From assembly GCA_965140415.1 (NCBI GenBank), contig OZ223209.1, positions 4,064,001 through 4,128,000 of the forward strand: a stretch of DNA of 64,000 nt, given 5' to 3'. This stretch comes from Myxococcota bacterium (GTDB taxonomy: Bacteria > Myxococcota_A > SURF-8). The position numbers and the translations under genes were made by a program. Below the pieces are notes generated by a model. It saw nothing but the letters and a program-made list of their open reading frames with translations. It did no database searches and was not told where the DNA came from. The first letter of the stretch is position 1. The number at the start of each line of letters is the position of its first letter. Shown piece after piece: positions 1-64,000 of the stretch.

Positions 1-560
1 TTCTTACCGTTGACGTTGGTGACATTGCGGTAGCCGATGGGCGAGTAGCTTGGCCACATACCTTCCTTGGCCTTTTGCAGCATGCCCTTGCTGGCCTCTT
101 CACCCAAGTTCTCACAGTAGTTCTTGGCCATCAGCACCTTGATGCCGTGAAACAGCTTCTCGCTAGAACGGCTGTCAGGGCTGATGATGGTGTTCTCTTT
201 TACCAAGCACACGGTAAGTTTTAGGTCATCCAGCGTAACCCAATCCTTCAAGTTGCGGTACAGGCGGTCGGTTTTCTCTACCAGCACCGTTTTGCAGAAA
301 CCGGGGCCACCCTTTTTCAGTTCTTCCGCAAGAAACGCTGTCATTTTGCCAAATTCGCTGCGCCCTGCCTGCTTCGCTGTTTCCACGTCGATGTATTGGT
401 GCAAAATCTCCATGCCTTCGCGCTCGGCGTACTTTTCCAGCAGTTCAATCTGTGCCGGTATGCTGTAACCTTCCTTCTCCTGATCCTTGGTTGACACGCG
501 GGCATACAGCACCGCCTTTGTTTTGCCTGCCGCAATAGTGCTTGCTTGTTTGTGGGTCAT
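1..560 (-). CDS. Large serine recombinase, N-terminal part (runs off the window edge; absent from the ORF track)
   Basis: Manual translation from the ATG at 560: MTHKQASTIAAGKTKAVLYARVSTKDQEKEGYSIPAQ...VLVEKTDRLYRN...ENLGEEASKGMLQKAKEGMWPSYSPIGYRN. Contains the YARVS catalytic Ser motif, DRLxR, and the PxGY entry to the recombinase domain. Confidence 0.93.
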   Translation of the reverse strand, partial: MTHKQASTIAAGKTKAVLYARVSTKDQEKEGYSIPAQIELLEKYAEREGMEILHQYIDVETAKQAGRSEFGKMTAFLAEELKKGGPGFCKTVLVEKTDRLYRNLKDWVTLDDLKLTVCLVKENTIISPDSRSSEKLFHGIKVLMAKNYCENLGEEASKGMLQKAKEGMWPSYSPIGYRNVTNVNGK

Positions 561-885
561 CTTTCGTCCTTCCCGCCTGATCGGCTGCCTGTTGCCATGC
601 CCTGTGCGACAATAAGCATACGGAGAATTGCCGCATGGAGCAACTCGAATGTGCTTGCAATGTGCAAGCAAGCCTTCGTAACCTCGACACTTTTTGGTTT
701 ACAGGGGTGTCTTACCTGCCGCAAAGGGTGTTGCCTTTGCTTGATTGCCACCCAACCCTGTTTGCTTGGCCATTGCCGTGTGGGGTTGACCCTTGCTTGC
801 CAGCCTTTGGCCCCTGCATGCTGCATGGCCACGGTCCTGCAACGGCGTTGCACCGCCTTAATAGGAAGGGGGTGACTTATAGGTA

Positions 886-916
886 CGTCTAAAAACGCTG
901 AATCGTTTTTTAGGCG
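886..916. terminator. Inverted repeat just downstream of the 917..1792 gene (possible terminator or binding site)
   Basis: CGTCTAAAAACG-ctgaat-CGTTTTTTAGGCG imperfect hairpin next to the stop codon. Confidence 0.4.
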
Positions 917-1792
917 CTATTTTGCCTTGCCGAAAATGCGCAATATCTTCCGGTTGACGTTGTGTTGTTGGCAAGCATTAGTCCCATCTTCAATGTGCCA
1001 GTATATGTGGAATGCCGCCCGCCGCACTTTGACGCGAATCCCACCGGTGACATTTTTCAGCACGATACGTCTTGTAATATGGGCGGGCGGCACATATGAG
1101 TACGGCAGCAATACTCTGCCGTGCCCATTTCTAAGAAACCATATGGTTACACCCTCAAGAAAAGCAGCTTGATAGGCGGCGTTTTTCTCTTGTCTATTGA
1201 ACGGGCCGGGCACATCCACAACATGCTTTACCTTGCTTTGCCCTTTCGTGTGGGCGCTCACGGTTGCCCGGCATACCCCAGCCTGCTCCGCGATTGTTTC
1301 CCGAGTTCGTCCAAGGATGAGTTCAGGCAGTGGGTTTCTCAACCGCTGCCGCCAGTTTTGCGGCTTCTTCGGTTGCGGATAGGCCGCCAGTGCTTGTGTG
1401 TAAAATCTGTCCAGCTTTTTAAACCAACATGGCGACACCACCCACAGTTTGAAGGTAAACACGACAAAGCTATCGGTTGGGCGGCCATGCTCGGTCCGTC
1501 TGCTCATGTTGCGCTTTGCAAGTTCGGTCGTCACCCGTAGCCATCCGAAAATATCGGCATGCGTGCCTGCCATGTTGATGCGGGCAAAACCGCCGTTTTG
1601 AAGCAGCGTCCAAATGGTGTAGGCGTCCTTGCAATGGTTGTCCTTGAGCCAAGCCAGAAATTGCTTTTTGCCAATGCGCCCTGATCCGTTGTTCAACTCC
1701 TTGTGACAGGCCGTTGCTAGCACCCATGCCCACAATTGGCGTTTTGTACCGTGGTCCACATACGGGACCACGGGAAGGTGAATAAATGTCAT
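917..1792 (-). CDS. Hypothetical basic DNA-binding protein with HTH (possible replication or regulatory protein)
   Basis: 291-aa ORF with an HTH-like segment RTRETIAEQAGVCRATVSAH; ATGA overlap with the upstream small gene. Confidence 0.55.
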   Translation of the reverse strand: MTFIHLPVVPYVDHGTKRQLWAWVLATACHKELNNGSGRIGKKQFLAWLKDNHCKDAYTIWTLLQNGGFARINMAGTHADIFGWLRVTTELAKRNMSRRTEHGRPTDSFVVFTFKLWVVSPCWFKKLDRFYTQALAAYPQPKKPQNWRQRLRNPLPELILGRTRETIAEQAGVCRATVSAHTKGQSKVKHVVDVPGPFNRQEKNAAYQAAFLEGVTIWFLRNGHGRVLLPYSYVPPAHITRRIVLKNVTGGIRVKVRRAAFHIYWHIEDGTNACQQHNVNRKILRIFGKAK

Positions 1793-2001
1793 CGCTTGTC
1801 AGCCCTGCCCTTGGCCGTGTTACTGGCTTCGGCTTCGTTCTCTTCGGCCTCTTTCGACCACTGCATGAGCACGTCGAAAAAGCCTGCAAATCGTCTGGCG
1901 ATCACGCGGCATTGCTCGTCAGATAGTTTCTGCCCCAACCGGGGTTCCCAGACCTCTCTTGTGCGCCGCATGAAGTCTGGATTTGGTTTCGTCCGTTCCA
2001 T
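1789..2001 (-). CDS. Small hypothetical protein (70 aa) of a type often seen near serine recombinases
   Basis: MERTKPNPDFMRRTREVWEPRLGQKLSDEQCRVIARRFAGFFDVLMQWS. Its stop overlaps the next start; ATG at 2001 chosen as start. Confidence 0.6.
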   Translation of the reverse strand: MERTKPNPDFMRRTREVWEPRLGQKLSDEQCRVIARRFAGFFDVLMQWSKEAEENEAEASNTAKGRADKR

Positions 2002-2103
2002 GCGTAAAGCATAGCAACCGTGCGAAATGATCGCAACGCCTAACTGGTTGTTATTGTTCCAATATTTGGCTTTTTGGCACGTTGGCAAAAAGTGAAGCTG
2101 TTT

Positions 2104-3198
2104 TTACCAATCTTCGGTGGGGGGTGATTTGCGAATGCTTTCAAGCAAAAGGGGATCGTTGCGCTTGAGAAACTCTTCGGCAAGGCTGCGGTAATGTTTG
2201 CGGTGGAAATCGGTGTCTCGGTGCTTTGGGATATTTACGTCGATATAACCCAAATGCGCCACCAACAGGGCTAGATCGTATAAATCCATCCTCGGGTATT
2301 GGCGGGCAAACAGGCGGTACAGTTCCAGCGCCTCCCAGTGTTTGCACTCTTCATTGGTGTTGGGCAGTTTGCCTTGAAGGAATTTTAGGTGCAGGTCGTC
2401 TGCTGCAATGCGGGCTTCAAGAAAAGCCATAAGCTTCTCTTGTTCCTCTAGGGCACCCTGCTCATCGTCCAAATCCTCCAAAAAGATTTCCCCACCTTCG
2501 GTGGCTGCCGGTGGTGTCCGGTGACCAGCGCCCTCTTGGGTTTCTCGGTAAGCCTGCTCGGCCTCTTCGGCGGCTTTGCGGAAAGTGGCGATCACCTTTT
2601 CCACATCTGCATTGCGCAAGCTTTCGGCTTGTTTGATAACCTGCTTTACATCGCTTTCCAGCAAATCCCAATCCACAAAGTGCTTGTGCTCAAAATAATA
2701 CCGCACATCCTGATGCGTCATTGGCCAATAGCTAGAGTCAATTTCGGCCAATAAGCGTTTGACAAGCATGTCATCGCCCATGTCCCTAGCTTTTTCAATT
2801 TTGCCCTGCATGCGCTCGTACCAGCGCGCTTTATGACCGGATGTGGTCGTTGCATGGCAAATGTTGTGGATAAGGCGGGCATCCACTTGGGCGAGTTCAA
2901 CTGGCTCGAAGTCTTCGCGGGTAACCTTCGCCCACTGGCGTTTGGTGTAGCCTGCCTCGTCAAAGTTCATCGTAATGCAGGCGGGGTCGATCAAAATGCG
3001 CTTGTTTTCCGTGTCTGTCAGGTGGGCAAACAGCTTGTATGGCCAATGCTCTTCACCCAAGAAAGCTGCCTGCCATTTGCCGTCTTCATTCCACCGGTGA
3101 AAATATCTGCGGTTGACCTCTTCAAAGCGCCATTGCAGCACGTCATAGGCGATGGCCGGGATGTTTTTGTGTGGGTATGCGGTGCTTATAGTTGCCAT
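2104..3198 (-). CDS. SprT-like protein with a degenerate zinc motif
   Basis: N-terminal FEEVNRRYF and LIHNICH...GH..RW resemble SprT-like HExxH...H, with E replaced by N; acidic C-terminal half. Confidence 0.5.
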   Translation of the reverse strand: MATISTAYPHKNIPAIAYDVLQWRFEEVNRRYFHRWNEDGKWQAAFLGEEHWPYKLFAHLTDTENKRILIDPACITMNFDEAGYTKRQWAKVTREDFEPVELAQVDARLIHNICHATTTSGHKARWYERMQGKIEKARDMGDDMLVKRLLAEIDSSYWPMTHQDVRYYFEHKHFVDWDLLESDVKQVIKQAESLRNADVEKVIATFRKAAEEAEQAYRETQEGAGHRTPPAATEGGEIFLEDLDDEQGALEEQEKLMAFLEARIAADDLHLKFLQGKLPNTNEECKHWEALELYRLFARQYPRMDLYDLALLVAHLGYIDVNIPKHRDTDFHRKHYRSLAEEFLKRNDPLLLESIRKSPPTEDW

Positions 3199-3199
3199 G

Positions 3200-4246
3200 T
3201 CAGTGCCGAAAGGTTTCTATCTTCGCGCTTAGGGCCGCTTCCAATTCTCCAAGCTTCGCAAAGATGTTGCGCATTTGCTCTCGGCGGGCATCGAACATGC
3301 CTTGCCTCTGTACATCAAGGTCATCAAACAATTCACGCACTCGGGTAATCCATGCCTTGTCCCGATGGTCATCGTCTTGAAACACTTCGTTGAACTGCTT
3401 TTCAAAATCACGAAAGCCCATAACGTCAAACCTGCGGCCTTCGGACAACCTGCTGTCAGTTATGACCATATCGCCTAAAGCCGCCTGCCAATCCCTGTAC
3501 AGGTTGGCCTCTCGAATGCCAAGAACCTTACAAACCTCTTGTTTATGCTCTTGTGCAAGCTCAACAGGGAAATCGCCATGCAGCTTCTTGGCTAGGTACT
3601 CGCACACGTCTTTAACCAAACATGCTTGGCCATCAGCTTCTAGGTCGTTGGGTGTCGATACGCCTGCACCATGCAAATTGCTGCGCATTAGGTTTTCCAA
3701 ACCAATGGCAAGGTCTTTTTGTGCCTTTTCATCATCTGGCAAAGATACCCCTTTGCCCACCAATGCCGTGATTTCTTCAAGGCGTTGCAGCTCAATATGT
3801 GCGCCATCCGCTAAAGCTTTCTCAAGTGCTTCAATGTGGTCTGTAATTTTGTCATTATCAGGCTTTTGCGCGGGATCGAGCAGTGCCCGTTCTCTGCGAA
3901 AAGCTCTTATCCATCCAAGCACGGCAACCAAGCGGTAAACCGTGCCATGATACTTGTACACGTGGTATGGCGTATGAGGGGCCTGAGTGCTAAGGTAAAT
4001 CTGTCTTCCGGGTTCTTCGATAATTTCCTTTAAACGCCACCGAAGCGAGCCCACAGCAGAATGCAGGGGATCGGCATACAAGCGGAAAACATCTTTTCGG
4101 TGTTGCCGGGCCTTTTCTTCTCTTTGCTGGAAATTTTCCTCTGCGCTTTTACGGTGCAAATAGACCGCACTAAGAGCACCGACAAGTGCTCCACATGTCG
4201 CGCCACAAAAAGCAAAAAGCCCCGCCGCAAATTGAGAATCCATCAT
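3200..4246 (-). CDS. Hypothetical protein with N-terminal transmembrane helix
   Basis: Start at MMDSQFAAGLFAFCGATCGALVGALSAVYL (hydrophobic) followed by a charged helix; tightly packed in the operon after mrr. Confidence 0.7.
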   Translation of the reverse strand: MMDSQFAAGLFAFCGATCGALVGALSAVYLHRKSAEENFQQREEKARQHRKDVFRLYADPLHSAVGSLRWRLKEIIEEPGRQIYLSTQAPHTPYHVYKYHGTVYRLVAVLGWIRAFRRERALLDPAQKPDNDKITDHIEALEKALADGAHIELQRLEEITALVGKGVSLPDDEKAQKDLAIGLENLMRSNLHGAGVSTPNDLEADGQACLVKDVCEYLAKKLHGDFPVELAQEHKQEVCKVLGIREANLYRDWQAALGDMVITDSRLSEGRRFDVMGFRDFEKQFNEVFQDDDHRDKAWITRVRELFDDLDVQRQGMFDARREQMRNIFAKLGELEAALSAKIETFRH

Positions 4247-4268
4247 AAGCCCCTTATGCTGCCCATAC

Positions 4269-5441
4269 CTACAGTTCTTCCTCATCCCGCATGGTAGCAA
4301 AGAACGTGTCGTCCACCTCTTCAAGCTCTAGCTGGGTTTTCTTGACGCCAAGGCCGTACTTGATAAGCATGCGCACCAACTCGTCGCCGTTTATCAGCGT
4401 AATGGGTGCCGCATTCGGGAAAAGCGCCGCCTCTTGGCAGCCCTTGGTAAAATCGCTCAGCGTTATCAGCGTGCCGCGAATGGCATTGTGGTAGGGCAAG
4501 CAGCCCCGCAACTGGTCGAGGATCGGGCGGGCAACGTTGTTTCGCTGGCGTTTGACCTGCACCACTTCGGTTACGGTGGTGATACCGAACTGCACGCTGC
4601 CCACCACGTCAATGCCCTTGTCGCCGCTTACTTTGGTGACTTCGACATCTTGGTAATCCATCGCGTCCAAGAGCGCCCCGACAAGCTCTTCAAACTTTGC
4701 GGGCGGCATGTTGTGCAGGGTTTCCCTCAGTTGGTCGCGTTGTTCGGTGTTGAACGCCTGCACCATGCGGGTGATGTCCTGCTTGGGGTTTTCGCCCTGC
4801 GGTTTGGCCGCCCCAATGTATTCATTGCCCGCATCGGTAATGCTGTAGCTGTTGCCCTCGCGCATAACAAGCCCGCGTTCCACAAGGTTGAGCAAGCGCC
4901 GCCGCAAGGTGTCAATGGTTGTGCTGGTTTTGCCAAACTTGCTGTACTTGTGCAGGTAGTCGCCCCAATCGCCCAACAGGTCGCCACGCTTGGCGCTGGG
5001 TTTTGCCGCAAGCAGGGTAAGCAGGTGGAAAATGCCTTCCTGCTCGTCAAGTTCGCGGACAATGGTTTCGTCACCAACCAGAAACGCTTCGCCATTGTCG
5101 CTTAAACTATAGACACCCGAACCATTCGTTTCCAACAGTTCGTAAAGGTTGACAAGTAGATACCCGCCATAGGCGTGGCGCGGGTTTACCTGCTTCATAC
5201 TGTCCCACCACAGGTGATTGGCCAGTTCGGCACTTACACCTCGCAAACGCTCGTGTATCCAGTCATCAGGATCGGACCAATCCACCGGCTTTTGCGGTGT
5301 GCCGGTCTGCTCGTGGATGCATTTGATCATCTCACGGATGTTTTCCTTTGGTGTACCGTGCCAGATGCGAAGCAAGTGTCGCACGGTGGTGTAGTCGGGG
5401 AACAGGGGCGAACGCACACGGTATTGGCTGGGTTTGAGCAT
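4269..5441 (-). CDS. mrr: Mrr-family (type IV) restriction endonuclease with N-terminal winged-helix-like region
   Basis: C-terminal Mrr catalytic motifs: FEELVGALLDAMDY, SGDKGIDV, VQVKR, RGTLITLSDFT, ITLINGDEL. Confidence 0.88.
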   Translation of the reverse strand: MLKPSQYRVRSPLFPDYTTVRHLLRIWHGTPKENIREMIKCIHEQTGTPQKPVDWSDPDDWIHERLRGVSAELANHLWWDSMKQVNPRHAYGGYLLVNLYELLETNGSGVYSLSDNGEAFLVGDETIVRELDEQEGIFHLLTLLAAKPSAKRGDLLGDWGDYLHKYSKFGKTSTTIDTLRRRLLNLVERGLVMREGNSYSITDAGNEYIGAAKPQGENPKQDITRMVQAFNTEQRDQLRETLHNMPPAKFEELVGALLDAMDYQDVEVTKVSGDKGIDVVGSVQFGITTVTEVVQVKRQRNNVARPILDQLRGCLPYHNAIRGTLITLSDFTKGCQEAALFPNAAPITLINGDELVRMLIKYGLGVKKTQLELEEVDDTFFATMRDEEEL

Positions 5442-5452
5442 GGGGCTTATTC

Positions 5453-6631
5453 CTATTTTGAAAGCTTTCCGAAATGAAGCAGTGCCATAAGCATTCTATA
5501 ACCCGAGGTTGGGTGCCATTCCCTTAGGAGTTCCTCTGGATTTTCCAAAAGTAACGCGCGCAATTCGGCACGGCTCATATACCGCCAAGTGCTGAATTCA
5601 TAATCGGTTCGGGGGCTGCCGTGAAGAATTGAATCTAGCTGTTGACGTGTCAGAGAAAGCTTGATAATCACACAAAGCGCAATGTTTAGGATGTCGCCCT
5701 CAAGAAAAAGCGAAAGCAACTTGCAGTTATCCAAACTAAAATGCCCGTCCTCCTCATAAAGGCTCATTTCCTCATCTAACAAACGAGCGGTCCATTTGCC
5801 CAATATTCCATGCTTGGCAGTTCCTTTTAGGTCGTCTATTTGAATTTGCTCTTCTAGAGACGCCGCCCACTTGCCCCCATGCCATGCCATGTCTTTATTA
5901 CGGCGAACTATCAAACACAATGGGTCAGTATCTGCCGTGAAGATGATCGAATGTAAACAAAGACTGTTTGCAAATGTAACCCTTCGATCCACATATAGCT
6001 GTTGAAGTGCGGCCTCTCGCATTTCTGGGTTTGTGGCGATGAATTCGTTCGAATATCTAACCACGCTGTATTTTGTGTTTACAACTCGAAGCGTTAGCTC
6101 TTTATCACCATCAGAATATACTTTGGGCAACAACGCCAAGCATAGTTTGTCGCCATCACGCTGGAATTCATCCGCCTTATCGTCTGCATAATTGCGATAG
6201 GACTGGCTGTGCTCTTCTGGAAGGGCAAATGCCTCATTTGTGTAAAGCAGCTTGACCATGCTCAAAGGCCAACCACTAGCAGCATGCTTAACACCATCAG
6301 GGTGAATCTCAATGCTTTTTGCATTGCCGTAAATGGGGGGTCCAGGGTTGATCTCCCTAAACAATGGGTCGGTATGTTTTTCTGCAATTTCGGCAAGGAT
6401 TTCCCATGCAGTTTTTTCTCTTTTATTTTCTCTCCATGCAAAATAGACATTCTTAAATATCCAATAAATGGCTGCCATTGCTAAAAGAACAATAGCGAAA
6501 TACATTGGCTCAATTATTGGTTTATCCGGTGGGTATACGACAAAAACGACGACGGCCCCAAAAACAGCAAGCCATAATGGTAATGCTATTTTTTCCAATC
6601 TCGACATCACATAACCTTCTTTTCGAAACAT
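5453..6631 (-). CDS. 2-TM protein with C-terminal Nudix-like domain
   Basis: Two N-terminal hydrophobic helices; LIVRRN...GKWAASLEEQ...RLLDEEMSL resembles a divergent Nudix box; AT-rich relative to its flanks. Confidence 0.6.
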   Translation of the reverse strand: MFRKEGYVMSRLEKIALPLWLAVFGAVVVFVVYPPDKPIIEPMYFAIVLLAMAAIYWIFKNVYFAWRENKREKTAWEILAEIAEKHTDPLFREINPGPPIYGNAKSIEIHPDGVKHAASGWPLSMVKLLYTNEAFALPEEHSQSYRNYADDKADEFQRDGDKLCLALLPKVYSDGDKELTLRVVNTKYSVVRYSNEFIATNPEMREAALQQLYVDRRVTFANSLCLHSIIFTADTDPLCLIVRRNKDMAWHGGKWAASLEEQIQIDDLKGTAKHGILGKWTARLLDEEMSLYEEDGHFSLDNCKLLSLFLEGDILNIALCVIIKLSLTRQQLDSILHGSPRTDYEFSTWRYMSRAELRALLLENPEELLREWHPTSGYRMLMALLHFGKLSK

Positions 6632-6643
6632 ATCATTTCCCTT

Positions 6644-6739
6644 TCACCCTTCCTCCACCAACCGCACTTTATCCATCCTTACGGTGGCATAGTCGGGGAA
6701 CAGGGTCGAACGCACGCGGTATTGACTAGGTTTGAGCAT
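6644..6739 (-). repeat. Chimeric mini-ORF (31 aa): copy of the mrr 5' end fused in frame to a copy of the type IIG 3' end
   Basis: Translates MLKPSQYRVRSTLFPDYATVRMDKVRLVEEG*. Mrr begins MLKPSQYRVRSPLFPDYTTVR (ATG at 5441); the type IIG protein ends EVRLVEEG* (stop at 7487). Confidence 0.92.
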
Positions 6740-6763
6740 GGGGTGCTGTCTCGTTATTTTAGG

Positions 6764-7483
6764 TTATAGTTTCTTAATCTCTGCAACAGTTTGTTTAAAC
6801 TCACTCATAGTCTGATGAATTACACCCCCCATTCCCACAATGTAAACAATGGCTATAATGGGAAAAGCCAACTTATCGGACACGGTCTGAGGTACAAGCC
6901 AGCAGCAAACAAAAAATATCATCAGCAGTATTGCTCCGCTTAAAGCGCTATCACGCCTATTGGCTTTTATACGTTTAAGGTGTGGTTTGATTACTCTGTC
7001 CCAAATGTTGACTTTCGGATCATTCTCAAAATCTTGCGTTTTTAGTAATTGTATTCTGTTGTGAACAAGGAATGATGCAGTGAAGCACATCATGCTCATT
7101 ACCAGCAACCACGCCATAGGTGCCACCTCCAAAGCTCCGGGAGTAAGCACTGCGAAACTTAAAAATTCCACCACAGCCATAATCATTGGTAGTACCAAAT
7201 CGTCGAAATTCATACGGTAGGTTACAAGTAATGTACCACTTTGGGTTGTTAGATGAGTTACGAGAAATGAAGAAAAACTAGCCAGCCAAAACAACAATAA
7301 CAGGATATTATTATCATTTGCCATGAGTATTAATGAAAGTGTGTAGGCCGCGTATGCCAGTGAAGTGCCTTTCATTATGCCATAGGAAAACGTGTACGAG
7401 GCCCGCGTATTGTCCTTCGCCCTGCATTTCAAATCATCTTTAGATATCTGCATGCTGCACATGGCTTCAGTTTTCTCTTCCAT
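6764..7483 (-). CDS. Hypothetical polytopic membrane protein (~6 TM)
   Basis: 239 aa with multiple hydrophobic segments, AT-rich; starts 3 nt after the type IIG stop. Confidence 0.7.
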   Translation of the reverse strand: MEEKTEAMCSMQISKDDLKCRAKDNTRASYTFSYGIMKGTSLAYAAYTLSLILMANDNNILLLLFWLASFSSFLVTHLTTQSGTLLVTYRMNFDDLVLPMIMAVVEFLSFAVLTPGALEVAPMAWLLVMSMMCFTASFLVHNRIQLLKTQDFENDPKVNIWDRVIKPHLKRIKANRRDSALSGAILLMIFFVCCWLVPQTVSDKLAFPIIAIVYIVGMGGVIHQTMSEFKQTVAEIKKL

Positions 7484-7486
7484 TTT

Positions 7487-10400
7487 TCACCCTTCCTCCA
7501 CCAAGCGCACTTCGGTGTCGGTGAGGCCGTACAGCTTGTAGGTCAGGGCGTTCATATCGGCTTCGGCACAGGCGATTTGCTCGTCCAGCGCTTGGATGTC
7601 GGCGTCGATTTTCACCACCTGCTTGCAAATGGCGTCGTTGTCCGTTTTGCGCAGCTTCAGCAGCAAACCCAGCAGGCGTTTGGCGTCGAACTTCTCGGTT
7701 ACGTTCGTCTGCCGCGCCTTGTGCCGCCACTGTGCCGCAATGAAGCTGGCTTCGTCGTCGTCCACGAAAATGCCCTCGATCAGCGCCGCGCCGTTTGCCA
7801 ACACGCGCAATTCGCCCATGTCGTTTTCCACCGTCAGCCGCACACCCGGTTGCAGCATGGCGTTGATGCGGTCGAAGTAGGCGGTCAGCTTCAATTCGCG
7901 TTGCAGCTTGGCCCATTCTGTCAACGCTTTGCCTTTCAACTCCGATGGCGCGGTTTTCTTAAGCGTCGCCACGGTTTCGACATCATCCCACAGCCATTTT
8001 TCGTTGCGCATTTCGTCGCTGCATTGCGGGCTGTTCAGGCGCTTGTCGATTGCAAGCTGCAAGTCGCGCCGTTTGGTGTGCAGGTCTTGCAGGTGTTTGG
8101 CCTTTTCGGCCACCTTGGCTTTGTCGTCGTCGCTGGCTTTGGGTATGGGCAGGGGGGCGATAAACTGTTTGTTTGCTTCGTAATAGCCGCCCGCCTTCGG
8201 TTTGGCAATGCGCTTGAAAATGTAATCGCAAAGCGGGGCATTCAACACACCAAGCAGAAACCAGCCGGTTTCGATATCGGTAGGTATAATGCCGTTCACC
8301 CGCACGTTGTTGAAGTAAAACGCGCCTTCGCTGTCGTAGCACACCCGCATGCCGGGCACCGTTTGCCCCACACACAGCTTGGGGATTTCCTGCTTGTCGA
8401 TGTTTTGGTGGCGGCCAAAGCGATACCATTGGTCGTCGTCAAATTTGCCCTTCTCCCGTGCTCTTAGTTCTTTTTCGTAGCTCACAAGGTAAGCCCACGC
8501 TTTGGGATATTGTTTCGCCATTTCACTGGCAGTATAAAGGTGCACTTTTCCCTTTGTCACAAGGTACGGAAAAAGCAAATGCGTGTTTGTGTTTGGTACT
8601 TCAAAGCGCTTTGCATCCGGCCCTGAAACCAGCGGGTGCATGATGGCATCTTCAATTTCCACTTCCACCGGCTCTTTATTGCCCTGTGGTTTGTGCAAGT
8701 ATCGGTTTGGGGCTATGCGCTGCAAGTGGTATATGTAATCGGCACTTGTTTGAATGCCAACCATAATGCCTTTGCAAGATTTGTTCAAACGCTTGCAGCT
8801 TGCAATCAACTTTTCATGAAGCGCCCGCTCGGTGTTGGGCATAAGCACCCAACCGTCATCTTGCGGCAATTCGGCATAAAAGGCGCTGTCTTCCACTTCT
8901 CGCCAATCCACCGCCGCAATATCCTGCTTGCCATGCGGGGCAAAGACGCACCGGATGCGGTCGTGCGGGAAGCCGGTAAAGAATTGCAGGGCGGTATAGG
9001 TAATCGCCTCGTCAAACACCTGATAGCTTTTGAAATCAATCCAGCGATCCAGCCGCCGCGTGCGCCTGAGCTTTTGCCGCAAGCCCCTGCCGTATTCGTT
9101 GACCATCCACACGTTGGGCGCGATGTAGCCCATTTTGCCCTGCGGGTTCAAGAGTTCCACGCCACGCTCGATAAAGGGCAGATACAAATCGAAGTTGCCC
9201 GTTTGCGTGCTTTCATAAAGCGGCCCGCCGCCCTCGCGCTTGGCGTTCAACAAATAGCCCGCCACGTCTTCCTGTATCTTGCGGAAGTGTTGCAGCTTTA
9301 CATAAGGCGGGTTGCCGATGACGCAATCAAAACCGCCGTTTTCGCGGTTAAACACTTCGGGGAAGGTTTCCCGCCAATCAAAGGTGTTCACGCGCTCCTG
9401 CTCGTCTTCCGAGAACATATCCCGGCTTTGCTGCACTTGGGCGTAGAAATCATGGCCGATCAGCGAATTGCCGCAACGGATGTTTTCGTCCAGCGTGGTC
9501 AACGGGCGATCCGGCAGCGCCGTATGCAGCCACAAAGCCAACCGGGTGATCTCCACCGATTCGGCGTTGATGTCCACGCCATACAGGTTTTTGGAAAGCA
9601 CCGCACGCATGGCCGCGTGGGTGTCGAACAGGCCCATGCTGCCGGTCACGCGCTCAAGCTCTTTGGCGATCCACTGGCGTTGCTCGTACAGATATTTGAA
9701 CGCCTGAATCAGAAACGCGCCCGACCCGCAAGCCGGATCGACCACCTTCAGCTCGTCCATGCGGTCGCTGTATTTGTGCAGGGCGGCTTCGTATTCCGCA
9801 ACCACCTTGTCTTTGCGCTTGTCTTGGCGGTGGGTGCTGATTTGCTCGTCGGTGACATCGGTAAACTTGTCAAAGCCAAGCTCTTTGCGAATCTCGGCCA
9901 AGCGCGCCCCAACGGTTTCCTCCACGATGTAGTGCGTCACCCATTCGGGCGTGTAGTACACACCATCGCGCTTGCGCTTGGTAAGCTCTGTCAGCGATTC
10001 GCGTCCCTCGGCATGAGCTTCCATCACTTCCAGTTCGGTAATGCTCTGCTCGAAAATGCGCCCCATAGCCGTAAGCGTCAGGGTGCGCCCGTCGCCTTCA
10101 TCCGACGCGCCGAAGTTGTACTTGGCCGACAAATACAGCAGGGTGTCGGGGTATTTCATCAGACGCTTTTCGCTCTGCCCTTGGTTCTGCCTGCAAAACA
10201 CCGTGTTGGGCAACTTAAGCGCGTCCATCTCCTTGTCTTCGGCAAACAGCCCACCGTTAAAGCGGTTGATGCGTTCCTTGCCAAAGGGCGTGCCGTCGCG
10301 CATGGATACAAACAACTGCCGGATGCGGTTCCATGCGTTGGTGCCGTTTGGGTCGTAGTATTCGTCGTTGGACACGTAAATCAGCACATCCCTGAGCACG

Positions 10401-11329
10401 TTTGGCGGGAAGCTAAGCTCGCGCCCCATGTCCTCGCAGTACAGGATGAAAATGCAGCGATCCATAATGCGCTGGGTAAACTTGACCAAACGCCGCAAGC
10501 GGCCTTCCTGCTCGTATTGCGGGTTGTGCTTGCGCAGCGCCTTGTAAATGGCTTCTCGGTAGGCGTGGTATTCCTTGTAAAACTCGTTTTCCAACGCTTC
10601 TTCATGGGTGATCTGCGCATCCAACAGCTTTTCAAGCGGGCTTTTGCCGCTGGTCGCAAGCAGGCTGTCGCGGTGGAAGGTTTTATAGAACAGAAAACGG
10701 TGGAACGCCGCGTCGGTATCGTCGCCCAAAAGCGAATGAGCCAGGTCGCCCTCGGCTGGCTTGATGACAAAGCGCTGGTATTGCGCCTTGTTGCCGTACA
10801 GGTACAGCCGGAACTCGTTCATATCCGTAACCAAGCCCCATGTGGGCAGAATGGGCGAAATCAGCCCCGTGCGGGATTCCCGCAAATAGTCGAGGCATTG
10901 GTCAACGGGCGAGCGGTCGTTGGGGCGGTTCGATTGTGGCTTGTCCAGCCCGGAGCGGTCGTCTTTGAATTCGCCCAATACCTGCGGGATTTCTTCCATG
11001 TCCGCTTGGCCGAAAAAGCCCAAGGCCAAATCGGCTTCGCCGGTGCCGCCACGCTGCCCCGCGCCTTTGACCGGGTATTGCTGTTGCAGGGTGTAACCTT
11101 CGCCTTTTACCGCTTCGCCGCTGGCCACATAGCCCCACGTCTGCTTGAAAAACACGTCAATAAACGTGCCCTCGCTGGCGGTTTCCTTCTGCCAGTCTTT
11201 TGCAGCCCAATTCTGCAAGCGGGTCAAGAGGGCTTGGGCTTCGTCGCTATCGTTAAACGCCTCAAACTCTTTCGCCCAAATCGAGCGAAGGTAGGCGGTA
11301 TTGAACAAAGGCTGATGCTTCTCAGGCAT
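7487..11329 (-). CDS. Type IIG (Eco57I-like) fused restriction endonuclease / N6-adenine methyltransferase
   Basis: N-terminal ADLALG...LGEFK nuclease; FNGGLF; GVYYTP; motif I VVDPACGSGAFL; LYGVDIN; motif IV IGNPPY; C-terminal target recognition domain (TRD) region. Confidence 0.93.
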   Translation of the reverse strand: MPEKHQPLFNTAYLRSIWAKEFEAFNDSDEAQALLTRLQNWAAKDWQKETASEGTFIDVFFKQTWGYVASGEAVKGEGYTLQQQYPVKGAGQRGGTGEADLALGFFGQADMEEIPQVLGEFKDDRSGLDKPQSNRPNDRSPVDQCLDYLRESRTGLISPILPTWGLVTDMNEFRLYLYGNKAQYQRFVIKPAEGDLAHSLLGDDTDAAFHRFLFYKTFHRDSLLATSGKSPLEKLLDAQITHEEALENEFYKEYHAYREAIYKALRKHNPQYEQEGRLRRLVKFTQRIMDRCIFILYCEDMGRELSFPPNVLRDVLIYVSNDEYYDPNGTNAWNRIRQLFVSMRDGTPFGKERINRFNGGLFAEDKEMDALKLPNTVFCRQNQGQSEKRLMKYPDTLLYLSAKYNFGASDEGDGRTLTLTAMGRIFEQSITELEVMEAHAEGRESLTELTKRKRDGVYYTPEWVTHYIVEETVGARLAEIRKELGFDKFTDVTDEQISTHRQDKRKDKVVAEYEAALHKYSDRMDELKVVDPACGSGAFLIQAFKYLYEQRQWIAKELERVTGSMGLFDTHAAMRAVLSKNLYGVDINAESVEITRLALWLHTALPDRPLTTLDENIRCGNSLIGHDFYAQVQQSRDMFSEDEQERVNTFDWRETFPEVFNRENGGFDCVIGNPPYVKLQHFRKIQEDVAGYLLNAKREGGGPLYESTQTGNFDLYLPFIERGVELLNPQGKMGYIAPNVWMVNEYGRGLRQKLRRTRRLDRWIDFKSYQVFDEAITYTALQFFTGFPHDRIRCVFAPHGKQDIAAVDWREVEDSAFYAELPQDDGWVLMPNTERALHEKLIASCKRLNKSCKGIMVGIQTSADYIYHLQRIAPNRYLHKPQGNKEPVEVEIEDAIMHPLVSGPDAKRFEVPNTNTHLLFPYLVTKGKVHLYTASEMAKQYPKAWAYLVSYEKELRAREKGKFDDDQWYRFGRHQNIDKQEIPKLCVGQTVPGMRVCYDSEGAFYFNNVRVNGIIPTDIETGWFLLGVLNAPLCDYIFKRIAKPKAGGYYEANKQFIAPLPIPKASDDDKAKVAEKAKHLQDLHTKRRDLQLAIDKRLNSPQCSDEMRNEKWLWDDVETVATLKKTAPSELKGKALTEWAKLQRELKLTAYFDRINAMLQPGVRLTVENDMGELRVLANGAALIEGIFVDDDEASFIAAQWRHKARQTNVTEKFDAKRLLGLLLKLRKTDNDAICKQVVKIDADIQALDEQIACAEADMNALTYKLYGLTDTEVRLVEEG

Positions 11330-11505
11330 TTACACTTCTCCAAAAAGCTGGTTGAAATCGGCAAGTTGATGTGCGCAAAAAATATCACGCAGGACTTGGA
11401 ATTGCCAGATAAAATAATGTGGTCATCCCGCTATTTGCATGTTTTGCAACGGCGTATGACATATTCTGTCACATGGTCTGCTCGATTTGCCCACAGCGCA
11501 GCAAA

Positions 11506-12006
11506 TCATTTATCCCATTCAATGTCGATGGTTTCGATATCGGCTTTCTTTAGCGCTGCAATGGCATTGCTTGAGCCGCCTCTAAAGACTAGCCACACGA
11601 CTGCCTCGACATAGCCAGCTTGTAAAAGCCACCGGTCTTTTTCGATTTGCGCCCTTGTGCTTTTGTTTAGGTAAACGTAGCCGGATTTTACTTCCACCGC
11701 CAACCGCAAGGAATCGTAATACAAGTCAATCCTGCGACGACCATGCGGAGTAATGAACGTCTTCTGCTTTTGCGGCTTGTCGTCCGGTCCTATCCGCAAG
11801 CGGTCACGCAGGTTGTTGACAGTAAGCACCTCTCCCATCAATTCAAACAATTGCCCCCTTGTACGGTTCTGCAAGTTGCACATCTCCCGATAAACTTTGG
11901 GGCGAATAATGGCCGGATCAACCCCGGCATCGCGTAACACTGTTTCCATGTTCTTCTTGAAATATTGGCGACGATTGGCGGCAAGTTCTTTTTTGTACGA
12001 ATTCAT
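11506..12006 (-). CDS. PD-(D/E)XK nuclease resembling polymorphic-toxin REase tips
   Basis: TPHGRRRIDL...AVEVKSGYVYL...QIEKD..LL...VEAVVW; the ATG at 12006 overlaps the upstream stop (ATGA). Confidence 0.7.
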   Translation of the reverse strand: MNSYKKELAANRRQYFKKNMETVLRDAGVDPAIIRPKVYREMCNLQNRTRGQLFELMGEVLTVNNLRDRLRIGPDDKPQKQKTFITPHGRRRIDLYYDSLRLAVEVKSGYVYLNKSTRAQIEKDRWLLQAGYVEAVVWLVFRGGSSNAIAALKKADIETIDIEWDK

Positions 12007-12782
12007 GGCAATATCTCCGGATCGGCCTTTAACATTTCGTCCAACCAAAGCCTTTGTTTGGACAGATCGTAAGGCGCATCGAGATCAGAAAACTGGCAAA
12101 GCTCGCTCTCACCCCATATTTTTGTCGCCGATATAATGCAACCCATCGCGTCTTGCTTAAGCTGCGTAACAGCTAACATACGCAGTACACGACCCTCAAG
12201 AAAAGGTTTCAACAGGCGCAAAAACAATGGAGCGGTAGACGCAAGTTCAGCGCAATCTACAAGAGAAGCCCAGCACCATTGCCATGAAAGTTGCCTGCCC
12301 TTGGTTTTTGTCGCTTTCAAATACGAACGCACCGAACGCAGCTTTGCAAGGCTGGTACCTTTGGCCTCGCATAACAGGTATTCATCCGTTCGGCTATTGT
12401 ATGCAACTGCATCCACGCCGTGAATATCCCACGCCAGATCATTGGCGAATATGGTCTGCCAGTTGGATAAACTCTCCAGTGCGTAATACAAACCGGCCAC
12501 TCCGCCACTTTCTTTGCTTGGATAGGCGGTTGCTGTACCATCCACCACAGGAAAATCCTCTGTTGAAAATTCCGCCGACCATGGGGTGGCTGTGTCCCCT
12601 TGGCCGTTGGTGGCATCAGGCATCAATTCTGCCAAACGTTTTGCAATAATCGCCATTTCATGCAGCGGATTAACTGCATGCGCCATTGCCGCCTTGATTT
12701 CGCTTTCCATGGCCGTCGCTGTGCTCAATAGATTTCCTAAAGGCTGTTCAAATTTTTTTGTAGGTTGCACAAGCATACCCAT
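12003..12782 (-). CDS. PD-(D/E)XK nuclease-like protein (start uncertain)
   Basis: HGVDAVAY...YLLCEAKGT...GRQLSWQW motif pattern typical of REase-fold toxin-like domains. Confidence 0.65.
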   Translation of the reverse strand: MGMLVQPTKKFEQPLGNLLSTATAMESEIKAAMAHAVNPLHEMAIIAKRLAELMPDATNGQGDTATPWSAEFSTEDFPVVDGTATAYPSKESGGVAGLYYALESLSNWQTIFANDLAWDIHGVDAVAYNSRTDEYLLCEAKGTSLAKLRSVRSYLKATKTKGRQLSWQWCWASLVDCAELASTAPLFLRLLKPFLEGRVLRMLAVTQLKQDAMGCIISATKIWGESELCQFSDLDAPYDLSKQRLWLDEMLKADPEILP

Positions 12783-12925
12783 CGAATAATAGCACACACC
12801 ATCCCTTGTCGCGCCGACAATCGGCCTGTGACGGGCGTTCGGCACCGGGCGTAGGGTTGGGCTGGCTCGGCGGGCGGCCGGGGCGAGAAACGGCGAGTCA
12901 GGGGAATTGCAGGATGCAAGGGGGG

Positions 12926-15583
12926 CTATTTCTTTTTTTTCTTTTTACGCCGTTCCCAAATATCTGCTACCCAATTTTCGAGTGCGTCTATGTCCTGCTT
13001 TAGCTGGTCGGGGGTGGGCATATTAAAACCGCCCATCGCTGCTGCATCGTCGTGCCCTCTGTGGAAGGCAGAACATTTCCCCATGTTATCATCGATAACC
13101 TTGTAATCACTTTCCGAAATATCTAGTGCATTCTCAAGCCGTTGCGTTTCGACTGATGCCTTATACCGCATTACTGTTCGGTTAAGCAGCACTTCCTCGA
13201 TGCCTCTTTCCCACGCTTCACGAAGAAAACCGTACAGTTCCTTTGCTGCGGTTTCGTAATCTTTGCTGGTTTGGGTGCGGTGTATTTTTTCGGCGGCATG
13301 CCATTTATTTCTAAGCCAACCAATGCGCCTTTTGGTGGTCATGCCGGGCCACGGCAAACCCGGTTCGCATCGACCAACTCGGTCCCCCTGTCTTACAAGT
13401 TCAATGGCGGCGAAATCAGCTCTCATTTCTTTGGCGGATTCCTCCAAGGCCAGCAAGAAGATGATGTCATGTGTGAACACAACTACCTGTCTACCTCTTG
13501 CTTCTTCGGCCAATCGTCCAGCCACCCATCTCCTATATCGGTGGTCAAGTGAGCACACAGGGTCGTCAAACACAATGCCTGACTCTGTGGTTACATCAAG
13601 CTCCGCAAGAAAGGCTGCCAAAGCAATAACGCGGTGTTCGCCCTCGCTCAAAATGACATCAGGGTTGGGAGCCGTCGATGCCGTGTTTGCCAGCACAATA
13701 TGGTGGTATATAGCCCCCCTTTGGCCACCGGCGCTTTCCAACTTAGGCTGAATACCTACGACCCCAAGCTTCTTTAACTCGCTCTCAAATGCTTTACACA
13801 AACTGTCGGTAATTTCTTGCTCAGCAATTGCCTTGGTTGCCCGTGTTATATGTGATGTGTTGGTTGCGGCTTTTGCCTTGGTAAGCAACTCAATTCGCTT
13901 CAACGCATCCAGATAACGGAGCACCTGTTGTCGCTTTTGGCCAAGCATTTCTTTCGCTTCTTGCTCGCTTATCTGCTGTTGCACCTTTTCCTGCTCGGCG
14001 CTGTTGTCCTTGTTGCGCAGTTCGGCAGCCTTTGCTTGTTTATCATCAAGCAATTTCTTGAATTTGGGTAAGGCGTCGTCTGACATCTTGCCAATATCTG
14101 GCATTGTTGGCGATTCGCCACCTCTTACAACCAGCTCAAGCTCACCAATTGCCGCCTGTATTGCGGTTGCAGTGTCGAGGAATTCTCGCAGGGCTTTCGC
14201 TAAATCGGATGCATCAGCCTCTATCTCTTTGAGAACATTGTCGTCGCTGTCACCACGCACCCTAAGTTTTGCTTCTGCCATTGCCTTGCAAGCTGCAAGA
14301 ACCGCCTCTTGTGCTTTTTCCTCCTGCTGTTGCGTATCCGTGCGCACAAATTCTTCAAACCGTTGCAAACGATCTGTGGCGGCAACATCAAGGGGTTGAT
14401 GGCAAAGTACGCATTGCGCCTGATCTTCTGTAACCGGAAATTCCTGCTTTGAATAGGCGGCTTCGGTGGAGTATCTCCGAGCCGCATCCCAAAGAGTTTT
14501 CCACGGGCTTGTTCCCACACCGTTGAGAAGCGCATCATCATCGCTGAATGCCTGCTGTTGGGCGGCCTTGGAAGCCTGCTGTGCAGTGGTATATTCCGCA
14601 AGCTTGCTGGCCAATTGTGATATAGCATTCTCACCCAAACCAGCCTGAATCTTTACAAGGCGCTGGTATAGAGGGTTGCATTGGCTTACAAGCCTGTCGA
14701 TAGCTATTGCATCGTTTTGCGGGTTTGCTTTCTTAAGCCGTTCAAGCTCTTTTTTTAACTCTGCTAGCTTCTTTTTCTCTTCATCGCTCAAACCTGCAAG
14801 CTTTTTGACCTCTTCCGGGTCTGTGGATGCATCAAGGCTGCCAAACAGTTTGCTTACTGCGGTGTTTTGTGGAGGGTCGAAGGGCAACCCGTCATCTTTA
14901 ATGCGGTTACTTTGGTCAAACTCTGCGTTTAGCACCTCTTGCACCTGCCCGCATACTTTGGCTAGCTGCGATAAGAGATCCATGCCAGCCGGTTGATAGG
15001 CAGGGTCGGTTTTATCCGCAATGTACACTTGGGCTGAATTGTGGTCGAACACGCTGATCTGTGATAGTTCATCCGGCGCTGGCTTGTTGTTTTGCCAGTC
15101 GAAAGCAAGTTTCGTTTGCCTGTTAATGCTGAACTCAATTGTGGCTTTTGGTTCAGCGCGGTTACCGGTGTTGGCGTTCTTCTCAACTTTCTCTTTTTGG
15201 CCACGTGCACGGCAAGCCTGTTTTATTACTCTCGCATAGCTTGACTTACCGCTGCCATTGTCTCCGTAAAATACGCTTAGACCATTCTGGCTGAATGGTA
15301 GCGTTTGCTTATCTACTGTTGCACATACATTGAAATTCTCATGAAGCTTTTCAAGGCGAATCGATTGTATATTTGTGCTTTGGTTTGGAAGGTGGCTTGC
15401 CTCAATGGGCGTTGGTTCAAGCTCAATACCCTTCCAGCCCTGCTCCTTTTTGCAAAGCTTCGCAACTTCCTCAATATCCTGCTGCGATAATGGGCCATTG
15501 ATATGTACAATTCTACGCAGAGCGTCTTGCTGCCATTCGGGCCAATCTTGCGCACAACTTAAAACTTGTTGGTAAACGTTCAT
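12926..15583 (-). CDS. Rad50/RloC-like ABC ATPase with zinc hook and putative C-terminal HEPN-like domain
   Basis: Walker A GDNGSGKS, coiled coils, CVLC hook, signature LSEGE, Walker B FDDP, H-loop FTHD; C-terminal LREAWERGIEE...HDD; RBS GGAGG before the ATG at 15583. Confidence 0.8.
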   Translation of the reverse strand: MNVYQQVLSCAQDWPEWQQDALRRIVHINGPLSQQDIEEVAKLCKKEQGWKGIELEPTPIEASHLPNQSTNIQSIRLEKLHENFNVCATVDKQTLPFSQNGLSVFYGDNGSGKSSYARVIKQACRARGQKEKVEKNANTGNRAEPKATIEFSINRQTKLAFDWQNNKPAPDELSQISVFDHNSAQVYIADKTDPAYQPAGMDLLSQLAKVCGQVQEVLNAEFDQSNRIKDDGLPFDPPQNTAVSKLFGSLDASTDPEEVKKLAGLSDEEKKKLAELKKELERLKKANPQNDAIAIDRLVSQCNPLYQRLVKIQAGLGENAISQLASKLAEYTTAQQASKAAQQQAFSDDDALLNGVGTSPWKTLWDAARRYSTEAAYSKQEFPVTEDQAQCVLCHQPLDVAATDRLQRFEEFVRTDTQQQEEKAQEAVLAACKAMAEAKLRVRGDSDDNVLKEIEADASDLAKALREFLDTATAIQAAIGELELVVRGGESPTMPDIGKMSDDALPKFKKLLDDKQAKAAELRNKDNSAEQEKVQQQISEQEAKEMLGQKRQQVLRYLDALKRIELLTKAKAATNTSHITRATKAIAEQEITDSLCKAFESELKKLGVVGIQPKLESAGGQRGAIYHHIVLANTASTAPNPDVILSEGEHRVIALAAFLAELDVTTESGIVFDDPVCSLDHRYRRWVAGRLAEEARGRQVVVFTHDIIFLLALEESAKEMRADFAAIELVRQGDRVGRCEPGLPWPGMTTKRRIGWLRNKWHAAEKIHRTQTSKDYETAAKELYGFLREAWERGIEEVLLNRTVMRYKASVETQRLENALDISESDYKVIDDNMGKCSAFHRGHDDAAAMGGFNMPTPDQLKQDIDALENWVADIWERRKKKKKK

Positions 15584-15882
15584 CCCCACCTCCAAAACAC
15601 CGCAAAAAACTACCGAAACGATGTGGCAACTATAAGGCATTTCAGGCAGACTGAAAAGAATAATATGCAAAGGTAATACTTTAAGTGTGCCAGAATATGT
15701 CATACCTTGCATGGTGCTGCTTTGTGGCAACAGCGCGTGAAGGGCGACACAGCCTGATTGCAGCTTGCAACTTGCAATTGCAGGCTGCAAGTTGCGGGTC
15801 GCGGGGTCTTCGCATTTTCTCGCAAGGAATGAGTTGCTCCGGGGCGCGAGGCTCCGTTAACATGGCTGCAATAGGAGGCGCG

Positions 15883-16272
15883 ATGCAATTTGATTTTGAA
15901 AAGTACACCGTTTGCCACGTTGCAGGGCCAAAGGACAGTTATTACGACTTGGCGTTACACCCCGGTTACCAGCCGGGCTTTGAAGGCAGGCCGGGCTATG
16001 AACCGCTAGTAGGTTTCTGGACACTCAGTGAAGGCGCGGGGCGGCGCATACTGGAAGTGCAGGCGGTATTGGAAGACCACCCCAAACGCTTTGTGTTTAC
16101 AGACACGCAAGGCCGCACGTTCAAGTTGCGGCCATTAACTCCCGAGCTTTACCGCAGGCATATCCGCAAAACCCTAAGCCGACCGTTTGAGCTACCCACC
16201 TACAAAGCCATCAAGAATTTCTTCCACCACGGTTTACTGCCAGACGGCACGCAACTACCCGGTTGGGATTGA
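15883..16272 (+). CDS. Hypothetical protein (129 aa)
   Basis: Strong RBS AGGAGG before the ATG at 15883 (MQFDFEKYTVCHV...). Confidence 0.6.
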   Translation: MQFDFEKYTVCHVAGPKDSYYDLALHPGYQPGFEGRPGYEPLVGFWTLSEGAGRRILEVQAVLEDHPKRFVFTDTQGRTFKLRPLTPELYRRHIRKTLSRPFELPTYKAIKNFFHHGLLPDGTQLPGWD

Positions 16273-16680
16273 GTCAGCACACCCGCAAAACGGCGGTTTT
16301 CAAGGGTGCAAGCGGTTGCGGCGCTCACCGCCTGCCAGCACGCCAACGTTTTGCAACTGAAAAGTCGCGTTTTAAGCCCTTCGGAATGACCGATCCATAC
16401 CAACCCATATCCCGTGCCAACAAAATGCAACAGCGGACCATTCTCGCGGCGAGAGTGATATGTCTGTGCTGGGTCTGTGCTAGGTCTTTGCCCCATAATC
16501 GCTCACACCCGCTCCATTACTGGCTGTAAGCGTCGAAAACCGCCGTTTTGGTGCGACTATGCGCGGGCTTTTTAGGCAGCGAAAGTTGATTGCCGCAAAC
16601 GGGTAGGTTGGCGTGCCGGTAAACCGTCTGCAAAACCATGCGGCAGGTGCAGCCTGCCATTAGCCCGTTAGGGCTTTTCA

Positions 16681-16736
16681 GTTATCCGTTCTCTGTTCTC
16701 CGTTATCCGTTATCCGTTATCCGTTATCCGTTCTCA
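16681..16736. repeat. Tandem heptamer array, 8 x GTT(A/C)TC(C/T/A)
   Basis: gttatcc gttctct gttctcc gttatcc gttatcc gttatcc gttatcc gttctca. Confidence 0.9.
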
Positions 16737-17031
16737 GGGTTTACAACCGTCGGGTTTTTTCAAAGTGGCATCCAGTGCCACATTTGCAGGTTTCGCCAGT
16801 TATGTCTTGCGGTTAAGCCATGCTTGCAATTTGCAAATCTACGGGTACGTCTTTTTCCGGGTGCGATATTGCGCTTGCAATCGCCAAAATCGGCCCAAAA
16901 CCACCCCTCAAGCCACCCGGTTTATGCCAAACCGGTTTGACCGGTTCGTCACGCTGCTTTAACTTGGCTGCAAACGATAATCGTGTGCAATGACGGCATG
17001 TTAAGCTGTGTTGCCAGTAATAACAGCCCTC

Positions 17032-17481
17032 TCAAAACCTCCCAAACCGGTTTAACTGGTTTTGAAAACCGCCCGGTTTGTCATTCGAACGCAAAATTAG
17101 ATTCGATCGGGAATTTCGGTGTCCACACGCTAGCACGGTTTTGCGCTTTGTCTGCTTGGTTTTGTGCTTGGCTTTTTGTTGCGGTTTCGCCTTGGGTTTG
17201 GCTTTGCCGCCCAACTGCCAATCGCGCTTGGGGTCGAATAGCCGCAGGTGACGGGAGTGGTTGACCGGCTTTCGCTGTGGGTGGGCTTGGGATGTGTTGG
17301 CTTTCGCTTTTCGCTGGTAGCGTCGAATGCGCACCACGGATGCTTGCCCGGCAGGCTGCACCAACTGGCAGTACCCGGCCTGATTGCAAGCTGCAATCAT
17401 CACCGCGTTTGCAAGCTGCCACACGTCCGGGGTAAGCCCGCCCCCACCATTTAACAAAAACAGTAAAAGCCAGAGTTTCAT
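17032..17481 (-). CDS. Possible small exported basic protein
   Basis: Starts 7 nt after the upstream stop; hydrophobic N-terminus MKLWLLLFLL and a K/Q-rich tail; could be spurious. Confidence 0.3.
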   Translation of the reverse strand: MKLWLLLFLLNGGGGLTPDVWQLANAVMIAACNQAGYCQLVQPAGQASVVRIRRYQRKAKANTSQAHPQRKPVNHSRHLRLFDPKRDWQLGGKAKPKAKPQQKAKHKTKQTKRKTVLACGHRNSRSNLILRSNDKPGGFQNQLNRFGRF

Positions 17482-17488
17482 GGTGCGG

Positions 17489-18370
17489 CTATTTCACCGG
17501 CCACTTTTCGCGTTCGCCCTCGGCTACGATATCGACCAACTGTTCGGGGCTTAGCTTGTGCTCGGTGGCCAGCGCTTTGCGATACTTCTTAATTTTTGCC
17601 GCCAACGCCTTTTCGTAGGCAGCCGCTTTGTTGGCGTCCAACAGGTCTTGGCCGAACAGCGCCGTGGATTTGATATGGCCATCGCGTGCATAGCCAAGCT
17701 GCTTAAGTGATTTCAGGCTGTCCACCGCATCCAATGCCGCCTGCACTTGGTAGAAGTTGCCACCGCCAGCGCCCGGCACCTTTTTAACGATCTTCACAAA
17801 TACGCCCGGCTCCAGCGTTGGCCCAATGCTCAGACTGGTAACGGAACCAAGCAGTAGGGGCGTTTTGCGCGTCAGGCGAAACTCAAAGCCCGGTTTCAGG
17901 TCGTTGGGGTCCATAGCAAAGTATTTGAATTTCAATTCCACTAAAGCCCGGTTATCCGCTGCTTTGGCTGCCGCAAATACCTTTTGGCGTTCTGCCTTGG
18001 TAAGCCCATGTTTCTTTTCTTCCGGTGGTGCGGGCTTGGGGACTGGTTTGGCGGCTTGTACCGGTTCTGCCGGTTTGGCAGGCTGTGCAACCGGTGCAGG
18101 CTTAGTCGTTGCGTTTTCGCCCTCTGTCGCCTTTTCCTTGGTCGGAGTGGTAGCTACAGCCACAATCATGCAAACGGCCACGACAACGGCCTTTACAGCC
18201 GGTTTAAGGGGCATCTTCGCCTTGTCCTCCAATAGCTTGCCCACGGGCGGCAACAGTAGCAGGCCCGCCACGGCAACCAACCCCCACGCGCCTTGGGCAA
18301 TGTTCACCAATCCTGCCAGAATCAGAAAGACACCAGCCACCCATGCCAAAATCATCTTCGCCATTTGCAT
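17489..18370 (-). CDS. Membrane-anchored hypothetical protein with Pro/Ala/Lys linker
   Basis: Three N-terminal hydrophobic segments, PAKPAEPVQAAKP linker, soluble C-terminal domain; RBS AGGAGG. Confidence 0.75.
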   Translation of the reverse strand: MQMAKMILAWVAGVFLILAGLVNIAQGAWGLVAVAGLLLLPPVGKLLEDKAKMPLKPAVKAVVVAVCMIVAVATTPTKEKATEGENATTKPAPVAQPAKPAEPVQAAKPVPKPAPPEEKKHGLTKAERQKVFAAAKAADNRALVELKFKYFAMDPNDLKPGFEFRLTRKTPLLLGSVTSLSIGPTLEPGVFVKIVKKVPGAGGGNFYQVQAALDAVDSLKSLKQLGYARDGHIKSTALFGQDLLDANKAAAYEKALAAKIKKYRKALATEHKLSPEQLVDIVAEGEREKWPVK

Positions 18371-18487
18371 ACACTCCCTCCTGTTCTGTTAATGCTTATT
18401 GCGCTGTGCGAACACAGCGGACAAGAAACCACAACAGCCGTTGATGGCAATCAATGCGGCAAATGCACGCGGGGAAAAACAGAGCAA

Positions 18488-20221
18488 TTATTTCGCAATA
18501 CAAGCTCCATCTCTGCACCCGTTTTCGCCACACTCTTCTTTTTTGTCTGATTGTATAGAATTGCAGGTAATCCAGTAGACATCCCTGTCATGGCAAACGG
18601 TGTCATAGTGCTCGATGTTTCTGCATGAATCCACTTCGCATGGACAATGTCCACACGACTCTTTTAGCTGCCCTAATTGGCCGTGGCAGTCATACCAGTA
18701 CACATTCCCATCTTGGCAGGCGTAGGAATCCCGATTGTCGGTGTAACAAACACCCGCTGAGCAATGGCATGTTCCACAGTCTTCTTGTTTTTCTCTTCTA
18801 TTGTCTTTGCAATCGTACCAATAAACATCATTGTTCCAACAGCTCAAATAGTGCTCGGGATCAATATCGCAGGCATCGCCAGTACAGGTGCATGATTTAC
18901 AATCCTCTTTCTTTTGCGCCAAAGCGCCTTGACAATCGTACCAATAAACATCGCCTTCGAAGCAAGCAAAGCTATACTCTTTGTCAATAACACATGCACT
19001 TTGTTCTTCCGAACATTCACACGCACCTCCACAAACAATTCTACTTTCTACCAAGCCGCATCCATCATCCAAACAGCACAGATTGTCCGGTTCGCAGCGC
19101 CGGGCATTGATTTCCTCGTAAATGGCCTGCAAAGCCGTAGCGAAGCTTTCGCCATCCGTTACCAACCGGCTTTGGCCTGTGCCGCCAGCAAATGCGACTT
19201 CGTCCAAAAAGACGCGGTTGGCCGTGGTCGTTACCGCCACCACATGCACGAAAATGCCCTTCATGAAGAGTTCCCGCGCCGCCGCAATTGCGTTGGTGTC
19301 ATCTTCGCAGGTTTCCTCGCCATCGGTTATCAGCACCACCGCTTGCCGGGGGTTGGGATCACCGAAGTTGTCCTCCAAATCTTGCAGGCTGGCTGCAATA
19401 GGGGTGCTGCTGTCTACAGCCGGGTCGGTTATGGCGTTGGCTATGGTTTCGGCGTTGTCCAAGCTCATGGGCAGGGTTTCGCCTGCACCGCAAGCCTCGG
19501 ATGGAAACTGGCGAAAGCCGATGTTATTGACGTGATCGCGCTCATCAATGGCCGCAAGAAAAGTTTCCTTTACCCACTGCCACGTATCGGCGGCAAGCAT
19601 GCTTGAACTGCGGTCGAGTACGAAAAACAACTCAGCAGGCTGGCAGCCCTCTTGGGCGCAAATGCCATCCGTGCAGGCTTGGCTTGGATCGCAGGGCACG
19701 CGCTGCCCCAACTCGCCCAAGCCGTTATCATCATCGCCGCAAGGGTGAAACCCGTATCTGTCTTCGCTGCACACCGTCAGTCCCGCCACACATTCACTTT
19801 GTGGCTCGTCGCCGTCAGTTGGCGATTCTTCATCATCGCCATCAACCTGCGGATCGTCACCGTCTGCGGGCGAATCGCCATCGGGCAACGTGTCGCCGTC
19901 CGGTATTTCGCCATCGCCGTCAACGGGTGGGTTGTTTTCGTTATCGCCATCCGCAGGAGGCGAGTCGTCCGTATCGCCGTCACCGTCATTGCTGCTTGCA
20001 AGGCACAGATTGTCTTGGCAGGCAAGCCCCTCGTTGCAGGTTCCGTTGCCGTAGCACGGGCAATGCAGGGTGCCGGTTGGGCAATCCTCGCCGTCGCCAT
20101 CTATAGCCGGGTTATCGCCGTCCGGGTTGTCGTTGGGATTTGCGGTATCCGTACCGCCGCAGGCCAATAATACAAAACAAAGGGCAAACGCCAACACACT
20201 GCTTTTCAACATACAGGCCAC
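18488..20221 (-). CDS. Lipoprotein with DGD-rich linker, vWA domain and Cys-rich repeats
   Basis: Lipobox LLAC; DGD repeats; MIDAS FVLDRSSSM, STP, LITDG; C-terminal C.dgDVYWYDC repeats (~4). Confidence 0.88.
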   Translation of the reverse strand: MACMLKSSVLAFALCFVLLACGGTDTANPNDNPDGDNPAIDGDGEDCPTGTLHCPCYGNGTCNEGLACQDNLCLASSNDGDGDTDDSPPADGDNENNPPVDGDGEIPDGDTLPDGDSPADGDDPQVDGDDEESPTDGDEPQSECVAGLTVCSEDRYGFHPCGDDDNGLGELGQRVPCDPSQACTDGICAQEGCQPAELFFVLDRSSSMLAADTWQWVKETFLAAIDERDHVNNIGFRQFPSEACGAGETLPMSLDNAETIANAITDPAVDSSTPIAASLQDLEDNFGDPNPRQAVVLITDGEETCEDDTNAIAAARELFMKGIFVHVVAVTTTANRVFLDEVAFAGGTGQSRLVTDGESFATALQAIYEEINARRCEPDNLCCLDDGCGLVESRIVCGGACECSEEQSACVIDKEYSFACFEGDVYWYDCQGALAQKKEDCKSCTCTGDACDIDPEHYLSCWNNDVYWYDCKDNRREKQEDCGTCHCSAGVCYTDNRDSYACQDGNVYWYDCHGQLGQLKESCGHCPCEVDSCRNIEHYDTVCHDRDVYWITCNSIQSDKKEECGENGCRDGACIAK

Positions 20222-20549
20222 CTCACACCGTCTTTCGTCAATAAAGACGCCCCATAAAATAATAACGGGGCAACACGCGGCGTGGCCTGCACCTCCATCG
20301 TGCGCCCCGCCCTAGAGGCACACGTGTGGTTAGCACATGCGCATATGGGTAGCGCTGTGCAGGCCACATTGTCTTGTCTCGCACTTGCGGCAGCTTTCGG
20401 TCACTGGTAACCAGCCAGTCAGCCCTTTTCAGGGCAGAAACCTGCTGCAAGATTGAGCACCTATAGTCTAGCGGAATGAATTCTTTTTGCCAAGGTCATT
20501 CCGCAAAACGCCGGTTTTCGTTGTTATGGCAAATGCAGGTGGTAGTGGG

Positions 20550-21287
20550 TTATTGGCCGTAAGGGTTGGGCTGCTGGCTTTCGCTCAACCATGCAGGCCG
20601 TTGGCCGGTTTCCGCAAAGGTAAGCAATTCGTCGGGCGTCCAGCCTTCAAACTCTGCAACGGTGTCGCGGCTGGGTTGCGACTTCGGGCCGCCGTAAATA
20701 TAGCTTTCAGCCAGCATGATCTTGGAGGCCATTTCAATCACCGCTTTTGGGTTGCGCTTGAGGCTGGCGTACACTTTGGGGTCGTTGACGGCTTCCGAAA
20801 TGGCCTTGCTTATAAACAACCGCAGGGCAGCAAGCGGGGCTTTCCATTTTTCCATAGCATCAGCCCAAGCTTGGCGCTCATCCCCCCACGCACTCTGCAA
20901 AATTCTTTGGCGGCGCATGGCCAGAGCTTCCATGTACCGGTGTGGATCGCCATGCTCAATGTATTTCTTGGCGGTGCGCCGGTTTACCGTGCACGTGTTC
21001 GCCACATATTGCACACTTTGCACTTCCATGTAGGCTTGGAACATTCGGTTGTATTTCTCAATGCTTATACCTTGCGCATTGTGCCTGCCGTCCGATTGGT
21101 GTTGGACGCCCTTTGGAACGGGGTTGACGGTGGTGCCTTTTGGGGTTTTTGGAGGGTGTGGTTGCGTGCGTGTCGGGCCTGCAACTGGGGCACCGCCTTT
21201 GCTGCCCTTTTTGTCAACGGTGAAAGGTGGCAGTGTTACCGCTGCTTGATCTTGCGTGCTGGTTTTCGCCGGTTGCTTTCGTGCCAT
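20550..21287 (-). CDS. HTH protein, possibly terminase small subunit-like
   Basis: Basic disordered N-terminus, HTH-like SVQYVANTCTVNRRTAKKYI, helical middle, C-terminal FEGWTPDELL. Confidence 0.45.
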   Translation of the reverse strand: MARKQPAKTSTQDQAAVTLPPFTVDKKGSKGGAPVAGPTRTQPHPPKTPKGTTVNPVPKGVQHQSDGRHNAQGISIEKYNRMFQAYMEVQSVQYVANTCTVNRRTAKKYIEHGDPHRYMEALAMRRQRILQSAWGDERQAWADAMEKWKAPLAALRLFISKAISEAVNDPKVYASLKRNPKAVIEMASKIMLAESYIYGGPKSQPSRDTVAEFEGWTPDELLTFAETGQRPAWLSESQQPNPYGQ

Positions 21288-21294
21288 TCTGCCG

Positions 21295-21930
21295 TTACCA
21301 GTCCTTGTACGGCACAAACCCTTGGTCGTTGCCAGTGGTTTTCATGTGCAGCCGCAAAGTGCCGTCATGCAGTTCTTTCTCAAGCGTGCTGCTTTTGCCA
21401 TGTTTTTCGTACTTATGCGGCAGGCCAACGAAAAGCCAATTGTCTGCTTCGGGGTTGGGAAACAGCCTGTTGTCTAAGACTTGTGCAAACGCTTTTTCCA
21501 AATCATCGCCATCGTGGCAGCCATACACCATGACTTTGTATTGCGCCTGTACGTCTACCAGTTTGCAGAAGTCGTCCATAACAAGGCGAAAGTTGCGGGA
21601 TGAACTGTAGTAGCTGCCCATTTCCGATTCTGCCGCAACCACAATGCCGAAACGCTTGTTATCGTTAACCCAGCCTTGCACCGCTGGAAAATTGCCAAAT
21701 TCCCCCGGCCACGCGGAGAGGGTAAAGTCCAGCATGTATTCGCCACCGTGGGTTTTGTGCCAAACGTGCAAATGCTTTTGGCTTTCAAATAGCTTTTTGC
21801 AGTTGGTTAACCCCTTCATGATAGCGGTTGTCCACGTTTTTGTGGGGTTGGCTTGCCATACTTCTTTTTTAGGCTCTATGGCTTTGCGAATGTGCCCCCA
21901 AATCCCTTTCAGTTTTTCGCGTTCGTCCAT
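21295..21930 (-). CDS. Hypothetical PD-(D/E)XK-like nuclease
   Basis: EYMLDF...VAAESEMG...DDFCKLVDVQAQYKVMV pattern of REase-fold proteins; RBS GGAGG upstream. Confidence 0.55.
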   Translation of the reverse strand: MDEREKLKGIWGHIRKAIEPKKEVWQANPTKTWTTAIMKGLTNCKKLFESQKHLHVWHKTHGGEYMLDFTLSAWPGEFGNFPAVQGWVNDNKRFGIVVAAESEMGSYYSSSRNFRLVMDDFCKLVDVQAQYKVMVYGCHDGDDLEKAFAQVLDNRLFPNPEADNWLFVGLPHKYEKHGKSSTLEKELHDGTLRLHMKTTGNDQGFVPYKDW

Positions 21931-22089
21931 GTTCAGTTTTTCCCTCCATGCAAAACGGCGGTTTTGCCATTTAGCAGTGTTATGCTGCAATAATACCACA
22001 ATGTGCGTTGCATTTGAAGGGCAATTTTTTGTGGGTGCAATGTTCCGACGGGCGCTTCATAGCAGGCTTTGTCGCTTTGTAACCTGTCG

Positions 22090-23838
22090 TTATGCCATAG
22101 CTTTTACAAACAACGGTGCTTCGATAGCAAGGTAATCTCGCCCCTGTTGTGGCGTCATCAAAAAGGCTGCAAAGGCATTTGTAAACGCGAGCCAATCTTT
22201 ACAGTCCGACGCACCATCGTTAACCAGTGCGTCGGGCTTTTTCGTTTTATGCTCTGATTCCACAGGGTTGGCGTGTTCGTACAAATGGACACGCATTGTG
22301 CCCTTGTTCTTGTCCTTCTTGTCCCAACGCCACTCGATGAACTCGATGTACTGCTGGAGGATGGCCCGGAGGCGCTTCCACTTGCCCTGTTTGACCAGTC
22401 CATCGACGATATCCGGGACGTTTTTGTAGGACTCTGTGATGACTTCCGCTGAGAGAAGTTTCTCCTCTGTGGCCGCTTTCTTCTCCTGCAACTTCTCCAA
22501 ATCAGCCTTTTGCCCTTTTTCATCGTCGGATAATTCGCGAAGACGCTTCCTGAGTGGGCCTACATCAGCGCCATCCTCAATGGCCTGTACGATGGTCGCG
22601 ATCTTGGCTTTCACGTCCTGTAGGGCCTTCTTGGTGCGGCTGATGTCCCTGTCCAGGGTCTTCAGGGTCTTACTGCGAAGCTCGTTTGCCTTCTTGACCA
22701 CACGCTGCATCTCTTCTTCGTCCAGCACCGCCTGCTTCAGGAGATCGATGACGAACTCTTCAGCGGCTATGGCGGGAACATACCGGGCATCGCAGTCGTA
22801 CCCGGCGGAGACGTTCTGTTTGGTGCAGTTGTAGTAATGATGGAGGCCGTTACGACCGGTGCTGGACCGCGGGGTCATCATCGACCCGCATTGTCCGCAA
22901 CGGATCAGCCCCTGCAGAAGATATTCGTGCTTCCGCTCTTCCGGCGCGATGGGCGGTCGTAGACGGTTCTTGCCGAGGATGTCCTGAACCTGGTCGAAAA
23001 GCTCCTGTGGGATGATTGGGTCGTGGACACCGTCGTACGTCTTGCCATGATGGGAAACCTTGCCGACATAGACCGGATTGGTCAGCATGTTGATAACCGC
23101 CGGTTTGCAGTATGGTGTGCCACCGTGGGCTTTTCCCCGCCTGCTGACAGTCTTGGGCGAAACGATCCCTTTCTCCCGTAAATGCTTGTGAACCTTCCCC
23201 GCACTTCCCAGTTCCACGCACTTCTCGTACACGTCATGAAGAAGGAGGTCGGCCTCATCTTCGTTGATGACGAGATGCCCCTTACGATTGGGGTCGACAT
23301 TGTAGCCGAATGGCACATGCCCGCCGTTGAATAGACCCTCACGGGCGCGGTGAGCCATAGTGTCGGCAGTTCTTTCAGCGGTCAGTTCCCTTTCGTACTG
23401 TGCGAAAACCATGTGTACACCCATAAAGGCTCGACCCGATGCACTGCTCGTGTCAAATTGTTCTTTCACGGATATGCAGTCCGTCCCCAATTCGTTAAGA
23501 CGTTCCAGCAGTCGATAGAAGTCAAGAATGCCTGCACGGCTAAGACGATCGAACTTGGCAGCTACAACGGTATTGATCCGACCGGCCTCCACGTCCCTCA
23601 TCATTCGCTGGAATTCAGGTCGATTGAAGTCCTTGCCGGACTTCCCTTCATCCCTGTATCGGTCCACGATGACCCATTCAACATCAGGATTGGCGTCCTG
23701 ATTGAGTTTGATCTGGCGCTCCATCAAGTCGAACTGGGTATCAAGTCCACCATGGTCCACGCGAGCCTGTCTATCTGTACTCACACGTCCGTAAAGCGCG
23801 CAGAGCTTTCGTTTCTTTATCTTTTTCTTCTTGGCCAT
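22090..23838 (-). CDS. Large serine recombinase (integrase)
   Basis: YGRVSTDRQ catalytic motif, DRLSR, PFGY, LTNPVYVG, H.PII, zinc ribbon CGQCG...YYNC...C, coiled coil; RBS AGGAGG. Confidence 0.95.
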   Translation of the reverse strand: MAKKKKIKKRKLCALYGRVSTDRQARVDHGGLDTQFDLMERQIKLNQDANPDVEWVIVDRYRDEGKSGKDFNRPEFQRMMRDVEAGRINTVVAAKFDRLSRAGILDFYRLLERLNELGTDCISVKEQFDTSSASGRAFMGVHMVFAQYERELTAERTADTMAHRAREGLFNGGHVPFGYNVDPNRKGHLVINEDEADLLLHDVYEKCVELGSAGKVHKHLREKGIVSPKTVSRRGKAHGGTPYCKPAVINMLTNPVYVGKVSHHGKTYDGVHDPIIPQELFDQVQDILGKNRLRPPIAPEERKHEYLLQGLIRCGQCGSMMTPRSSTGRNGLHHYYNCTKQNVSAGYDCDARYVPAIAAEEFVIDLLKQAVLDEEEMQRVVKKANELRSKTLKTLDRDISRTKKALQDVKAKIATIVQAIEDGADVGPLRKRLRELSDDEKGQKADLEKLQEKKAATEEKLLSAEVITESYKNVPDIVDGLVKQGKWKRLRAILQQYIEFIEWRWDKKDKNKGTMRVHLYEHANPVESEHKTKKPDALVNDGASDCKDWLAFTNAFAAFLMTPQQGRDYLAIEAPLFVKAMA

Positions 23839-23895
23839 CTTACATCCTCCTACGATGCGTATTGTTAGTATTGGTATCCCATGCTATCCATTGTG

Positions 23896-24081
23896 TCAAT
23901 CCTTTTCCGCCTCTTCGGGTTCCTGTTCCTCAGGATCAACACCAACCAGTTCCGCCAACCCACCGGCCAGCGCGTCAATAAAGTTCTGGCGAAAGTTGTT
24001 CGAGCTTTGCTTTTTCTTTTTGGTCTGGGAGCTTTCAGATTTTACTATCTCACCCTTTATTTTGAGCTTTGATTTGGGCAT
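23896..24081 (-). CDS. Small hypothetical protein upstream of the recombinase
   Basis: 61 aa, RBS GGAGG, co-oriented directly upstream of the integrase. Confidence 0.6.
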   Translation of the reverse strand: MPKSKLKIKGEIVKSESSQTKKKKQSSNNFRQNFIDALAGGLAELVGVDPEEQEPEEAEKD

Positions 24082-24186
24082 GACTGCCTCCTAACCTGTT
24101 GAACACAGGCAGGATTTCAGCAAGGTGGGTGAGAATTGAGAGTCAATCTTCTGGGAAGGAACTGGGAAGGAAGGAATGCTTTAATT

Positions 24187-25725
24187 TCAATATGTTAGGT
24201 AGAATCCCGCATCTATTATCAGACAGTAAGTGGCATCCGAATCCGGGATAAAAGAGACTTCATGATGTCGAGTCACTTCTATGTATGGATTTGCCTTTTT
24301 GAAGAGACGAAAATCGGATGCTGCATCGAGTTTTCTGCGAAGATTAAAGAAGTGCTTTCTTCTGGAGTCTGGCGTTGTTGTATGTCTCAATCCTAAAAGC
24401 CGCGATGGCATAATTGGCGATTCATGTTTAACGAAACGTTGGAGATATGCAATCAGCACTTCTAATTCAGCTGAAGTAATATTTTCCTCGGGTCTTCGGC
24501 GACCGCTCTTTTTACTGATTCGTGAATATTCTTTATAGCATACCAGGAAATGTTCAAACTCCCGTTCCCGCTCGATCATTTCCTGAACTTCATCTTCGGT
24601 CATTAGATAGTGGGGAGAACGGCCCGTTTCATGGGTAAAGCAGACGGCCTTAGGCTCTCCTAAGAGAAATGGAGTCGTCTCTTGAGCGAAGTGATGTTCT
24701 TCGGTGAGATGGCTTTTTGCCTCGTCAACAAACTCCTCTGCAATCTTAAATTGTACAATATCCGAATCTTCAGGACCGAACCGTGCACGAGTAATTTCCG
24801 GCTTAATGATGGTCAACTCAGATGGGTGCCAACCAGTGACGTTGATTCCGTCTAAGCCACAATAGGTAAAAAAGCTTTTCTCAATGGTCAGTTCTTGGAA
24901 ATCGGCTCCGATGAAGTCGCATGATTTGAACCTTGCAAGAGTAATATTGCTCTCGACAAAGCTGCATTCATTGAACATACATTCCTGAACTATGCTTCCT
25001 TGCCATCGGCTGCGCCAGAAACCTATGTTTTCCGCAGCGACCTCGTGGAGTGTGGCGTGCGAGAAATCGGCCTGATCAAGCGTTCCTTCAAAATCCGCAT
25101 CTTGTTCATAGTGGGATATTGAGCCCGCCTTCCAACCGAAAACTCCAATCCGGCATAGATTGCCATGTTGCCATCCGGTCGAATCCAAGGAGCAACTGTC
25201 GAACATGCAGTCTTCCAGATCCGTTCCAGGAAATTTCGCTTGCGATAAATCGGTATTGATGAACTTGCAGTCCCGAAACGTCGATTTCGTGAAATCCGCA
25301 AAAGAAAAGTGAGCAGAAGAAAAGGAACAGTCATAGAAGCTATTTTCTACGGAAAACAGGGTATTGCCTGTGTTTCTGACGGTAACACAATCAAAGTTTA
25401 CTCTCTGCAGAACGGATTCATCTCTAAAACTCACATCATTCAGGTTGGCATCGGTGAAATTTACATCGACCAGACGACAGTTGGAAAAGGTAACCCCGGA
25501 AAGATGCAAGCGGTTCCTTTTCATTGGTTGCTCAGGTTTCGTTTTCGTTTTTCCAGAACTCTCTCGGGTGGGTATTGTAAACAGAGCACCATCAAGTTTG
25601 CATCCCGAGAAATCAACATCAATTATTCGGACTTCGGATTGTTTGTAGATCCACTCGTTCCATTCCTGCACTCGGCCTTCATGGAGTAGATAGACAGGTG
25701 GTTTTTCATTACTTCTTCCCGCCAT
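24187..25725 (-). CDS. Pentapeptide-repeat protein with C-terminal putative DNA-binding domain
   Basis: Long A(D/N)F/L xx-type repeats (ADFTKSTFRDCKFINTDLSQAKF...); EWNEW N-cap; C-terminal ITSAELEVL...FFNLRRKLD resembles a winged-helix output domain. Confidence 0.8.
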   Translation of the reverse strand: MAGRSNEKPPVYLLHEGRVQEWNEWIYKQSEVRIIDVDFSGCKLDGALFTIPTRESSGKTKTKPEQPMKRNRLHLSGVTFSNCRLVDVNFTDANLNDVSFRDESVLQRVNFDCVTVRNTGNTLFSVENSFYDCSFSSAHFSFADFTKSTFRDCKFINTDLSQAKFPGTDLEDCMFDSCSLDSTGWQHGNLCRIGVFGWKAGSISHYEQDADFEGTLDQADFSHATLHEVAAENIGFWRSRWQGSIVQECMFNECSFVESNITLARFKSCDFIGADFQELTIEKSFFTYCGLDGINVTGWHPSELTIIKPEITRARFGPEDSDIVQFKIAEEFVDEAKSHLTEEHHFAQETTPFLLGEPKAVCFTHETGRSPHYLMTEDEVQEMIEREREFEHFLVCYKEYSRISKKSGRRRPEENITSAELEVLIAYLQRFVKHESPIMPSRLLGLRHTTTPDSRRKHFFNLRRKLDAASDFRLFKKANPYIEVTRHHEVSFIPDSDATYCLIIDAGFYLTY

Positions 25726-25862
25726 GTAATTTTCCCGGGTCAGCAATCCATTTCAAAATTGGTTAATAATCCCTGAGGGAACGAGTCATTACTTATAGCA
25801 TTAATGCTGAATCAGCTCAAAATTCCAGGCCCAATCGCTAGCGTCTTCCATTGATCCACCCC

Positions 25863-26639
25863 TCACATCACCCCCAGCACCCAGCCTTCAATCGTTTCCG
25901 CAATACGGCGTTCCTCGTCGGTCAGGTGCGGGTGGAAGTATGTTTCCAGACGGTCGGTACGGTCCATCTCGGACATCCAGCGCGCCACGGAATAGGCGTC
26001 GTGTTCCTGTGGGGACCGGCGTTCTTTCGGATAGCTGCGGCTGAACATGAACGGCGACACCTCGGCGATGACCGACTTCCCTTCCGGCGGTGACCATCCG
26101 TCGAAAGGCCAGAAATGGACCCGGTCGCCCACCTTCTCCCGGATATGCGCAAGCCAGGGGATGCCCGCCCAGCTGATCTGGCCCATTGCGCCATGGCCGA
26201 CAAAGCGGAAGATGCCTTTCGCGCCCGGCATTCGTGTCTCCGTGATGCGCAGTTGGTCCGGCGTACCTCCCGGCGGCACGGAATCTTCACGATCCAATGT
26301 GAAACAGACGTACATGTTCGGTTTGTGCGTCGGCCACCAGAGCGGGAAATGGCGCAGCATCTCGCTCCAGTCCGGCAGGGTTTGCAGGTCGAACCAGGTC
26401 TTGGGCAGCGAAAAGCAGTGGCCGAGGCCGACGATGACCGGCTCGGCGGTCGTCTGCTCGATCACCCACTCGGCGATCCCCTTACGAGACCAGTTCTGCG
26501 GACCGAAGGGGTAGGCGTCCGGTGTGATTACTTTCTCCGGTTCGCCGGAACCGTCGGCGCGATAGACCGCCAGCGATTTCAAACGGCTGGACGATGTTTC
26601 CGCTCCGGCGTAGTGGATGCCGATGTAGGAGTCAAACAT
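25863..26639 (-). CDS. RNase H-fold / DUF429-like hypothetical protein
   Basis: YIGIHYAGA, VIVGLGHCFSLP, LRITE, FWPFDGW, IAEVSP, EHDA, EGWVLGV; a family commonly seen beside R-M genes. Confidence 0.65.
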   Translation of the reverse strand: MFDSYIGIHYAGAETSSSRLKSLAVYRADGSGEPEKVITPDAYPFGPQNWSRKGIAEWVIEQTTAEPVIVGLGHCFSLPKTWFDLQTLPDWSEMLRHFPLWWPTHKPNMYVCFTLDREDSVPPGGTPDQLRITETRMPGAKGIFRFVGHGAMGQISWAGIPWLAHIREKVGDRVHFWPFDGWSPPEGKSVIAEVSPFMFSRSYPKERRSPQEHDAYSVARWMSEMDRTDRLETYFHPHLTDEERRIAETIEGWVLGVM

Positions 26640-26702
26640 GGTTTCACCCAAATTCGAGGCGTCCGTTTGTACAAAGCAAAGGAACTAATTTTGACAAGGC
26701 TA

Positions 26703-29700
26703 TTACTCAAGAGTTCGTCTTTTCACTGCGTATACAATATCCTCAATCCAAATGGAGGCATCTTTAAGTTCTGAGATCTCTGGATCAGTCAGCACTTCTA
26801 GGTGACTCCTTTGGGCAACAGAGATCATCACATCACGAAAGACTCTCCAGCATCCTTTGTAGATTCCCATGGCGATCCATTGTGAGGCTAATTTGACGAT
26901 ATGGTCACGTGATATACCTTGGTCAAGTGCATCTTCAGTATGACGGTGGATGCTAATTCTCCATCTACCTCGAGCGATATTTTCAAGTTTATCGATGAAT
27001 GTATCAGAATCAAAGAAATGATGGCGATACTTCTTATCTATCAACGGGAAAACGTGTGAGTTTGCCCAATCACGCAGCTCAAGTTTATTCGCTCTTTCCC
27101 ATATCTCGAGCAAGGCAAGGTCACCAAGGAATTGCAAATATGGCTCTAGCGCGATTAGCTGTCCCTTTTTTATCGGAGATCGACCTTTTTCTTTAAAGCC
27201 AAAGTTCATCGACAAGTGTTTGAACAAAGGACGTGGATCTGCTTGTTCAGCAATTATTTTTTCCACCAATGGTAGTGTGCTAGGGGTTGCTAGAAATAGA
27301 GCTAGTTGGAAAAACCGGTCGATGTCTTTCAGTTTTGGCCAGTGTCGAAGTAAGAGTTCTTCTGCATGATCATAGGGGATGAGAAAAAGAACCTTTGAAA
27401 GATGGTATCCTAAGTCATTATTCTTATCACCTTGATCAGCAGCATAGCTATCAAAGATAGAAGTGAAAATCTCTTTGAATTCCAGATTCCAGCAAGGTGG
27501 GAAAAACTGAAGCCAATAGCCAGCATCTCTTACATTATGGAGAAGTGTCGGTAGGTCGGAAAGTGTCGATCTATCGCCTAATAGCATCCTTCGCCCAAGA
27601 GCGGCACGATAAAATGGGCTAGTTTGGGGGATTTTTCGAAGACAATCCGGTGAACCACGATAACTTGAAGACCACAGGTAAAATGCTTGCTGTCTTACGT
27701 ATTTTGGCTCAGCCTCATTATCCCAAAGAGACAGGAGGCGCTCCATCGATTCTACGCTTAATGATTTCCCATGTGTCCAGTCCGGATTCCAATGTCGATG
27801 AGATGACATAAGCCATGGAGAATACTTTTCGGATTCATCACATTGTTCTTGAATCTTCGCATTTTGTCTAACAATACACTCTACAGCATCTGGATGGTCT
27901 ATTTCTGACAAAATTAGCATAATAGGCCACTTGAGGTCGTCATCAATCTGATGGATTAAAAACAGAATTGCGTTTTGCGGAAGACCTCGTGTAAATGCCA
28001 TCCTCAGTTCAGGCTCTGCGATGGAATTACGCGGTGACATTCCATATTCGTTATGCTCATTTGAAAGCGTTCGCCAGTGGTTCATCATTTCTATAATTGC
28101 AGTTTTGTCGTCAGAGCAGCAATTAAGAGCTGCCCACAACGCATCTGCAAGAATCTTGGTTTTGTCGGGTGAATTATGCCAGCATTCGGCAATAGCTGGT
28201 GCTAAGTTCTCTGAAGACATATGTCCGGCGAGTCTCAAAGTTCCTTTTCTTCCGTAATTCGTTAGATTTGTTTTTCTTAGATATTCCTTTAAGGCTTCAA
28301 TCAAGTTATGGCCATGCTCGTTCATGGCGTCGTTGATTGCAGTGTCTCGCCATTGTGAGCCAAGTGAAGGTTCAAAGTGGATACACAGTTTTATACCGCT
28401 GAGAAGATCTCCGTTTCGCAGTCTCGCTACTAGAATAGGCATGCTTTGACTATTCAGTTTTTCTGTAATCGAGAGGACTTGTGATCCTTTCGAAAGAGAA
28501 AGTTTATTTTCGATTGCCCATCTGAGAGAACTCAATATTTTAGGATTGTTGTCCAACCATGCCAGACAGGCATCCGCAATGGTTTGCTTATCATTTTCCT
28601 GATCGGTTCCTACGAGTCGCAAAGCCTCAAAACCAGCTAAAGGATTGTCCGCCATCACTGCAGGCAAATGCGAAGTCATATCCGATGTTAGCAACAAGGA
28701 TTGTCCTATTATTTCAGCGTAGTAGGGTTCTTCAAGAATATCTTTGCTTAGATCTCCCAAATTTAGATGATTGGCGATACATTTTGCTAGGACATGGTCT
28801 CGGAGTCTGTCGTGTTTGAAACGAAAGGTCTCAACATCACCATTCGCTTCCAATCCACACAAAGATGTCTCCAAGGCCAAGCATCTAAGAGCTGCAGGTG
28901 TTCCAGAATCTTCCGAGAAGGATGCGAGAATATCTGACCAGCGTGGTACCATTACGTTATTTGTGAGCATCCAGCTTGCCAGCTTCTCCAAAGCATTCCA
29001 ACAGTCAGTTGCTGCCAGCCTAATTGATTGAGAGCCTTTTTTAATTTCATCATTTATGTAATCGTAAACAAGCGAAGAACATTCTATAGATCGGCTTGCT
29101 TGGGTTTTCCAACGGCTGATCCACATTGCAAGTAGAAGTGGATCCCCACCAAGTGAGCGGGCAATATCGGATGCTTCCAAATGAGTTAATTGATGTTCTC
29201 CAGCAGTATTTCTAATGAGATATTCAACGCTAGTTTTTGCACGGAAACGACCGATATTAAAAGCACGTTTTAAGACACCTGTGCGAAAGCTAGTGGAAAG
29301 AGCATCTAAAATTCGAGGCCAGATCGGACAAATAATAATCACTTTGGTCGATTTATATTTAACATTCGACCAGGCGAATAGTTTCTCTAACAATCGGGAA
29401 GGAGACTGACTACGATTAAGATCGTCTATCCCAATTAAGAGGCCCTGTTTCTGACTGGAAAGTCGCATTGCGCTTTGTCCTGCTTCATCCTCCAGCCCAG
29501 GACTCAGCGTTGTTAACCAATCACTAAGGGCAGACTCTAGAGTTGGGTTCCTATCCACAATTTCATCTGGTAACCATAAGCCAAAACCAATATCTGACCA
29601 GCTTTTAAGTATTTTCTGCGTAGCGACGCTTTTGCCGAATCCTGAATCCCCTAGCAGAAGAGTCAGCCCATTATCTGTTTTTTTTAAATGTTTTATCAGG

Positions 29701-30353
29701 AATTGATCAATTGGTCTCGCAACATCCGTTTCTAAATCGTAGTCGAATAAAGTCGTTGTATGCCTTTCCACAGATTTGCAGCATAGTTCACCAAACTGGT
29801 CAAGAGACAAGCGCTCCTGGGTAATTCCTAAGTATTTCCTTCTAATCCATTGTCCATCTGCTTTAATATCAAGAAATTCCGATAAGCGAGCTGCATCCCA
29901 TATATCCAGCTCAATGCTAACGCTAGAGCATGCATCTACAACTGAATCGTAGGTTTTTGAGTTCACGCGCTGATTGCAGGTTAAAATTAAAGTGATGTTA
30001 GCATCGGGATGCTTTCTTCTGACATCAGTAGCCCACTTCGTTGCTTTATGAACATCTCCTAAAACAGTTCTAGGGCCTCTATTCGCCGGGATATTCAGCC
30101 ATTTCTTGTCGAGATCAGATTCGGTGGTTTGCTCCACTAAAATGTATTCTGGGGGCACAGAGTCAGTACGAGCGAATACGCCATCGAGAGGATCCTTTAC
30201 TGTCTGTCCGGCTGTATTGACCCCTGTGTGAACCATTCCTTCGTAATTTGGCTTTGAATAACGGAGAACAGCCATTGCAAGGCGTTCAAACAAGGCAAAA
30301 TCAGTCATTGTTGCTATTTGTTGGAGTGTTTGGCTGTCCTGCGATTGGGCCAT
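26703..30353 (-). CDS. STAND-like P-loop NTPase with N-terminal REase-like domain (Avs-like)
   Basis: N-terminal FERLA...HTGVN..GQTVKDPLDG...IWD; Walker A GDSGFGKS; Walker B IGIDD; GDPLLL; FRFKHD; long helical C-terminus; AT-rich. Confidence 0.78.
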   Translation of the reverse strand: MAQSQDSQTLQQIATMTDFALFERLAMAVLRYSKPNYEGMVHTGVNTAGQTVKDPLDGVFARTDSVPPEYILVEQTTESDLDKKWLNIPANRGPRTVLGDVHKATKWATDVRRKHPDANITLILTCNQRVNSKTYDSVVDACSSVSIELDIWDAARLSEFLDIKADGQWIRRKYLGITQERLSLDQFGELCCKSVERHTTTLFDYDLETDVARPIDQFLIKHLKKTDNGLTLLLGDSGFGKSVATQKILKSWSDIGFGLWLPDEIVDRNPTLESALSDWLTTLSPGLEDEAGQSAMRLSSQKQGLLIGIDDLNRSQSPSRLLEKLFAWSNVKYKSTKVIIICPIWPRILDALSTSFRTGVLKRAFNIGRFRAKTSVEYLIRNTAGEHQLTHLEASDIARSLGGDPLLLAMWISRWKTQASRSIECSSLVYDYINDEIKKGSQSIRLAATDCWNALEKLASWMLTNNVMVPRWSDILASFSEDSGTPAALRCLALETSLCGLEANGDVETFRFKHDRLRDHVLAKCIANHLNLGDLSKDILEEPYYAEIIGQSLLLTSDMTSHLPAVMADNPLAGFEALRLVGTDQENDKQTIADACLAWLDNNPKILSSLRWAIENKLSLSKGSQVLSITEKLNSQSMPILVARLRNGDLLSGIKLCIHFEPSLGSQWRDTAINDAMNEHGHNLIEALKEYLRKTNLTNYGRKGTLRLAGHMSSENLAPAIAECWHNSPDKTKILADALWAALNCCSDDKTAIIEMMNHWRTLSNEHNEYGMSPRNSIAEPELRMAFTRGLPQNAILFLIHQIDDDLKWPIMLILSEIDHPDAVECIVRQNAKIQEQCDESEKYSPWLMSSHRHWNPDWTHGKSLSVESMERLLSLWDNEAEPKYVRQQAFYLWSSSYRGSPDCLRKIPQTSPFYRAALGRRMLLGDRSTLSDLPTLLHNVRDAGYWLQFFPPCWNLEFKEIFTSIFDSYAADQGDKNNDLGYHLSKVLFLIPYDHAEELLLRHWPKLKDIDRFFQLALFLATPSTLPLVEKIIAEQADPRPLFKHLSMNFGFKEKGRSPIKKGQLIALEPYLQFLGDLALLEIWERANKLELRDWANSHVFPLIDKKYRHHFFDSDTFIDKLENIARGRWRISIHRHTEDALDQGISRDHIVKLASQWIAMGIYKGCWRVFRDVMISVAQRSHLEVLTDPEISELKDASIWIEDIVYAVKRRTLE

Positions 30354-30398
30354 AGGGGGTCCTCTTACACCGGTATAGTCAAAAAAGATGTCGAACGA

Positions 30399-33300
30399 CT
30401 AAAGGGACACATCAAGAATAAAAGAATCGACTACTAACGGCGTCTTCGAAAGCTGGCTACTTGATTCTTTTAATTCCTTAAGCGTGTCAGCAATATTTTG
30501 AGTATGCCGATGTTTTCCTTTCTTTTTCTCGTTCTTCGGGCAGTTTGGATCCCACTGATCGCAGTGATACCAGCCAACAAGGTAGATTCCGTGTCGACAC
30601 GCAGCACTATTGAGGTAGCGATCAACAAGCTGATTCTTCATGGCTGAATCGAGATCACTGTTCCAACACCCCTTGCATTCGATGATAACGGTCAGCTTGT
30701 CATTATTTTCTCTAGAAACGGCATCGATACGGATATCCGTTTGATCCCCAATATTGATCCTTGTTTCGCGATTGATGATTATTCCGAGGGAATCCAGATC
30801 TCGTTGCAATTCATCGACCACTACTCGAGAGAAAGCTGGCTCGTCTTTAGGCCGATAGACGACTTTCTGCCCATTCTTGTTTTCATTCCAGAAATTCAGT
30901 TTTGCCATTCTTGCGTTGTCTTGAATCCGAGATTGCAGCCTTTCCAACGATTCCAAGACAACAGATAAGAGGTCACCCTCGCTATTAACAATACGTTTTC
31001 CGTTATCGGAGAAAAGCGCGTAGACTTCTGAAACTTTTGGTGGATTCCAGTTGTGTTCAAGCATCAGTTGCTGCGCTTCTGGTATGCTCCATCGAATCCA
31101 TTCCAATTCTGGAAACTTACCAGCAATAGTCGTTAATGCATCAATCCCTGCCGAAGTTTTTCTGTACTTGATTACTCTGAATACATTGCTCTTAACTTCT
31201 GTAATTTGTTGCCTTGCAGAAACAAATCCTTGTGGAGGAGGTGGATCGTCGCTGTATGGGAACAGATCAACGAGAAGAATGAACAGCTCGGCAAGATCAT
31301 TCTCACTGGCGTGGTTATAAAATCGATTGAAATATTCCTCAGAACTGTTTCCCATGGATAGAAACAGTTCGTTGCCGAAATCATTGCATCGCAATGCGGC
31401 TTCGCGGATCAGCGACCACGATTCGATGGGCCGATAGCGGAATAACGCTTTTCCAGCATAGACCGCCAATTTGAAAAATGGATCGCTCTTTTTCGAGATG
31501 AGTGAAACGACCTCCCCCGCATAATCGAGCGCTTCATTACCTTCACCATGTTTGAGAATGCTTTCCAGAATGTCGCCGAAACATTCAGGCCTTAAGCTGA
31601 TGTCATATAGCTTTTGAGTTAATGCAATTTCAATATTTTCATCCCACAGCAACTCGACACGTCTCGGAACAAATAGGATTGAATTTTCAGCATCGCTATT
31701 TTGACCGTCGATCATTTCTATTAAGCTATGTATCATGTCAGATTTTGCATCTTTATATGCAGCAAGGAGCAGAGGTTTCAGTTCTGCATCTTCATCATCA
31801 TTATTTGAAATGGGATAACGCCAGAATATCGCATTCCATTTTTTCCAAGTGGCGGTCTCGAATTTCGCTAAAATCGAAGGGGACGCCTTTTCCAATAAAT
31901 GCCATGCCGCATATCCACAAATCATTTCGGTGGGTAAGTGATTCGTTCTAATCCATCTACTCGTTAATGGATCAATTTCCAGAATGTACCTTTTTGCAAT
32001 CTCCTGATATTTTTCTTTCTCTGAGACTGATGCTCTTTCCCAACCCGGAGACTTTGTTAAATCGTCGGGAAAGCTATTGTGGGGAGGTGATTCTGAAGAT
32101 TCTCTTTCCAACTCAAAAGAAATATTCTGCCAAAGTTCGATGCGACCTTTTTCTTCGATGGCTTCAATGCATTTTTGGATATGATCTTGAGGATCATGCC
32201 ACTGTGATCGTTGATTCTGCCATTTTTTCCTCTCTGCTTCCAATCGTTGTTTTTGCCTCTCAATTTCTTCTGGGCTAAACGAATGGAAAATTGGTTCAAG
32301 AATCGAATCCCCCTTAAGGGAATTATAGAATTGATGCTTGATTGTTTCTGAGAAGCCGGAGAAGCAGTATCTAATTATTTCACCCAGATGTTTCTTGCTC
32401 TCATCGTTTTCTATAGATTGCAGAATCGAGATGGCCCAATCAACATCGTCTTCAGAGATCGGAAAATCGCTAATGCCAAACAAATCATGACTGGAAAGCG
32501 TAATACGTTCTGCCAATAGCAAGAATAATTTCCTTCGTATTGACTTCTCCGAAACCAGTTTTTGTTGAATTTCTCTACTTTGCCTGAGATCGTATGGATT
32601 ATTTGATTGGATACGCTCCACGAGTACGTCTGACAGTTTCGTAGCAATGATATCATCATCAAGATGGTCCAGACTTCGAAGAACAATATCTTCCGGCAAA
32701 TTCCAGAATGGTCCCATGTGCCATCCTTGAACTATACGTATCCAGTGGAGGGCCAGTGACAGATCGGATTTCGATAAATTATTGGGCAGTCCTTTGAGGA
32801 AGCTATAATAGCTTCCGAAGAACATATACTCCTTGGGATTTGTAAGAAGCACAAATAGCTCTTCGGTAGTTATGTGAGCCGGCCAAAGGCATGCCAAGCC
32901 ATGACCTTTGAGTTGATCCTTTGGATCTGAACCTGCCAACCCTTCTGCAAGGGGGTGAAGTTTTAATTGATGGGCTTCGTTACCGATCCGCTTTACCGAA
33001 GAGGCTGCCATATCGCGGACGACATCTGGCTCGCCTTGATCCAGAGCCATACGTACCAGTTCATCTTGTATTTCATTCGAGTCGCATCTGCATTGTCGGA
33101 TCATCTGCAAAGCAATGCGACGAATCATAATGTCTTCGGATTGGTTCAAAACGATTGGCAATAGGTATTCCCAAAGTGCAGGAAATGATAAATGCGAGAA
33201 ATTTACCTCGTAGTCAGGGTAAGGTATGGTCTTGTTTCTATAAGCATTTACTAAACCAAGAATGGCTTTTTCTTTTATTTGCTCAGTTAGGGAGTCTGAA

Positions 33301-34832
33301 CTAATTGCCAAAAAGACCTCTGGATTTCTATCCTGAATTATCTGTAGTATTTCAGAAGAATACCTGATAAGCCAGCCAGTCACCTCATGAAGCTGGGGTA
33401 ACACCTTTCCGCTTGGGTTAAATAATAAAGGAATTATCTGTTCCGCAGAGATTTTCGTTTCTTGGCAGTACTGGGCTGTAAGGTATTCTTTGATATTATG
33501 AACAGACCATTCTAAACGAGTTGCACCTAGACTTGAAAAAAACGGAGTGTCGAATATTTCTTGATAGTGATCAAATCCTGCTTGGAATTCAGCCCATTCC
33601 TCGATTTGTATAAGCTCAGTAAGAAGCATATCGGAATTAACTGATTGGCTTTTATCAGAATCAATGAAAACGGTATTCTTTCCAGAAAACAACATCAAAG
33701 CAGCTATTTTCGATAGTTCATTCTTTCGCTTTTCAGGAGAGATTCTTCCAAGTAACCTTCTGCTTTTCCTACTAGGATTTGATTCTTGGCAGTATATCAG
33801 GATCTGACTTTCAAACAATTCTTCACGCTTTTCTGGAATTGCCCCATGTTGTTTATAATACCTTAGTAGCGAATTGAGCTTAAAGGGAGTATTCGCAAAT
33901 ATTGTTGCGTTTTTATTATAGATTTCGCCAACAAACGCATCGGAATCCAAACCTTCCCTTAAGGCTGCTTCGATAACATTTTTGTGTTGAAGTGGTGCTA
34001 ATTTAAATAATTCATACTCATCTTTAGTAAATAGCGGTTTTAGTCTTGCTTCAAAGTATTGGGGCCAAGCAGCAGATCTGCAAGCAAGTCTAACTTTGAG
34101 TCTATTCCAGTCAGTATTTGTCCTTGTCAATCCTTCAACAATAACTTGCGCAGCTGTTTGTACGTCGATAAGACATTCATCTAAACTGTCAATAAACAAA
34201 CACAAGTTATGAGTGCCTGTCACCCAATTCTGAAATATCGGGTTTTTGAATAACTCTTCTCTAAGTTCTAACCCGCTACCAATTGAGTTTAAATCCTTAA
34301 ATAATACTTGGTCACCGTTAGCCTCATACTCAAGACTGAGGCGTTCAAATTCTTGTTTCAAGGTCGTTGACTTACCAATTCCTGGTTCCCCAAGCAAACC
34401 GAGGAAACGGTAAGATTCAATCTCTTTCAATAACTTAGCGGTATTGCTATACTCATTGAATTCACCCAAGTCTGGTAAGAATCCGTTGAACTTAATAATT
34501 CCGATACTAAGAGCTTCTGTCGCGATCCGACTCGGAATCCAATATCTATTCCAATTGTACTTTGGAAAAGAATTTTGGGTTGAAACACTTGATGTTACCT
34601 CAAGTGTTTGATTTTCTGAGACCTCCTCAGCACTTTCATGTATGAGTTCAGTTGAAGATATTTTCATCACGGACAAAGCACTTTTAATCAACCATCGGGA
34701 TATGGCGTAAAGAAATCCCAAAATACCAACAAGGCCAGCCATTAGACCGACCCATTCTGCAGGTTTATCTACTCCATCTGAAAGCCAAGAATATACGGGT
34801 TTGATAAAAATCAAAAACTTCTCAAGCATCAT
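30399..34832 (-). CDS. NACHT/STAND NTPase with N-terminal TM and C-terminal PD-(D/E)XK nuclease
   Basis: Walker A GEPGIGKST, Walker B FIDSLDE, LACR, NTPF, EYLTA; C-terminal TDIRI...IIECKGCWN...QLVDRYL...GIYLVGWY; ATGA overlap with the type IIG stop. Confidence 0.85.
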   Translation of the reverse strand: MMLEKFLIFIKPVYSWLSDGVDKPAEWVGLMAGLVGILGFLYAISRWLIKSALSVMKISSTELIHESAEEVSENQTLEVTSSVSTQNSFPKYNWNRYWIPSRIATEALSIGIIKFNGFLPDLGEFNEYSNTAKLLKEIESYRFLGLLGEPGIGKSTTLKQEFERLSLEYEANGDQVLFKDLNSIGSGLELREELFKNPIFQNWVTGTHNLCLFIDSLDECLIDVQTAAQVIVEGLTRTNTDWNRLKVRLACRSAAWPQYFEARLKPLFTKDEYELFKLAPLQHKNVIEAALREGLDSDAFVGEIYNKNATIFANTPFKLNSLLRYYKQHGAIPEKREELFESQILIYCQESNPSRKSRRLLGRISPEKRKNELSKIAALMLFSGKNTVFIDSDKSQSVNSDMLLTELIQIEEWAEFQAGFDHYQEIFDTPFFSSLGATRLEWSVHNIKEYLTAQYCQETKISAEQIIPLLFNPSGKVLPQLHEVTGWLIRYSSEILQIIQDRNPEVFLAISSDSLTEQIKEKAILGLVNAYRNKTIPYPDYEVNFSHLSFPALWEYLLPIVLNQSEDIMIRRIALQMIRQCRCDSNEIQDELVRMALDQGEPDVVRDMAASSVKRIGNEAHQLKLHPLAEGLAGSDPKDQLKGHGLACLWPAHITTEELFVLLTNPKEYMFFGSYYSFLKGLPNNLSKSDLSLALHWIRIVQGWHMGPFWNLPEDIVLRSLDHLDDDIIATKLSDVLVERIQSNNPYDLRQSREIQQKLVSEKSIRRKLFLLLAERITLSSHDLFGISDFPISEDDVDWAISILQSIENDESKKHLGEIIRYCFSGFSETIKHQFYNSLKGDSILEPIFHSFSPEEIERQKQRLEAERKKWQNQRSQWHDPQDHIQKCIEAIEEKGRIELWQNISFELERESSESPPHNSFPDDLTKSPGWERASVSEKEKYQEIAKRYILEIDPLTSRWIRTNHLPTEMICGYAAWHLLEKASPSILAKFETATWKKWNAIFWRYPISNNDDEDAELKPLLLAAYKDAKSDMIHSLIEMIDGQNSDAENSILFVPRRVELLWDENIEIALTQKLYDISLRPECFGDILESILKHGEGNEALDYAGEVVSLISKKSDPFFKLAVYAGKALFRYRPIESWSLIREAALRCNDFGNELFLSMGNSSEEYFNRFYNHASENDLAELFILLVDLFPYSDDPPPPQGFVSARQQITEVKSNVFRVIKYRKTSAGIDALTTIAGKFPELEWIRWSIPEAQQLMLEHNWNPPKVSEVYALFSDNGKRIVNSEGDLLSVVLESLERLQSRIQDNARMAKLNFWNENKNGQKVVYRPKDEPAFSRVVVDELQRDLDSLGIIINRETRINIGDQTDIRIDAVSRENNDKLTVIIECKGCWNSDLDSAMKNQLVDRYLNSAACRHGIYLVGWYHCDQWDPNCPKNEKKKGKHRHTQNIADTLKELKESSSQLSKTPLVVDSFILDVSL

Positions 34833-37800
34833 CCCCTCCCCACCGGCATCCGGGGCGGGGCAGTCTTCCACATCAGGTCGATTTCCTCGGGGGTGAGGCC
34901 ATAGGCCTGGTTGACGAGGTCGGCCAGGCGGCGTTCGTGCTGTTGGGCTTCGGCGGCGCGGCGCTGCATGGCGGGGACGATCTCCTCGTAGGCCTCGCGC
35001 AGCTCCTTCACGCCACTCACGCTCAGCTTGCCTGCCGCTTTGGGGCGGCGCTTCTTCACTTCGGCCATGAAGGCGTCGAAGTCCAGAGCGGCGGCGTCTT
35101 GCAGCTTTAGGCCCGGTTTGTCGATGGACTGGATCTGCTTCAGCCAGTCGAGCAGATCGCGCTGGGCGCTTTGGTTGGCGCGGGTCAGTTCGATCAGCGC
35201 CGCCACGCGCTCCTCAGCCTCGGTGCGTATGGTTTCGGTGGGCGGAGCGATGGGGAGTTTCTTGACGTATGGGATGTCCATCGCCAAAGCTTCGTCTTTT
35301 TTGTGTGGGAAGTATCGGAACGAATAGTACCAGTTTGCTGGCGAGTTCATAACTGCCAATACCCAAAAATCGACTTTGGGAATCATGATCGCTGCATCAT
35401 TGATAAGAACATTGTTGTCATCAAAAGAAATGCGCGAATGGAAGGCTATCCTCTGTATCACCATTTTAGGTTTGTAAAATAGTTCCCAATAATCAACTGG
35501 ATCTTGGATTTCATTCCATTTGTACAGGCCAGGTTTTCTTCCCGGCCAAGTTCCCTGTTTCTTTGCATCCCAATCCTTTGGACGTGGTTCCAATCTCTCT
35601 TGGAACTGGAGAAGGTGTTGCTTTACTGCTTGATAGTGATCGATTTCAACTCCATGCCGCGCAAAGATCATCCAAAGTCCAGCCCATTCAGGATGCCATC
35701 TCTTAATGTCCTGACCACGCAAGTAAGGTTTCACTATTTCTTCTGACCTTGGATCTTCTTTTAGCAAATCGTTACGTGTTGGCGTATCAATGAGGAATGC
35801 TTCGTTTAAGCCTGTCTTGATTCCGTAGCATGGGTTTGTATTGATAAATTTGGCAAGTGGTACGCCATTTCCTTTAATCTTTGCCATCAAATCTACGACC
35901 GCCGGGTGCTCAAGACTCCACGCCTTTTCCGAAAACCGCGACCAGGGCACCTCGTAACCATGCTGGCGAACGAACTGCTTGAGGTTGATGTCTGCCAGTT
36001 TCTCACGAGGCACGGGACAGATGACCACCGGCGCGGTTGGCTCGGGTTGGGAAGGTGGATCGGGTAGTTGCTCGCCCCGGTCGTGTTCCGCTAGCTTTTT
36101 AATGAGACCGTGGTAGTGGTGCAATACTTTCCCCGCAGCATCACGTACAGTCGGGCGACGCACCGACACGATGCAAGGGAAGACGTCGGCGTCCTCGAAG
36201 ATGGGCGCGTGGCCGAAGTCGAGGATCTGCTCGAAGACCGTATGTTCGGCGAAAAAACGCCGCAGCGCCTCGCCGTAACCGGACTTCAACCACTTGTTCG
36301 TCACGATGAACGACAGCACGCCGCCCGGCTTCAAGGCCTGCACGCCGCGCTCGTAGAAATAGGTGTACAGATCCGCCACGCCGTCGAAGGAATGGTAATG
36401 CTCCTTCAGATACGGCTTGATCGGCGATAGCAGTTCCTGGCGAACGTAAGGCGGGTTGCCGATCACCACATCGAAACCGCCATCATCAAAGACATTCTTA
36501 AAGCGCTCTTGCCAATCGAATGGAGTCTCCGAATAGGCTGCATCGTCCACGATGGAGTCACCCTGCTGGATGTTGTCGTCCAGGAAGGTCAACGGCTTGC
36601 CGCGCTCGGCGGTCTTCAGCCACAGGCTGAGCTTGGTGATCTCCACCGACTCCTTCGAGAGATCCACGCCGTAAAGGTTGTGGTTGAGGATGGTCTTGTT
36701 CAGGTCGAACAGGCTGCGCTGCCCGCCCTCGAAGGCCGCCAGGGCGTCGTTGACGCGCTCGTACTGCGCCAGCAGGTAATCGAAGGCCGCGATCAGAAAC
36801 GCGCCGGAGCCGCAGGCCGGATCCAGCACGCGGGTGCGCTTCAGCACCTCGTCGCGGTAGGCCTCCCAGAACTCGTGCTCGGCCTTGGCCAGCTTGCGCC
36901 CGTGCGCCTCGGGGATGGCATCCAGTCCGATGCGCTGGCGAAGCTCCTCCTCCTTGCGCCGCAGATAACCGCCCAGCGCCACATCCACGATGTACTGCGT
37001 CACCATTGCGGGCGTGTAGTAAACGCCCTGGGTCTTGCGACGGCCCTTCTTCTTGTCGAAGTCCTCACCAGACGCGGCGGCTTTCAGTTCCTCCAGGTCG
37101 GTGACCGACTGCTCGAAGATGTGGCCCAGCACCTCGACCGATACGTCCGTGTCGAAATCGTAGCGCGTGATGGCGTTCAACTCGTCGCACAACTCATCCG
37201 GCAGGCTGATCTGCTCGTCGATGACCGGATCGGGCTTGAACAGCCCGCCGTTGTAACCGGGGATGGGCGGGTTGTCGTTGCCCTTGTCCACCCAGCGGAA
37301 GACCGCCTTGTAGCGCGTCCAGACGGCGGTCGGATTGTAGGGATCCTTGTAGTCGTGCGCGGTCTTGATCGTGTTCGGCGGCAAGAGCCCGCGATCCTCG
37401 CAAAAGGCGATGAACAGCACGCGGTCGAGGATCTTCTGCGCCGTCTCGATCATGGCGGCCTTGTCGCCGTCGGTCTGCTCGGTCAGGTATTGCACCAGCT
37501 TGAGGCGCGTGTCCTTGTACTCGGCGTAAAGCGCCTTGGTGATGGCCTCCTCGGCGTTGTCGGACTCGCGCAGGAGCGCATCCACGCGGGAGTCTCCATC
37601 CTGCTTGGCTTCCAGCGGCAGGAAGTTCTCGGTACAGAGCAGGAAGAAGAAACGCCGGAAGACGGCATCGTCGGCAAGATCGGCCAGCTTGAAGCGTTCA
37701 TAGAAGGCGGGTGTCTTGCTGGTGCGGTAGAGGCGGATCTCTCGATAGTTGCTAACCAGCACCCACTTGCAGCCCTCGGTGTAGTTGGCGTAGCGCCAGC

Positions 37801-38239
37801 CCTGCTCAACGGCGGATTCCGTGCGCCCGGAGGCGGGACGGTCCAGGTTGTTGACCGCGCCCTTCAGTTCGATCGGCGCGACGATGCGACCCTTCAGGCG
37901 CGTGGCCTTGCTGGCGGATTCGGTGGCGGTGAAGAAACCCAGCGCGCCATCAGCCGAGCCGCCGCCATCGGAGATATGCGCCTCGGCATGCAGCGTCCAG
38001 GCTTCGCCTTCGCCCTGGATGACGGAGCGGTAGCCCAGCACCTCGCCAAAGATGTCGCGCAGAAACTCGCCGTGCAGCGAGACTTCCTTGATGACGTCCA
38101 GCGTCCCACGCTCCAGCGAGGTGATCCAGCGCGCCACCACGGCCCGGCGGGCGTCCATATCGGACGGAAAGGCAAAGCCCGCCATCGCTTTGGCGAGCGT
38201 CTTTTCATGAAACAAGGGTTTGACGTGACCTGTGGGCAT
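34829..38239 (-). CDS. Second type IIG restriction-modification enzyme (N6-adenine MTase + nuclease)
   Basis: ADGALG...IELK; YNGGLF; GVYYTP; LDPACGSGAFL; IGNPPY; GIKTGLNEAF and PYLRGQDIKRW in the TaqI-C-like TRD. Confidence 0.93.
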   Translation of the reverse strand: MPTGHVKPLFHEKTLAKAMAGFAFPSDMDARRAVVARWITSLERGTLDVIKEVSLHGEFLRDIFGEVLGYRSVIQGEGEAWTLHAEAHISDGGGSADGALGFFTATESASKATRLKGRIVAPIELKGAVNNLDRPASGRTESAVEQGWRYANYTEGCKWVLVSNYREIRLYRTSKTPAFYERFKLADLADDAVFRRFFFLLCTENFLPLEAKQDGDSRVDALLRESDNAEEAITKALYAEYKDTRLKLVQYLTEQTDGDKAAMIETAQKILDRVLFIAFCEDRGLLPPNTIKTAHDYKDPYNPTAVWTRYKAVFRWVDKGNDNPPIPGYNGGLFKPDPVIDEQISLPDELCDELNAITRYDFDTDVSVEVLGHIFEQSVTDLEELKAAASGEDFDKKKGRRKTQGVYYTPAMVTQYIVDVALGGYLRRKEEELRQRIGLDAIPEAHGRKLAKAEHEFWEAYRDEVLKRTRVLDPACGSGAFLIAAFDYLLAQYERVNDALAAFEGGQRSLFDLNKTILNHNLYGVDLSKESVEITKLSLWLKTAERGKPLTFLDDNIQQGDSIVDDAAYSETPFDWQERFKNVFDDGGFDVVIGNPPYVRQELLSPIKPYLKEHYHSFDGVADLYTYFYERGVQALKPGGVLSFIVTNKWLKSGYGEALRRFFAEHTVFEQILDFGHAPIFEDADVFPCIVSVRRPTVRDAAGKVLHHYHGLIKKLAEHDRGEQLPDPPSQPEPTAPVVICPVPREKLADINLKQFVRQHGYEVPWSRFSEKAWSLEHPAVVDLMAKIKGNGVPLAKFINTNPCYGIKTGLNEAFLIDTPTRNDLLKEDPRSEEIVKPYLRGQDIKRWHPEWAGLWMIFARHGVEIDHYQAVKQHLLQFQERLEPRPKDWDAKKQGTWPGRKPGLYKWNEIQDPVDYWELFYKPKMVIQRIAFHSRISFDDNNVLINDAAIMIPKVDFWVLAVMNSPANWYYSFRYFPHKKDEALAMDIPYVKKLPIAPPTETIRTEAEERVAALIELTRANQSAQRDLLDWLKQIQSIDKPGLKLQDAAALDFDAFMAEVKKRRPKAAGKLSVSGVKELREAYEEIVPAMQRRAAEAQQHERRLADLVNQAYGLTPEEIDLMWKTAPPRMPVGRG

Positions 38240-38520
38240 CCGCTACCTGCTTGAAAGAAAATATCCCAATCAAAACCAACGCTTGCAATATCGTCTACGG
38301 TGAATCGCCCCTGGCTGCTGCTTCCGAATCAGTAGGCAAGTTTATAGCATTTATGGGGCAAAGGCGGAAAGGAATTTATGTGGAGTTATCGAGGGGATAG
38401 GTGATCAACGAAGGGGTGTGACTTACTCTGGCACACAGCTTTGCTGCTATTCTTAAATAGACAATCGGCTTGTCCTGGCATAGGATACGAAACGAAAACA
38501 TTTATAATGGGAGAACGGAT

Positions 38521-38736
38521 ATGAAAGTAAACCATCCAATTTTGGGCAAAGTCAAGCAATTTGATAGAACCCCTTTGCCAGAGAAACTTTCTGGCTGTTC
38601 TTTCGACACCAAAGCGGGGTTCTGGCGTTTCGAGAGTGATGGAAGTTGCATGATGAGGTCAAATGATCCATCAAGACCGGTCTGCGGAACCAAAAAGAAA
38701 GACATTGAAACAGGTGAAGATGAAAAAGGCGAATAA
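38521..38736 (+). CDS. Graspetide (ATP-grasp RiPP) precursor peptide, 71 aa
   Basis: MKVNHPILG...CGTKKKDIETGEDEKGE; Thr/Lys donors followed by Asp/Glu acceptors at the C-terminus; RBS GGAGA; TAATG coupling to the ATP-grasp gene. Confidence 0.8.
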   Translation: MKVNHPILGKVKQFDRTPLPEKLSGCSFDTKAGFWRFESDGSCMMRSNDPSRPVCGTKKKDIETGEDEKGE

Positions 38737-39692
38737 TGGATGTTCTTTCTCCTGAGATTCTCTTAATCTCAAATACTCACGATTATTCCAGTGACTTGGT
38801 CGCAGCTGAGCTTCATACTCGAAAAGCAAAATACCTTCGCTTAAATCGCGATAAATTCAACAAAATGGAACTGATCTTATTCCCTTCTACCCCACTTATC
38901 AAGGGGCGATGGGAAGATATTGATTTCCAAGTAAGTGCGGATGTATTGAAATCCATCTATTTTCGGGCTCCGGTATTCCTGCGGGATAATTATCAGCCTG
39001 ATCTGCTTCCAGAAGAACAATTGGCGAGGGGACAATGGGCTGCTTTTCTTCGAGCTTTGACAATCTTTGAAGATGCCACTTGGGTTAATCATCCCATGTA
39101 CACGTACCAAGCTGAGGTAAAGGCTTATCAACTCAGAATCGCTCAGAAAGTGGGGTTTAGCGTTCCAGAAAGCATTGCGACCAATTTCCCCAAACCCTAT
39201 GCGAGTAACAGGGACTGGATCGTAAAAACGATGGAGCCAATAATCCTGAGATTTGATAGCAAAGAAGGATTTATATATACGAACTCTGTCGATAGCGAAG
39301 AACTTGAGAACGGTGACTACTCTTCAGCTCCTGTCATGATTCAGGAAAGAATTGAGCCGAAAGTTGATGTCAGAGTTACAATTATCGGCGAGAAACTCTT
39401 TCCTGTTTCCATCAAGAAAAATGGTTCTGGGATTGAGGGAGATTGGCGTCTGCAGAAAAACGATGTAGTCTATACTCCCATTGGCCTGCCAAAGGATGTT
39501 CGGAATATGATTCACGAATTGATGAATAGATTGAATCTCACCTTCGGTGGAATGGATCTTCTGTTGCAGGATAACAAGTATTATTTTCTGGAGGTAAACC
39601 CAACAGGTGAATGGGGATGGTTGATGGATAACACGGGAGCGCCGATAGACAAGGCAATTTGTGATTATTTGATGGGAAATTCCAATGTATAA
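38736..39692 (+). CDS. MvdC/MvdD-like ATP-grasp peptide ligase
   Basis: YLRLN, WVNHP, K..QLRIAQKVGFSVP, IQERIEPKVDVRVTIIG, DWR, FGGMDL, YFLEVNPTGEWGWL. Confidence 0.92.
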   Translation: MDVLSPEILLISNTHDYSSDLVAAELHTRKAKYLRLNRDKFNKMELILFPSTPLIKGRWEDIDFQVSADVLKSIYFRAPVFLRDNYQPDLLPEEQLARGQWAAFLRALTIFEDATWVNHPMYTYQAEVKAYQLRIAQKVGFSVPESIATNFPKPYASNRDWIVKTMEPIILRFDSKEGFIYTNSVDSEELENGDYSSAPVMIQERIEPKVDVRVTIIGEKLFPVSIKKNGSGIEGDWRLQKNDVVYTPIGLPKDVRNMIHELMNRLNLTFGGMDLLLQDNKYYFLEVNPTGEWGWLMDNTGAPIDKAICDYLMGNSNV

Positions 39693-40293
39693 CTATTTTG
39701 GAAATGCTTGGAATTGGATACTTCAGGAAATCGTGCCGATATTGTACGCATATAGAGTGGAGAAAATACTCCTTACCAAGCACGAGAATATTCACGTTTC
39801 TTCGTACTCTATCGAGGAATTGACAGATTATTCGGAGTTATCTCAATTTATACAGGGACAACTCTCATTAGAAGATGAACGACGAAAAACAATCGATGAG
39901 AAGGCTAAATCTTCATTGGTTTCCATCACAGTTGTAATCGCCGTAATGCTGGCTCTGCTTAAAGACGGGGCCAGCGTAGGCCTCCCCTTTGGGATTTTAA
40001 TAATGCTTGCCATTTTGTGCTTTTTGTTTGCAGTTATCGGAGCGGTTAAAGCAATCGAAAACTTGCCATACGCCCAAGTTACCGTTGAGGATCTGATCAA
40101 GGAAAATGGTTCTTCGCTGGAGCACAAGAAGATTTGCGAGAAGGATATGTTATTGGAATTTTACAAATACTACAAAGCCAACTCTGTATTAAACAATAAC
40201 AAAGGAAACTTTGTTGATTCGTCTTTCAAATCCATCAGGAACGGGGTCATTCTCCTGTGTGCCGCCATTGTTTTGACAATGCTTTTGCCTTAA
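39685..40293 (+). CDS. 3-TM membrane protein coupled to the ATP-grasp ligase
   Basis: Overlaps the ligase by 8 nt; EDERRKTIDEKAK then two TM helices, a soluble loop, and NNKG...C-terminal TM. Confidence 0.8.
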   Translation: MYNYFGNAWNWILQEIVPILYAYRVEKILLTKHENIHVSSYSIEELTDYSELSQFIQGQLSLEDERRKTIDEKAKSSLVSITVVIAVMLALLKDGASVGLPFGILIMLAILCFLFAVIGAVKAIENLPYAQVTVEDLIKENGSSLEHKKICEKDMLLEFYKYYKANSVLNNNKGNFVDSSFKSIRNGVILLCAAIVLTMLLP

Positions 40294-40308
40294 AGATAAG
40301 AAGGCGGT

Positions 40309-40647
40309 CTACCCCACCTCCTCCAACACCCGTTTCACCACCTCGACAATCATTTTCTGGTGGGCTTTCTTTGCCGGGCGCAGGAGTTCCCGCATCTCGG
40401 CCATGTGGGGATAGGTTCGGGCCTTGAAGTCCTCGTCAGCAATGTCGAACAGCACAGCCATCTCGACATCGATGGCCTGCGCGATCTCGTAGAATTTCTC
40501 CACCGACGGGATCGAATGCCCACGCTCCAGGCGGCTGATGGTTTCCACCGCCACATTGACTTTCTCGGCTAACTTTTCCTGAGTAAGCCCCGCGTCCTTG
40601 CGGAATCGCCTGACACGATCTCCCAGTATTTTCTTGATATCCGGCAT
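40309..40647 (-). CDS. XRE-family HTH transcriptional regulator
   Basis: LGDRVRRFRKDAGLTQEKLAEKVNVAVETISRLERGHSIPS; RBS AGGAGG before the ATG at 40647. Confidence 0.92.
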   Translation of the reverse strand: MPDIKKILGDRVRRFRKDAGLTQEKLAEKVNVAVETISRLERGHSIPSVEKFYEIAQAIDVEMAVLFDIADEDFKARTYPHMAEMRELLRPAKKAHQKMIVEVVKRVLEEVG

Positions 40648-40649
40648 TG

Positions 40650-40703
40650 CGCCTCCTGTTTCTATTGAATGTCGCCGATCGGCGAGCGAATGAACAGGAG
40701 GCG
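40650..40703 (-). promoter_or_regulatory. Inverted repeat covering the XRE ribosome-binding site
   Basis: CGCCTCCTGTT (40650-40660) is the perfect reverse complement of AACAGGAGGCG (40693-40703); central palindrome TCGCCGATCGGCGA (40672-40685). Confidence 0.6.
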
Positions 40704-40917
40704 ATATGATTGATATTTTCATATTATAGGCGTATAGTGTTGTCTCGTTGGATAAACTTGATGGTCTTGGTCGGATAAAAGCCGGAAAACGGACTGGAAC
40801 GCCTACCGTTGCAACGAAAAACACGGCCACATTGTCGATGAGAAAAACACCCGAGTTTCGGGGATAAGAATTCTAAGGAACTGAATTTACATAGGATACA
40901 AGAAAAGGAGGGATGCG

Positions 40918-42894
40918 ATGCGAATGTGGATAGTGCTTTGGATGGGGCTTGCCGTTTGCGTTTTGGCTGGATGTTCCGACTCGGTGGTGACCTCTATGGA
41001 ACCGTTGGATGGCGATGCCGACAGCGATCAAACCGACGCTTCGGATGGCGACCACGATGGCATGGACGAACCCTTACTGGATGGCGATGAAGTTGTCGAT
41101 GGCGATGCTGATGGTGATGGTGTTGATGACCCGGATGGGGATGGTGAACTGGATGCGGAACAAGACTTCGACCCGGCGGATGGCGATACGGATAGCGATG
41201 CCGACGAAACGGATGACCAGCCCGTGTGCGAACCCAATGCCAGCTGGTGCGAGGAGACCGTTCTCCACGTCTGCAATGAGGATGGAACGGATGAATACAT
41301 CCCGACCGACTGCGGCCCCATCGGCTGCGAGGATGGCGCGTGTGTCGAGGAAAACGCGCTGGATCTGCGCGAGTATGGATCCTACGCCATGCTGAGCGAC
41401 AAACGGCTGACGTATGGGAAAACGGAGGCAAGCATCGAGATGTGGTTCGTGTCTGAATCCTTGCATCCCAGCACCATTTTGTATGCGGAAGGCGGCGTGA
41501 TTGCAATCAGGCTGTGGCAGGATGGACACATTTCCTACCAGGAGAAGCGCTCCGATATTGGCTGGACCTATGTGGATACGGCTCCCAATCCGTTTACCTT
41601 GACCGAGTGGCATCATCTTGCGGTCGTACGCGCGGGAGATCGGCTTTCCATTTTTCTCGATGGAATCAAGATACTCGAAGGCAACGGGCCACCATCCGAT
41701 AGTGGACTCGTTAGCGGTTCGGAGAACACGGTGGCCGGAGGATTTCTGAGTACGGAACACTACTGCTTTGCCGTGGTTGATGAACTCCGCATCTCCAACA
41801 GCGTCCGCTATGCCGAAGACTTCGAGCCCGCGTATCGGCATGAACCGGACGAGCAGACCATCGGCCTCTGGCACTTCGATGAAGGCGAAGGCAGCGTCGT
41901 TCACGATGCGAGCCCAAACGGCCACGATGGTTCGTTGCATGGCGATGCAACCTGGACAACGGATGCCGTCTGGCGCAACTGGCACTGCATTCCGCAGTGG
42001 GGACAGTGTCTGCCGGATTCGACGGATCGCAAAATCTGCCGGGAAGACGGGCTGGGCTGGGGCGAACCCACTGACTGCGGCCCCATTGGCTGCGAGGATC
42101 GTCATTGCATTGAAGAACATGCGCTGAGCTTCAACAACTCAGACGATGGCATTCAGGTTGCGGACCGATTCCTGATTCGGCGCGAAACCGAGGCCACCAT
42201 CGAAATGTGGGTCTGGTTGGAGGAACGAGAGACGACTGCAGACTTCGAGGGACATAACTTGTACATGGAAGGCGATCCGAGTCGATTGGTTTTGGCGGTG
42301 AATAACAATGGCAGGATTCATTTCTCGGAACACGACCCTGATGCCGGCTGGAACAATTTTCCAACTGTCGAAGGCGTTTTCCCTTTCGAGACCTGGGCCC
42401 ATCTCGCTGTTACGAAGAACGCGGCTCAGCGAATTCTCTTTGTGAACGGCGAGCAGGTGGCGGCCAGTCCGGCAGATACGGTGCCTTTCGATTACGTGCC
42501 GGAAGAGGCCTCTATTCTGGGCCGAAAGATGTATGGCCAGATCGACGAGCTACGCCTGTCGGATACGGTGCGCTACACGGAAGACTTCACGCCGGTCTTT
42601 CGTCATCAAGGCGAACGGTTCGATACCCCGCAGGACGAACACACCATCGGCCTCTGGCATTTCGACGCCAACGGCTGGGATGTCAGCGCCAATCGGTACG
42701 ATCTTGACGAGGATGCCTGCACATTCACCGACGAGGCCGTCTGGCGCAATTGGACCTGCGTCCCCGAATGGACAACCTGCGCGACGGAACAGGCCGTGCA
42801 GCGCTGCAACGCGAACGGTCGCTGGATGGAAGAGGAGTTGTGTACCGGCGGCACTTGCGAGACAATCAACAGCAGTAAGGCTGTCTGCCAATAG
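40918..42894 (+). CDS. Lipoprotein with DGD linker and two LamG/concanavalin-like domains
   Basis: Lipobox LAGC; DGD repeats; duplicated module PTDCGPIGCED...IEMW...WxHLAV...DELRxS..VRY..DF...TIGLWHFD...AVWRNW. Confidence 0.88.
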   Translation: MRMWIVLWMGLAVCVLAGCSDSVVTSMEPLDGDADSDQTDASDGDHDGMDEPLLDGDEVVDGDADGDGVDDPDGDGELDAEQDFDPADGDTDSDADETDDQPVCEPNASWCEETVLHVCNEDGTDEYIPTDCGPIGCEDGACVEENALDLREYGSYAMLSDKRLTYGKTEASIEMWFVSESLHPSTILYAEGGVIAIRLWQDGHISYQEKRSDIGWTYVDTAPNPFTLTEWHHLAVVRAGDRLSIFLDGIKILEGNGPPSDSGLVSGSENTVAGGFLSTEHYCFAVVDELRISNSVRYAEDFEPAYRHEPDEQTIGLWHFDEGEGSVVHDASPNGHDGSLHGDATWTTDAVWRNWHCIPQWGQCLPDSTDRKICREDGLGWGEPTDCGPIGCEDRHCIEEHALSFNNSDDGIQVADRFLIRRETEATIEMWVWLEERETTADFEGHNLYMEGDPSRLVLAVNNNGRIHFSEHDPDAGWNNFPTVEGVFPFETWAHLAVTKNAAQRILFVNGEQVAASPADTVPFDYVPEEASILGRKMYGQIDELRLSDTVRYTEDFTPVFRHQGERFDTPQDEHTIGLWHFDANGWDVSANRYDLDEDACTFTDEAVWRNWTCVPEWTTCATEQAVQRCNANGRWMEEELCTGGTCETINSSKAVCQ

Positions 42895-43147
42895 GGACAC
42901 AAGGCTTCTCGCCGTTTCGGACAATGGAGGGGCGGGAGGCCTTTCTCCCGAAATCATTTTCCACCGCCATCAGGTGGATCCAACAAAAATCTACCCAAAT
43001 TGATATCGGCCACTGTCCCTCACTTCCGGGTCCTCTTCGAAATCGTCATAGCCCTTCGAGCATACGAGGGCTAAAAGAAGAAGCGTGTGCTCCTTCTTCG
43101 TCGCCGCGCGCGACAGGTGGGATGGATGGTGGGATCGAACGGTAGGT

Positions 43148-43249
43148 TTATCGAAGCCGCTTGGATCGGATATGATTGACGATGGCGTCAAAGGCCAGAC
43201 CGGCCAGCAGAGCCGTGTTCTGAATGATGATGGCGCGCAGGAATTTCAC
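43148..43249 (-). CDS. Possible 33-aa hydrophobic peptide
   Basis: GTG start with RBS AAGGAGG and GTGA overlap with the upstream stop; MKFLRAIIIQNTALLAGLAFDAIVNHIRSKRLR. Confidence 0.45.
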   Translation of the reverse strand: MKFLRAIIIQNTALLAGLAFDAIVNHIRSKRLR

Positions 43250-43506
43250 GGTGCCTCCTTGTCGGTGGGTGTGATGGTAATCTCGCTGGAGCTGTGATCA
43301 TCGTCGCTGTGATGGCTGTCCAGCGTCGTACCGACTGCGCCACCCAAGGCTCCACCGATGGCCGAGCCGATCTTTCCGAAGATAGACGCGCCGATGGCAG
43401 CGGCAATGCCCGCGCCCAGCGCTGTGAACTTGTTTCGATGCACGACTTCGCCGATCCGGTTCTTGACGTGATCGATGTCGTTGGTAATACGTTGCAGGTC
43501 ACTCAT
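43246..43506 (-). CDS. Small glycine-zipper protein (86 aa)
   Basis: RBS AAGGAG; ALGAGIAAAIGASIFGKIGSAIGGALGGAVG. Confidence 0.7.
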   Translation of the reverse strand: MSDLQRITNDIDHVKNRIGEVVHRNKFTALGAGIAAAIGASIFGKIGSAIGGALGGAVGTTLDSHHSDDDHSSSEITITPTDKEAP

Positions 43507-43543
43507 TTGTTCTCCTTTTCTTTAGTTACGATACTGTGTGGCA

Positions 43544-44266
43544 CTACTCGACAATCAAGCCGAAAGCCGAACAGTCCACCGCGATCTTGCGCGGGAGTGA
43601 CTGCCCCAGCGCGTGCTTCTTCACCAGGATGGCCACCAGCGCGCCGGTGAGCATACTGTTGTAAATCACCGCCCGCGCCGTGCAAGGCAGTTGCATCGAC
43701 TCTTCCGCCGGATGCAGGGTCTCCTCGTAGACCTGCGCGCCCATCAGGTCGCCGTGGGATTTGGCGGTGTAGATCACGATGTACTCGCCGCCCTGGCGCG
43801 GGTCGATGACTGTGATGGGCCGGGCGCGGCTACCCTGGGCTTTGGCCTGTTCCCAGATCGTCCGGCGCGCGTCCATGTTGTCCACGCAGGAGATGACCAG
43901 ACGCTTGGATTCGTCGCGGCCAAGGAGTTGATCGCTGTAGTGCTCACGGAACTGACCGGGCAGCAGGCCGGTGACGCGGTAGACCTCAACGCCCAGCGCC
44001 ACGGCCTTGGGCTGGCCCAGATACTCTGCGCCGAACAATTGATTGGGCTGGTTGTGCGGCTCGACCGTGTCGTCGTCGTAGATGTTGATGTCCGTGCAGC
44101 CCATCTTGGCAAGCGCCAGCGCTGTATAGCTGCCAGATGCTCCAGCGCCGATGATGGTGATGGGGAAGTCCAGCTTGTCGGGATGGATGATGTCGAGCTG
44201 GCGGTGGAATAGGTTGTCGAGGGTCGTGCGGTCCATGTCGTTTCGATCCATTGGAGTTCCTTTCAT
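43544..44266 (-). CDS. ThiF/E1-like adenylyltransferase
   Basis: RQLD, IIGAGASGS nucleotide-binding loop, DDDTVEPHN, PKA, SCVDNMDAR; late Cys in LPCT. Confidence 0.88.
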   Translation of the reverse strand: MKGTPMDRNDMDRTTLDNLFHRQLDIIHPDKLDFPITIIGAGASGSYTALALAKMGCTDINIYDDDTVEPHNQPNQLFGAEYLGQPKAVALGVEVYRVTGLLPGQFREHYSDQLLGRDESKRLVISCVDNMDARRTIWEQAKAQGSRARPITVIDPRQGGEYIVIYTAKSHGDLMGAQVYEETLHPAEESMQLPCTARAVIYNSMLTGALVAILVKKHALGQSLPRKIAVDCSAFGLIVE

Positions 44267-44607
44267 TGTTGGTTGCGCGTAATCTCCTGAATCTGGGAGA
44301 GCGGCGTGGGGGTGAAATGGATGTCGCGCTCAATGGCTTGCAGACCGGGAATGCACTGGCCATTGATGCGGGCTTCCAGGGATTCGAGTTCGGAGAGGCT
44401 GAAGTATCCGAGTTCCCCGCAGCCGGGGAGGATCTCGGCCCAGCCGAAGAATGTATCTTCACCGTCGAACTCCGTGGCGATCCACGTCCCGGCACCATAT
44501 GGATGAAAGTAGCGAACGTAGGCGATGGCCTCCATGCCCTTGCCATCCTGGGCGTACAGGGGCGGGATCGTCTTTCGGATGGACTGGGGAAGTAGTTTTT
44601 GTTTCAT
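44263..44607 (-). CDS. DUF2958-like protein (common on mobile elements)
   Basis: IPPLYAQD...YFHPYGAGTWIATEFD...FFG...ELGYFSLSELES...IERDIHF; RBS AGGAGG. Confidence 0.85.
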   Translation of the reverse strand: MKQKLLPQSIRKTIPPLYAQDGKGMEAIAYVRYFHPYGAGTWIATEFDGEDTFFGWAEILPGCGELGYFSLSELESLEARINGQCIPGLQAIERDIHFTPTPLSQIQEITRNQQ

Positions 44608-44930
44608 GGGTTACCTCCTTGTTTGGTGGAAAATGGGCGCACTTGACCTGGCCATTGAGAGTAGATGGATGGTAAGTGGCTGGAATGTAAGGAAATTCAG
44701 GCTAGAATGGTCAGCCTGCTATTTGTCTTATGTCATTTTCCATTTGGAATTTGCCAAACAATCAATTTCCGATTTTCATTGTAAAGTCAGTCAGATAGAG
44801 TATGCTAAGAGTAGGATGTAATCGATAGTTTCGCTGTAGCTTGAGCTTTTGTTTACGGGTCGTAAATAATAGCAGTCGGCGATGTTGGCCAGGAGCGTTT
44901 AGCACCGCTCCGCAAAGGACAGGTGCGCAA

Positions 44931-47705
44931 ATGGCCAGAAAGAATAAGACGGTTCGGAAAAGCGTAAAGACGAAAAAGTCGAAAGACGCTTCCACAGCCA
45001 ATACGAAGACAGAACGATCTTCCAAAACAGCACTCCTTAAAGCCCCTAAAGACAAACCTGAAAGCTCACGCAGGAACACCTCCAAAACTTCCCGTTCAAA
45101 AGCGTCCGCCCTTCGCACCAAAGAAAACAATAACACCCACGGCGATTCCCACTCCTTCCCTATCGTCGGCATTGGCGCATCGGCCGGAGGATTGGAGGCC
45201 CTGGAGCAGTTTTTGGGCGGCGTGCCGAAAGATTGTGGGATGGCCTTCGTCATCGTGCAGCATCTGGATCCCGACCACAAGGGCATCATGCCCGAACTTT
45301 TGCAGCGCATCACGAAAATGAAGGTGCGCCAAGTCAAGGACCGCATGCCGGTGGAGCCGGATTGTGTGTACGTCATCCCGCCAAACAAGGATCTGTCCAT
45401 TCTGCACAGTACTCTATATTTGCTGGAGCCTACGGCCCGGCGCGGCCTGCGACTGCCGATCGATTTCTTTCTGCGCTCGCTGGCGGACGACCAGCATGGC
45501 AACAGCATCGGGGTGATCCTTTCCGGCATGGGCTCGGACGGCACCCTTGGTTTGCGGGCCATCAAGGAAAAGGCCGGACTGGCGCTTGCGCAGGAGCCGG
45601 GATCGGCCAAGTTCGACGGCATGCCGCACAGCGCGATCGAAGCCGGACTGGCCGATATTGTTGCTCCGGCCAACGAACTGCCGGGCAAGATCGTTGCCTA
45701 TCTGAAACACGCGCCATTGGTGAAAACCGGAGCGGCGACGGTCGTGGACGACAAGACCCGGAGCTCGCTGGACAAGGTCGTGATCCTGCTGCGGTCGCGG
45801 ACAGGCAACGATTTCTCGCTCTACAAGAAAAGTACGCTGTATCGCCGCATCGAGCGGCGCATGAGCATCCACCAGATCGGCAAAATCAACTTGTACGTCC
45901 GCTATCTCCGAGAAAACCCGAATGAACTGGATCTGCTGTTCAAGGAACTGCTGATCGGCGTGACGAATTTCTTCCGCGATGCGGATGTCTGGGAGAAGCT
46001 GAGAACGGAGATCATTCCGGCGCTCTTGAAAAACCGGCGCGCCGGACAGGCGCTTCGGGCCTGGGCGCCCGGCTGCTCGACGGGAGAGGAAGCCTACTCG
46101 CTGGCCATTGTGTTCAAGGAGGCGCTGGAAACACTCAAGGTTAAAAACGGCTTTTCCTTGCAGGTTTTCGCTACCGACCTGGACCCGGACGCCATCGACA
46201 GGGCCCGGGCGGGCGTTTTTCCCGTTAACATCACTGCCGACGTCTCGCCGGAACGGTTGGACCGCTTTTTCACGAAAGAAGAAGGTCGGTATCGGGTAAG
46301 CAAAGAGATCCGCGAAATGGTGATCTTCGCCCCGCAGAACGTGATCATGGACCCACCCTTCACCAAACTGGATATCCTCACCTGCCGCAACCTGCTGATC
46401 TATCTGAGCGCGGAGCTTCAGAAAAAGCTGTTGCCGCTGTTTCACTACAGCCTGAATCCCGGCGGCGTGCTGTTGCTTGGAAGTGCGGAGACCATCGGAA
46501 ACTTCACGGATCAGTTTGCGCCGCTGGATAGCCGGCTGAAGTTGTACCAGAGACGTGAAAGCGCACTGTCCGTCACGCCCATTGAATTCCCATCCATCTT
46601 TGCCGCTAAGCCGAAAACCGCAACGGAGAACGTCGCCATGAAGAAAACACCCTCCAATCTGGAGTCCCTGGCCGAACAGCTCATCCTGCAACGCTATTCT
46701 CCGGCCGCCGTGCTGGCGAACGCTCAGGGCGACATTCTGTACATCAGCACCCGGACGGGAAAATACCTGGAACCGGCCGTAGGCAAGGCCAACCTGAACA
46801 TCTTCGCCATGGCGCGTGAAGGTCTGCACCACGAGTTGTCCGGAGCCTTTGCCAAAGCACTCCGGCAAAAAGCAGAGGTCACGATCAGAAACCTGAAAGT
46901 GGGAACGAACGGCGGAACGCAGGCGGTGGATCTGACCATCCAGCCGCTTTCGTCGCCGGAGGCGTTGAACGGGATGGTATTGATTATTTTCTCTGACGTC
47001 GCATCGCTTCCGCAGCAGAAAAAGTCAGGGCACGCCAAATCTAAGCCGGTCGATGCCTCGCGGGTTGCGGAACTGGAGGAGGAGACGCAACGGCTGCGCG
47101 AGGAGTTGCACAGCACGCGCGAGGAGATGCAGAGCTCGCACGAAGAATTGAAATCGGCCAACGAGGAGCTGCAATCGACGAATGAGGAATTGCAGTCCAC
47201 CAACGAAGAATTGACCACCTCCAAAGAAGAGATGCAGTCGCTCAATGAAGAGTTGCAGACGGTCAACGCCGAATTGCAATCGAAGCTGGACGACCTTTCG
47301 CGGTCCAACAACGACATGACCAACCTGCTCAACAGCACGGAAATCGCCACGGTCTTTTTGGATGGCAAACTGAATGTACGGCGCTTCACCGAACCGGCGA
47401 CCAAAATCATCAAGCTGATTCCGGGCGATGTGGGGCGTCCGTTGAGCGATCTTGTCACTGACCTGAACTACACGGATTTGTCGGACGATGCTCACGAGGT
47501 GTTACGGACCCTTGTGTTTTCGGAAAAACAAGTCGCCACCAGCGACGGGCGCTGGTTTACGGTGCGCATCATGCCGTACCGCACGACGGAAAACGTCATC
47601 GACGGGCTGGTCATCACTTTCCTTGATATCAGCGCGGCGAAAGAACTTGAGACCAGACTGCGGCTGAAATCCTCACCAGGAACGGCGAAAGGGTCCAACG
47701 AATGA
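44931..47705 (+). CDS. CheB/CheR fusion protein with coiled coil and PAS domain
   Basis: VGIGASAGGLEA, VQHL, LSGMGSDG (CheB); IGVTNFFRD, GCSTGEEAYS, CRNLLIY (CheR); NEELQS repeats; C-terminal PAS. Confidence 0.95.
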   Translation: MARKNKTVRKSVKTKKSKDASTANTKTERSSKTALLKAPKDKPESSRRNTSKTSRSKASALRTKENNNTHGDSHSFPIVGIGASAGGLEALEQFLGGVPKDCGMAFVIVQHLDPDHKGIMPELLQRITKMKVRQVKDRMPVEPDCVYVIPPNKDLSILHSTLYLLEPTARRGLRLPIDFFLRSLADDQHGNSIGVILSGMGSDGTLGLRAIKEKAGLALAQEPGSAKFDGMPHSAIEAGLADIVAPANELPGKIVAYLKHAPLVKTGAATVVDDKTRSSLDKVVILLRSRTGNDFSLYKKSTLYRRIERRMSIHQIGKINLYVRYLRENPNELDLLFKELLIGVTNFFRDADVWEKLRTEIIPALLKNRRAGQALRAWAPGCSTGEEAYSLAIVFKEALETLKVKNGFSLQVFATDLDPDAIDRARAGVFPVNITADVSPERLDRFFTKEEGRYRVSKEIREMVIFAPQNVIMDPPFTKLDILTCRNLLIYLSAELQKKLLPLFHYSLNPGGVLLLGSAETIGNFTDQFAPLDSRLKLYQRRESALSVTPIEFPSIFAAKPKTATENVAMKKTPSNLESLAEQLILQRYSPAAVLANAQGDILYISTRTGKYLEPAVGKANLNIFAMAREGLHHELSGAFAKALRQKAEVTIRNLKVGTNGGTQAVDLTIQPLSSPEALNGMVLIIFSDVASLPQQKKSGHAKSKPVDASRVAELEEETQRLREELHSTREEMQSSHEELKSANEELQSTNEELQSTNEELTTSKEEMQSLNEELQTVNAELQSKLDDLSRSNNDMTNLLNSTEIATVFLDGKLNVRRFTEPATKIIKLIPGDVGRPLSDLVTDLNYTDLSDDAHEVLRTLVFSEKQVATSDGRWFTVRIMPYRTTENVIDGLVITFLDISAAKELETRLRLKSSPGTAKGSNE

Positions 47706-50700
47706 GCGACAAGAAAAAAGCTCCATCGGACCCTGCCGAACTTCGCCGCCGGGCGGTAGAGAAACTAAGCGAAAAGACAAGCGCCTCGACCCCATCGGAA
47801 GAAGCGGATGTCCGTAAGCTCCTCCATGAATTGCAGGTCCATCAGATCGAACTGGAGATGCAGAACGAGGAGCTTCATACGGCTCAACTTGAACTGGAAA
47901 CGTCCCGCGACCGCTATGCCGATCTCTACGATTTTGCGCCGGTGGGTTATTGCACGATCAATGCAGAGGGAATCATCCTGGAAGCCAATCTTACCGCCGC
48001 GACCATGCTGGGTGTGGTACGAAGCCAATTGGTCGGAAAACCGATCACTCGTTTCATCTTCAAGGACGAACAGGACATCTATTACCTTCACCGGAAAGAT
48101 CTGTTGGAAACCGGTGAACCGCATTCGAGCGAACTGCGGATGATAAAAAGCGATGGATCTGAATTCTGGGTAAACTTATCGGCCAGCGCTGAGCAGGACC
48201 CTGATGGCGTTGCCGGATGCCGCGTTGTAATGAGCGACATCACCAAACGCAAGCAGGCGGAAGAATTATTTCAAGTGCAATCGAAATTTCTGGAAACGCT
48301 GCTGGATAGCATACCCAGCCCGGTTTTTTATAAGGACATTGACGGGCGTTACCTCGGCTGCAACCGATCCTTTGAAGCCATTGTTGGAAGAAAACGGCAG
48401 GAAATCGTTGGTAAGACCGTGTACGAGGCCTGGCCGGATCGTTATGCCGATACTTACAGAGAAAAAGATCTGGAGTTGATAGAAAACCCGGGAAAGCAAC
48501 AGTACGAATCTCAGCTTCTCTCCGCCAACGGCGAGGAACGGGACACCATATTTTACAAATCCACTTTCGCCAATCTGGACGGTTCAGTGGGCGGGATCGT
48601 CGGGGTAATGCTGGATATCACCGAACGAAAACGGGCCGAGACGGAGGTGGCTAGGAGCGAGAAAAAATACAGGACATTGCTGGAGGCTGCATTTGACCTG
48701 ATCTATGTCATCGGTCGAGACGATACGGTTCTGTACGTCAACCCGGCTGGCTCTAAATTGCTGGGGAAACCGCCCGAAGAGATAATCAGCAAGCCGCGTG
48801 CGTCGTTTTTCCCGCCGGAGGTCGCCGCCAATCAGAAAATAGCGCTCGATCGGGTGTTCGCCAGTGGCGAGCCTTTTTACCGGGAACAGGAAAACCTTCA
48901 AAATGAGCATGTCCAGTGGCAGGAAACCCAGCTGATCCCTCTCAAAATTTCGGATGGGAGCGTGGAAAGCGTGCTTGGTATTTCACGGGACATCTCGGAG
49001 CGCAAGCAGGCTGAAGAACAATTCAGAACCATCTTCACTATGTCCCTGGACTTGATCTGCATCGCCAGCATCGAAACCAGTACATTCACCAAGATCAATC
49101 CTGCGTTTTCTCGATTGCTCGGCTACACGGAAGCCGAATTACTTGGAAAGCCGTTCTTGGAATTTATCCACCCGGATGATGTGGAGCCGACCCAAAGAGT
49201 TGTAGAAGAGCAACTCAGGGCCGGGAAAACCGTTTTACATTTCGAAAACCGCTATCGTACCGCCGGGGGAGATTATTGCTGGCTGGATTGGAACTCGCAC
49301 CCGAATGCAGAAAATGGCGTTACCTTCGCCATTGCTCGCAATATCACCGATAAAAAACGATCAGAGGAGCTTATCAAGCAATATCGACGCGAACTTGAAC
49401 TTACACTCGAAGCCACCACCGATGGCATCTGGAAGTGGAATTTCATCAATGACGAGTTGGAATTCAGCCCCCAGTATTACACCATGCTCGGCTATGAGCA
49501 GAATGAATTCCCGGCTGATTTCGAAAACTGGAAGGCGCTGATTCATCCGGACGATCTGAATGAAACACTAAGGGGCGCAGCGGAATATCTCAAAACTAAA
49601 GCCGATGTATATGATAATGAATTTCGAATGCGGACCAAATGTGGAGATTACCGTTGGATTCTGGCTCATGCCAAAGTTGTGGAGCGGGATAAAAACGGTG
49701 AAGCTGTCCGTATGATCGGGAATCATCAGGATGTAACCGAACGCAAACAGGCAGAGGAGGAGCTTAAAGCCGCAGAAGCACGGACAAGAAGCATTTTGAG
49801 TTCTATCGCGGATACTTTTTATTCTCTTGATAAGGAATGGCGGTTTGTTGCAGTCAACCCCGCCGCTGAAAAGGCTCCATTCGGGCGGCCGGCATCGGAA
49901 CTGCTCGGAAAAGTCATCTGGGATCTATACCCCGGTTTGGTCGACACTCCCATCCACCGGCGCTACCTTGACGCCAAAAACAATTCTTCCCTGGAGCATT
50001 ATGAGGCTCAATCTCCTTTGGACGGTCACTGGTATGAAGTATTCATGCAGGGATGGTCTGGCGGGGTTGACGTCTATATGCGCGACATCACCGAAAGGCG
50101 GCAATTTGAGGAATCATTGAGTGAAAGCCAACGGAGGCTGGACTTGGCTATCCGATCAATTGGAGCCGGAGTGTGGGATTGGGATGTGCTGAATAATCGC
50201 ATGATTTGGGATGAACGCATGCTGGAACTGTATGGCCTTCAGCCGGAAGCGTTTCCCGGAGGAGTCAAGGCATGGGAAAATGGACTCCACCCCGAAGATC
50301 GTGCTCGCGCCATCGCTGAATGTGAAAGCGCCTTGCGCGGAGAAAAGCCATTCAATACGGATTTTCGCATCAAAACCCCTGCCGGGGAGATACGGCATAT
50401 TAAAGCGGATGGAGCTGTTCTGCGTGATCAAGAAGGAACGGCTGTTCGTATGATTGGACTCAACCATGACATCACCGAGCGCAGACGAGCCGAAGAAGAG
50501 CGCAGCAGACTGGAAGACCAACTCCAGCAGGCCATGAAAATGGAAGCCGTGGGCCGCCTTGCGGGTGGCGTAGCCCATGACTTCAACAACCTGCTCACCA
50601 GCATCACTGGCAACGTTCAATTATCCCTGATGGATTTGAGTCCCGACGATCCGCTGGAAGGCGCACTGACCGAGATCGCCCAGGCGGCGGATAGCGCAGC

Positions 50701-51658
50701 GTCCTTGACGCGCCAGTTGCTGGCTTTTTCAAGAAAGCAGCTCATCGAACCGAAGGTGTTGAACCTGAATGAACTGATCGTTTCGCTGGAAAAGATGCTG
50801 CGACGGCTGATCGGAGAAGACATCGAACTGAAGACAATACCCGGAAAACGGCTCGGCTCGATAAAGGCCGATCCGGGGCAGCTTGAACAGATCCTCGTCA
50901 ATCTGGCCGTCAACGCTCGCGACGCCATGCCGGATGGGGGCAAACTGATCGTGGAGACGGCCAATGCCGAACTGGACGAAGAGTATTGTCGTCTCCACCC
51001 ACATTCCCGACCGGGCGCTTACGTCATGCTGGCAGTCAGCGACACCGGGACTGGAATGAGTGATGAGGTCAAATCCCACCTCTTCGAGCCTTTCTTCACC
51101 ACCAAACCGAAGGAGCGCGGAACCGGATTGGGGTTGGCCACCATTTACGGCGCAGTCAAGCAGGCGGGCGGCAGCGTGGAAGTCTATTCCGAGGAGGGGG
51201 AGGGCACGACCTTCAAGATATATCTGCCCCTTGTGGCGCAAAAGGCGGAGCGTCTACAAGCCGCCGCTCCCGCAATCGACATGCCGGGCGGAACGGAAAC
51301 TGTGCTGATCGTCGAAGATGAAAAGAGCGTGCGAGATATGGCGATCCGTATCTTGAAACGGCTCGGCTACAACGTCCTGCAGGCTCCAGACGGTGGGCAA
51401 GCCTTTATGCTGGCCGAGAAGTACACGGACAAGATCGACCTGTTGGTTACGGACGTGATTATGCCCGGCATGAACGGCAGGCAGCTTGCCGAACGGCTTA
51501 TTCAGATCCATCCGGAAATGAAGGTGCTGTATACCTCCGGCTATACGGAAAACGCCATCGCCCATCACGGAGTCATCGACGAAGGGCTGCAATTTATCGG
51601 CAAACCCTACACGCCACAGGCCTTGGCCAAAAAACTGCGGGATGTGTTGGAACGGTAA
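47702..51658 (+). CDS. Multi-PAS hybrid sensor histidine kinase / response regulator
   Basis: LHELQVHQIELEMQNEEL, multiple PAS/PAC domains ending DIT.RK, H-box AHDFNNLL, NLAVNARDAM, FEPFFTTK, GTGLGL, receiver TDVIMP. Confidence 0.95.
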   Translation: MSDKKKAPSDPAELRRRAVEKLSEKTSASTPSEEADVRKLLHELQVHQIELEMQNEELHTAQLELETSRDRYADLYDFAPVGYCTINAEGIILEANLTAATMLGVVRSQLVGKPITRFIFKDEQDIYYLHRKDLLETGEPHSSELRMIKSDGSEFWVNLSASAEQDPDGVAGCRVVMSDITKRKQAEELFQVQSKFLETLLDSIPSPVFYKDIDGRYLGCNRSFEAIVGRKRQEIVGKTVYEAWPDRYADTYREKDLELIENPGKQQYESQLLSANGEERDTIFYKSTFANLDGSVGGIVGVMLDITERKRAETEVARSEKKYRTLLEAAFDLIYVIGRDDTVLYVNPAGSKLLGKPPEEIISKPRASFFPPEVAANQKIALDRVFASGEPFYREQENLQNEHVQWQETQLIPLKISDGSVESVLGISRDISERKQAEEQFRTIFTMSLDLICIASIETSTFTKINPAFSRLLGYTEAELLGKPFLEFIHPDDVEPTQRVVEEQLRAGKTVLHFENRYRTAGGDYCWLDWNSHPNAENGVTFAIARNITDKKRSEELIKQYRRELELTLEATTDGIWKWNFINDELEFSPQYYTMLGYEQNEFPADFENWKALIHPDDLNETLRGAAEYLKTKADVYDNEFRMRTKCGDYRWILAHAKVVERDKNGEAVRMIGNHQDVTERKQAEEELKAAEARTRSILSSIADTFYSLDKEWRFVAVNPAAEKAPFGRPASELLGKVIWDLYPGLVDTPIHRRYLDAKNNSSLEHYEAQSPLDGHWYEVFMQGWSGGVDVYMRDITERRQFEESLSESQRRLDLAIRSIGAGVWDWDVLNNRMIWDERMLELYGLQPEAFPGGVKAWENGLHPEDRARAIAECESALRGEKPFNTDFRIKTPAGEIRHIKADGAVLRDQEGTAVRMIGLNHDITERRRAEEERSRLEDQLQQAMKMEAVGRLAGGVAHDFNNLLTSITGNVQLSLMDLSPDDPLEGALTEIAQAADSAASLTRQLLAFSRKQLIEPKVLNLNELIVSLEKMLRRLIGEDIELKTIPGKRLGSIKADPGQLEQILVNLAVNARDAMPDGGKLIVETANAELDEEYCRLHPHSRPGAYVMLAVSDTGTGMSDEVKSHLFEPFFTTKPKERGTGLGLATIYGAVKQAGGSVEVYSEEGEGTTFKIYLPLVAQKAERLQAAAPAIDMPGGTETVLIVEDEKSVRDMAIRILKRLGYNVLQAPDGGQAFMLAEKYTDKIDLLVTDVIMPGMNGRQLAERLIQIHPEMKVLYTSGYTENAIAHHGVIDEGLQFIGKPYTPQALAKKLRDVLER

Positions 51659-51834
51659 GGCGAGATGGCGCGTGCCGCTTCACCGCACCCTCATTCGGGT
51701 GGCATTTCATCGAATTGAGGATTGAGTGCAAGCGTGAGAGAGTAGCGATCTAAATCGAGTATGGATCCCGATGGCGAAATAGTGCAGCGGAGTTGAAATT
51801 GATCGTATCGGCTCGTTGAAATTGGAGACAGGAA

Positions 51835-52725
51835 ATGATTGATAAGAAAGAATCGGCGACTTTGCCCGAATGGCTACCGATGGAGCTTTTCCCCTTTGAA
51901 AACCGATTCGCCGAAATCGACGGACATACGATCCATTACATTGACGAAGGTTCCGGTCCGACTCTTCTTCTGCTGCATGGCAATCCCACCTGGTCTTTTC
52001 TGTACCGTGATATCGTATTGGAACTCAGGGATCGCTTCCGTTGCATCGCTCTGGATTATCCCGGATTTGGGCTGTCCACGCCGACGGACGGATACGATTT
52101 CCTTCCCGCCAGTCATGCGCGAGTGGTGGAATCCTTCGTCAAGGAGATGAAACTGGCCGACATCAGTATCATGGTTCAAGACTGGGCCGGTCCCATCGGA
52201 CTATGGGTTGCCGGGAGGCGGCCGGAAGACATCAAAGCTCTCATTATCGGAAATACCTGGGCTTGGCCGATTGATGGCGATCCCCACTTTGAGCGGTTCT
52301 CGAAAATCATGGGAGGTCCCATCGGTGGGTTTTTCATCCGGCATTTCAATGCTTTTGTCAATTTCCTGATTCCCTCCGGAGTCAAGCGAAAGAAACTGCC
52401 GAAAGAGGTGATGAACGCCTATCGCTCCCCATTTCCCACCAAAGAATCGCGCCTGCCGACCCGCATCTTCCCGCGAGAAATTGCCGGAAGCCCTGATTTC
52501 CTGACTGAAGTTGAAGCCGGGCTTGTAAATCTGAAGGATACGCCAACCTTAATTCTGTGGGGAGACAAGGATTTCGCCTTCCGCGAACAGGAGAAAACGC
52601 GTTTTGAATCGGCGTTTCCGAAACATCACACCGTCATACTCGAAGGCGCAGGCCACTATATCCAGGAGGATGCTCCGGACGAAATATCCCGATCCATTAT
52701 GGAATGGTGGGACCGGGGCATCTAA
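51835..52725 (+). CDS. Alpha/beta hydrolase, haloalkane dehalogenase family
   Basis: LLHGNPTWSFLYR, nucleophile QDWAG, GAGHYIQED. Confidence 0.9.
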   Translation: MIDKKESATLPEWLPMELFPFENRFAEIDGHTIHYIDEGSGPTLLLLHGNPTWSFLYRDIVLELRDRFRCIALDYPGFGLSTPTDGYDFLPASHARVVESFVKEMKLADISIMVQDWAGPIGLWVAGRRPEDIKALIIGNTWAWPIDGDPHFERFSKIMGGPIGGFFIRHFNAFVNFLIPSGVKRKKLPKEVMNAYRSPFPTKESRLPTRIFPREIAGSPDFLTEVEAGLVNLKDTPTLILWGDKDFAFREQEKTRFESAFPKHHTVILEGAGHYIQEDAPDEISRSIMEWWDRGI

Positions 52726-52873
52726 TCATTCCACCAACGGCGCATAGCAGGAAAGACGCCCTTTGGTAATGGAGATGGTGCGATCCGTATCGGGCTGATA
52801 ACGGAGCTCCGGGCAGCTTTAATGGGGTCCCTGGCACCTGTTCCAGCACCTGTTAAGCAGTTAGGACGGGCGT

Positions 52874-54199
52874 TCAGGGTGCGGCTCGCCGGTTCTCCGC
52901 GATGGTTCCGGAGCAGAACCATGTCGTTCGGGGGTCGTCGGGCTGGGACCGGGCGCGTTCGAACACGAAGGCGAAACGCCCTTGATGCACGGCGAGCCTA
53001 AAGGGCCGCCCGGTCTCGGGGACCGGCGCGGAAAAAAAGGCCAGCTCGCTCCAGGTTTCGCCTGCGTCGGGTGTGACCATGGCGTACGCGCCGTCGTAAT
53101 CCCCAGTCGTCCAGACCACTGCCCCGTCGTCATCCTCTGAGGCGATGGCGGGCGAAAAGTAATAGTCTAGGGCGCCGCCCGAATCGAGGATGACCCGCTC
53201 GGTGATCGAACGACCCCCGTCCCGGCTGACCAGCACGTACAGACTCTGCACGGAGGCGTAGCCGGCCGTACCCAGCAACAGAACCTTGTCGCCAAAGCTG
53301 GCGAGGCCCGTCGCACCGGCGGAGGTCGCCGTGTCATCGCCGCCTTGGAGCTTGACGAAGCTCCCGCCATCGTCTTCGCTTCGGTAGATCCAGCCGGAGG
53401 TGATCAGGATGACGCCGTCGCGCCGGTACGCTCCGCCGGTCCAACCCAGGCCGATCATGCGGAGCGCGGGCCGTTCGCCCTCGCCGGCGTCGGCAAGATA
53501 AACCTTCGATCCGCAACCAAAAATCCCCGTGTCGTAGTCGAAGGTCAAAAAGCGCAGGTCCGGGTCGCCCGAGGCGAACAGCGCGGGCTCCCAGCCCGGG
53601 CAGATCGTCCGGCCGTCCTCGGAAACCATTCGCGCGACCTCCTGGGACCACGCCCCCTCGGTGTCGCGCAGCACCTCGAATTTATAGGTCTCACGCACCG
53701 CCAGTAGCCGCAGCGCGCCGTTTTCCTCTTCACGCAGGTCCGCCGCAGCCGCCGCGTAGACCGACGGCTCTCCCTCGTCGAACACGGGATCGTCCACGGG
53801 CGCACGATGGTGCATGAGGGCGTTGAGGTTGTCCTCACCGGTCAGCCGGAACACGTGCCACTCGCCGCCAACTCCGAAGACCGCCGGCCGGGTTCCTTCA
53901 CCCTCGCCGATTTGAAGGCATTCGGCGGTTTGTGGCGCCGGCAGGTCGACCGCGGCCGGAACGCCCTCGTTCCAGTGATCGCGCGCGGGCGCTTCGTCGT
54001 CCGTCTCGGCGGGGTCGTCGTCGCCGTCGGTGCTGTCTCCGTCCAACGACACATCTTCATTCAGATCCCCGTCCACGGGGATATCGCCATCCGTCCGGTC
54101 CCCATCGATACCGGCGGACACGCCGCCGCCATTCGAACAGGCCAGAAGAGCAACAGAAAGCAATATCGCAATGATTAGCCGATTTTTATCAATTCGCAT
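52874..54199 (-). CDS. Lipoprotein with DGD linker and BNR/Asp-box (sialidase-like) propeller
   Basis: Lipobox LLAC; DGD repeats; Asp-boxes SEDDGGSF, SRDGGRSI, TPDAGETW. Confidence 0.75.
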   Translation of the reverse strand: MRIDKNRLIIAILLSVALLACSNGGGVSAGIDGDRTDGDIPVDGDLNEDVSLDGDSTDGDDDPAETDDEAPARDHWNEGVPAAVDLPAPQTAECLQIGEGEGTRPAVFGVGGEWHVFRLTGEDNLNALMHHRAPVDDPVFDEGEPSVYAAAAADLREEENGALRLLAVRETYKFEVLRDTEGAWSQEVARMVSEDGRTICPGWEPALFASGDPDLRFLTFDYDTGIFGCGSKVYLADAGEGERPALRMIGLGWTGGAYRRDGVILITSGWIYRSEDDGGSFVKLQGGDDTATSAGATGLASFGDKVLLLGTAGYASVQSLYVLVSRDGGRSITERVILDSGGALDYYFSPAIASEDDDGAVVWTTGDYDGAYAMVTPDAGETWSELAFFSAPVPETGRPFRLAVHQGRFAFVFERARSQPDDPRTTWFCSGTIAENRRAAP

Positions 54200-54216
54200 A
54201 GAAGTCCCCCTGTCGA

Positions 54217-55347
54217 CTAGTCCACCAATGGCGCATAGCAGGAAAAGCGTCCCCTGGTCACAGAGATGTAGCGTTCATTGTCGGGCCGATAGCGAAGCTC
54301 CGGACAGGTGAAGCGACCCCAGGCACGCTCGGTTTCACGATCCCAACTCAGGTCGTAGGTGCAGTCGGCGCGGACCGGGTTTTCATAGAAGGCCTGATCG
54401 TTGGCGAGTTCGAAGGCGACAACCAGGCCGCTTTCTTCGAAAGCCCCGTTGGCTCCTTCGGCCTGAAGAGCTTCCGGGCTTTCGAAATCCCAGATGCTCA
54501 GGCTGATCACGGGCAGTTGATTCTCGGGCGAATAGAGAATGAAGCTTGGAACCAGCAAGCGCTCGACGTAGCAGATGAAATCGCCTTCCGAGATGTCGTA
54601 GTGGCCGTCGCGTTCATCGCCTGTCAGGGTGAAGGAAATGAAGGATACATCGGTATTCTGCTGGATTTCACGCACACAGCGAACGTAGTTGGATCGTTGG
54701 ATTCCATCGTAGCTGATGCGGGCGAAATCAAAGCGCAGACGATAATACAGCCAGCTCGATGTTTCGACCTTTCGGGTTGAAGACCAGGTCCAATAGCAAC
54801 TGCCGGAAAGGGGCTGGTCGATGTAGCAGCCCTCATCCGACGGACCGCCGTAAATCGGTTCACAGCCGTCACAGGCCGGATCGTAACAATCCGAGAAATC
54901 GGCGCAGCTTTCGCTGATGCGGCAGACGCTGCCCGGTTCCGTGGCCGGGCAGCCTCGCACGAGGCTGCGGAGTTCGTCGATGGTGGGCAGGCGCCAGTCG
55001 GTGTGACCATCCAGCACCAGACCCGCGCAGTAGGCGTCGGCATCCGGCCAACTCATGGGATCGGCGGGCGGCGGCTCCTGCCAGACGAGCTCCACCGCTT
55101 CGAGATCATGGTCTCCGTCGGTGCTTACCTCATCCGTGTCCGCCTCGACGGCCTCTTGTTCGGAATCGCCGTCCGTATCTCCATCCGTCCGGTCGCCATC
55201 AGGATCAGGCCAAACGATCACGTCCCCGTCGGCGTCGGTGTCTTTGTCACCGTCAACGTTAGATGGCGTAGAACCATCACCCGAACACGCGCCGATCACC
55301 ACAATCGACGAAATAAGTAGAATGTACAGGAGCATCTTTGACAGCAT
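54217..55347 (-). CDS. Lipoprotein with DGD linker and DUF1566 (Lcl C-terminal) domain
   Basis: IGAC lipobox; LVWQ...MSWPDADAYCAGL..DGHTDWRLPTIDELRSL...WSS...YVRCVR. Confidence 0.85.
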   Translation of the reverse strand: MLSKMLLYILLISSIVVIGACSGDGSTPSNVDGDKDTDADGDVIVWPDPDGDRTDGDTDGDSEQEAVEADTDEVSTDGDHDLEAVELVWQEPPPADPMSWPDADAYCAGLVLDGHTDWRLPTIDELRSLVRGCPATEPGSVCRISESCADFSDCYDPACDGCEPIYGGPSDEGCYIDQPLSGSCYWTWSSTRKVETSSWLYYRLRFDFARISYDGIQRSNYVRCVREIQQNTDVSFISFTLTGDERDGHYDISEGDFICYVERLLVPSFILYSPENQLPVISLSIWDFESPEALQAEGANGAFEESGLVVAFELANDQAFYENPVRADCTYDLSWDRETERAWGRFTCPELRYRPDNERYISVTRGRFSCYAPLVD

Positions 55348-55489
55348 GGTTTCCTCGAAGAAGCTGTAACCACACAATATTGCAACGAGAATGAGCACGA
55401 AACCAAGATCATTCTACCCCAGAACCCCTGAGATTTGAATCACTTTCACATTTGGAATGTATTCGGCCAGCTAAAAGGAAGAGGTCAAT

Positions 55490-56800
55490 CCCGTGTGGTC
55501 AAAAAACTAAAACAGGAACTTTCTGTTGAGATATCATGTCCTTAACCTCGATTTAAGCCCATTTTTACGTCCGCGCCCATCACGCGGCCTCCCGGTAGTA
55601 ATATTTCAGCATCCCGCCAAGGCGCTCCCGGCATTTGATTTCGCCATCCGTTCGGGTCGGATCGTGATCGGTTGACGGGAAAAGCAGCAGGTTGTCTTTG
55701 CCCTGGTGGTTTCGTTCCTCGTGGTAATGGGCGAGATATTCGCGCATCGCCGTCCACAGGCTCTGCTCGCCGAAAAAGACGAGCTTCGAGATGCACTCGG
55801 ATTTCGCCGACAGCACAAACCGTTCCGAATAGGCGTTCAGGTCGGGGCTTCTGATCGGGAGGCGAATCGGTTTCACACCAGCGTCATTGAGAATACGCCG
55901 GAAAGCCGCGCAGAATTTCGTGTCCCGATCCATGATCAGATAGCGTTGGCCATCCAGACACCCAAAGTCTACCATTGTGGCGTTGATGGCCATCCTCTTC
56001 ATCCAGGCTTCATCCGGGTTGGGCGTGATGCCTGCCAGATGAACCTTCCGGCTGCCGATCTGGATGAAGAACAGCACGTAGTAGGTAATCAGCCCGAAGG
56101 GCGTGAAAACCTCTGCAGTGAAGAAATCGCAGGCGGAAAGAACGTCCTCGTGGAACTTGATGAAGTCGGCCCATGGCATGGTCGGCTGTCGCTTCGGAGC
56201 CGGTGGAATGCCATGTTTTTTAAGGATATTGCCAACGGTCTGGTCCGAGACGGTGAAACCGAGATTGGACAAAGCCCCCACGACACGGTCATACCCCCAG
56301 CCCGAATTTGCCTTGGCGATAAGAAGGATCAGATCCTCAACCTCTTTGTCCACAGGAGGTCTTCCTGCTTTCTTCCGCTTGTCCGAACTGTTGAACTTTT
56401 GCGCGACCAAATCCCGATACCATTTCAGCACAGTTTCCGGTTTGACGATGTGGGCGACGTCCGCAAGTGCCTTTCTGCCGATCCGGTTTCCAATAGTCGC
56501 TAATCGAATGCGTTCATCATTCGTCAGCTTGATATTACCATAGAGCTTCGCGCGCAGGATTTCGTTCTCCGCCGCCAAGTATTCGTTGCGGGCCAGCAAT
56601 TCCTCGTCCACGTATCCGCCAACCATAGCAAGAGCTTCCACTGCTTTCATATCACGCATCCTTCATCTTCACTACCAGTTGAAATAACGACAATTTTCGG
56701 TGATGGTGAAACTACCAGATGACCTTGGCAAGGGCAAGGTTGGACCTGCTAATCGTCCGCGAAACTATGGATGCCAATGTGGCTATTTATTGGCCTCTTT
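55490..56800 (-). mobile_element. Insertion sequence carrying the rve transposase (ends approximate)
   Basis: Stand-alone transposase between lipoprotein genes; candidate end CCCGTGTGGTCAAAAAACT at 55490, with only a weak counterpart near 56785. Confidence 0.55.
55580..56659 (-). CDS. DDE transposase, integrase-core (rve) type
   Basis: VKPETVLKW, GRP, WGYDRV, ACDFF (D), MDRD (D), NAYSERF (E), YHEERNHQG, RLGGMLKYY. Confidence 0.9.
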   Translation of the reverse strand: MRDMKAVEALAMVGGYVDEELLARNEYLAAENEILRAKLYGNIKLTNDERIRLATIGNRIGRKALADVAHIVKPETVLKWYRDLVAQKFNSSDKRKKAGRPPVDKEVEDLILLIAKANSGWGYDRVVGALSNLGFTVSDQTVGNILKKHGIPPAPKRQPTMPWADFIKFHEDVLSACDFFTAEVFTPFGLITYYVLFFIQIGSRKVHLAGITPNPDEAWMKRMAINATMVDFGCLDGQRYLIMDRDTKFCAAFRRILNDAGVKPIRLPIRSPDLNAYSERFVLSAKSECISKLVFFGEQSLWTAMREYLAHYHEERNHQGKDNLLLFPSTDHDPTRTDGEIKCRERLGGMLKYYYREAA

Positions 56801-56803
56801 CGA

Positions 56804-59800
56804 CTACGGAACGATGCAGGCTCCTGTGGCGGGATCACAGGAAGTGCCGTAAATCGCCGTGCAGTTACGGAATGCCGAGTTGCCCGTTCCCGCCGAGTTG
56901 CACGTGCCTTCGAACTGCTCGTCGATGCAGTATTTCTCGTTCGGCACGCAGGCCGCACACTGTCCCAGTTCTTCCAGGCAACCATAGCCATAGATGGCCG
57001 TGCAGTTGCGGAACGCCGAGTTGCCTGTCCCCGCCGAGTTGCACGTACCTTCGTACTGCTCGTCGATGCAATACTTCTGGCTCGGCATGCAGGCTGCACA
57101 CTGTCCCAGTTCTTCCAGGCAACCATAGCCATAGATGGCCGTGCAGTTGCGGAACGCCGAGTTGCCTGTCCCCGCCGAGTTGCACGTACCTTCGTACTGC
57201 TCGTCGATGCAATACTTCTGGCTCGGCATGCAGGCCGCGCACTGTCCCAGTTCCTCCAGACAACCATAGCCGTAAATCGCCGTGCAGTTACGGAATGCCG
57301 AGTTGCCTGTCCCCGTCGAGTTGCACGTTCCTTCGTACTGCTCGTCGATGCAATACTTTTCGCTCGGCATGCAGGCTGCACACTGTCCCAGTTCCTCCAG
57401 GCAACCATAGCCATAGATGGCCGTGCAGTTGCGGAACGCCGAATTGCCTGTCCCCGCCGAGTTACACGTGCCTTCGTACTGCCCGTCGATACAATACTTC
57501 TCGCTTGGCTCACAGGCCTGACAGCGTCCCAACTCCGGCATGCAGTCGTAGCCGTACAGCGCCTGGCAATCTCGGGAATTGTCGTAGCCGGTTCCCTCGG
57601 AGTTGCAGTGGCGCTCGGTCCCGCCATCTTCGGAGCAGGAGTATTCGCCTGGCTCACACTCCTGGCAACGCCCCTCGGCCGTCAGGCAATCGTAGCCGAA
57701 TAGCACCTGGCAGTCGCGCACATCGGCGACTGCCGTTCCGGACGCGTTGCAGGTGTACTCCTGCGTTAAATCTTCGGAACACCAGCTCTCGTTCGGCATA
57801 CATTCATAACAGACACCACTGGATTGGTTGCAGGTCGTCCCGTAGATGGCGGCGCAGTCGCGATAGCCCACGTAGTCGGTGCCCGTCTCGTTGCAAATGC
57901 GCTCCTCGTCACCATAGCAATAGGTCTCACCGGGCTCGCAGATGATACAACGGCCCGCCTCGACGTTGCAGGATGTGCCGTAAATCGCTGCACAGTTGCG
58001 GAACGCCGAGTTGCCTGTCCCTGCCGAGTTGCACGTGCCTTCGAACGTGTCGTCGATGCAGTACTTCTCGTTTGGCACGCAGGCTCCGCATTGGCCCGTC
58101 TCTTCCTGGCATCCGTAGCCGTATATCGCTGTACAGTTGCGGAACGCCGAGTTGCCCGTCCCCGCCGAGTTGCACGTACCTTCGAAATCTTCATTGATGC
58201 AGTATTTCTCGTTGGGCACGCAAGCCCCGCATTGGCCCGTCTCTTCCTGGCATCCGTAGCCGTAGATCGCCTCGCAGTTGCGGAACGCTGAGTTGCCTGT
58301 CCCCGCAGAATTGCACGTGCCTTCGTACTGCTCGTCGATGCAGTACTTCTCATTCGGCACACAGGCTCCGCACTGGCCAGTCTCCTTCAAGCAACCGTAG
58401 CCGTAGATCGCCTCGCAGTTGCGGAACGCCGAGTTGCCCGTCCCCGCAGAGTTGCATGTGCCTTCGAACTCGTCATCGATACAGTACTTCTCGTTCGGTT
58501 CGCAGACGTTGCAATGCCCTGTCAATTCGTTGCAGTCGTGACCGTAAAGTGCCTGGCAGTCGCGTTCGCCGACCACTTCCGTCCCGTCGGAATTGCAGAG
58601 CTGTTCAGTCGCACCGTCAGCCGAGCAGGAATACGTGTCGGGCAGACAGGTCGGGTAGCAGGTCTCGGTCTCCTGGTCGCAGAACTCGCAGCAATCGTCG
58701 CCGCAGGGCACCATCGAGCCGCTCACCTGCGGTTCGCAGTCGTCCACCCACCTGCCGCGGATGCAGGCCAGCGTTCCTGTGGACTGGCAGACTCCCACCC
58801 CGCAGACCGTTGGTGTCGTGCCGAGTTTCTCGTCGGTGAACCCATCGCAGTCGTTGTCCTCGCCGTCGCAAACTTCGATAGGCAGAATTCCAGCGCATAC
58901 ACCCCCGACTCCACAGGTATCCGTGTGCGTACAGGCGTTGCCATCGTCGCAACGACCGGAATTTTTTACTGTCCAACCGTCCCAGTCCGAGGCCGCTTCA
59001 CACACCCGACAGGTGCCATCGCCTGTCGCTGATTCCTTCGCACCCTCGGCATAGCAGGTCTCGTCGATGTAGCAGCCCGTATTCGTGCCGCTCACCACGC
59101 AATCACCGCCGCTGCATTCCGTTTCCGTACAGCGGATTTCATCCGTACAGGTATTCGTATCGTCTTTCACAGCCGTACACACACCATGATCACAAACATC
59201 GTCCGTGCAAGGGTTGCCGTCGTTCGTCACCTTGCAGACAGCGCCGTCCAGGTTCGACCAGTCACGGTCATTCGTAGACGGGTCACAGCCCACACAGCCA
59301 TCGGCATCCTGGCTCGTTCCTTTCGCCATGCAGACGCCTTCGATCAAACAGCCCGTTGTCACCCTTTCGACCATGCAAACACCATCTACGCAATAATCAT
59401 CCGTACAAGCGTAGCCCAGGTCACACGTATTGGTATTGTCATTCTCGTCTGTGCAGGTATTCGCCACGCAGGCCAAATCAGTGCAGGGGTTGTCGTCCTC
59501 TGTGTAGTCGCCGCAGCCCGCCGTGTCGGTACAATCCACGCACAGGCCGGAACCATCGCACTGGTCTGAATCGGCACCCGACCCATCAGCCTGACAGACC
59601 GTACCTTCAGAGGCATCATTGAAGGTGCAGGTATGTCCCTCAGCACACACGGCTTCGGCGCACTCATCGTCCCGCAGACCCCAGTCAAGATCGTCACAGC
59701 CAAGCGCATCATAGCAATCGAGGCAAACCCCGGAAACACACTGGTCGAGGTCATCGTCGCCGCATTCAGAGCCATCTCTTTTATTCGGATTCGAGCAAAC

Positions 59801-60628
59801 TCCTGTTGCCGTATTGCAGACTCCGGCTTCATGGCATTCATCAAGCGCCATGCAGTTAACCGGAGCGGTGGTCTGTTCGCAGGAGCCGCCAACACAGGTG
59901 CTTACTCCGTTGCAGGCGTTGGAATCATCCTCACAGAATACACCATCGTCAACAAAGTCATCTGCCGGGCAGTCATCATTTGCACCATCACACACTTCAG
60001 CCACATCGCACTCGCCGGCCGACGCCCGACATTCGTGATCGGTTCCACGCAACGACCAGTCATTCTTACTCACAGCAGAATCGCAAACCAGACAGCCATG
60101 ATCCGGATTTTCCGTCCCGTCGGCCACACAGGCAGTGTTAATGTCGCAAAAACCGGTATCGCAAACACACTGGCCCGTACCGACCTCGCAAACACGGTGA
60201 TCTGTCGCATTGCAGGGATTCGGATCGCAGGGGTCTACAGGCTCTTCTCCATCGGTAGCTTCTGCGTCAACAGAATCTGCATCCTCATCACCATCAACCG
60301 GTTCAAGATCCACGTCGGGATCGACGTCGCCATCTATATCGCCATCCACAGTGATGTCATTGTCTCCATCTGGAGCCGTATCCCCGTCGATGGGGTCGGA
60401 ATCCGTATCGCCGTCGGTATCACCATCAACCGAGATTTCGTCCAGGTCTCCATCCGCTGGTTGGTCACCATCAACAGCAACGTCCCCGTTGGTTTCGGAC
60501 GTGTCGCCGTCTTCAAGGATGGAATCCCCGTCGGAGTTCTGATCGCCGTCCGTCGTGGATGAAGCATCATCGCCATTACACGCCCAAATAAACGTAGAAA
60601 GCAGAATCACCAAAATTAACCGAAGCAT
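56804..60628 (-). CDS. Giant Cys-rich lipoprotein (1274 aa) with DGD linker and C-terminal tandem repeats
   Basis: Signal MLRLILVILLSTFIWAC; DGD linker; disintegrin-like CRASAGECDVAEVCDG; DxNPCT.D.C repeats; EVCDGEDNDCDG motif; 13 six-Cys repeats. Confidence 0.9.
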   Translation of the reverse strand: MLRLILVILLSTFIWACNGDDASSTTDGDQNSDGDSILEDGDTSETNGDVAVDGDQPADGDLDEISVDGDTDGDTDSDPIDGDTAPDGDNDITVDGDIDGDVDPDVDLEPVDGDEDADSVDAEATDGEEPVDPCDPNPCNATDHRVCEVGTGQCVCDTGFCDINTACVADGTENPDHGCLVCDSAVSKNDWSLRGTDHECRASAGECDVAEVCDGANDDCPADDFVDDGVFCEDDSNACNGVSTCVGGSCEQTTAPVNCMALDECHEAGVCNTATGVCSNPNKRDGSECGDDDLDQCVSGVCLDCYDALGCDDLDWGLRDDECAEAVCAEGHTCTFNDASEGTVCQADGSGADSDQCDGSGLCVDCTDTAGCGDYTEDDNPCTDLACVANTCTDENDNTNTCDLGYACTDDYCVDGVCMVERVTTGCLIEGVCMAKGTSQDADGCVGCDPSTNDRDWSNLDGAVCKVTNDGNPCTDDVCDHGVCTAVKDDTNTCTDEIRCTETECSGGDCVVSGTNTGCYIDETCYAEGAKESATGDGTCRVCEAASDWDGWTVKNSGRCDDGNACTHTDTCGVGGVCAGILPIEVCDGEDNDCDGFTDEKLGTTPTVCGVGVCQSTGTLACIRGRWVDDCEPQVSGSMVPCGDDCCEFCDQETETCYPTCLPDTYSCSADGATEQLCNSDGTEVVGERDCQALYGHDCNELTGHCNVCEPNEKYCIDDEFEGTCNSAGTGNSAFRNCEAIYGYGCLKETGQCGACVPNEKYCIDEQYEGTCNSAGTGNSAFRNCEAIYGYGCQEETGQCGACVPNEKYCINEDFEGTCNSAGTGNSAFRNCTAIYGYGCQEETGQCGACVPNEKYCIDDTFEGTCNSAGTGNSAFRNCAAIYGTSCNVEAGRCIICEPGETYCYGDEERICNETGTDYVGYRDCAAIYGTTCNQSSGVCYECMPNESWCSEDLTQEYTCNASGTAVADVRDCQVLFGYDCLTAEGRCQECEPGEYSCSEDGGTERHCNSEGTGYDNSRDCQALYGYDCMPELGRCQACEPSEKYCIDGQYEGTCNSAGTGNSAFRNCTAIYGYGCLEELGQCAACMPSEKYCIDEQYEGTCNSTGTGNSAFRNCTAIYGYGCLEELGQCAACMPSQKYCIDEQYEGTCNSAGTGNSAFRNCTAIYGYGCLEELGQCAACMPSQKYCIDEQYEGTCNSAGTGNSAFRNCTAIYGYGCLEELGQCAACVPNEKYCIDEQFEGTCNSAGTGNSAFRNCTAIYGTSCDPATGACIVP
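56807..58648 (-). repeat. Intragenic tandem repeat, ~141-bp / 47-aa unit, 13 units (9 near-identical)
   Basis: Unit CxPxEKYCIDEQYEGTCNSAGTGNSAFRNCxAIYGYGCxEExGQCxA; DNA period of 141 nt between ~56890 and ~57460. Confidence 0.93.
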
Positions 60629-61290
60629 AGGAGGCCCTCCGCTTGTAACCACACTGTATTTGTGGAACTTAACTACATGTGGTAATTTAGCATAAGGGCT
60701 ACAGTGATTCAAAAGAAAAACGGTGGGTATTACAGAGGCGGGGTTATGTTAAGTTTTTGTTATGTCAATACAATCCAACATTCTTTTTGCTTCCCCTAAT
60801 CCGCTTCCCTGGCGATCTCCCACCAGTGGCTGGAACCAAGCTCGAAGCTCGCAGACAGAGAAATGAATAACGGCGAGCAGCGCTACATACGAAAAAATAC
60901 GTTCAGATCCGTTAACTTAGAGCATATCCAGCCTTCCACACATCCTGCCTGATCAGCCCCGTCCACGGCCTTCTAAAAATTCTCTCGGTTTGCAGAGATT
61001 CTCTACTTAACGCCGCATTCAATTTATCGGACGGTCTGGCAAGGGGACATTAATAGGCGACCCTGTTAACCCTGGTTGCCTGTTTGATGGCTGCTTCCTT
61101 CTTCTTCATCAGAAACAAAATATAGATTAAAGATGCAGATAATTTTCGTTCTGGTTATTAAAATATCAAGTAATCATTACATTAATTTCTCGCTGAATCG
61201 GTATCATACGGTAACGGATTGTTACCAATATTTGAATCATACATCCTTTTTTCGCTTGCGCTCGCGGCGCACGCCGGGCATGCTAAAGCC

Positions 61291-62169
61291 ATGAAACGCA
61301 CGCAACTCGACATTTTCGAATTCACCGATTTTCGCGACCTTCTCAGGGCGCGCTTCGAGGAACTGAAGGCCGAGGACGGCAAGTACTCTTACGCTTTCAT
61401 CGCCAGGCGCGCCGGGACGGATAACAGCGGCTGGCTTAAAATGGCGATATCCGGCAAGCGGAAACTCGGCGAGCAACAGGCACGCAAGCTCGCCCACGCT
61501 CTGGGCTTCGACCGCGATCAAAGCGCCTTCTTCCTCAATCTGGTAGATTTCAATCAGGCCCGGGACGAAGCCGCCCGCGCCGAGGCGCTGCAACGGTTGC
61601 GGCGCAAGCGCGGTTTCAAGTGCATTCACCGCGTGGAACTTAACCAACTCGATTACCTGACAAACCCGCTGGCGATGCTGCTGCGTGAGATGGTGGCGCT
61701 GCGCGACTTCAAGGAAGATCCTGACTGGATCGTCGCCAAGCTGCCCGCCCCGGTAAGCAAGGCAAAGATCCGCAAAACGTTGAAGGAACTGCTGCATATC
61801 GGACTCCTGGAACGGGATGCGGACGGAGGTCTGGTTCAGAAGCATGCCATCCAGTTTACCGGGCACGGCCTGAAGAATCATGCCTTGCTGACGTGCTACG
61901 ACAATCAATTTAAACAAGCATCCGAAGCGCTGCGACTTCCGGCAGCAGTCCGCAACTACGGCTTCATCACCATGACGCTTTCACCCAAGTCCTTTGCGAC
62001 CATTAACGAGAAACTGGAAACCCTGCGGCAGGAGATTTTCGAGATTCTGGAAGAAGACGACAATTGCGACCAGGTCTATCAGTACGTGATGGGTCTGTTC
62101 CCATTGACCGGGGTTGACGAATCCTGGTCCGATAACGACGCGTCCGAAAAAAAGAGGAAAAACAAGTGA
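61291..62169 (+). CDS. TIGR02147/DUF4423-like HTH protein
   Basis: IFEFTDFRDLL...YSYAFIARRAG...GKRKL...FFLNLVDFNQA...LREMV...DPDWI...VYQYVMGLFPLT. Confidence 0.85.
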   Translation: MKRTQLDIFEFTDFRDLLRARFEELKAEDGKYSYAFIARRAGTDNSGWLKMAISGKRKLGEQQARKLAHALGFDRDQSAFFLNLVDFNQARDEAARAEALQRLRRKRGFKCIHRVELNQLDYLTNPLAMLLREMVALRDFKEDPDWIVAKLPAPVSKAKIRKTLKELLHIGLLERDADGGLVQKHAIQFTGHGLKNHALLTCYDNQFKQASEALRLPAAVRNYGFITMTLSPKSFATINEKLETLRQEIFEILEEDDNCDQVYQYVMGLFPLTGVDESWSDNDASEKKRKNK

Positions 62170-62203
62170 ACCAAACGATTCGTCATGCAAAGGAGAGACG
62201 GAC

Positions 62204-63685
62204 ATGACCCATCATAACAAACGACCGATTTGGAGGTGGCTCGGCTTTCTGCTGATTGCACTGCTGCTGACGGTTTCCTGCACGGAAGGAACGGAAGTGA
62301 GCAGCTATGTCAAGCCCCTGATATTCATGGGCAGCGGCACCGGAGGTGGCAATCCGGGTCGCGTGGTGTTTTATTTCGCGCTTGAAGAAGGCGCGGCCCA
62401 GTGGGAAGGCACCACTCTGTACATCAACAGCCTGACGCTGCACGGCGAGGGCCCGTTCTCGACCGTGACCTTTGCGACCGCCGACAACAAGCCGCTGCCG
62501 GTGACCTTCTCTGTGGAGCGGCCCGCGGGCATCGCTTTCGATCCACCTGCGGAAACCCGCTTCGAGACACTGGCCTTTGGCGGCGATGCAAGCGATGACG
62601 ACGGCCTGAACGTGACCCTGTCGTACAAGGATCCGCAAGACGGGAACGTCACAAGCCGCGACATCAGCCTGAAGGAAGCGCTGACCTTCGAACTGGCGCA
62701 GGGCACAAGCCCCTGGCCGGAGGACGCCTACGGTTACATCGTGCATCTGCCGCTGAATGCCATCGACCTCGACGCGCCCGCTACGGCCGCCGAAATCCTG
62801 GCGCACCAGGCAGTGATGTACAACGATGGCAATGGCGATGGCTTGCTCAACGCCGATGAGCAGAACGACGCAAACAGCGCGGGCAAGACGCCTGCGCCGC
62901 CGGTCGAAACCGCCGCGACGAATGAAGACGGCGTCTGTGCCGACTGGACCGCTCGCGAGTTCGACATGGGCGAGGCATGCGAGACGAACGCCGATTGCAT
63001 GGACGGACGCGAATGCCACGACGGCCATTGCTACTTCCCCGAAGGTACCACCGTCGAATGCCAGACCGACTACGGTATCTGCCACATGTTCGAAACCGAA
63101 ACGCCAGAGGGCCTGGCCGAGCAGATCCAGTGTGTCTGTCCGGGTGCGACCGCCAGCGGCGCGGGTGCATTTATCGGCAACGGCTACTCGGAACCCGAGG
63201 ATTATCTGTTCTCCGAACCACTGACGCAGGCCTATTGCGAGCAGATGACCCGCGCCTACTGCGACGCGGGAGAGGGTCTGAACCGCAGCTGTGATCTTGA
63301 CGCGCTTTGCACCGATGAGGGCGCAGCCCTGTGTGGTGCATTCTTCGACAACCTGACGTCCTGCTATGCAGGCCTGGCACAACCAAACGATTACCTGTCG
63401 GCGGTGTGCTGCGAGGCGGTCAATATTTACGGCTCGGAGGTGTTCGAAGGTTTCATCAACTGCATGCAGGACAATGCTTGTGAGAACTGGCAGGCCACCT
63501 GCTTCGATTTCGAGTTGAACTGCGAGCAGTTCGGCGGCCCGCCCGCGACCTACGAACGGACACGGCTGGTGCTGCTTTCGATCCTGGCTCCGTATGCCGA
63601 AGCAAATGACGGGGTTTACCCCAACGGCGCCAACACCCTGCGCGCCTGCGGCGTAACATCGGACACGGAGGAAGGAAGCGAGTAG
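62204..63685 (+). CDS. Cys-rich lipoprotein downstream of the TIGR02147-like gene
   Basis: RBS AAGGAG; lipobox TVSC; GSGTGGGNP motif; DGNGDG loop; Cys-rich C-terminal half. Confidence 0.82.
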   Translation: MTHHNKRPIWRWLGFLLIALLLTVSCTEGTEVSSYVKPLIFMGSGTGGGNPGRVVFYFALEEGAAQWEGTTLYINSLTLHGEGPFSTVTFATADNKPLPVTFSVERPAGIAFDPPAETRFETLAFGGDASDDDGLNVTLSYKDPQDGNVTSRDISLKEALTFELAQGTSPWPEDAYGYIVHLPLNAIDLDAPATAAEILAHQAVMYNDGNGDGLLNADEQNDANSAGKTPAPPVETAATNEDGVCADWTAREFDMGEACETNADCMDGRECHDGHCYFPEGTTVECQTDYGICHMFETETPEGLAEQIQCVCPGATASGAGAFIGNGYSEPEDYLFSEPLTQAYCEQMTRAYCDAGEGLNRSCDLDALCTDEGAALCGAFFDNLTSCYAGLAQPNDYLSAVCCEAVNIYGSEVFEGFINCMQDNACENWQATCFDFELNCEQFGGPPATYERTRLVLLSILAPYAEANDGVYPNGANTLRACGVTSDTEEGSE

Positions 63686-63734
63686 AAGAGCCCCGGCTGG
63701 AATTAGACGGCAACCAATACCGGTCGCATGAAAT

Positions 63735-63781
63735 AGCCGAAAGCTCGTCCGCCGTTCAAACGGCGGGCGGGCAATTCGGCT
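63735..63781. terminator. Long GC-rich hairpin after the last gene (terminator or REP-like)
   Basis: AGCCGAA-AGCTCGTCCGCCGTT-CA-AACGGCGGGCGGGC-AA-TTCGGCT. Confidence 0.5.
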
Positions 63782-64000
63782 TGTGGAATCAGCCACTTCG
63801 TAATCCTTATAATTTGATTATCGAGATCCGGGTTTTCTCTACGGTAACCTTGTGGGGGGTGGTTGGAGTTGTTCCAGCCATGAATTCTCAGCCAGCTGCA
63901 CCTCATTTTTTCACGACGGTCGCTTCCGAGCGGCACGGCCAATCCTCAAATCCGGCCTTATCTTTCGCGTGGGTTGGTTCCGCCGAAACGGACAGAGAAA

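Follow-up and report, generated by a model that had tools for sequence, protein, structure and literature searches.

A chimeric mini-ORF between two cargo genes in a variable slot flanked by type IIG and Mrr-type restriction genes in Myxococcota

The type IIG-mrr locus and its chimeric joint

The open reading frames of the window, the whole 64,000-nucleotide stretch of Myxococcota DNA analyzed here, include a run of minus-strand genes in the order type IIG, cargo A, mini-ORF, cargo B, and mrr. The window's own genome is referred to as G000 and the relatives compared with it as G002, G003, and G004. In transcription order the features are as follows.

7487 to 11329, minus strand: type IIG restriction-modification gene, the upstream flank of the slot (1280 aa; Pfam and PADLOC)
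7485 to 7512, minus strand: resident copy of the IIG 3' end arm (28 nt, the gene's final 25 nt with AAA; direct repeat D7, 96%)
6764 to 7483, minus strand: cargo A, a multi-pass membrane protein (239 aa; GC 41%, 0.410)
6681 to 6743, minus strand: scar copy of the mrr 5' arm (63 nt, CCCC followed by 59-60 nt from the mrr start; direct repeat D1, 90%)
6644 to 6739, minus strand: mini-ORF, the chimeric joint (31 codons, 31 aa, MLKPSQYRVRSTLFPDYATVRMDKVRLVEEG and then the stop)
6670 to 6680, minus strand: spacer at the illegitimate joint, unlike either gene (10-11 nt, from the arm alignments)
6642 to 6669, minus strand: IIG 3' end arm, scar copy (direct repeat D7; 27/28 to the G000 IIG end)
5453 to 6631, minus strand: cargo B, with two N-terminal TM segments and a C-terminal domain (392 aa; GC 44%)
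5383 to 5445, minus strand: mrr 5' arm, resident copy (direct repeat D1, pairing with 6681-6743)
4269 to 5441, minus strand: mrr, encoding an Mrr-type (PDC-S02) restriction endonuclease and flanking the slot downstream (390 aa; Pfam and PADLOC)

The 1280-aa protein matches the Pfam families Eco57I (4.1e-43) and MmeI_Mtase (6.6e-16) and, below that family's cut-off, TaqI_C (3.4e-05). Against the PADLOC model REase_MTase_IIG (PDLC03629) it scores 1125.7 bits over model positions 2-1179 of 1182. It is predicted to be a type IIG enzyme, in which one polypeptide combines an Eco57I/MmeI-type gamma-N6 methyltransferase with a C-terminal specificity domain. The mrr product matches Mrr_cat, a PD-(D/E)xK nuclease domain, at residues 242-359 (2.6e-26) and positions 3-384 of 390 in the PADLOC PDC-S02 model PDLC04796 (1.1e-167), and is a predicted Mrr-type type IV restriction enzyme, the PADLOC candidate PDC-S02. 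The ATG of cargo A is 3 nt past the IIG stop codon.

The mini-ORF joins the start of mrr to the end of the type IIG gene. Nucleotides 1-60 of mrr and of the mini-ORF are identical at 53/60 positions, and the CCCC before the ATG is common to both. The final 28 nt of the mini-ORF, TGA and AAA included, agree with the IIG 3' end at 27/28 positions; extended by eye past these 28 nt, the IIG alignment has 6/18 matches, the level of chance. The 28-nt IIG arm was recovered by blastn-short in the DNA downstream of the IIG gene with an E-value of 6.7e-10, and the 61-nt mrr arm gave 2.6e-17 against a relative's mrr. With 7/60 and 1/28 differences between the arm copies, the longest identical runs are 15-20 nt. 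Five of the seven differences in the mrr arm are synonymous (pN/pS 0.13 by Nei-Gojobori; P = 0.012 for at least five of seven under neutrality). The scar carries its arms in the order of a circle junction, mrr start and then IIG end, between two unrelated low-GC genes, and its IIG arm provides the mini-ORF with a stop codon and cargo B with the native spacing. An earlier note on this DNA had described the gene order and the chimera, the identities of both arms, the synonymous bias, and the bracketing of each cargo gene by an IIG end and an mrr start. The ORF coordinates, both arm alignments, the recounted changes, and the two direct-repeat pairs agree with it on these points.

Cargo genes in the window and in relatives

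Cargo A encodes a multi-pass membrane protein, as had been proposed, though the six TM segments then counted are only approximate, with five hydrophobic segments above the threshold used. No Pfam or PADLOC family matched it above threshold, and a word-index search returned no relative. In a full HMMER scan its family has 147 representatives at E<=1e-3; among 401 genomes of the phylum, one was found to contain it, the genome of the window itself.

The Nudix box has the consensus GX5EX7REUXEEXGU. Cargo B had been described as a 2TM-Nudix protein; the two N-terminal TM segments are present, while the Nudix assignment is tentative. Cargo B itself has no match to PF00293, one of seven family members matches PF00293 at 1.6e-4, and the family profile gives a weak match to the Nudix-fold IPP isomerase 2pny (E 0.011). 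The AlphaFold model of cargo B has a mean pLDDT of 52.9. Its C-terminal domain is common to deaminase-fusion proteins, with PF00383/PF14437 in five of six relatives at 33-38% identity. No PADLOC model matched cargo B, and among four of the deaminase-fusion relatives the only PADLOC match was to dCTPase, in one, at E 0.0055. The cargo B family had 0 confirmed matches in viral contigs and neither cargo gene had a tblastn match in plasmids. All protein-atlas rows for A and B are unnamed clusters. From their genomic context both are reasonable but unproven defence candidates.

The genes between IIG and mrr vary among the relatives, as the earlier note had anticipated. G004 encodes u3-u2-u1-IIG, then a single unrelated 333-aa cargo C, and then Mrr. 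Its IIG is 83% and its Mrr 89% identical to those of G000 at the amino acid level; homology between the two genomes ends at the IIG stop codon (window 7483) and restarts 11 nt before the mrr ATG (5452). In G002, cargo D and an mrr remnant of 58 codons (G002:C59) lie downstream of a different IIG-type gene. Another contig (G002:C2) has, at its end, the C-terminus of an IIG', cargo E, and a complete mrr; it stops inside the IIG' gene, the remainder of which is on no other contig. G003 has IIG followed by cargo F and G, with no scar between these two cargo genes. A second G004 locus (G004:C2) codes for an IIG and then AbiD (PADLOC 4.9e-80). Eight different genes (A-G and AbiD) across five loci make up the cargo of the slot, seven of them without a known family. 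The GC content of these seven unnamed genes is 0.38-0.48 versus 0.50-0.61 for the flanks, and that of AbiD is 0.53. The IIG-mrr intergenic slot is a variable-cargo hotspot of a Myxococcota defence island. A slot between a type IIG gene and a PDC-S02 Mrr was previously undescribed in this Myxococcota family, and the seven family-less genes are reasonable, if unproven, candidates for new defence functions.

We also examined how common such loci are. A metagenome scan with the IIG C-terminus gave 201 confirmed matches, 80 of which were kept; 76 had at least about 100 nt downstream and four were too short. A downstream copy of the locus's own IIG end was found in 0 of the 76 other IIG-family loci, with seven giving only chance matches of 11-13 nt. 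None of the 80 metagenome IIG loci kept had a PDC-S02 Mrr downstream of IIG. One of them, L093, is the same sequence as the G003 contig. Scanning the genome collection with Mrr returned 39 loci, only three of which are close (L038, L039, and L074, from G004 and G002). The other 36 (38-55% identity, some partial) have no IIG-cargo-Mrr arrangement; in L068, a large methyltransferase-like ORF ends 72 nt before Mrr with no cargo. The Mrr N-terminus gave 58 pattern matches in the metagenomes, 0 of them confirmed, and no further close alleles. The A-only and B-only alleles sought on the earlier note's model were found in neither the genome-collection nor the metagenome scans, and the joint in G000 is the single in-frame chimera in a multi-cargo allele.

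Arrival of the second cargo gene

The scar's IIG arm is identical to the IIG end of G004 at 25/25 positions, with a G where the IIG of G000 has a C. The mrr arm of the scar is no closer to G004 (52/60) than to G000 (53/60), its differences are mostly synonymous, and its pS, 0.34 against each of the two intact alleles, is the same as that between G000 and G004. The match of the IIG arm to G004 and the mainly synonymous differences of the mrr arm show a diverged allele, not a local duplication, to be the source of the scar, in line with the origin first suggested for it. The flanks are mosaic in the alignments. Between G000 and G004, the last ~700 nt of IIG are 91-97% and u1/u2 99% identical; mrr is 70-74% identical over nt 46-400 and 92-100% beyond nt 400, making its first ~400 nt a diverged module. 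Flanks of this kind could serve as homologous anchors.

We favor a single recombination of two alleles, with a homologous exchange on one side and an illegitimate join on the other, as the probable way in which cargo was added. Cargo would usually be exchanged through homologous recombination within the final ~700 nt of IIG and within mrr beyond nt ~400. The two-cargo allele would have arisen once, when DNA of the diverged allele recombined homologously on one side while its other end was joined illegitimately, with 10-11 unmatched bases between mrr +60 of one allele and IIG -28 of the other. Such an event fits homology-facilitated illegitimate recombination, and an unequal crossover of the two alleles just as well. 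With the interrupted gene made complete again by the incoming piece, both restriction genes would stay intact and cargo would be added, not replaced. Long homologous anchors of the kind needed are present against G004 in the two well-conserved stretches of IIG and mrr given above, the remnant of the other allele at the joint consists of 60 nt of mrr and 28 nt of IIG, and the unmatched bases of the joint show no obvious microhomology. As only one such junction is available, the mechanism is read from a single product, and we infer both the one-step course and the choice of anchor side. Several observations can be held against a single step: no single-cargo A or B parent allele was found in the scans, a skeptic could see selection in the two mrr remnants that are still open, and natural transformation or another linear-DNA route is only presumed for this organism.

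The same end product and arm order would also result if a whole second locus with its own IIG, B, and mrr first inserted next to the resident locus, as a circular molecule might by a single crossover, to give IIG-A-mrr...IIG-B-mrr, and an illegitimate deletion from mrr +60 to position -38 of the incoming IIG then dropped the redundant mrr and IIG bodies. G004 has two IIG paralogues (84% and 76%), so duplicated loci do occur in the family, and a large serine recombinase is encoded within the island. We nevertheless consider these two steps unlikely. They need two events, no tandem of two full loci was found among the relatives, and no copy of a 24-mer of the IIG end lies outside the expected sites in five related genomes.

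The earlier note had instead a short-armed cargo gene circularizing and inserting by recombination within an arm, a recurrent process giving an integron-like array without attC sites. The order of the arms is indeed that of a circle junction, the cargo boundaries in G000 and G004 are tight on the IIG stop and the mrr start, and G002 has a second mrr N-terminal remnant. However, homologous recombination works poorly on arms as short as 28 and 60 nt with 88-96% identity, and a circular short-armed intermediate, though possible, would need two rare steps. The G002 remnant, at 167 nt, carries no fused IIG end and stops at another position than the G000 scar. Nor does the absence of a scar in G003, or of a duplicated IIG end in the 76 other loci, fit a recurrent process. 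A repeat search of 4000-12000 found no attC-like inverted repeats flanking A or B, the two direct arms being the only significant repeats there. Promoter matches (6 versus 6.8+-3.0 expected) and terminator matches (10 versus 11.5+-3.8) were at chance level. No adjacent integrase or IntI was found among the neighbors scanned, a PDC-S06 ATPase and u1/u2 (the latter without a family); the only recombinase, the large serine enzyme encoded at 22090-23838, is separated from the IIG start by about 11 kb. With one junction, no similar locus among the 76, no attC, and the nearest recombinase that far away, the integron-like array did not hold up, and we regard circle insertion as quite improbable.

It is also conceivable that the IIG stop and the mrr start act as portable arms, with promoterless defence genes moving short-armed from allele to allele, maybe as circles and with no integrase of their own, and stacking into arrays inside the operon, while remnant ORFs are kept open for ribosome hand-over. 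This reading stays alive because both mrr remnants are open and abut the next start and because the arm is the most conserved 60 nt of mrr; we give it only a slim chance. That the scar's mrr arm coincides with this most conserved patch (the first 21 codons) could hint at a non-random joint.

Returning to the single recombination of two alleles, we infer that the mini-ORF is its leftover joint, in frame by chance and probably without a function of its own. Were it instead a selected element, it would be a leader peptide or a coupling ORF handing ribosomes to cargo B. Its open frame stops 12-36 nt short of the candidate starts of cargo B, copying the native spacing between IIG stop and cargo start. 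The mrr remnants in G000 and G002:C59 are both open and end at or near the start of the next gene, the stop of the G002 remnant overlapping the next ATG. Yet a joint is expected to be in frame one time in three, and the mini-ORF ATG lacks the AGGA that mrr has 9 nt before its own ATG. Its two amino acid changes, P12T and T18A, are in columns invariant in all aligned intact Mrr relatives and in the G002 remnant, so that the mini-ORF looks decayed. Divergence while each copy sat in a full-length mrr explains the synonymous bias. The preservation for translational coupling proposed earlier is, on these grounds, very doubtful.

An assembly artefact, with strain haplotypes IIG-A-mrr and IIG-B-mrr stitched in series, is barely credible: although the genome is a metagenome-type single-contig assembly, and X2 contig depth shifts along the stretch with some contigs ending in unlike sequence, a 1614-nt contig from X2, a second sample of the same study, spans 6348-7961 (B-scar-A-IIG) with 0 differences, another X2 contig covers 5270-5661 with 0 differences, the 42-kb contig of X1 contains the whole stretch, and arms of just 28 and 60 nt that differ and are split by unmatched bases are unlike stitching through shared sequence. 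The second-sample contig across the scar thereby answers the assembly-chimera concern raised at the outset.

Comparison with known systems

Exchange of cargo between conserved flanks is a known feature of defence islands; how an extra gene is gained is rarely visible. Here each half of the joint can be traced to the flanking genes and to a sister allele, which provides base-level evidence that anti-phage loci, too, are built by the untidy one-sided recombination proposed for toxin-immunity arrays. The value of the case is limited by its single junction and by the uncultured genomes.

In tandem accretion of integrative islands at tRNA genes or gene ends, incoming DNA replaces the interrupted gene end and a partial copy of the target lies between inserts; the process is integrase-mediated and uses one att repeat with an identical core. 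The G000 locus likewise has a partial copy of a target gene between two inserts, but each insert is bordered by fragments of two different genes, the copies of these fragments diverge by 4-12%, and no cognate integrase lies next to the locus. As in integron arrays, promoterless cargo is stacked in one orientation downstream of a fixed point. Unlike integrons, the locus has no IntI, attI, or attC, its repeats are fragments of the flanking genes, and it has one junction.

[quoted passage not shown] As that text describes these arrays, a conserved flank is the anchor and modules come from other alleles of the same locus, as here; in rare cases an illegitimate join adds a module where one would otherwise be exchanged, leaving pieces of the displaced gene behind, and homologous replacement is the commoner event (PMC5361080). 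In contrast to the orphan arrays, the G000 locus is a restriction and defence operon in which the type IIG and Mrr flanks are both intact, with two members and one scar, and its relatives have no recurrent multi-module arrays (0/76 IIG loci, and G003 without a scar).

Defence hotspots between conserved genes include the enterobacterial immigration control region and those of E. coli and P2/P4 (PMC12707154, PMC13586616, PMC10121019). In the sections of these papers available, variable anti-phage cargo likewise lies between anchor genes and is exchanged among elements of the same type. The anchors differ here in being defence genes of one operon, with boundaries at stop and start codons. The excerpted P2/P4 study reads small unrecognizable remnants in defence loci as traces of intense recombination; unlike the remnants described there, both halves of the G000 remnant can be assigned to flanking genes. 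An accessory gene embedded in a restriction operon also has a parallel in PrrC, a defence gene inside the EcoprrI type IC locus (PMC12707154, in the portion available). PrrC is presented there as a fixed, functionally coupled partner, whereas the genes embedded between IIG and mrr differ in every relative.

Structure of the two-cargo locus

Between a type IIG restriction-modification gene and an Mrr-type endonuclease gene, the window carries two cargo genes separated by a chimeric mini-ORF. In order of transcription the locus reads:

11329-7487, - strand: type IIG restriction-modification enzyme, 1280 aa (Eco57I, 4.1e-43; PADLOC type IIG model, full length)
7483-6764, - strand: cargo A, membrane protein, 239 aa (ORF)
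6739-6644, - strand: mini-ORF, 31 codons (ORF; chimeric joint)
6631-5453, - strand: cargo B, 392 aa (ORF)
5441-4269, - strand: Mrr-type endonuclease, 390 aa (Mrr_cat, 2.6e-26; PADLOC candidate PDC-S02, 1.1e-167)

For the mini-ORF the favored interpretation is a scar from one recombination event, lying in a slot of variable cargo flanked by two restriction genes. Its nt 1-60 are identical to nt 1-60 of mrr at 53 of 60 positions, with CCCC upstream of the ATG in both. Over its 3' 28 nt, 27 positions agree with the IIG 3' end, the TGA and the next AAA included, while the ~10-11 nt between the two arms (6670-6680) match neither gene. A repeat search recovered the same arm pairs (63 nt at 90% and 28 nt at 96%). 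Neither match can plausibly be due to chance (E 6.7e-10 for the short IIG arm; E 2.6e-17 against a relative for the long mrr arm), and the fusion of an mrr start to an IIG end is as the earlier note described it.

The genome (G000) is a single 5.98-Mb contig with the stretch present once. Two public sequencing runs from one study, X1 and X2, both kept as contigs, contain it. In X1, which may be the source sample of the assembly, the whole stretch lies inside one 42-kb contig. In the second sample, X2, a 1614-nt contig spans 6348-7961 (the start of B, the scar, A, and the IIG end) and another spans 5270-5661 (the end of B and the mrr start), each with 0 differences; an assembly chimera, raised as a possibility beforehand, is not borne out. 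Haplotype stitching would join through shared sequence, not through diverged arms of 28 and 60 nt with unmatched bases, and we therefore treat the two-cargo structure as real, with the caveat that the evidence consists of contigs from a single study. Contig depth in X2 is ~48 over 5549-8000, falling to ~24-32 over 4800-5548. Two X2 contigs end in unlike sequence at GATC (5270-5273), and at 7961 a minor contig of 60 nt branches off. Strain variants or library junctions could account for these features.

Variable cargo in a mosaic backbone

We searched 101 related genomes with Mrr and with the IIG enzyme. G004, from the same family as G000, has the same backbone, with the three genes upstream of IIG (u3, u2, u1), IIG at 83% and Mrr at 89% aa identity. 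Only one cargo gene occupies its slot (C, a 333-aa membrane protein unrelated to A or B), and DNA homology between the two genomes ends exactly at the IIG stop codon (window 7483) and restarts 11 nt before the mrr ATG (5452). Two loci were found in G002, also of this family. In one (G002:C59) a different IIG-type gene (1178 aa, Type_ISP_C domain) is followed by cargo D (329 aa) and an mrr reduced to its first 58 codons, the stop codon of which overlaps the following gene's ATG. A second contig breaks off inside a gene of the same IIG type and retains only its C-terminus, with cargo E (328 aa) and a complete mrr downstream. Compared with each other, the two G002 loci share 92% identity across 292 nt of the IIG ends and 79.6% across 167 nt of the mrr starts. 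In G003 an IIG gene (64%) is followed by two genes, F and G, and then the contig end; no scar was found between F and G. A second IIG paralogue in G004 (76%) has AbiD next to it (PADLOC 4.9e-80; Pfam Abi_2 2.5e-58).

Eight different cargo genes thus occur over five loci, as expected of the hotspot proposed in the earlier note, and only one of the eight belongs to a known defence family. GC content is 0.38-0.48 across the seven unnamed ones, versus 0.50-0.61 for the flanking genes. Alleles with A only or B only, which the note had suggested seeking, were absent from the genome-collection and metagenome scans and, for A, from 401 genomes of the phylum.

A sliding-window comparison of G000 with G004 revealed mosaic flanks.

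Table. Nucleotide identity along the locus, G000 versus G004
u1/u2: 99%
IIG nt 1-1950: 95-99%
IIG nt ~1950-3100, specificity region: 45-70%
IIG last ~700 nt: 91-97%
Cargo: unrelated
mrr first 90-nt window: 84%
mrr nt 46-400: 70-74%
mrr beyond nt ~400: 92-100%

The Mrr N-terminal domain seems to travel together with the cargo. With the IIG tail and the 3' two thirds of mrr conserved, these segments would be natural arms for ordinary homologous replacement. The diverged part of mrr (nt 46-400) lies at window 5041-5395; the first 60 nt of the gene (21 codons) are better conserved than what follows. The IIG specificity region (window 8230-9380), diverged inside flanks of 91-99% identity in the G004 locus (L032), looks like a swapped target-recognition module. 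Downstream of mrr the two genomes also differ (window 2104-4324 versus L032 14001-15687): G004 lacks any equivalent of a 374-aa ORF (3200-4324), and for the gene after it identity is just 43%. The region may be a second variable slot.

Other mrr contexts were seen. Downstream of the 58-codon remnant, G002:C59 (L034 7975-10391) encodes an 82-aa Cys-rich peptide, a radical-SAM protein (461 aa), a DUF4760 protein, and a group II intron reverse transcriptase, which may be a RiPP-like cluster in place of the remaining mrr. G006, of the same order, has two 5'-truncated, frameshifted mrr copies (L035 12707-13595; L036 1905-2793) with 93% aa identity to residues 186-389 of the window's Mrr. In a distant Planctomycetota relative (L068 5472-11133), a methyltransferase-like ORF of 1485 aa stops 72 nt short of the Mrr homologue with no gene between, resembling an empty slot.

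Origin of the scar

The IIG arm is identical to the G004 IIG end (25 of 25 positions) and has a G where the IIG gene of G000 has a C. The mrr arm matches G000 mrr at 53 and G004 mrr at 52 of 60 positions, the latter two matching each other at 55. Five of its seven differences from G000 mrr are synonymous (pN/pS 0.13, P=0.012), and at synonymous sites it is as distant (0.34) as the G000 and G004 genes are from each other. The synonymous bias and equal distance show that the arm diverged inside a full-length, selected mrr of another lineage. Judged from these substitutions it is a fragment of a third allele and not a local duplicate, in agreement with the diverged sister source favored in the earlier note. 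Both non-synonymous changes, P12T and T18A, fall at columns invariant in the aligned intact proteins and the G002 remnant, P12 even in a homologue at 47% identity. This pattern fits decay once the fragment was a remnant.

Ordinary homologous replacement would move the cargo and the diverged mrr 5' module together and leave no scar. For the two-cargo allele, position +60 of one allele's mrr must in addition have been joined illegitimately to position -28 of the IIG gene from a second allele. A single event could achieve this, with one or the other flank as the homologous anchor and an illegitimate join at the opposite end. It may equally be described as homology-facilitated illegitimate recombination or as an unequal crossover of two alleles. 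One such event is the simplest route. The incoming DNA would have supplied the interrupted gene end in full, leaving both restriction genes intact. With the mrr start preceding the IIG end, the arms are ordered as in a tandem duplication or at the junction of a circle. Two other routes are less likely, namely the short-armed circle suggested in the earlier note and a two-step path of tandem integration and later deletion.

The mini-ORF had also been proposed to keep translational coupling. The G002 remnant is likewise an open frame adjoining the next gene, but one joint in three would be in frame by chance and the mini-ORF lacks the AGGA that precedes mrr; coupling is not supported.

An integron-like array, the note's broader analogy, is not supported. 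The repeat search around the scar gave no attC-like inverted repeats, and the only recombinase is a serine recombinase with its gene ~11 kb from the IIG start. Promoter and terminator matches were in no excess over chance level. A metagenome scan with the IIG C-terminus confirmed 201 loci, and 76 of the best 80 had enough downstream DNA. In none of these 76, among the best 80 of 201, was the locus's IIG end repeated downstream; seven gave only chance matches of 11-13 nt, with the window as positive control at E 6.7e-10. In five related genomes the IIG-end 24-mer occurs at IIG ends and in the scar only. We do not regard the two-cargo locus as a novel cassette system.

Among described processes, the nearest is the accumulation of arrays of orphan immunity or toxin modules. 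Kirchberger et al. propose homologous recombination as the normal route of module replacement in V. cholerae T6SS clusters, with rare homology-facilitated illegitimate recombination adding modules and leaving remnants, and cite the same idea for Rhs and CDI loci (PMC5361080). Well-known defence hotspots with conserved flanks include the enterobacterial immigration control region (PMC12707154) and the P2/P4 hotspots, for which small unrecognisable remnants in defence loci are also noted (PMC13586616). Literature searches gave no account of a slot between IIG and Mrr genes, nor of a defence locus with an interpretable scar derived from its flanks, though supplementary files might contain cases. 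The variable-cargo slot is newly described; the recombination process itself is of a known type. The scar is a clean molecular fossil and the slot yields a short list of unnamed defence-slot genes, a value limited by the single junction and the uncultured genomes.

Cargo families and the wider island

Cargo A belongs to an unnamed family with 147 representatives at E<=1e-3; among 401 genomes of the phylum, only the one that the window comes from has it. The C-terminal three quarters of cargo B are 33-38% identical to six proteins. Five of these (P0002, P0003, P0005-P0007) fuse the shared C-terminal domain to an N-terminal cytidine/dCMP-type deaminase domain, where cargo B, like P0004, has TM helices (two in B). 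One source names one relative a RibD-like deaminase/MutT. A Nudix fold for cargo B is weakly indicated by sequence; its structure model was too poor for use.

The same island also encodes, at window 22090-38239, the serine recombinase, which is a large one (22090-23838), a pentapeptide-repeat protein (24187-25746), unnamed proteins of 1216 and 1490 aa, the latter with a weak STAND NTPase match, and a second Eco57I-type IIG enzyme (34829-38239) 38% identical to the first. Upstream of the first IIG gene, at window 12926-15790, lies a gene for a 954-aa ABC/SMC-like ATPase matching PADLOC candidate PDC-S06 (2.8e-220). This ATPase and two small unnamed neighbours are all 90-99% conserved in G004.

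Follow-up and report, generated by a model that had tools for sequence, protein, structure and literature searches.

Group 7 of the graspetides (Lee 2020), whose characterised representative is marinomonasin, corresponds to the precursor family cluster171 (Makarova 2022). Marinomonasin and Gra-3 have each been reported to undergo three dehydrations (PMC9576775). A precedent for RiPP clusters as immune systems was given by the lanthiphages, for which protection is shown experimentally (Shomar et al. 2024). Here we compare with these systems a locus in a stretch of 64,000 nucleotides from a Myxococcota bacterium (GCA_965140415.1, contig OZ223209.1; hereafter the window). The cassette found there is already catalogued as graspetide group 7, that is, cluster171, a known family that was missed in the preliminary description; the candidate RiPP-based defence system proposed there is not a new cassette, marinomonasin being its characterised product.

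The ORF list indicated three overlapping low-GC genes at positions 38521-40293 of the plus strand, encoding a precursor, an ATP-grasp peptide maturase, and a three-helix membrane protein. The GC content was 0.42-0.48 at 38-41 kb versus 0.61-0.63 at 36-38 kb and 0.57-0.60 at 41-44 kb; these values and the ORF coordinates agreed with the earlier description of three overlapping AT-rich genes divergent from an R-M/STAND operon. One base is common to the precursor stop and the ligase start (TAATG), and the ligase and membrane-protein genes overlap by 8 nt. A Shine-Dalgarno-like GGAGA (38510..38514, plus strand) was read from the sequence 6 nt 5' of the precursor ATG, and a sigma-70-like site was predicted at 38458-38486, 5' of the trio, by a promoter scan; the frequency of sites in the promoter/terminator scan was no higher here than in shuffled sequence. 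No tRNA was found by a tRNA scan of the window. Annotation of the neighbours also confirmed that no protease, ABC exporter, or tailoring enzyme adjoins the trio, as had been stated.

The precursor gene (38521..38736, plus strand) encodes 71 aa followed by the stop, when counted from the ATG at 38521 within an ORF called as 38470-38736, with residues 1-56 as the leader and residues 57-71 as the core. The core peptide TKKKDIETGEDEKGE (38689..38733, plus strand) forms the extreme C-terminus of the precursor, as noted earlier and as seen in the translation; its Thr and Lys are putative donors and its Asp and Glu putative acceptors. The precursor matched the cluster171 consensus of Makarova 2022, and its C-terminus fitted the group 7 core pattern [TS]KKxDxE[T]GEDxKGE. 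Both group 7 leader elements, H-[IL]-L-[LI]..A and [YF][DN]...G.W, were recognised in the window peptide, the former in a degenerate form (HPILGKV). In the precursor alignment (A4), all 8 invariant columns (W35, K58, K59, D61, E63, G65, D67, and K69) were kept in the window precursor; within the leader, W35 was invariant and H5 and G33 were nearly invariant, and all three are present in the window peptide. Precursor relatives were located by tblastn directly 5' of the ligase in 72 loci. The core motif [TS]KKx[DC]xExGxD was observed in 77 of 78 family precursors, with K2, K3, and E7 of the core in all 78 and D5, G9, D11, and K13 in 77. Across the sequences compared, the core hardly varies between organisms as distant as Archaea and Proteobacteria, a constancy not usually seen in secreted competitive peptides.

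The second gene (38736..39692, plus strand) was assigned, by NCBIfam matches and family alignment, to an ATP-grasp macrocyclase (graspetide synthetase) of 318 aa. The ligase matched the NCBIfam ATP-grasp maturases TIGR04187 (7.7e-60), MvdC (2e-47), and MvdD (2.4e-33) over its full length, which bears out the MvdC/D-like ligase of the preliminary description, although all the scores were below the curated cut-offs. All 45 invariant columns of the family alignment (A1) were kept in the window ligase. These ATP-grasp profiles, together with the core and leader match, supported the earlier assignment of the peptide as a graspetide precursor and of the enzyme as its ligase. Relatives of the ligase amounted to 673 in the protein collection and 365 genome loci, and included loci listed as cluster171/gr_07 in Makarova 2022, namely those of Marinomonas fungiae, Cohnella panacarvi, and Bacillus sp. 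JCE. As in group 7, the ligase lies directly 3' of the precursor, in one copy, and belongs to the same clade. The microviridin type (group 1) was considered and rejected, with 161.9 bits against a cut-off of 425 for TIGR04185 and 115.7 bits against 475 for TIGR04184; furthermore, two ligases are expected for this type, whereas the window has one ligase gene. Phage records contained just two distant ATP-grasp genes (28-29% identity), both of other graspetide types. The ligase was present in only 2 of 41 related genomes, which were this genome and its identical twin.

The third gene (39685..40293, plus strand) encodes a family-specific three-helix membrane protein of 202 aa with a predicted cytoplasmic N-terminus. 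Three hydrophobic stretches, with midpoints close to residues 74, 103, and 183, and a confident AlphaFold2 model (pLDDT 93.4) substantiated the 3-TM protein described earlier. The family carries the motifs EDKAK before TM1 and N..N.IRNN...SY.CIRN before TM3; the median number of Lys and Arg was 12 in the N-terminus, 1 in loop 1, and 6 in loop 2, and the predicted extracellular tail varied from 0 to 103 residues. With a threshold of E<=1e-3, a profile of the family detected 1831 cluster representatives. Of 66 family members, at most 3 were matched by any one Pfam family, and PADLOC gave nothing but weak, scattered matches for the same members. Matches to DUF4870 (2 of 66 members) and one to Phage_holin_3_6 were regarded as hydrophobic noise. 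The profile matched none of the PDB sequences, and no informative structural match was obtained. One protein of 599 aa consists of a ligase (43% identity) fused to the membrane protein. A search for longer fused forms, which is weak evidence, found none. Since the two genes overlap, a frameshift artefact may also have produced the lone fusion.

Conservation was examined in 80 fetched genome loci. The core motif was found in 77 of these loci, the membrane protein in 79, and both in 76; the whole trio was also present in all five viral-contig loci, none of which had been used for building the profile. Recurrence of the three genes as a unit is thus far more frequent than chance would allow. The trio is spread over at least 12 phyla of Bacteria and Archaea, its genes overlap or abut in most loci, copies occur on plasmids beside integrases, and two to three precursor genes were seen in 5 of the 80 loci. 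When the flanks of 79 loci were compared, every family other than the ligase and the membrane protein was confined to 5 loci or fewer, and the 208 nearest ORFs (52 loci) contained no ABC/MFS transporter or conserved protease; homologous clusters are thus devoid of conserved exporters, as the preliminary description had expected. An acetyltransferase or efflux transporter was described as frequent in group 7 clusters (Carter 2026), whereas neither was found among the four nearest ORFs of the 52 loci. The preliminary description had left room for a membrane gene not conserved with the precursor-ligase pair, a possibility that fails because this gene is kept with the pair in 79 of 80 loci. Seen in the window alone, the genes offer adjacency and no more, and the membrane gene might be a mere neighbour, or the small precursor ORF no real gene; with position, order, and overlap of both conserved in 76 of 80 loci and at least 12 phyla, this explanation is refuted and can be regarded as almost certainly wrong. 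Across the loci sampled, the membrane protein is an obligate third component of the group 7 cassette, a feature that is derived here and lies outside the published definition. The lack of further recurrent partners, the low GC content, the restriction of the ligase to 2 of 41 related genomes, and the plasmid copies beside integrases mark the cassette as self-contained and mobile. Taken together, these findings make it very likely that the locus holds the full set of genes of a marinomonasin-type (group 7) graspetide cassette, probably in working order, which was acquired horizontally and is carried as cargo in a defence island.

The divergent neighbour of the trio is a type IIG restriction-methylase (34829..38239, minus strand), which matched Pfam Eco57I at 1.3e-47 and PADLOC REase_MTase_IIG at 2.8e-134. 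It is followed by a NACHT/STAND NTPase of 1490 aa related to the antiphage proteins EruA/HyoA (30399..34871, minus strand), with NCBIfam matches to EruA (7.1e-67) and HyoA (2.2e-48), both below cut-off, a match to Pfam nSTAND_NTPase5 (6.3e-4), and no PADLOC match. On the other side, an XRE-type HTH protein (40309..40830, minus strand; Pfam HTH_3 3e-16) is convergent with the trio; its relatives were found in 3 loci only, and it is a neighbour outside the conserved cassette. In 16 of 52 loci, at least one of the four nearest ORFs is a named defence gene; inclusion of weaker or candidate-only matches raises the number to 24, and that of weaker matches and mobile-element genes to 33. These are raw, uncontrolled counts, and PADLOC scanned 115 of the 208 neighbour ORFs. 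The defence neighbours comprised Gabija, Thoeris, Hachiman, R-M types I/II, Mokosh-like, and Druantia DruE, as well as AbiEi, PD-T7-4, Ppl, and a CBASS 4TM effector. The remaining 19 loci, for example those of Halomonas, Vibrio, and Marinomonas, had housekeeping or unannotated neighbours only. For scale, the lanthiphage preprint puts a random gene at 4.7% and the validated lanthiphage clade at 26.6% (Shomar et al. 2024), within +-23 genes, so that these values are not like-for-like with our four-ORF counts. PADLOC-DB v2 gave 0 matches for the precursor and the ligase, and only PDC-M35B (E 0.022) for the membrane protein. The defence context claimed in the preliminary description held for the loci with named or weaker defence matches and did not hold for the 19 loci devoid of defence or mobile-element neighbours. 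A defence role of the cassette is a fair hypothesis.

By analogy with the family, the ligase would bind the leader via the conserved H-I-L-L..A and YD...G.W elements and, using ATP, would join the side chains of Thr and Lys in the core to those of Asp and Glu. The cross-links of marinomonasin are reportedly one ester and two isopeptide bonds. The membrane protein would sit with its N-terminus inside the cell; two of its long helices would run on into the membrane, and their cytoplasmic ends would bear the polar motifs EDKAK and N..N..RN..SY..RN. Because of this predicted orientation and the conserved polar motifs at the cytoplasmic helix ends, we propose that the protein may receive the modified peptide, or a ligase-peptide complex, at the inner membrane face.

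What the membrane protein would do there can be graded as follows. Dedicated release or export of the peptide is a serious possibility that falls somewhat short of probable. A transport role has likewise been argued for a different membrane protein, that of thuringinin loci (Makarova 2022). For the group 7 protein, the lack of an ABC/MFS transporter and of a conserved protease among the 208 nearest ORFs was counted in favour of export. On the other hand, a three-helix protein without an energy-coupling module is, to our knowledge, no known kind of peptide exporter. The modified product is highly charged, which was also noted against export. A peptide-gated effector, or a toxin/antitoxin-like conflict module, as conceived in the preliminary description, is rather less likely, and an immunity or scaffold role is unlikely; the small remainder falls to some other function. 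Given the strong defence and mobile-element neighbourhood, a role in conflict is no less plausible than one in natural-product synthesis.

If the conflict role is taken further, the trio would be a stand-alone anti-phage system of the abortive-infection or toxin/antitoxin-like kind, in which an intracellular cross-linked peptide closes or opens a PycTM-like effector, and infection, through host shut-off, ATP loss, or a phage protease, shifts the peptide level so that the effector collapses the membrane. We consider this explanation rather doubtful. The named defence genes in 16 of 52 loci (24 with weaker matches), the type IIG R-M enzyme and the NACHT EruA-like protein beside the trio in the window, the invariant core, and the lack of any conserved exporter, protease, or immunity gene in the 79 loci are in its favour; however, no PADLOC model matched the ligase or the precursor, no sensor is evident, the whole trio is a single operon with translational coupling, and 19 of 52 loci are free of defence and mobile-element neighbours. 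Moreover, the marinomonasin isolated from E. coli was a processed peptide, and processing would be needless for an intracellular gate. As for the effector, 4 of 66 membrane-family members gave PADLOC matches to PycTM (best E 0.0021), a neighbour cluster in a protein language model contained 11% PycTM members, and both structural models showed a long helix, a TM hairpin, a loop of ~45-55 residues, and a long helix, all of which are weak leads. Both proteins are ~200 aa long and start with charged residues; a D-x-K-A motif leads into TM1, the TM hairpin is followed by a loop on the cytoplasmic side, and a basic motif leads into TM3. The predicted secondary-structure elements come in a similar order in the two models, of which that of PycTM is only moderately confident. 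The N-terminal two-helix element of the membrane protein is absent from that PycTM model (pLDDT 69). No significant sequence or profile similarity was found: hhalign of the membrane family against 8 PycTM proteins, the profile check suggested earlier, gave a probability of 0.78% (E 0.072, 34 columns), and PF18967 matched none of the 66 members (E<=0.01) and nothing in the whole genome. The Pycsar likeness noticed by eye is thus one of architecture only. No pyrimidine cyclase (PycC) is adjacent, the neighbours being the ligase, the XRE protein, and the type IIG R-M enzyme, and no cyclase family recurred in the flanks of 79 loci. That the trio is an immune or abortive-infection module of Bacteria and Archaea, in which an invariant tricyclic peptide serves as the intracellular ligand controlling a PycTM-like three-helix effector, is an unlikely proposal; it would explain both the unvarying core and the absence of a travelling exporter or protease, and neither graspetides nor ATP-grasp enzymes would have been the basis of an anti-phage system before.

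A further possible explanation is that the trio is a bacteriocin-like or protease-inhibitor module whose peptide acts outside the producer or in the envelope, with the membrane protein as an immunity protein or scaffold. Immunity proteins are commonly small multi-pass membrane proteins, and the variable extracellular tail of the family was counted on the same side, as were the loci with two to three precursor genes, an arrangement frequent in natural-product clusters. The cassette would then be ordinary competitive cargo of islands. As a scaffold, the membrane protein would anchor the ligase, like the ABC transporter MdnE for microviridin, and the ligase-membrane fusion fits this role. All graspetides characterised so far are protease inhibitors (Makarova 2022). 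For marinomonasin, no reported activity was found in the texts consulted. An export route is still missing from this explanation, and secreted antagonistic peptides usually diversify, whereas the core here is nearly invariant. We regard it as improbable.

As a gene cluster, the locus is ordinary, since its precursor and ligase are already catalogued as a pair and the product of one family member has been solved. Its significance lies in an unannotated membrane protein that is as position-conserved as the ligase and belongs to a family of ~1800 cluster representatives, in a core peptide that scarcely changes between two domains of life, and in the contact of about a third to half of the loci (16/52 to 24/52) with known defence genes. 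If the cassette protects against phage, it would be the second RiPP class in bacterial immunity after the lanthiphages and would give a function to a large orphan membrane family. Should no protection be seen, a novel type of small protein for peptide release or immunity would be the probable identity of the membrane protein, and such a role would be relevant to graspetide production in other hosts.

Compared with known systems, the thuringinin type (group 3; 'cluster 18' of Makarova 2022) follows the same logic, namely a precursor, a single ATP-grasp enzyme, and an uncharacterised membrane protein without a transporter; its precursor, however, is multi-core with Thr/Glu/Asp repeats, and its ligase comes from a different branch than that of the window. 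The lanthiphages, according to Shomar et al. 2024, resemble the cassette as a RiPP clade near defence systems and mobile elements, but they employ lanthionine chemistry (class I lanthipeptide) and are restricted to Actinobacteria. The closest counterpart is the marinomonasin cluster of Marinomonas fungiae JCM 18476 (locus L072), in which the same three genes occur in the same order, the core TKKxDxETGEDxKGE stands at the C-terminus together with the leader elements as in the window, and the ligase is ~40% identical to the window ligase over its full length. Marinomonasin is reportedly 18 residues long. The window copy differs in its host, a Myxococcota MAG, and in its context, a defence island, and its core carries K and E at the two variable positions.

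The cassette consists of three overlapping genes on the + strand, which encode a graspetide precursor of 71 aa (38521..38736; ATG at 38521, GGAGA 6 nt 5' of the start), an ATP-grasp ligase of 318 aa (38736-39692), and a membrane protein of 202 aa (39685-40293). In the window sequence, one base is common to the precursor stop and the ligase start, and the ligase and membrane genes overlap by 8 nt. The GC content over the trio was 0.42-0.48, compared with 0.57-0.63 on either flank. The ligase matched NCBIfam models of ATP-grasp ribosomal peptide maturases over its full length (TIGR04187, 7.7e-60; MvdC, 2e-47; MvdD, 2.4e-33), and all three scores were under the curated cut-offs, which places it in the maturase superfamily and outside those named subfamilies. 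None of the curated families searched matched the precursor or the membrane protein. A type IIG restriction-methylase is encoded on the strand opposite to the trio, and an XRE-type regulator lies downstream. What the preliminary description observed was borne out in every particular. Judged from the sequence, the core (the last 15 residues of the precursor), the ligase, and its partner are all intact, translationally coupled, and of foreign composition.

By sequence, the cassette belongs to the known graspetide group 7/cluster171 family. The protein collection contained 673 ligase relatives (about 45-52% identity), and an alignment-based scan of one-genome-per-species contigs gave 365 ligase places, of which the best 80 were fetched. 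Their record titles included Bacillota, Methanobacteriota, Chloroflexota, Bacteroidota, Acidobacteriota, Gammaproteobacteria, Desulfobacterota, Omnitrophota, Planctomycetota, Gemmatimonadota, Myxococcota, and others. Among these best 80 of 365, the core motif stood just 5' of the ligase in 77, the other three being two loci truncated at the end of their contig and a third with a variant core. A downstream ORF fitting a membrane-protein profile, itself built from 66 proteins of these same loci, was found in 79; the single exception was a locus in decay, whose ligase is truncated. The whole trio was present in 76 of the 80 and, as an independent check on the profile, in all five viral-contig loci, so that the trio conservation proposed for checking in the preliminary description was confirmed. 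Viral collections seldom contained the ligase (5 of 2.9 million contigs), and no close relative was found in 50,697 phage records. Of the 41 Myxococcota genomes searched, only the one carrying the window and its identical twin had the ligase.

The precursors were 60-77 aa long across the family and ended in [TS]KKxDxE[T]GEDxKGE; the pattern [TS]KKx[DC]xExGxD was matched by 77 of 78, and the window precursor contained every invariant alignment column. Five loci (L008, L011, L045, L068, and L073) had precursor genes in tandem, two or three per locus, which shared the same core and differed in their leaders. When 689 ORFs from 79 loci were clustered all against all, the ligase recurred in 78 loci and the membrane protein in 73 (a cruder test than the profile), followed by a flanking family in 5 loci. 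Only the ligase and the membrane protein recurred, so the cassette is self-contained.

The 75 downstream proteins had in common an N-terminal F/V-P, [RK]K..[LI]EDKAK leading into the first hydrophobic helix, Y..AG..AL in helix 2, and N...N.IRNN...SY.CIRN leading into helix 3, followed by an unconserved tail of 0-103 residues. Pairwise identity to the window protein was 13-27%, with one exception at 49%. The family is nevertheless large: the profile search returned 1831 cluster representatives at E<=1e-3, of which 875 remained at 1e-10. No informative library match was obtained for it. The median number of K+R was 12 in the N-terminus, 1 in loop 1, and 6 in loop 2; accordingly, the protein is predicted to have its N-terminus and its long second loop in the cytoplasm. 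The AlphaFold2 model of the window protein (pLDDT 93.4, pTM 0.85) was confident and began with two N-terminal helices, followed by helices of 47 and 25 residues, a small hairpin, and a last helix of 49 residues. This layout would place the conserved polar motifs on the cytoplasmic side, at the points where two long helices emerge from the membrane. One protein of the collection (P0197, 599 aa) carried a ligase 43% identical to that of the window joined to the three-helix membrane protein. This may represent a genuine fusion, or a frameshift may have linked two overlapping genes; a search for further ligase-membrane fusions found none. Two other entries, P0218 and P0271, were extended at the N-terminus by 115-130 residues.

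The preliminary description had likened the membrane protein by eye to PycTM, the Pycsar membrane effector. This likeness is not baseless. Eight PycTM proteins from Myxococcota genomes and the trio protein shared one plan, in which a D-x-K-A motif is followed by a pair of hydrophobic helices, a loop, and a basic motif that precedes a third helix, and the long helices followed the same order in the trio model and in a PycTM model of moderate confidence. The PADLOC PycTM models gave weak matches to 4 of the 66 family members, and a language-model neighbour search returned one cluster in which 11% of members carried PycTM. However, homology was not supported: PF18967 matched none of the 66 members, hhalign of the family against the eight PycTM proteins gave a probability of 0.78%, and no cyclase gene accompanies the trio. 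The identification as PycTM was therefore set aside; a similar mode of action is possible. PF18967 also had no match across the genome carrying the window.

The genomic neighbourhood was examined in 52 loci flanked on each side by two or more ORFs, excluding 23 contig-end loci, L049 and L078 as duplicates, L002 as the twin of the window, and two loci whose ligase ORF was not placed in the ligase cluster by the ORF caller (L023 and L040). The two nearest ORFs per side, 208 in all and including some spurious small ORFs, were annotated with Pfam, and 115 of them (37 defensive-looking ones and 78 without a Pfam match, bar one phage portal) were scanned with PADLOC. A named defence-system component at E<=1e-30 was found in 16 of the 52 loci, a raw, uncontrolled count on loci from the best 80 of 365. 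These were GajA and GajB (two loci), GajA with a CBASS 4TM effector, ThsA with ThsB, ThsB, HamA, Type I (three loci) and Type II (two loci) restriction enzymes, MkoA, DruE, AbiEi with an HmaA/DrmD-like helicase, PD-T7-4, and Ppl (one locus each unless stated). Only 2 of the 78 ORFs in the second batch matched PADLOC, indicating that the library did not match indiscriminately. Eight more loci had weaker or candidate-only defence matches, nine others had conjugation, partition, recombinase, transposase, or phage structural genes, and 19 had only housekeeping or unannotated ORFs nearby. For scale only, a lanthipeptide preprint gives 4.7% for random genes, within ±23 genes, versus 26.6% for a clade later shown to be phage-protective. 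In three Bacillaceae loci (L017, L022, and L039; Neobacillus and Gracilibacillus), the cassette directly adjoined a full Gabija pair or GajA (E ~1e-184 to 1e-221), and L039 had a CBASS-type 4TM effector gene a few kb away. Two plasmid copies adjoined an integrase; SIR2 and PIN genes lay no more than 7 kb from one of them, and AbiEii/AbiEi and a UvrD-type helicase lay alongside the other. Neither an acetyltransferase nor an efflux transporter occurred among the 208 ORFs, at odds with Carter et al. 2026, who state that one or the other is often present in group 7 clusters.

In the window, two very large genes (26703-34871, -) run in the same direction as the type IIG restriction-methylase gene. 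The product of one is a 1490-aa NACHT protein with similarity to the antiphage proteins EruA (7.1e-67) and HyoA (2.2e-48), both below cut-off; the other encodes a 1216-aa protein that had no match in Pfam, NCBIfam, or PADLOC. Together they may constitute a multi-gene defence operon of the NACHT kind that has yet to be described. A large serine recombinase with Resolvase, Recombinase, and Zn-ribbon domains (22090-23838, -) lies at the low-GC/high-GC transition and probably marks one end of an island running to ~40.3-40.8 kb; no tRNA gene was found in the window. Between the recombinase and the large genes is a 519-aa pentapeptide-repeat protein (24187-25746, -) with weak matches to the Hailong effector HalA (1.5e-15, under cut-off) and Qnr-type proteins. 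Just beyond the island is a 658-aa secreted/lipoprotein-like protein (40918-42894, +), which has an N-terminal stretch rich in Asp and carries two LamG/concanavalin-like domains as well as repeated Cys motifs.

By analogy with the family, the ligase would form three side-chain cross-links in the last 15 precursor residues in a leader-guided, ATP-dependent manner, and from its anatomy the membrane protein would come into contact with the ligase or the peptide on the inner side of the membrane. A role of the membrane protein in release or export is a serious candidate, with a chance somewhat short of even; it is suggested by the lack of another export route and by the reasoning given for the analogous thuringinin partner in PMC8939145. 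The defence genes nearby, the invariant core, and the presence of neither a protease nor an immunity gene favour instead a conflict module, with a membrane effector under the control of the peptide; this reading we regard as rather unlikely. An immunity or scaffold role for the membrane protein would account for most of the remaining probability. The defence hypothesis of the preliminary description is reasonable and cheap to test, and is unproven.

Marinomonasin is reportedly an 18-residue peptide with one ester and two isopeptide bonds. PMC9225448 lists it as the tricyclic product of the Marinomonas fungiae cluster expressed heterologously in E. coli, and PMC9576775 states that it is dehydrated three times, as is Gra-3, another group 7 product. 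In literature searches on graspetides and membrane proteins, and on ATP-grasp enzymes and RiPPs in defence islands or anti-phage activity, we found no paper describing this membrane family or testing a graspetide cassette against phage. Among the unnamed "uncharacterized membrane protein" clusters listed by Makarova et al. 2022 (PMC8939145), one may correspond to the group 7 membrane family. In the supplementary tables of that paper, the precursors of M. fungiae JCM 18476, Cohnella panacarvi, and Bacillus sp. JCE, all among our fetched loci, form cluster171, many entries of which are labelled gr_07 (group 7 of Lee et al. 2020), and the published consensus of its C-terminal end is TKKxDVETGEDQKGE. 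The gene cluster in the window is a further member of the known graspetide group 7 kind.
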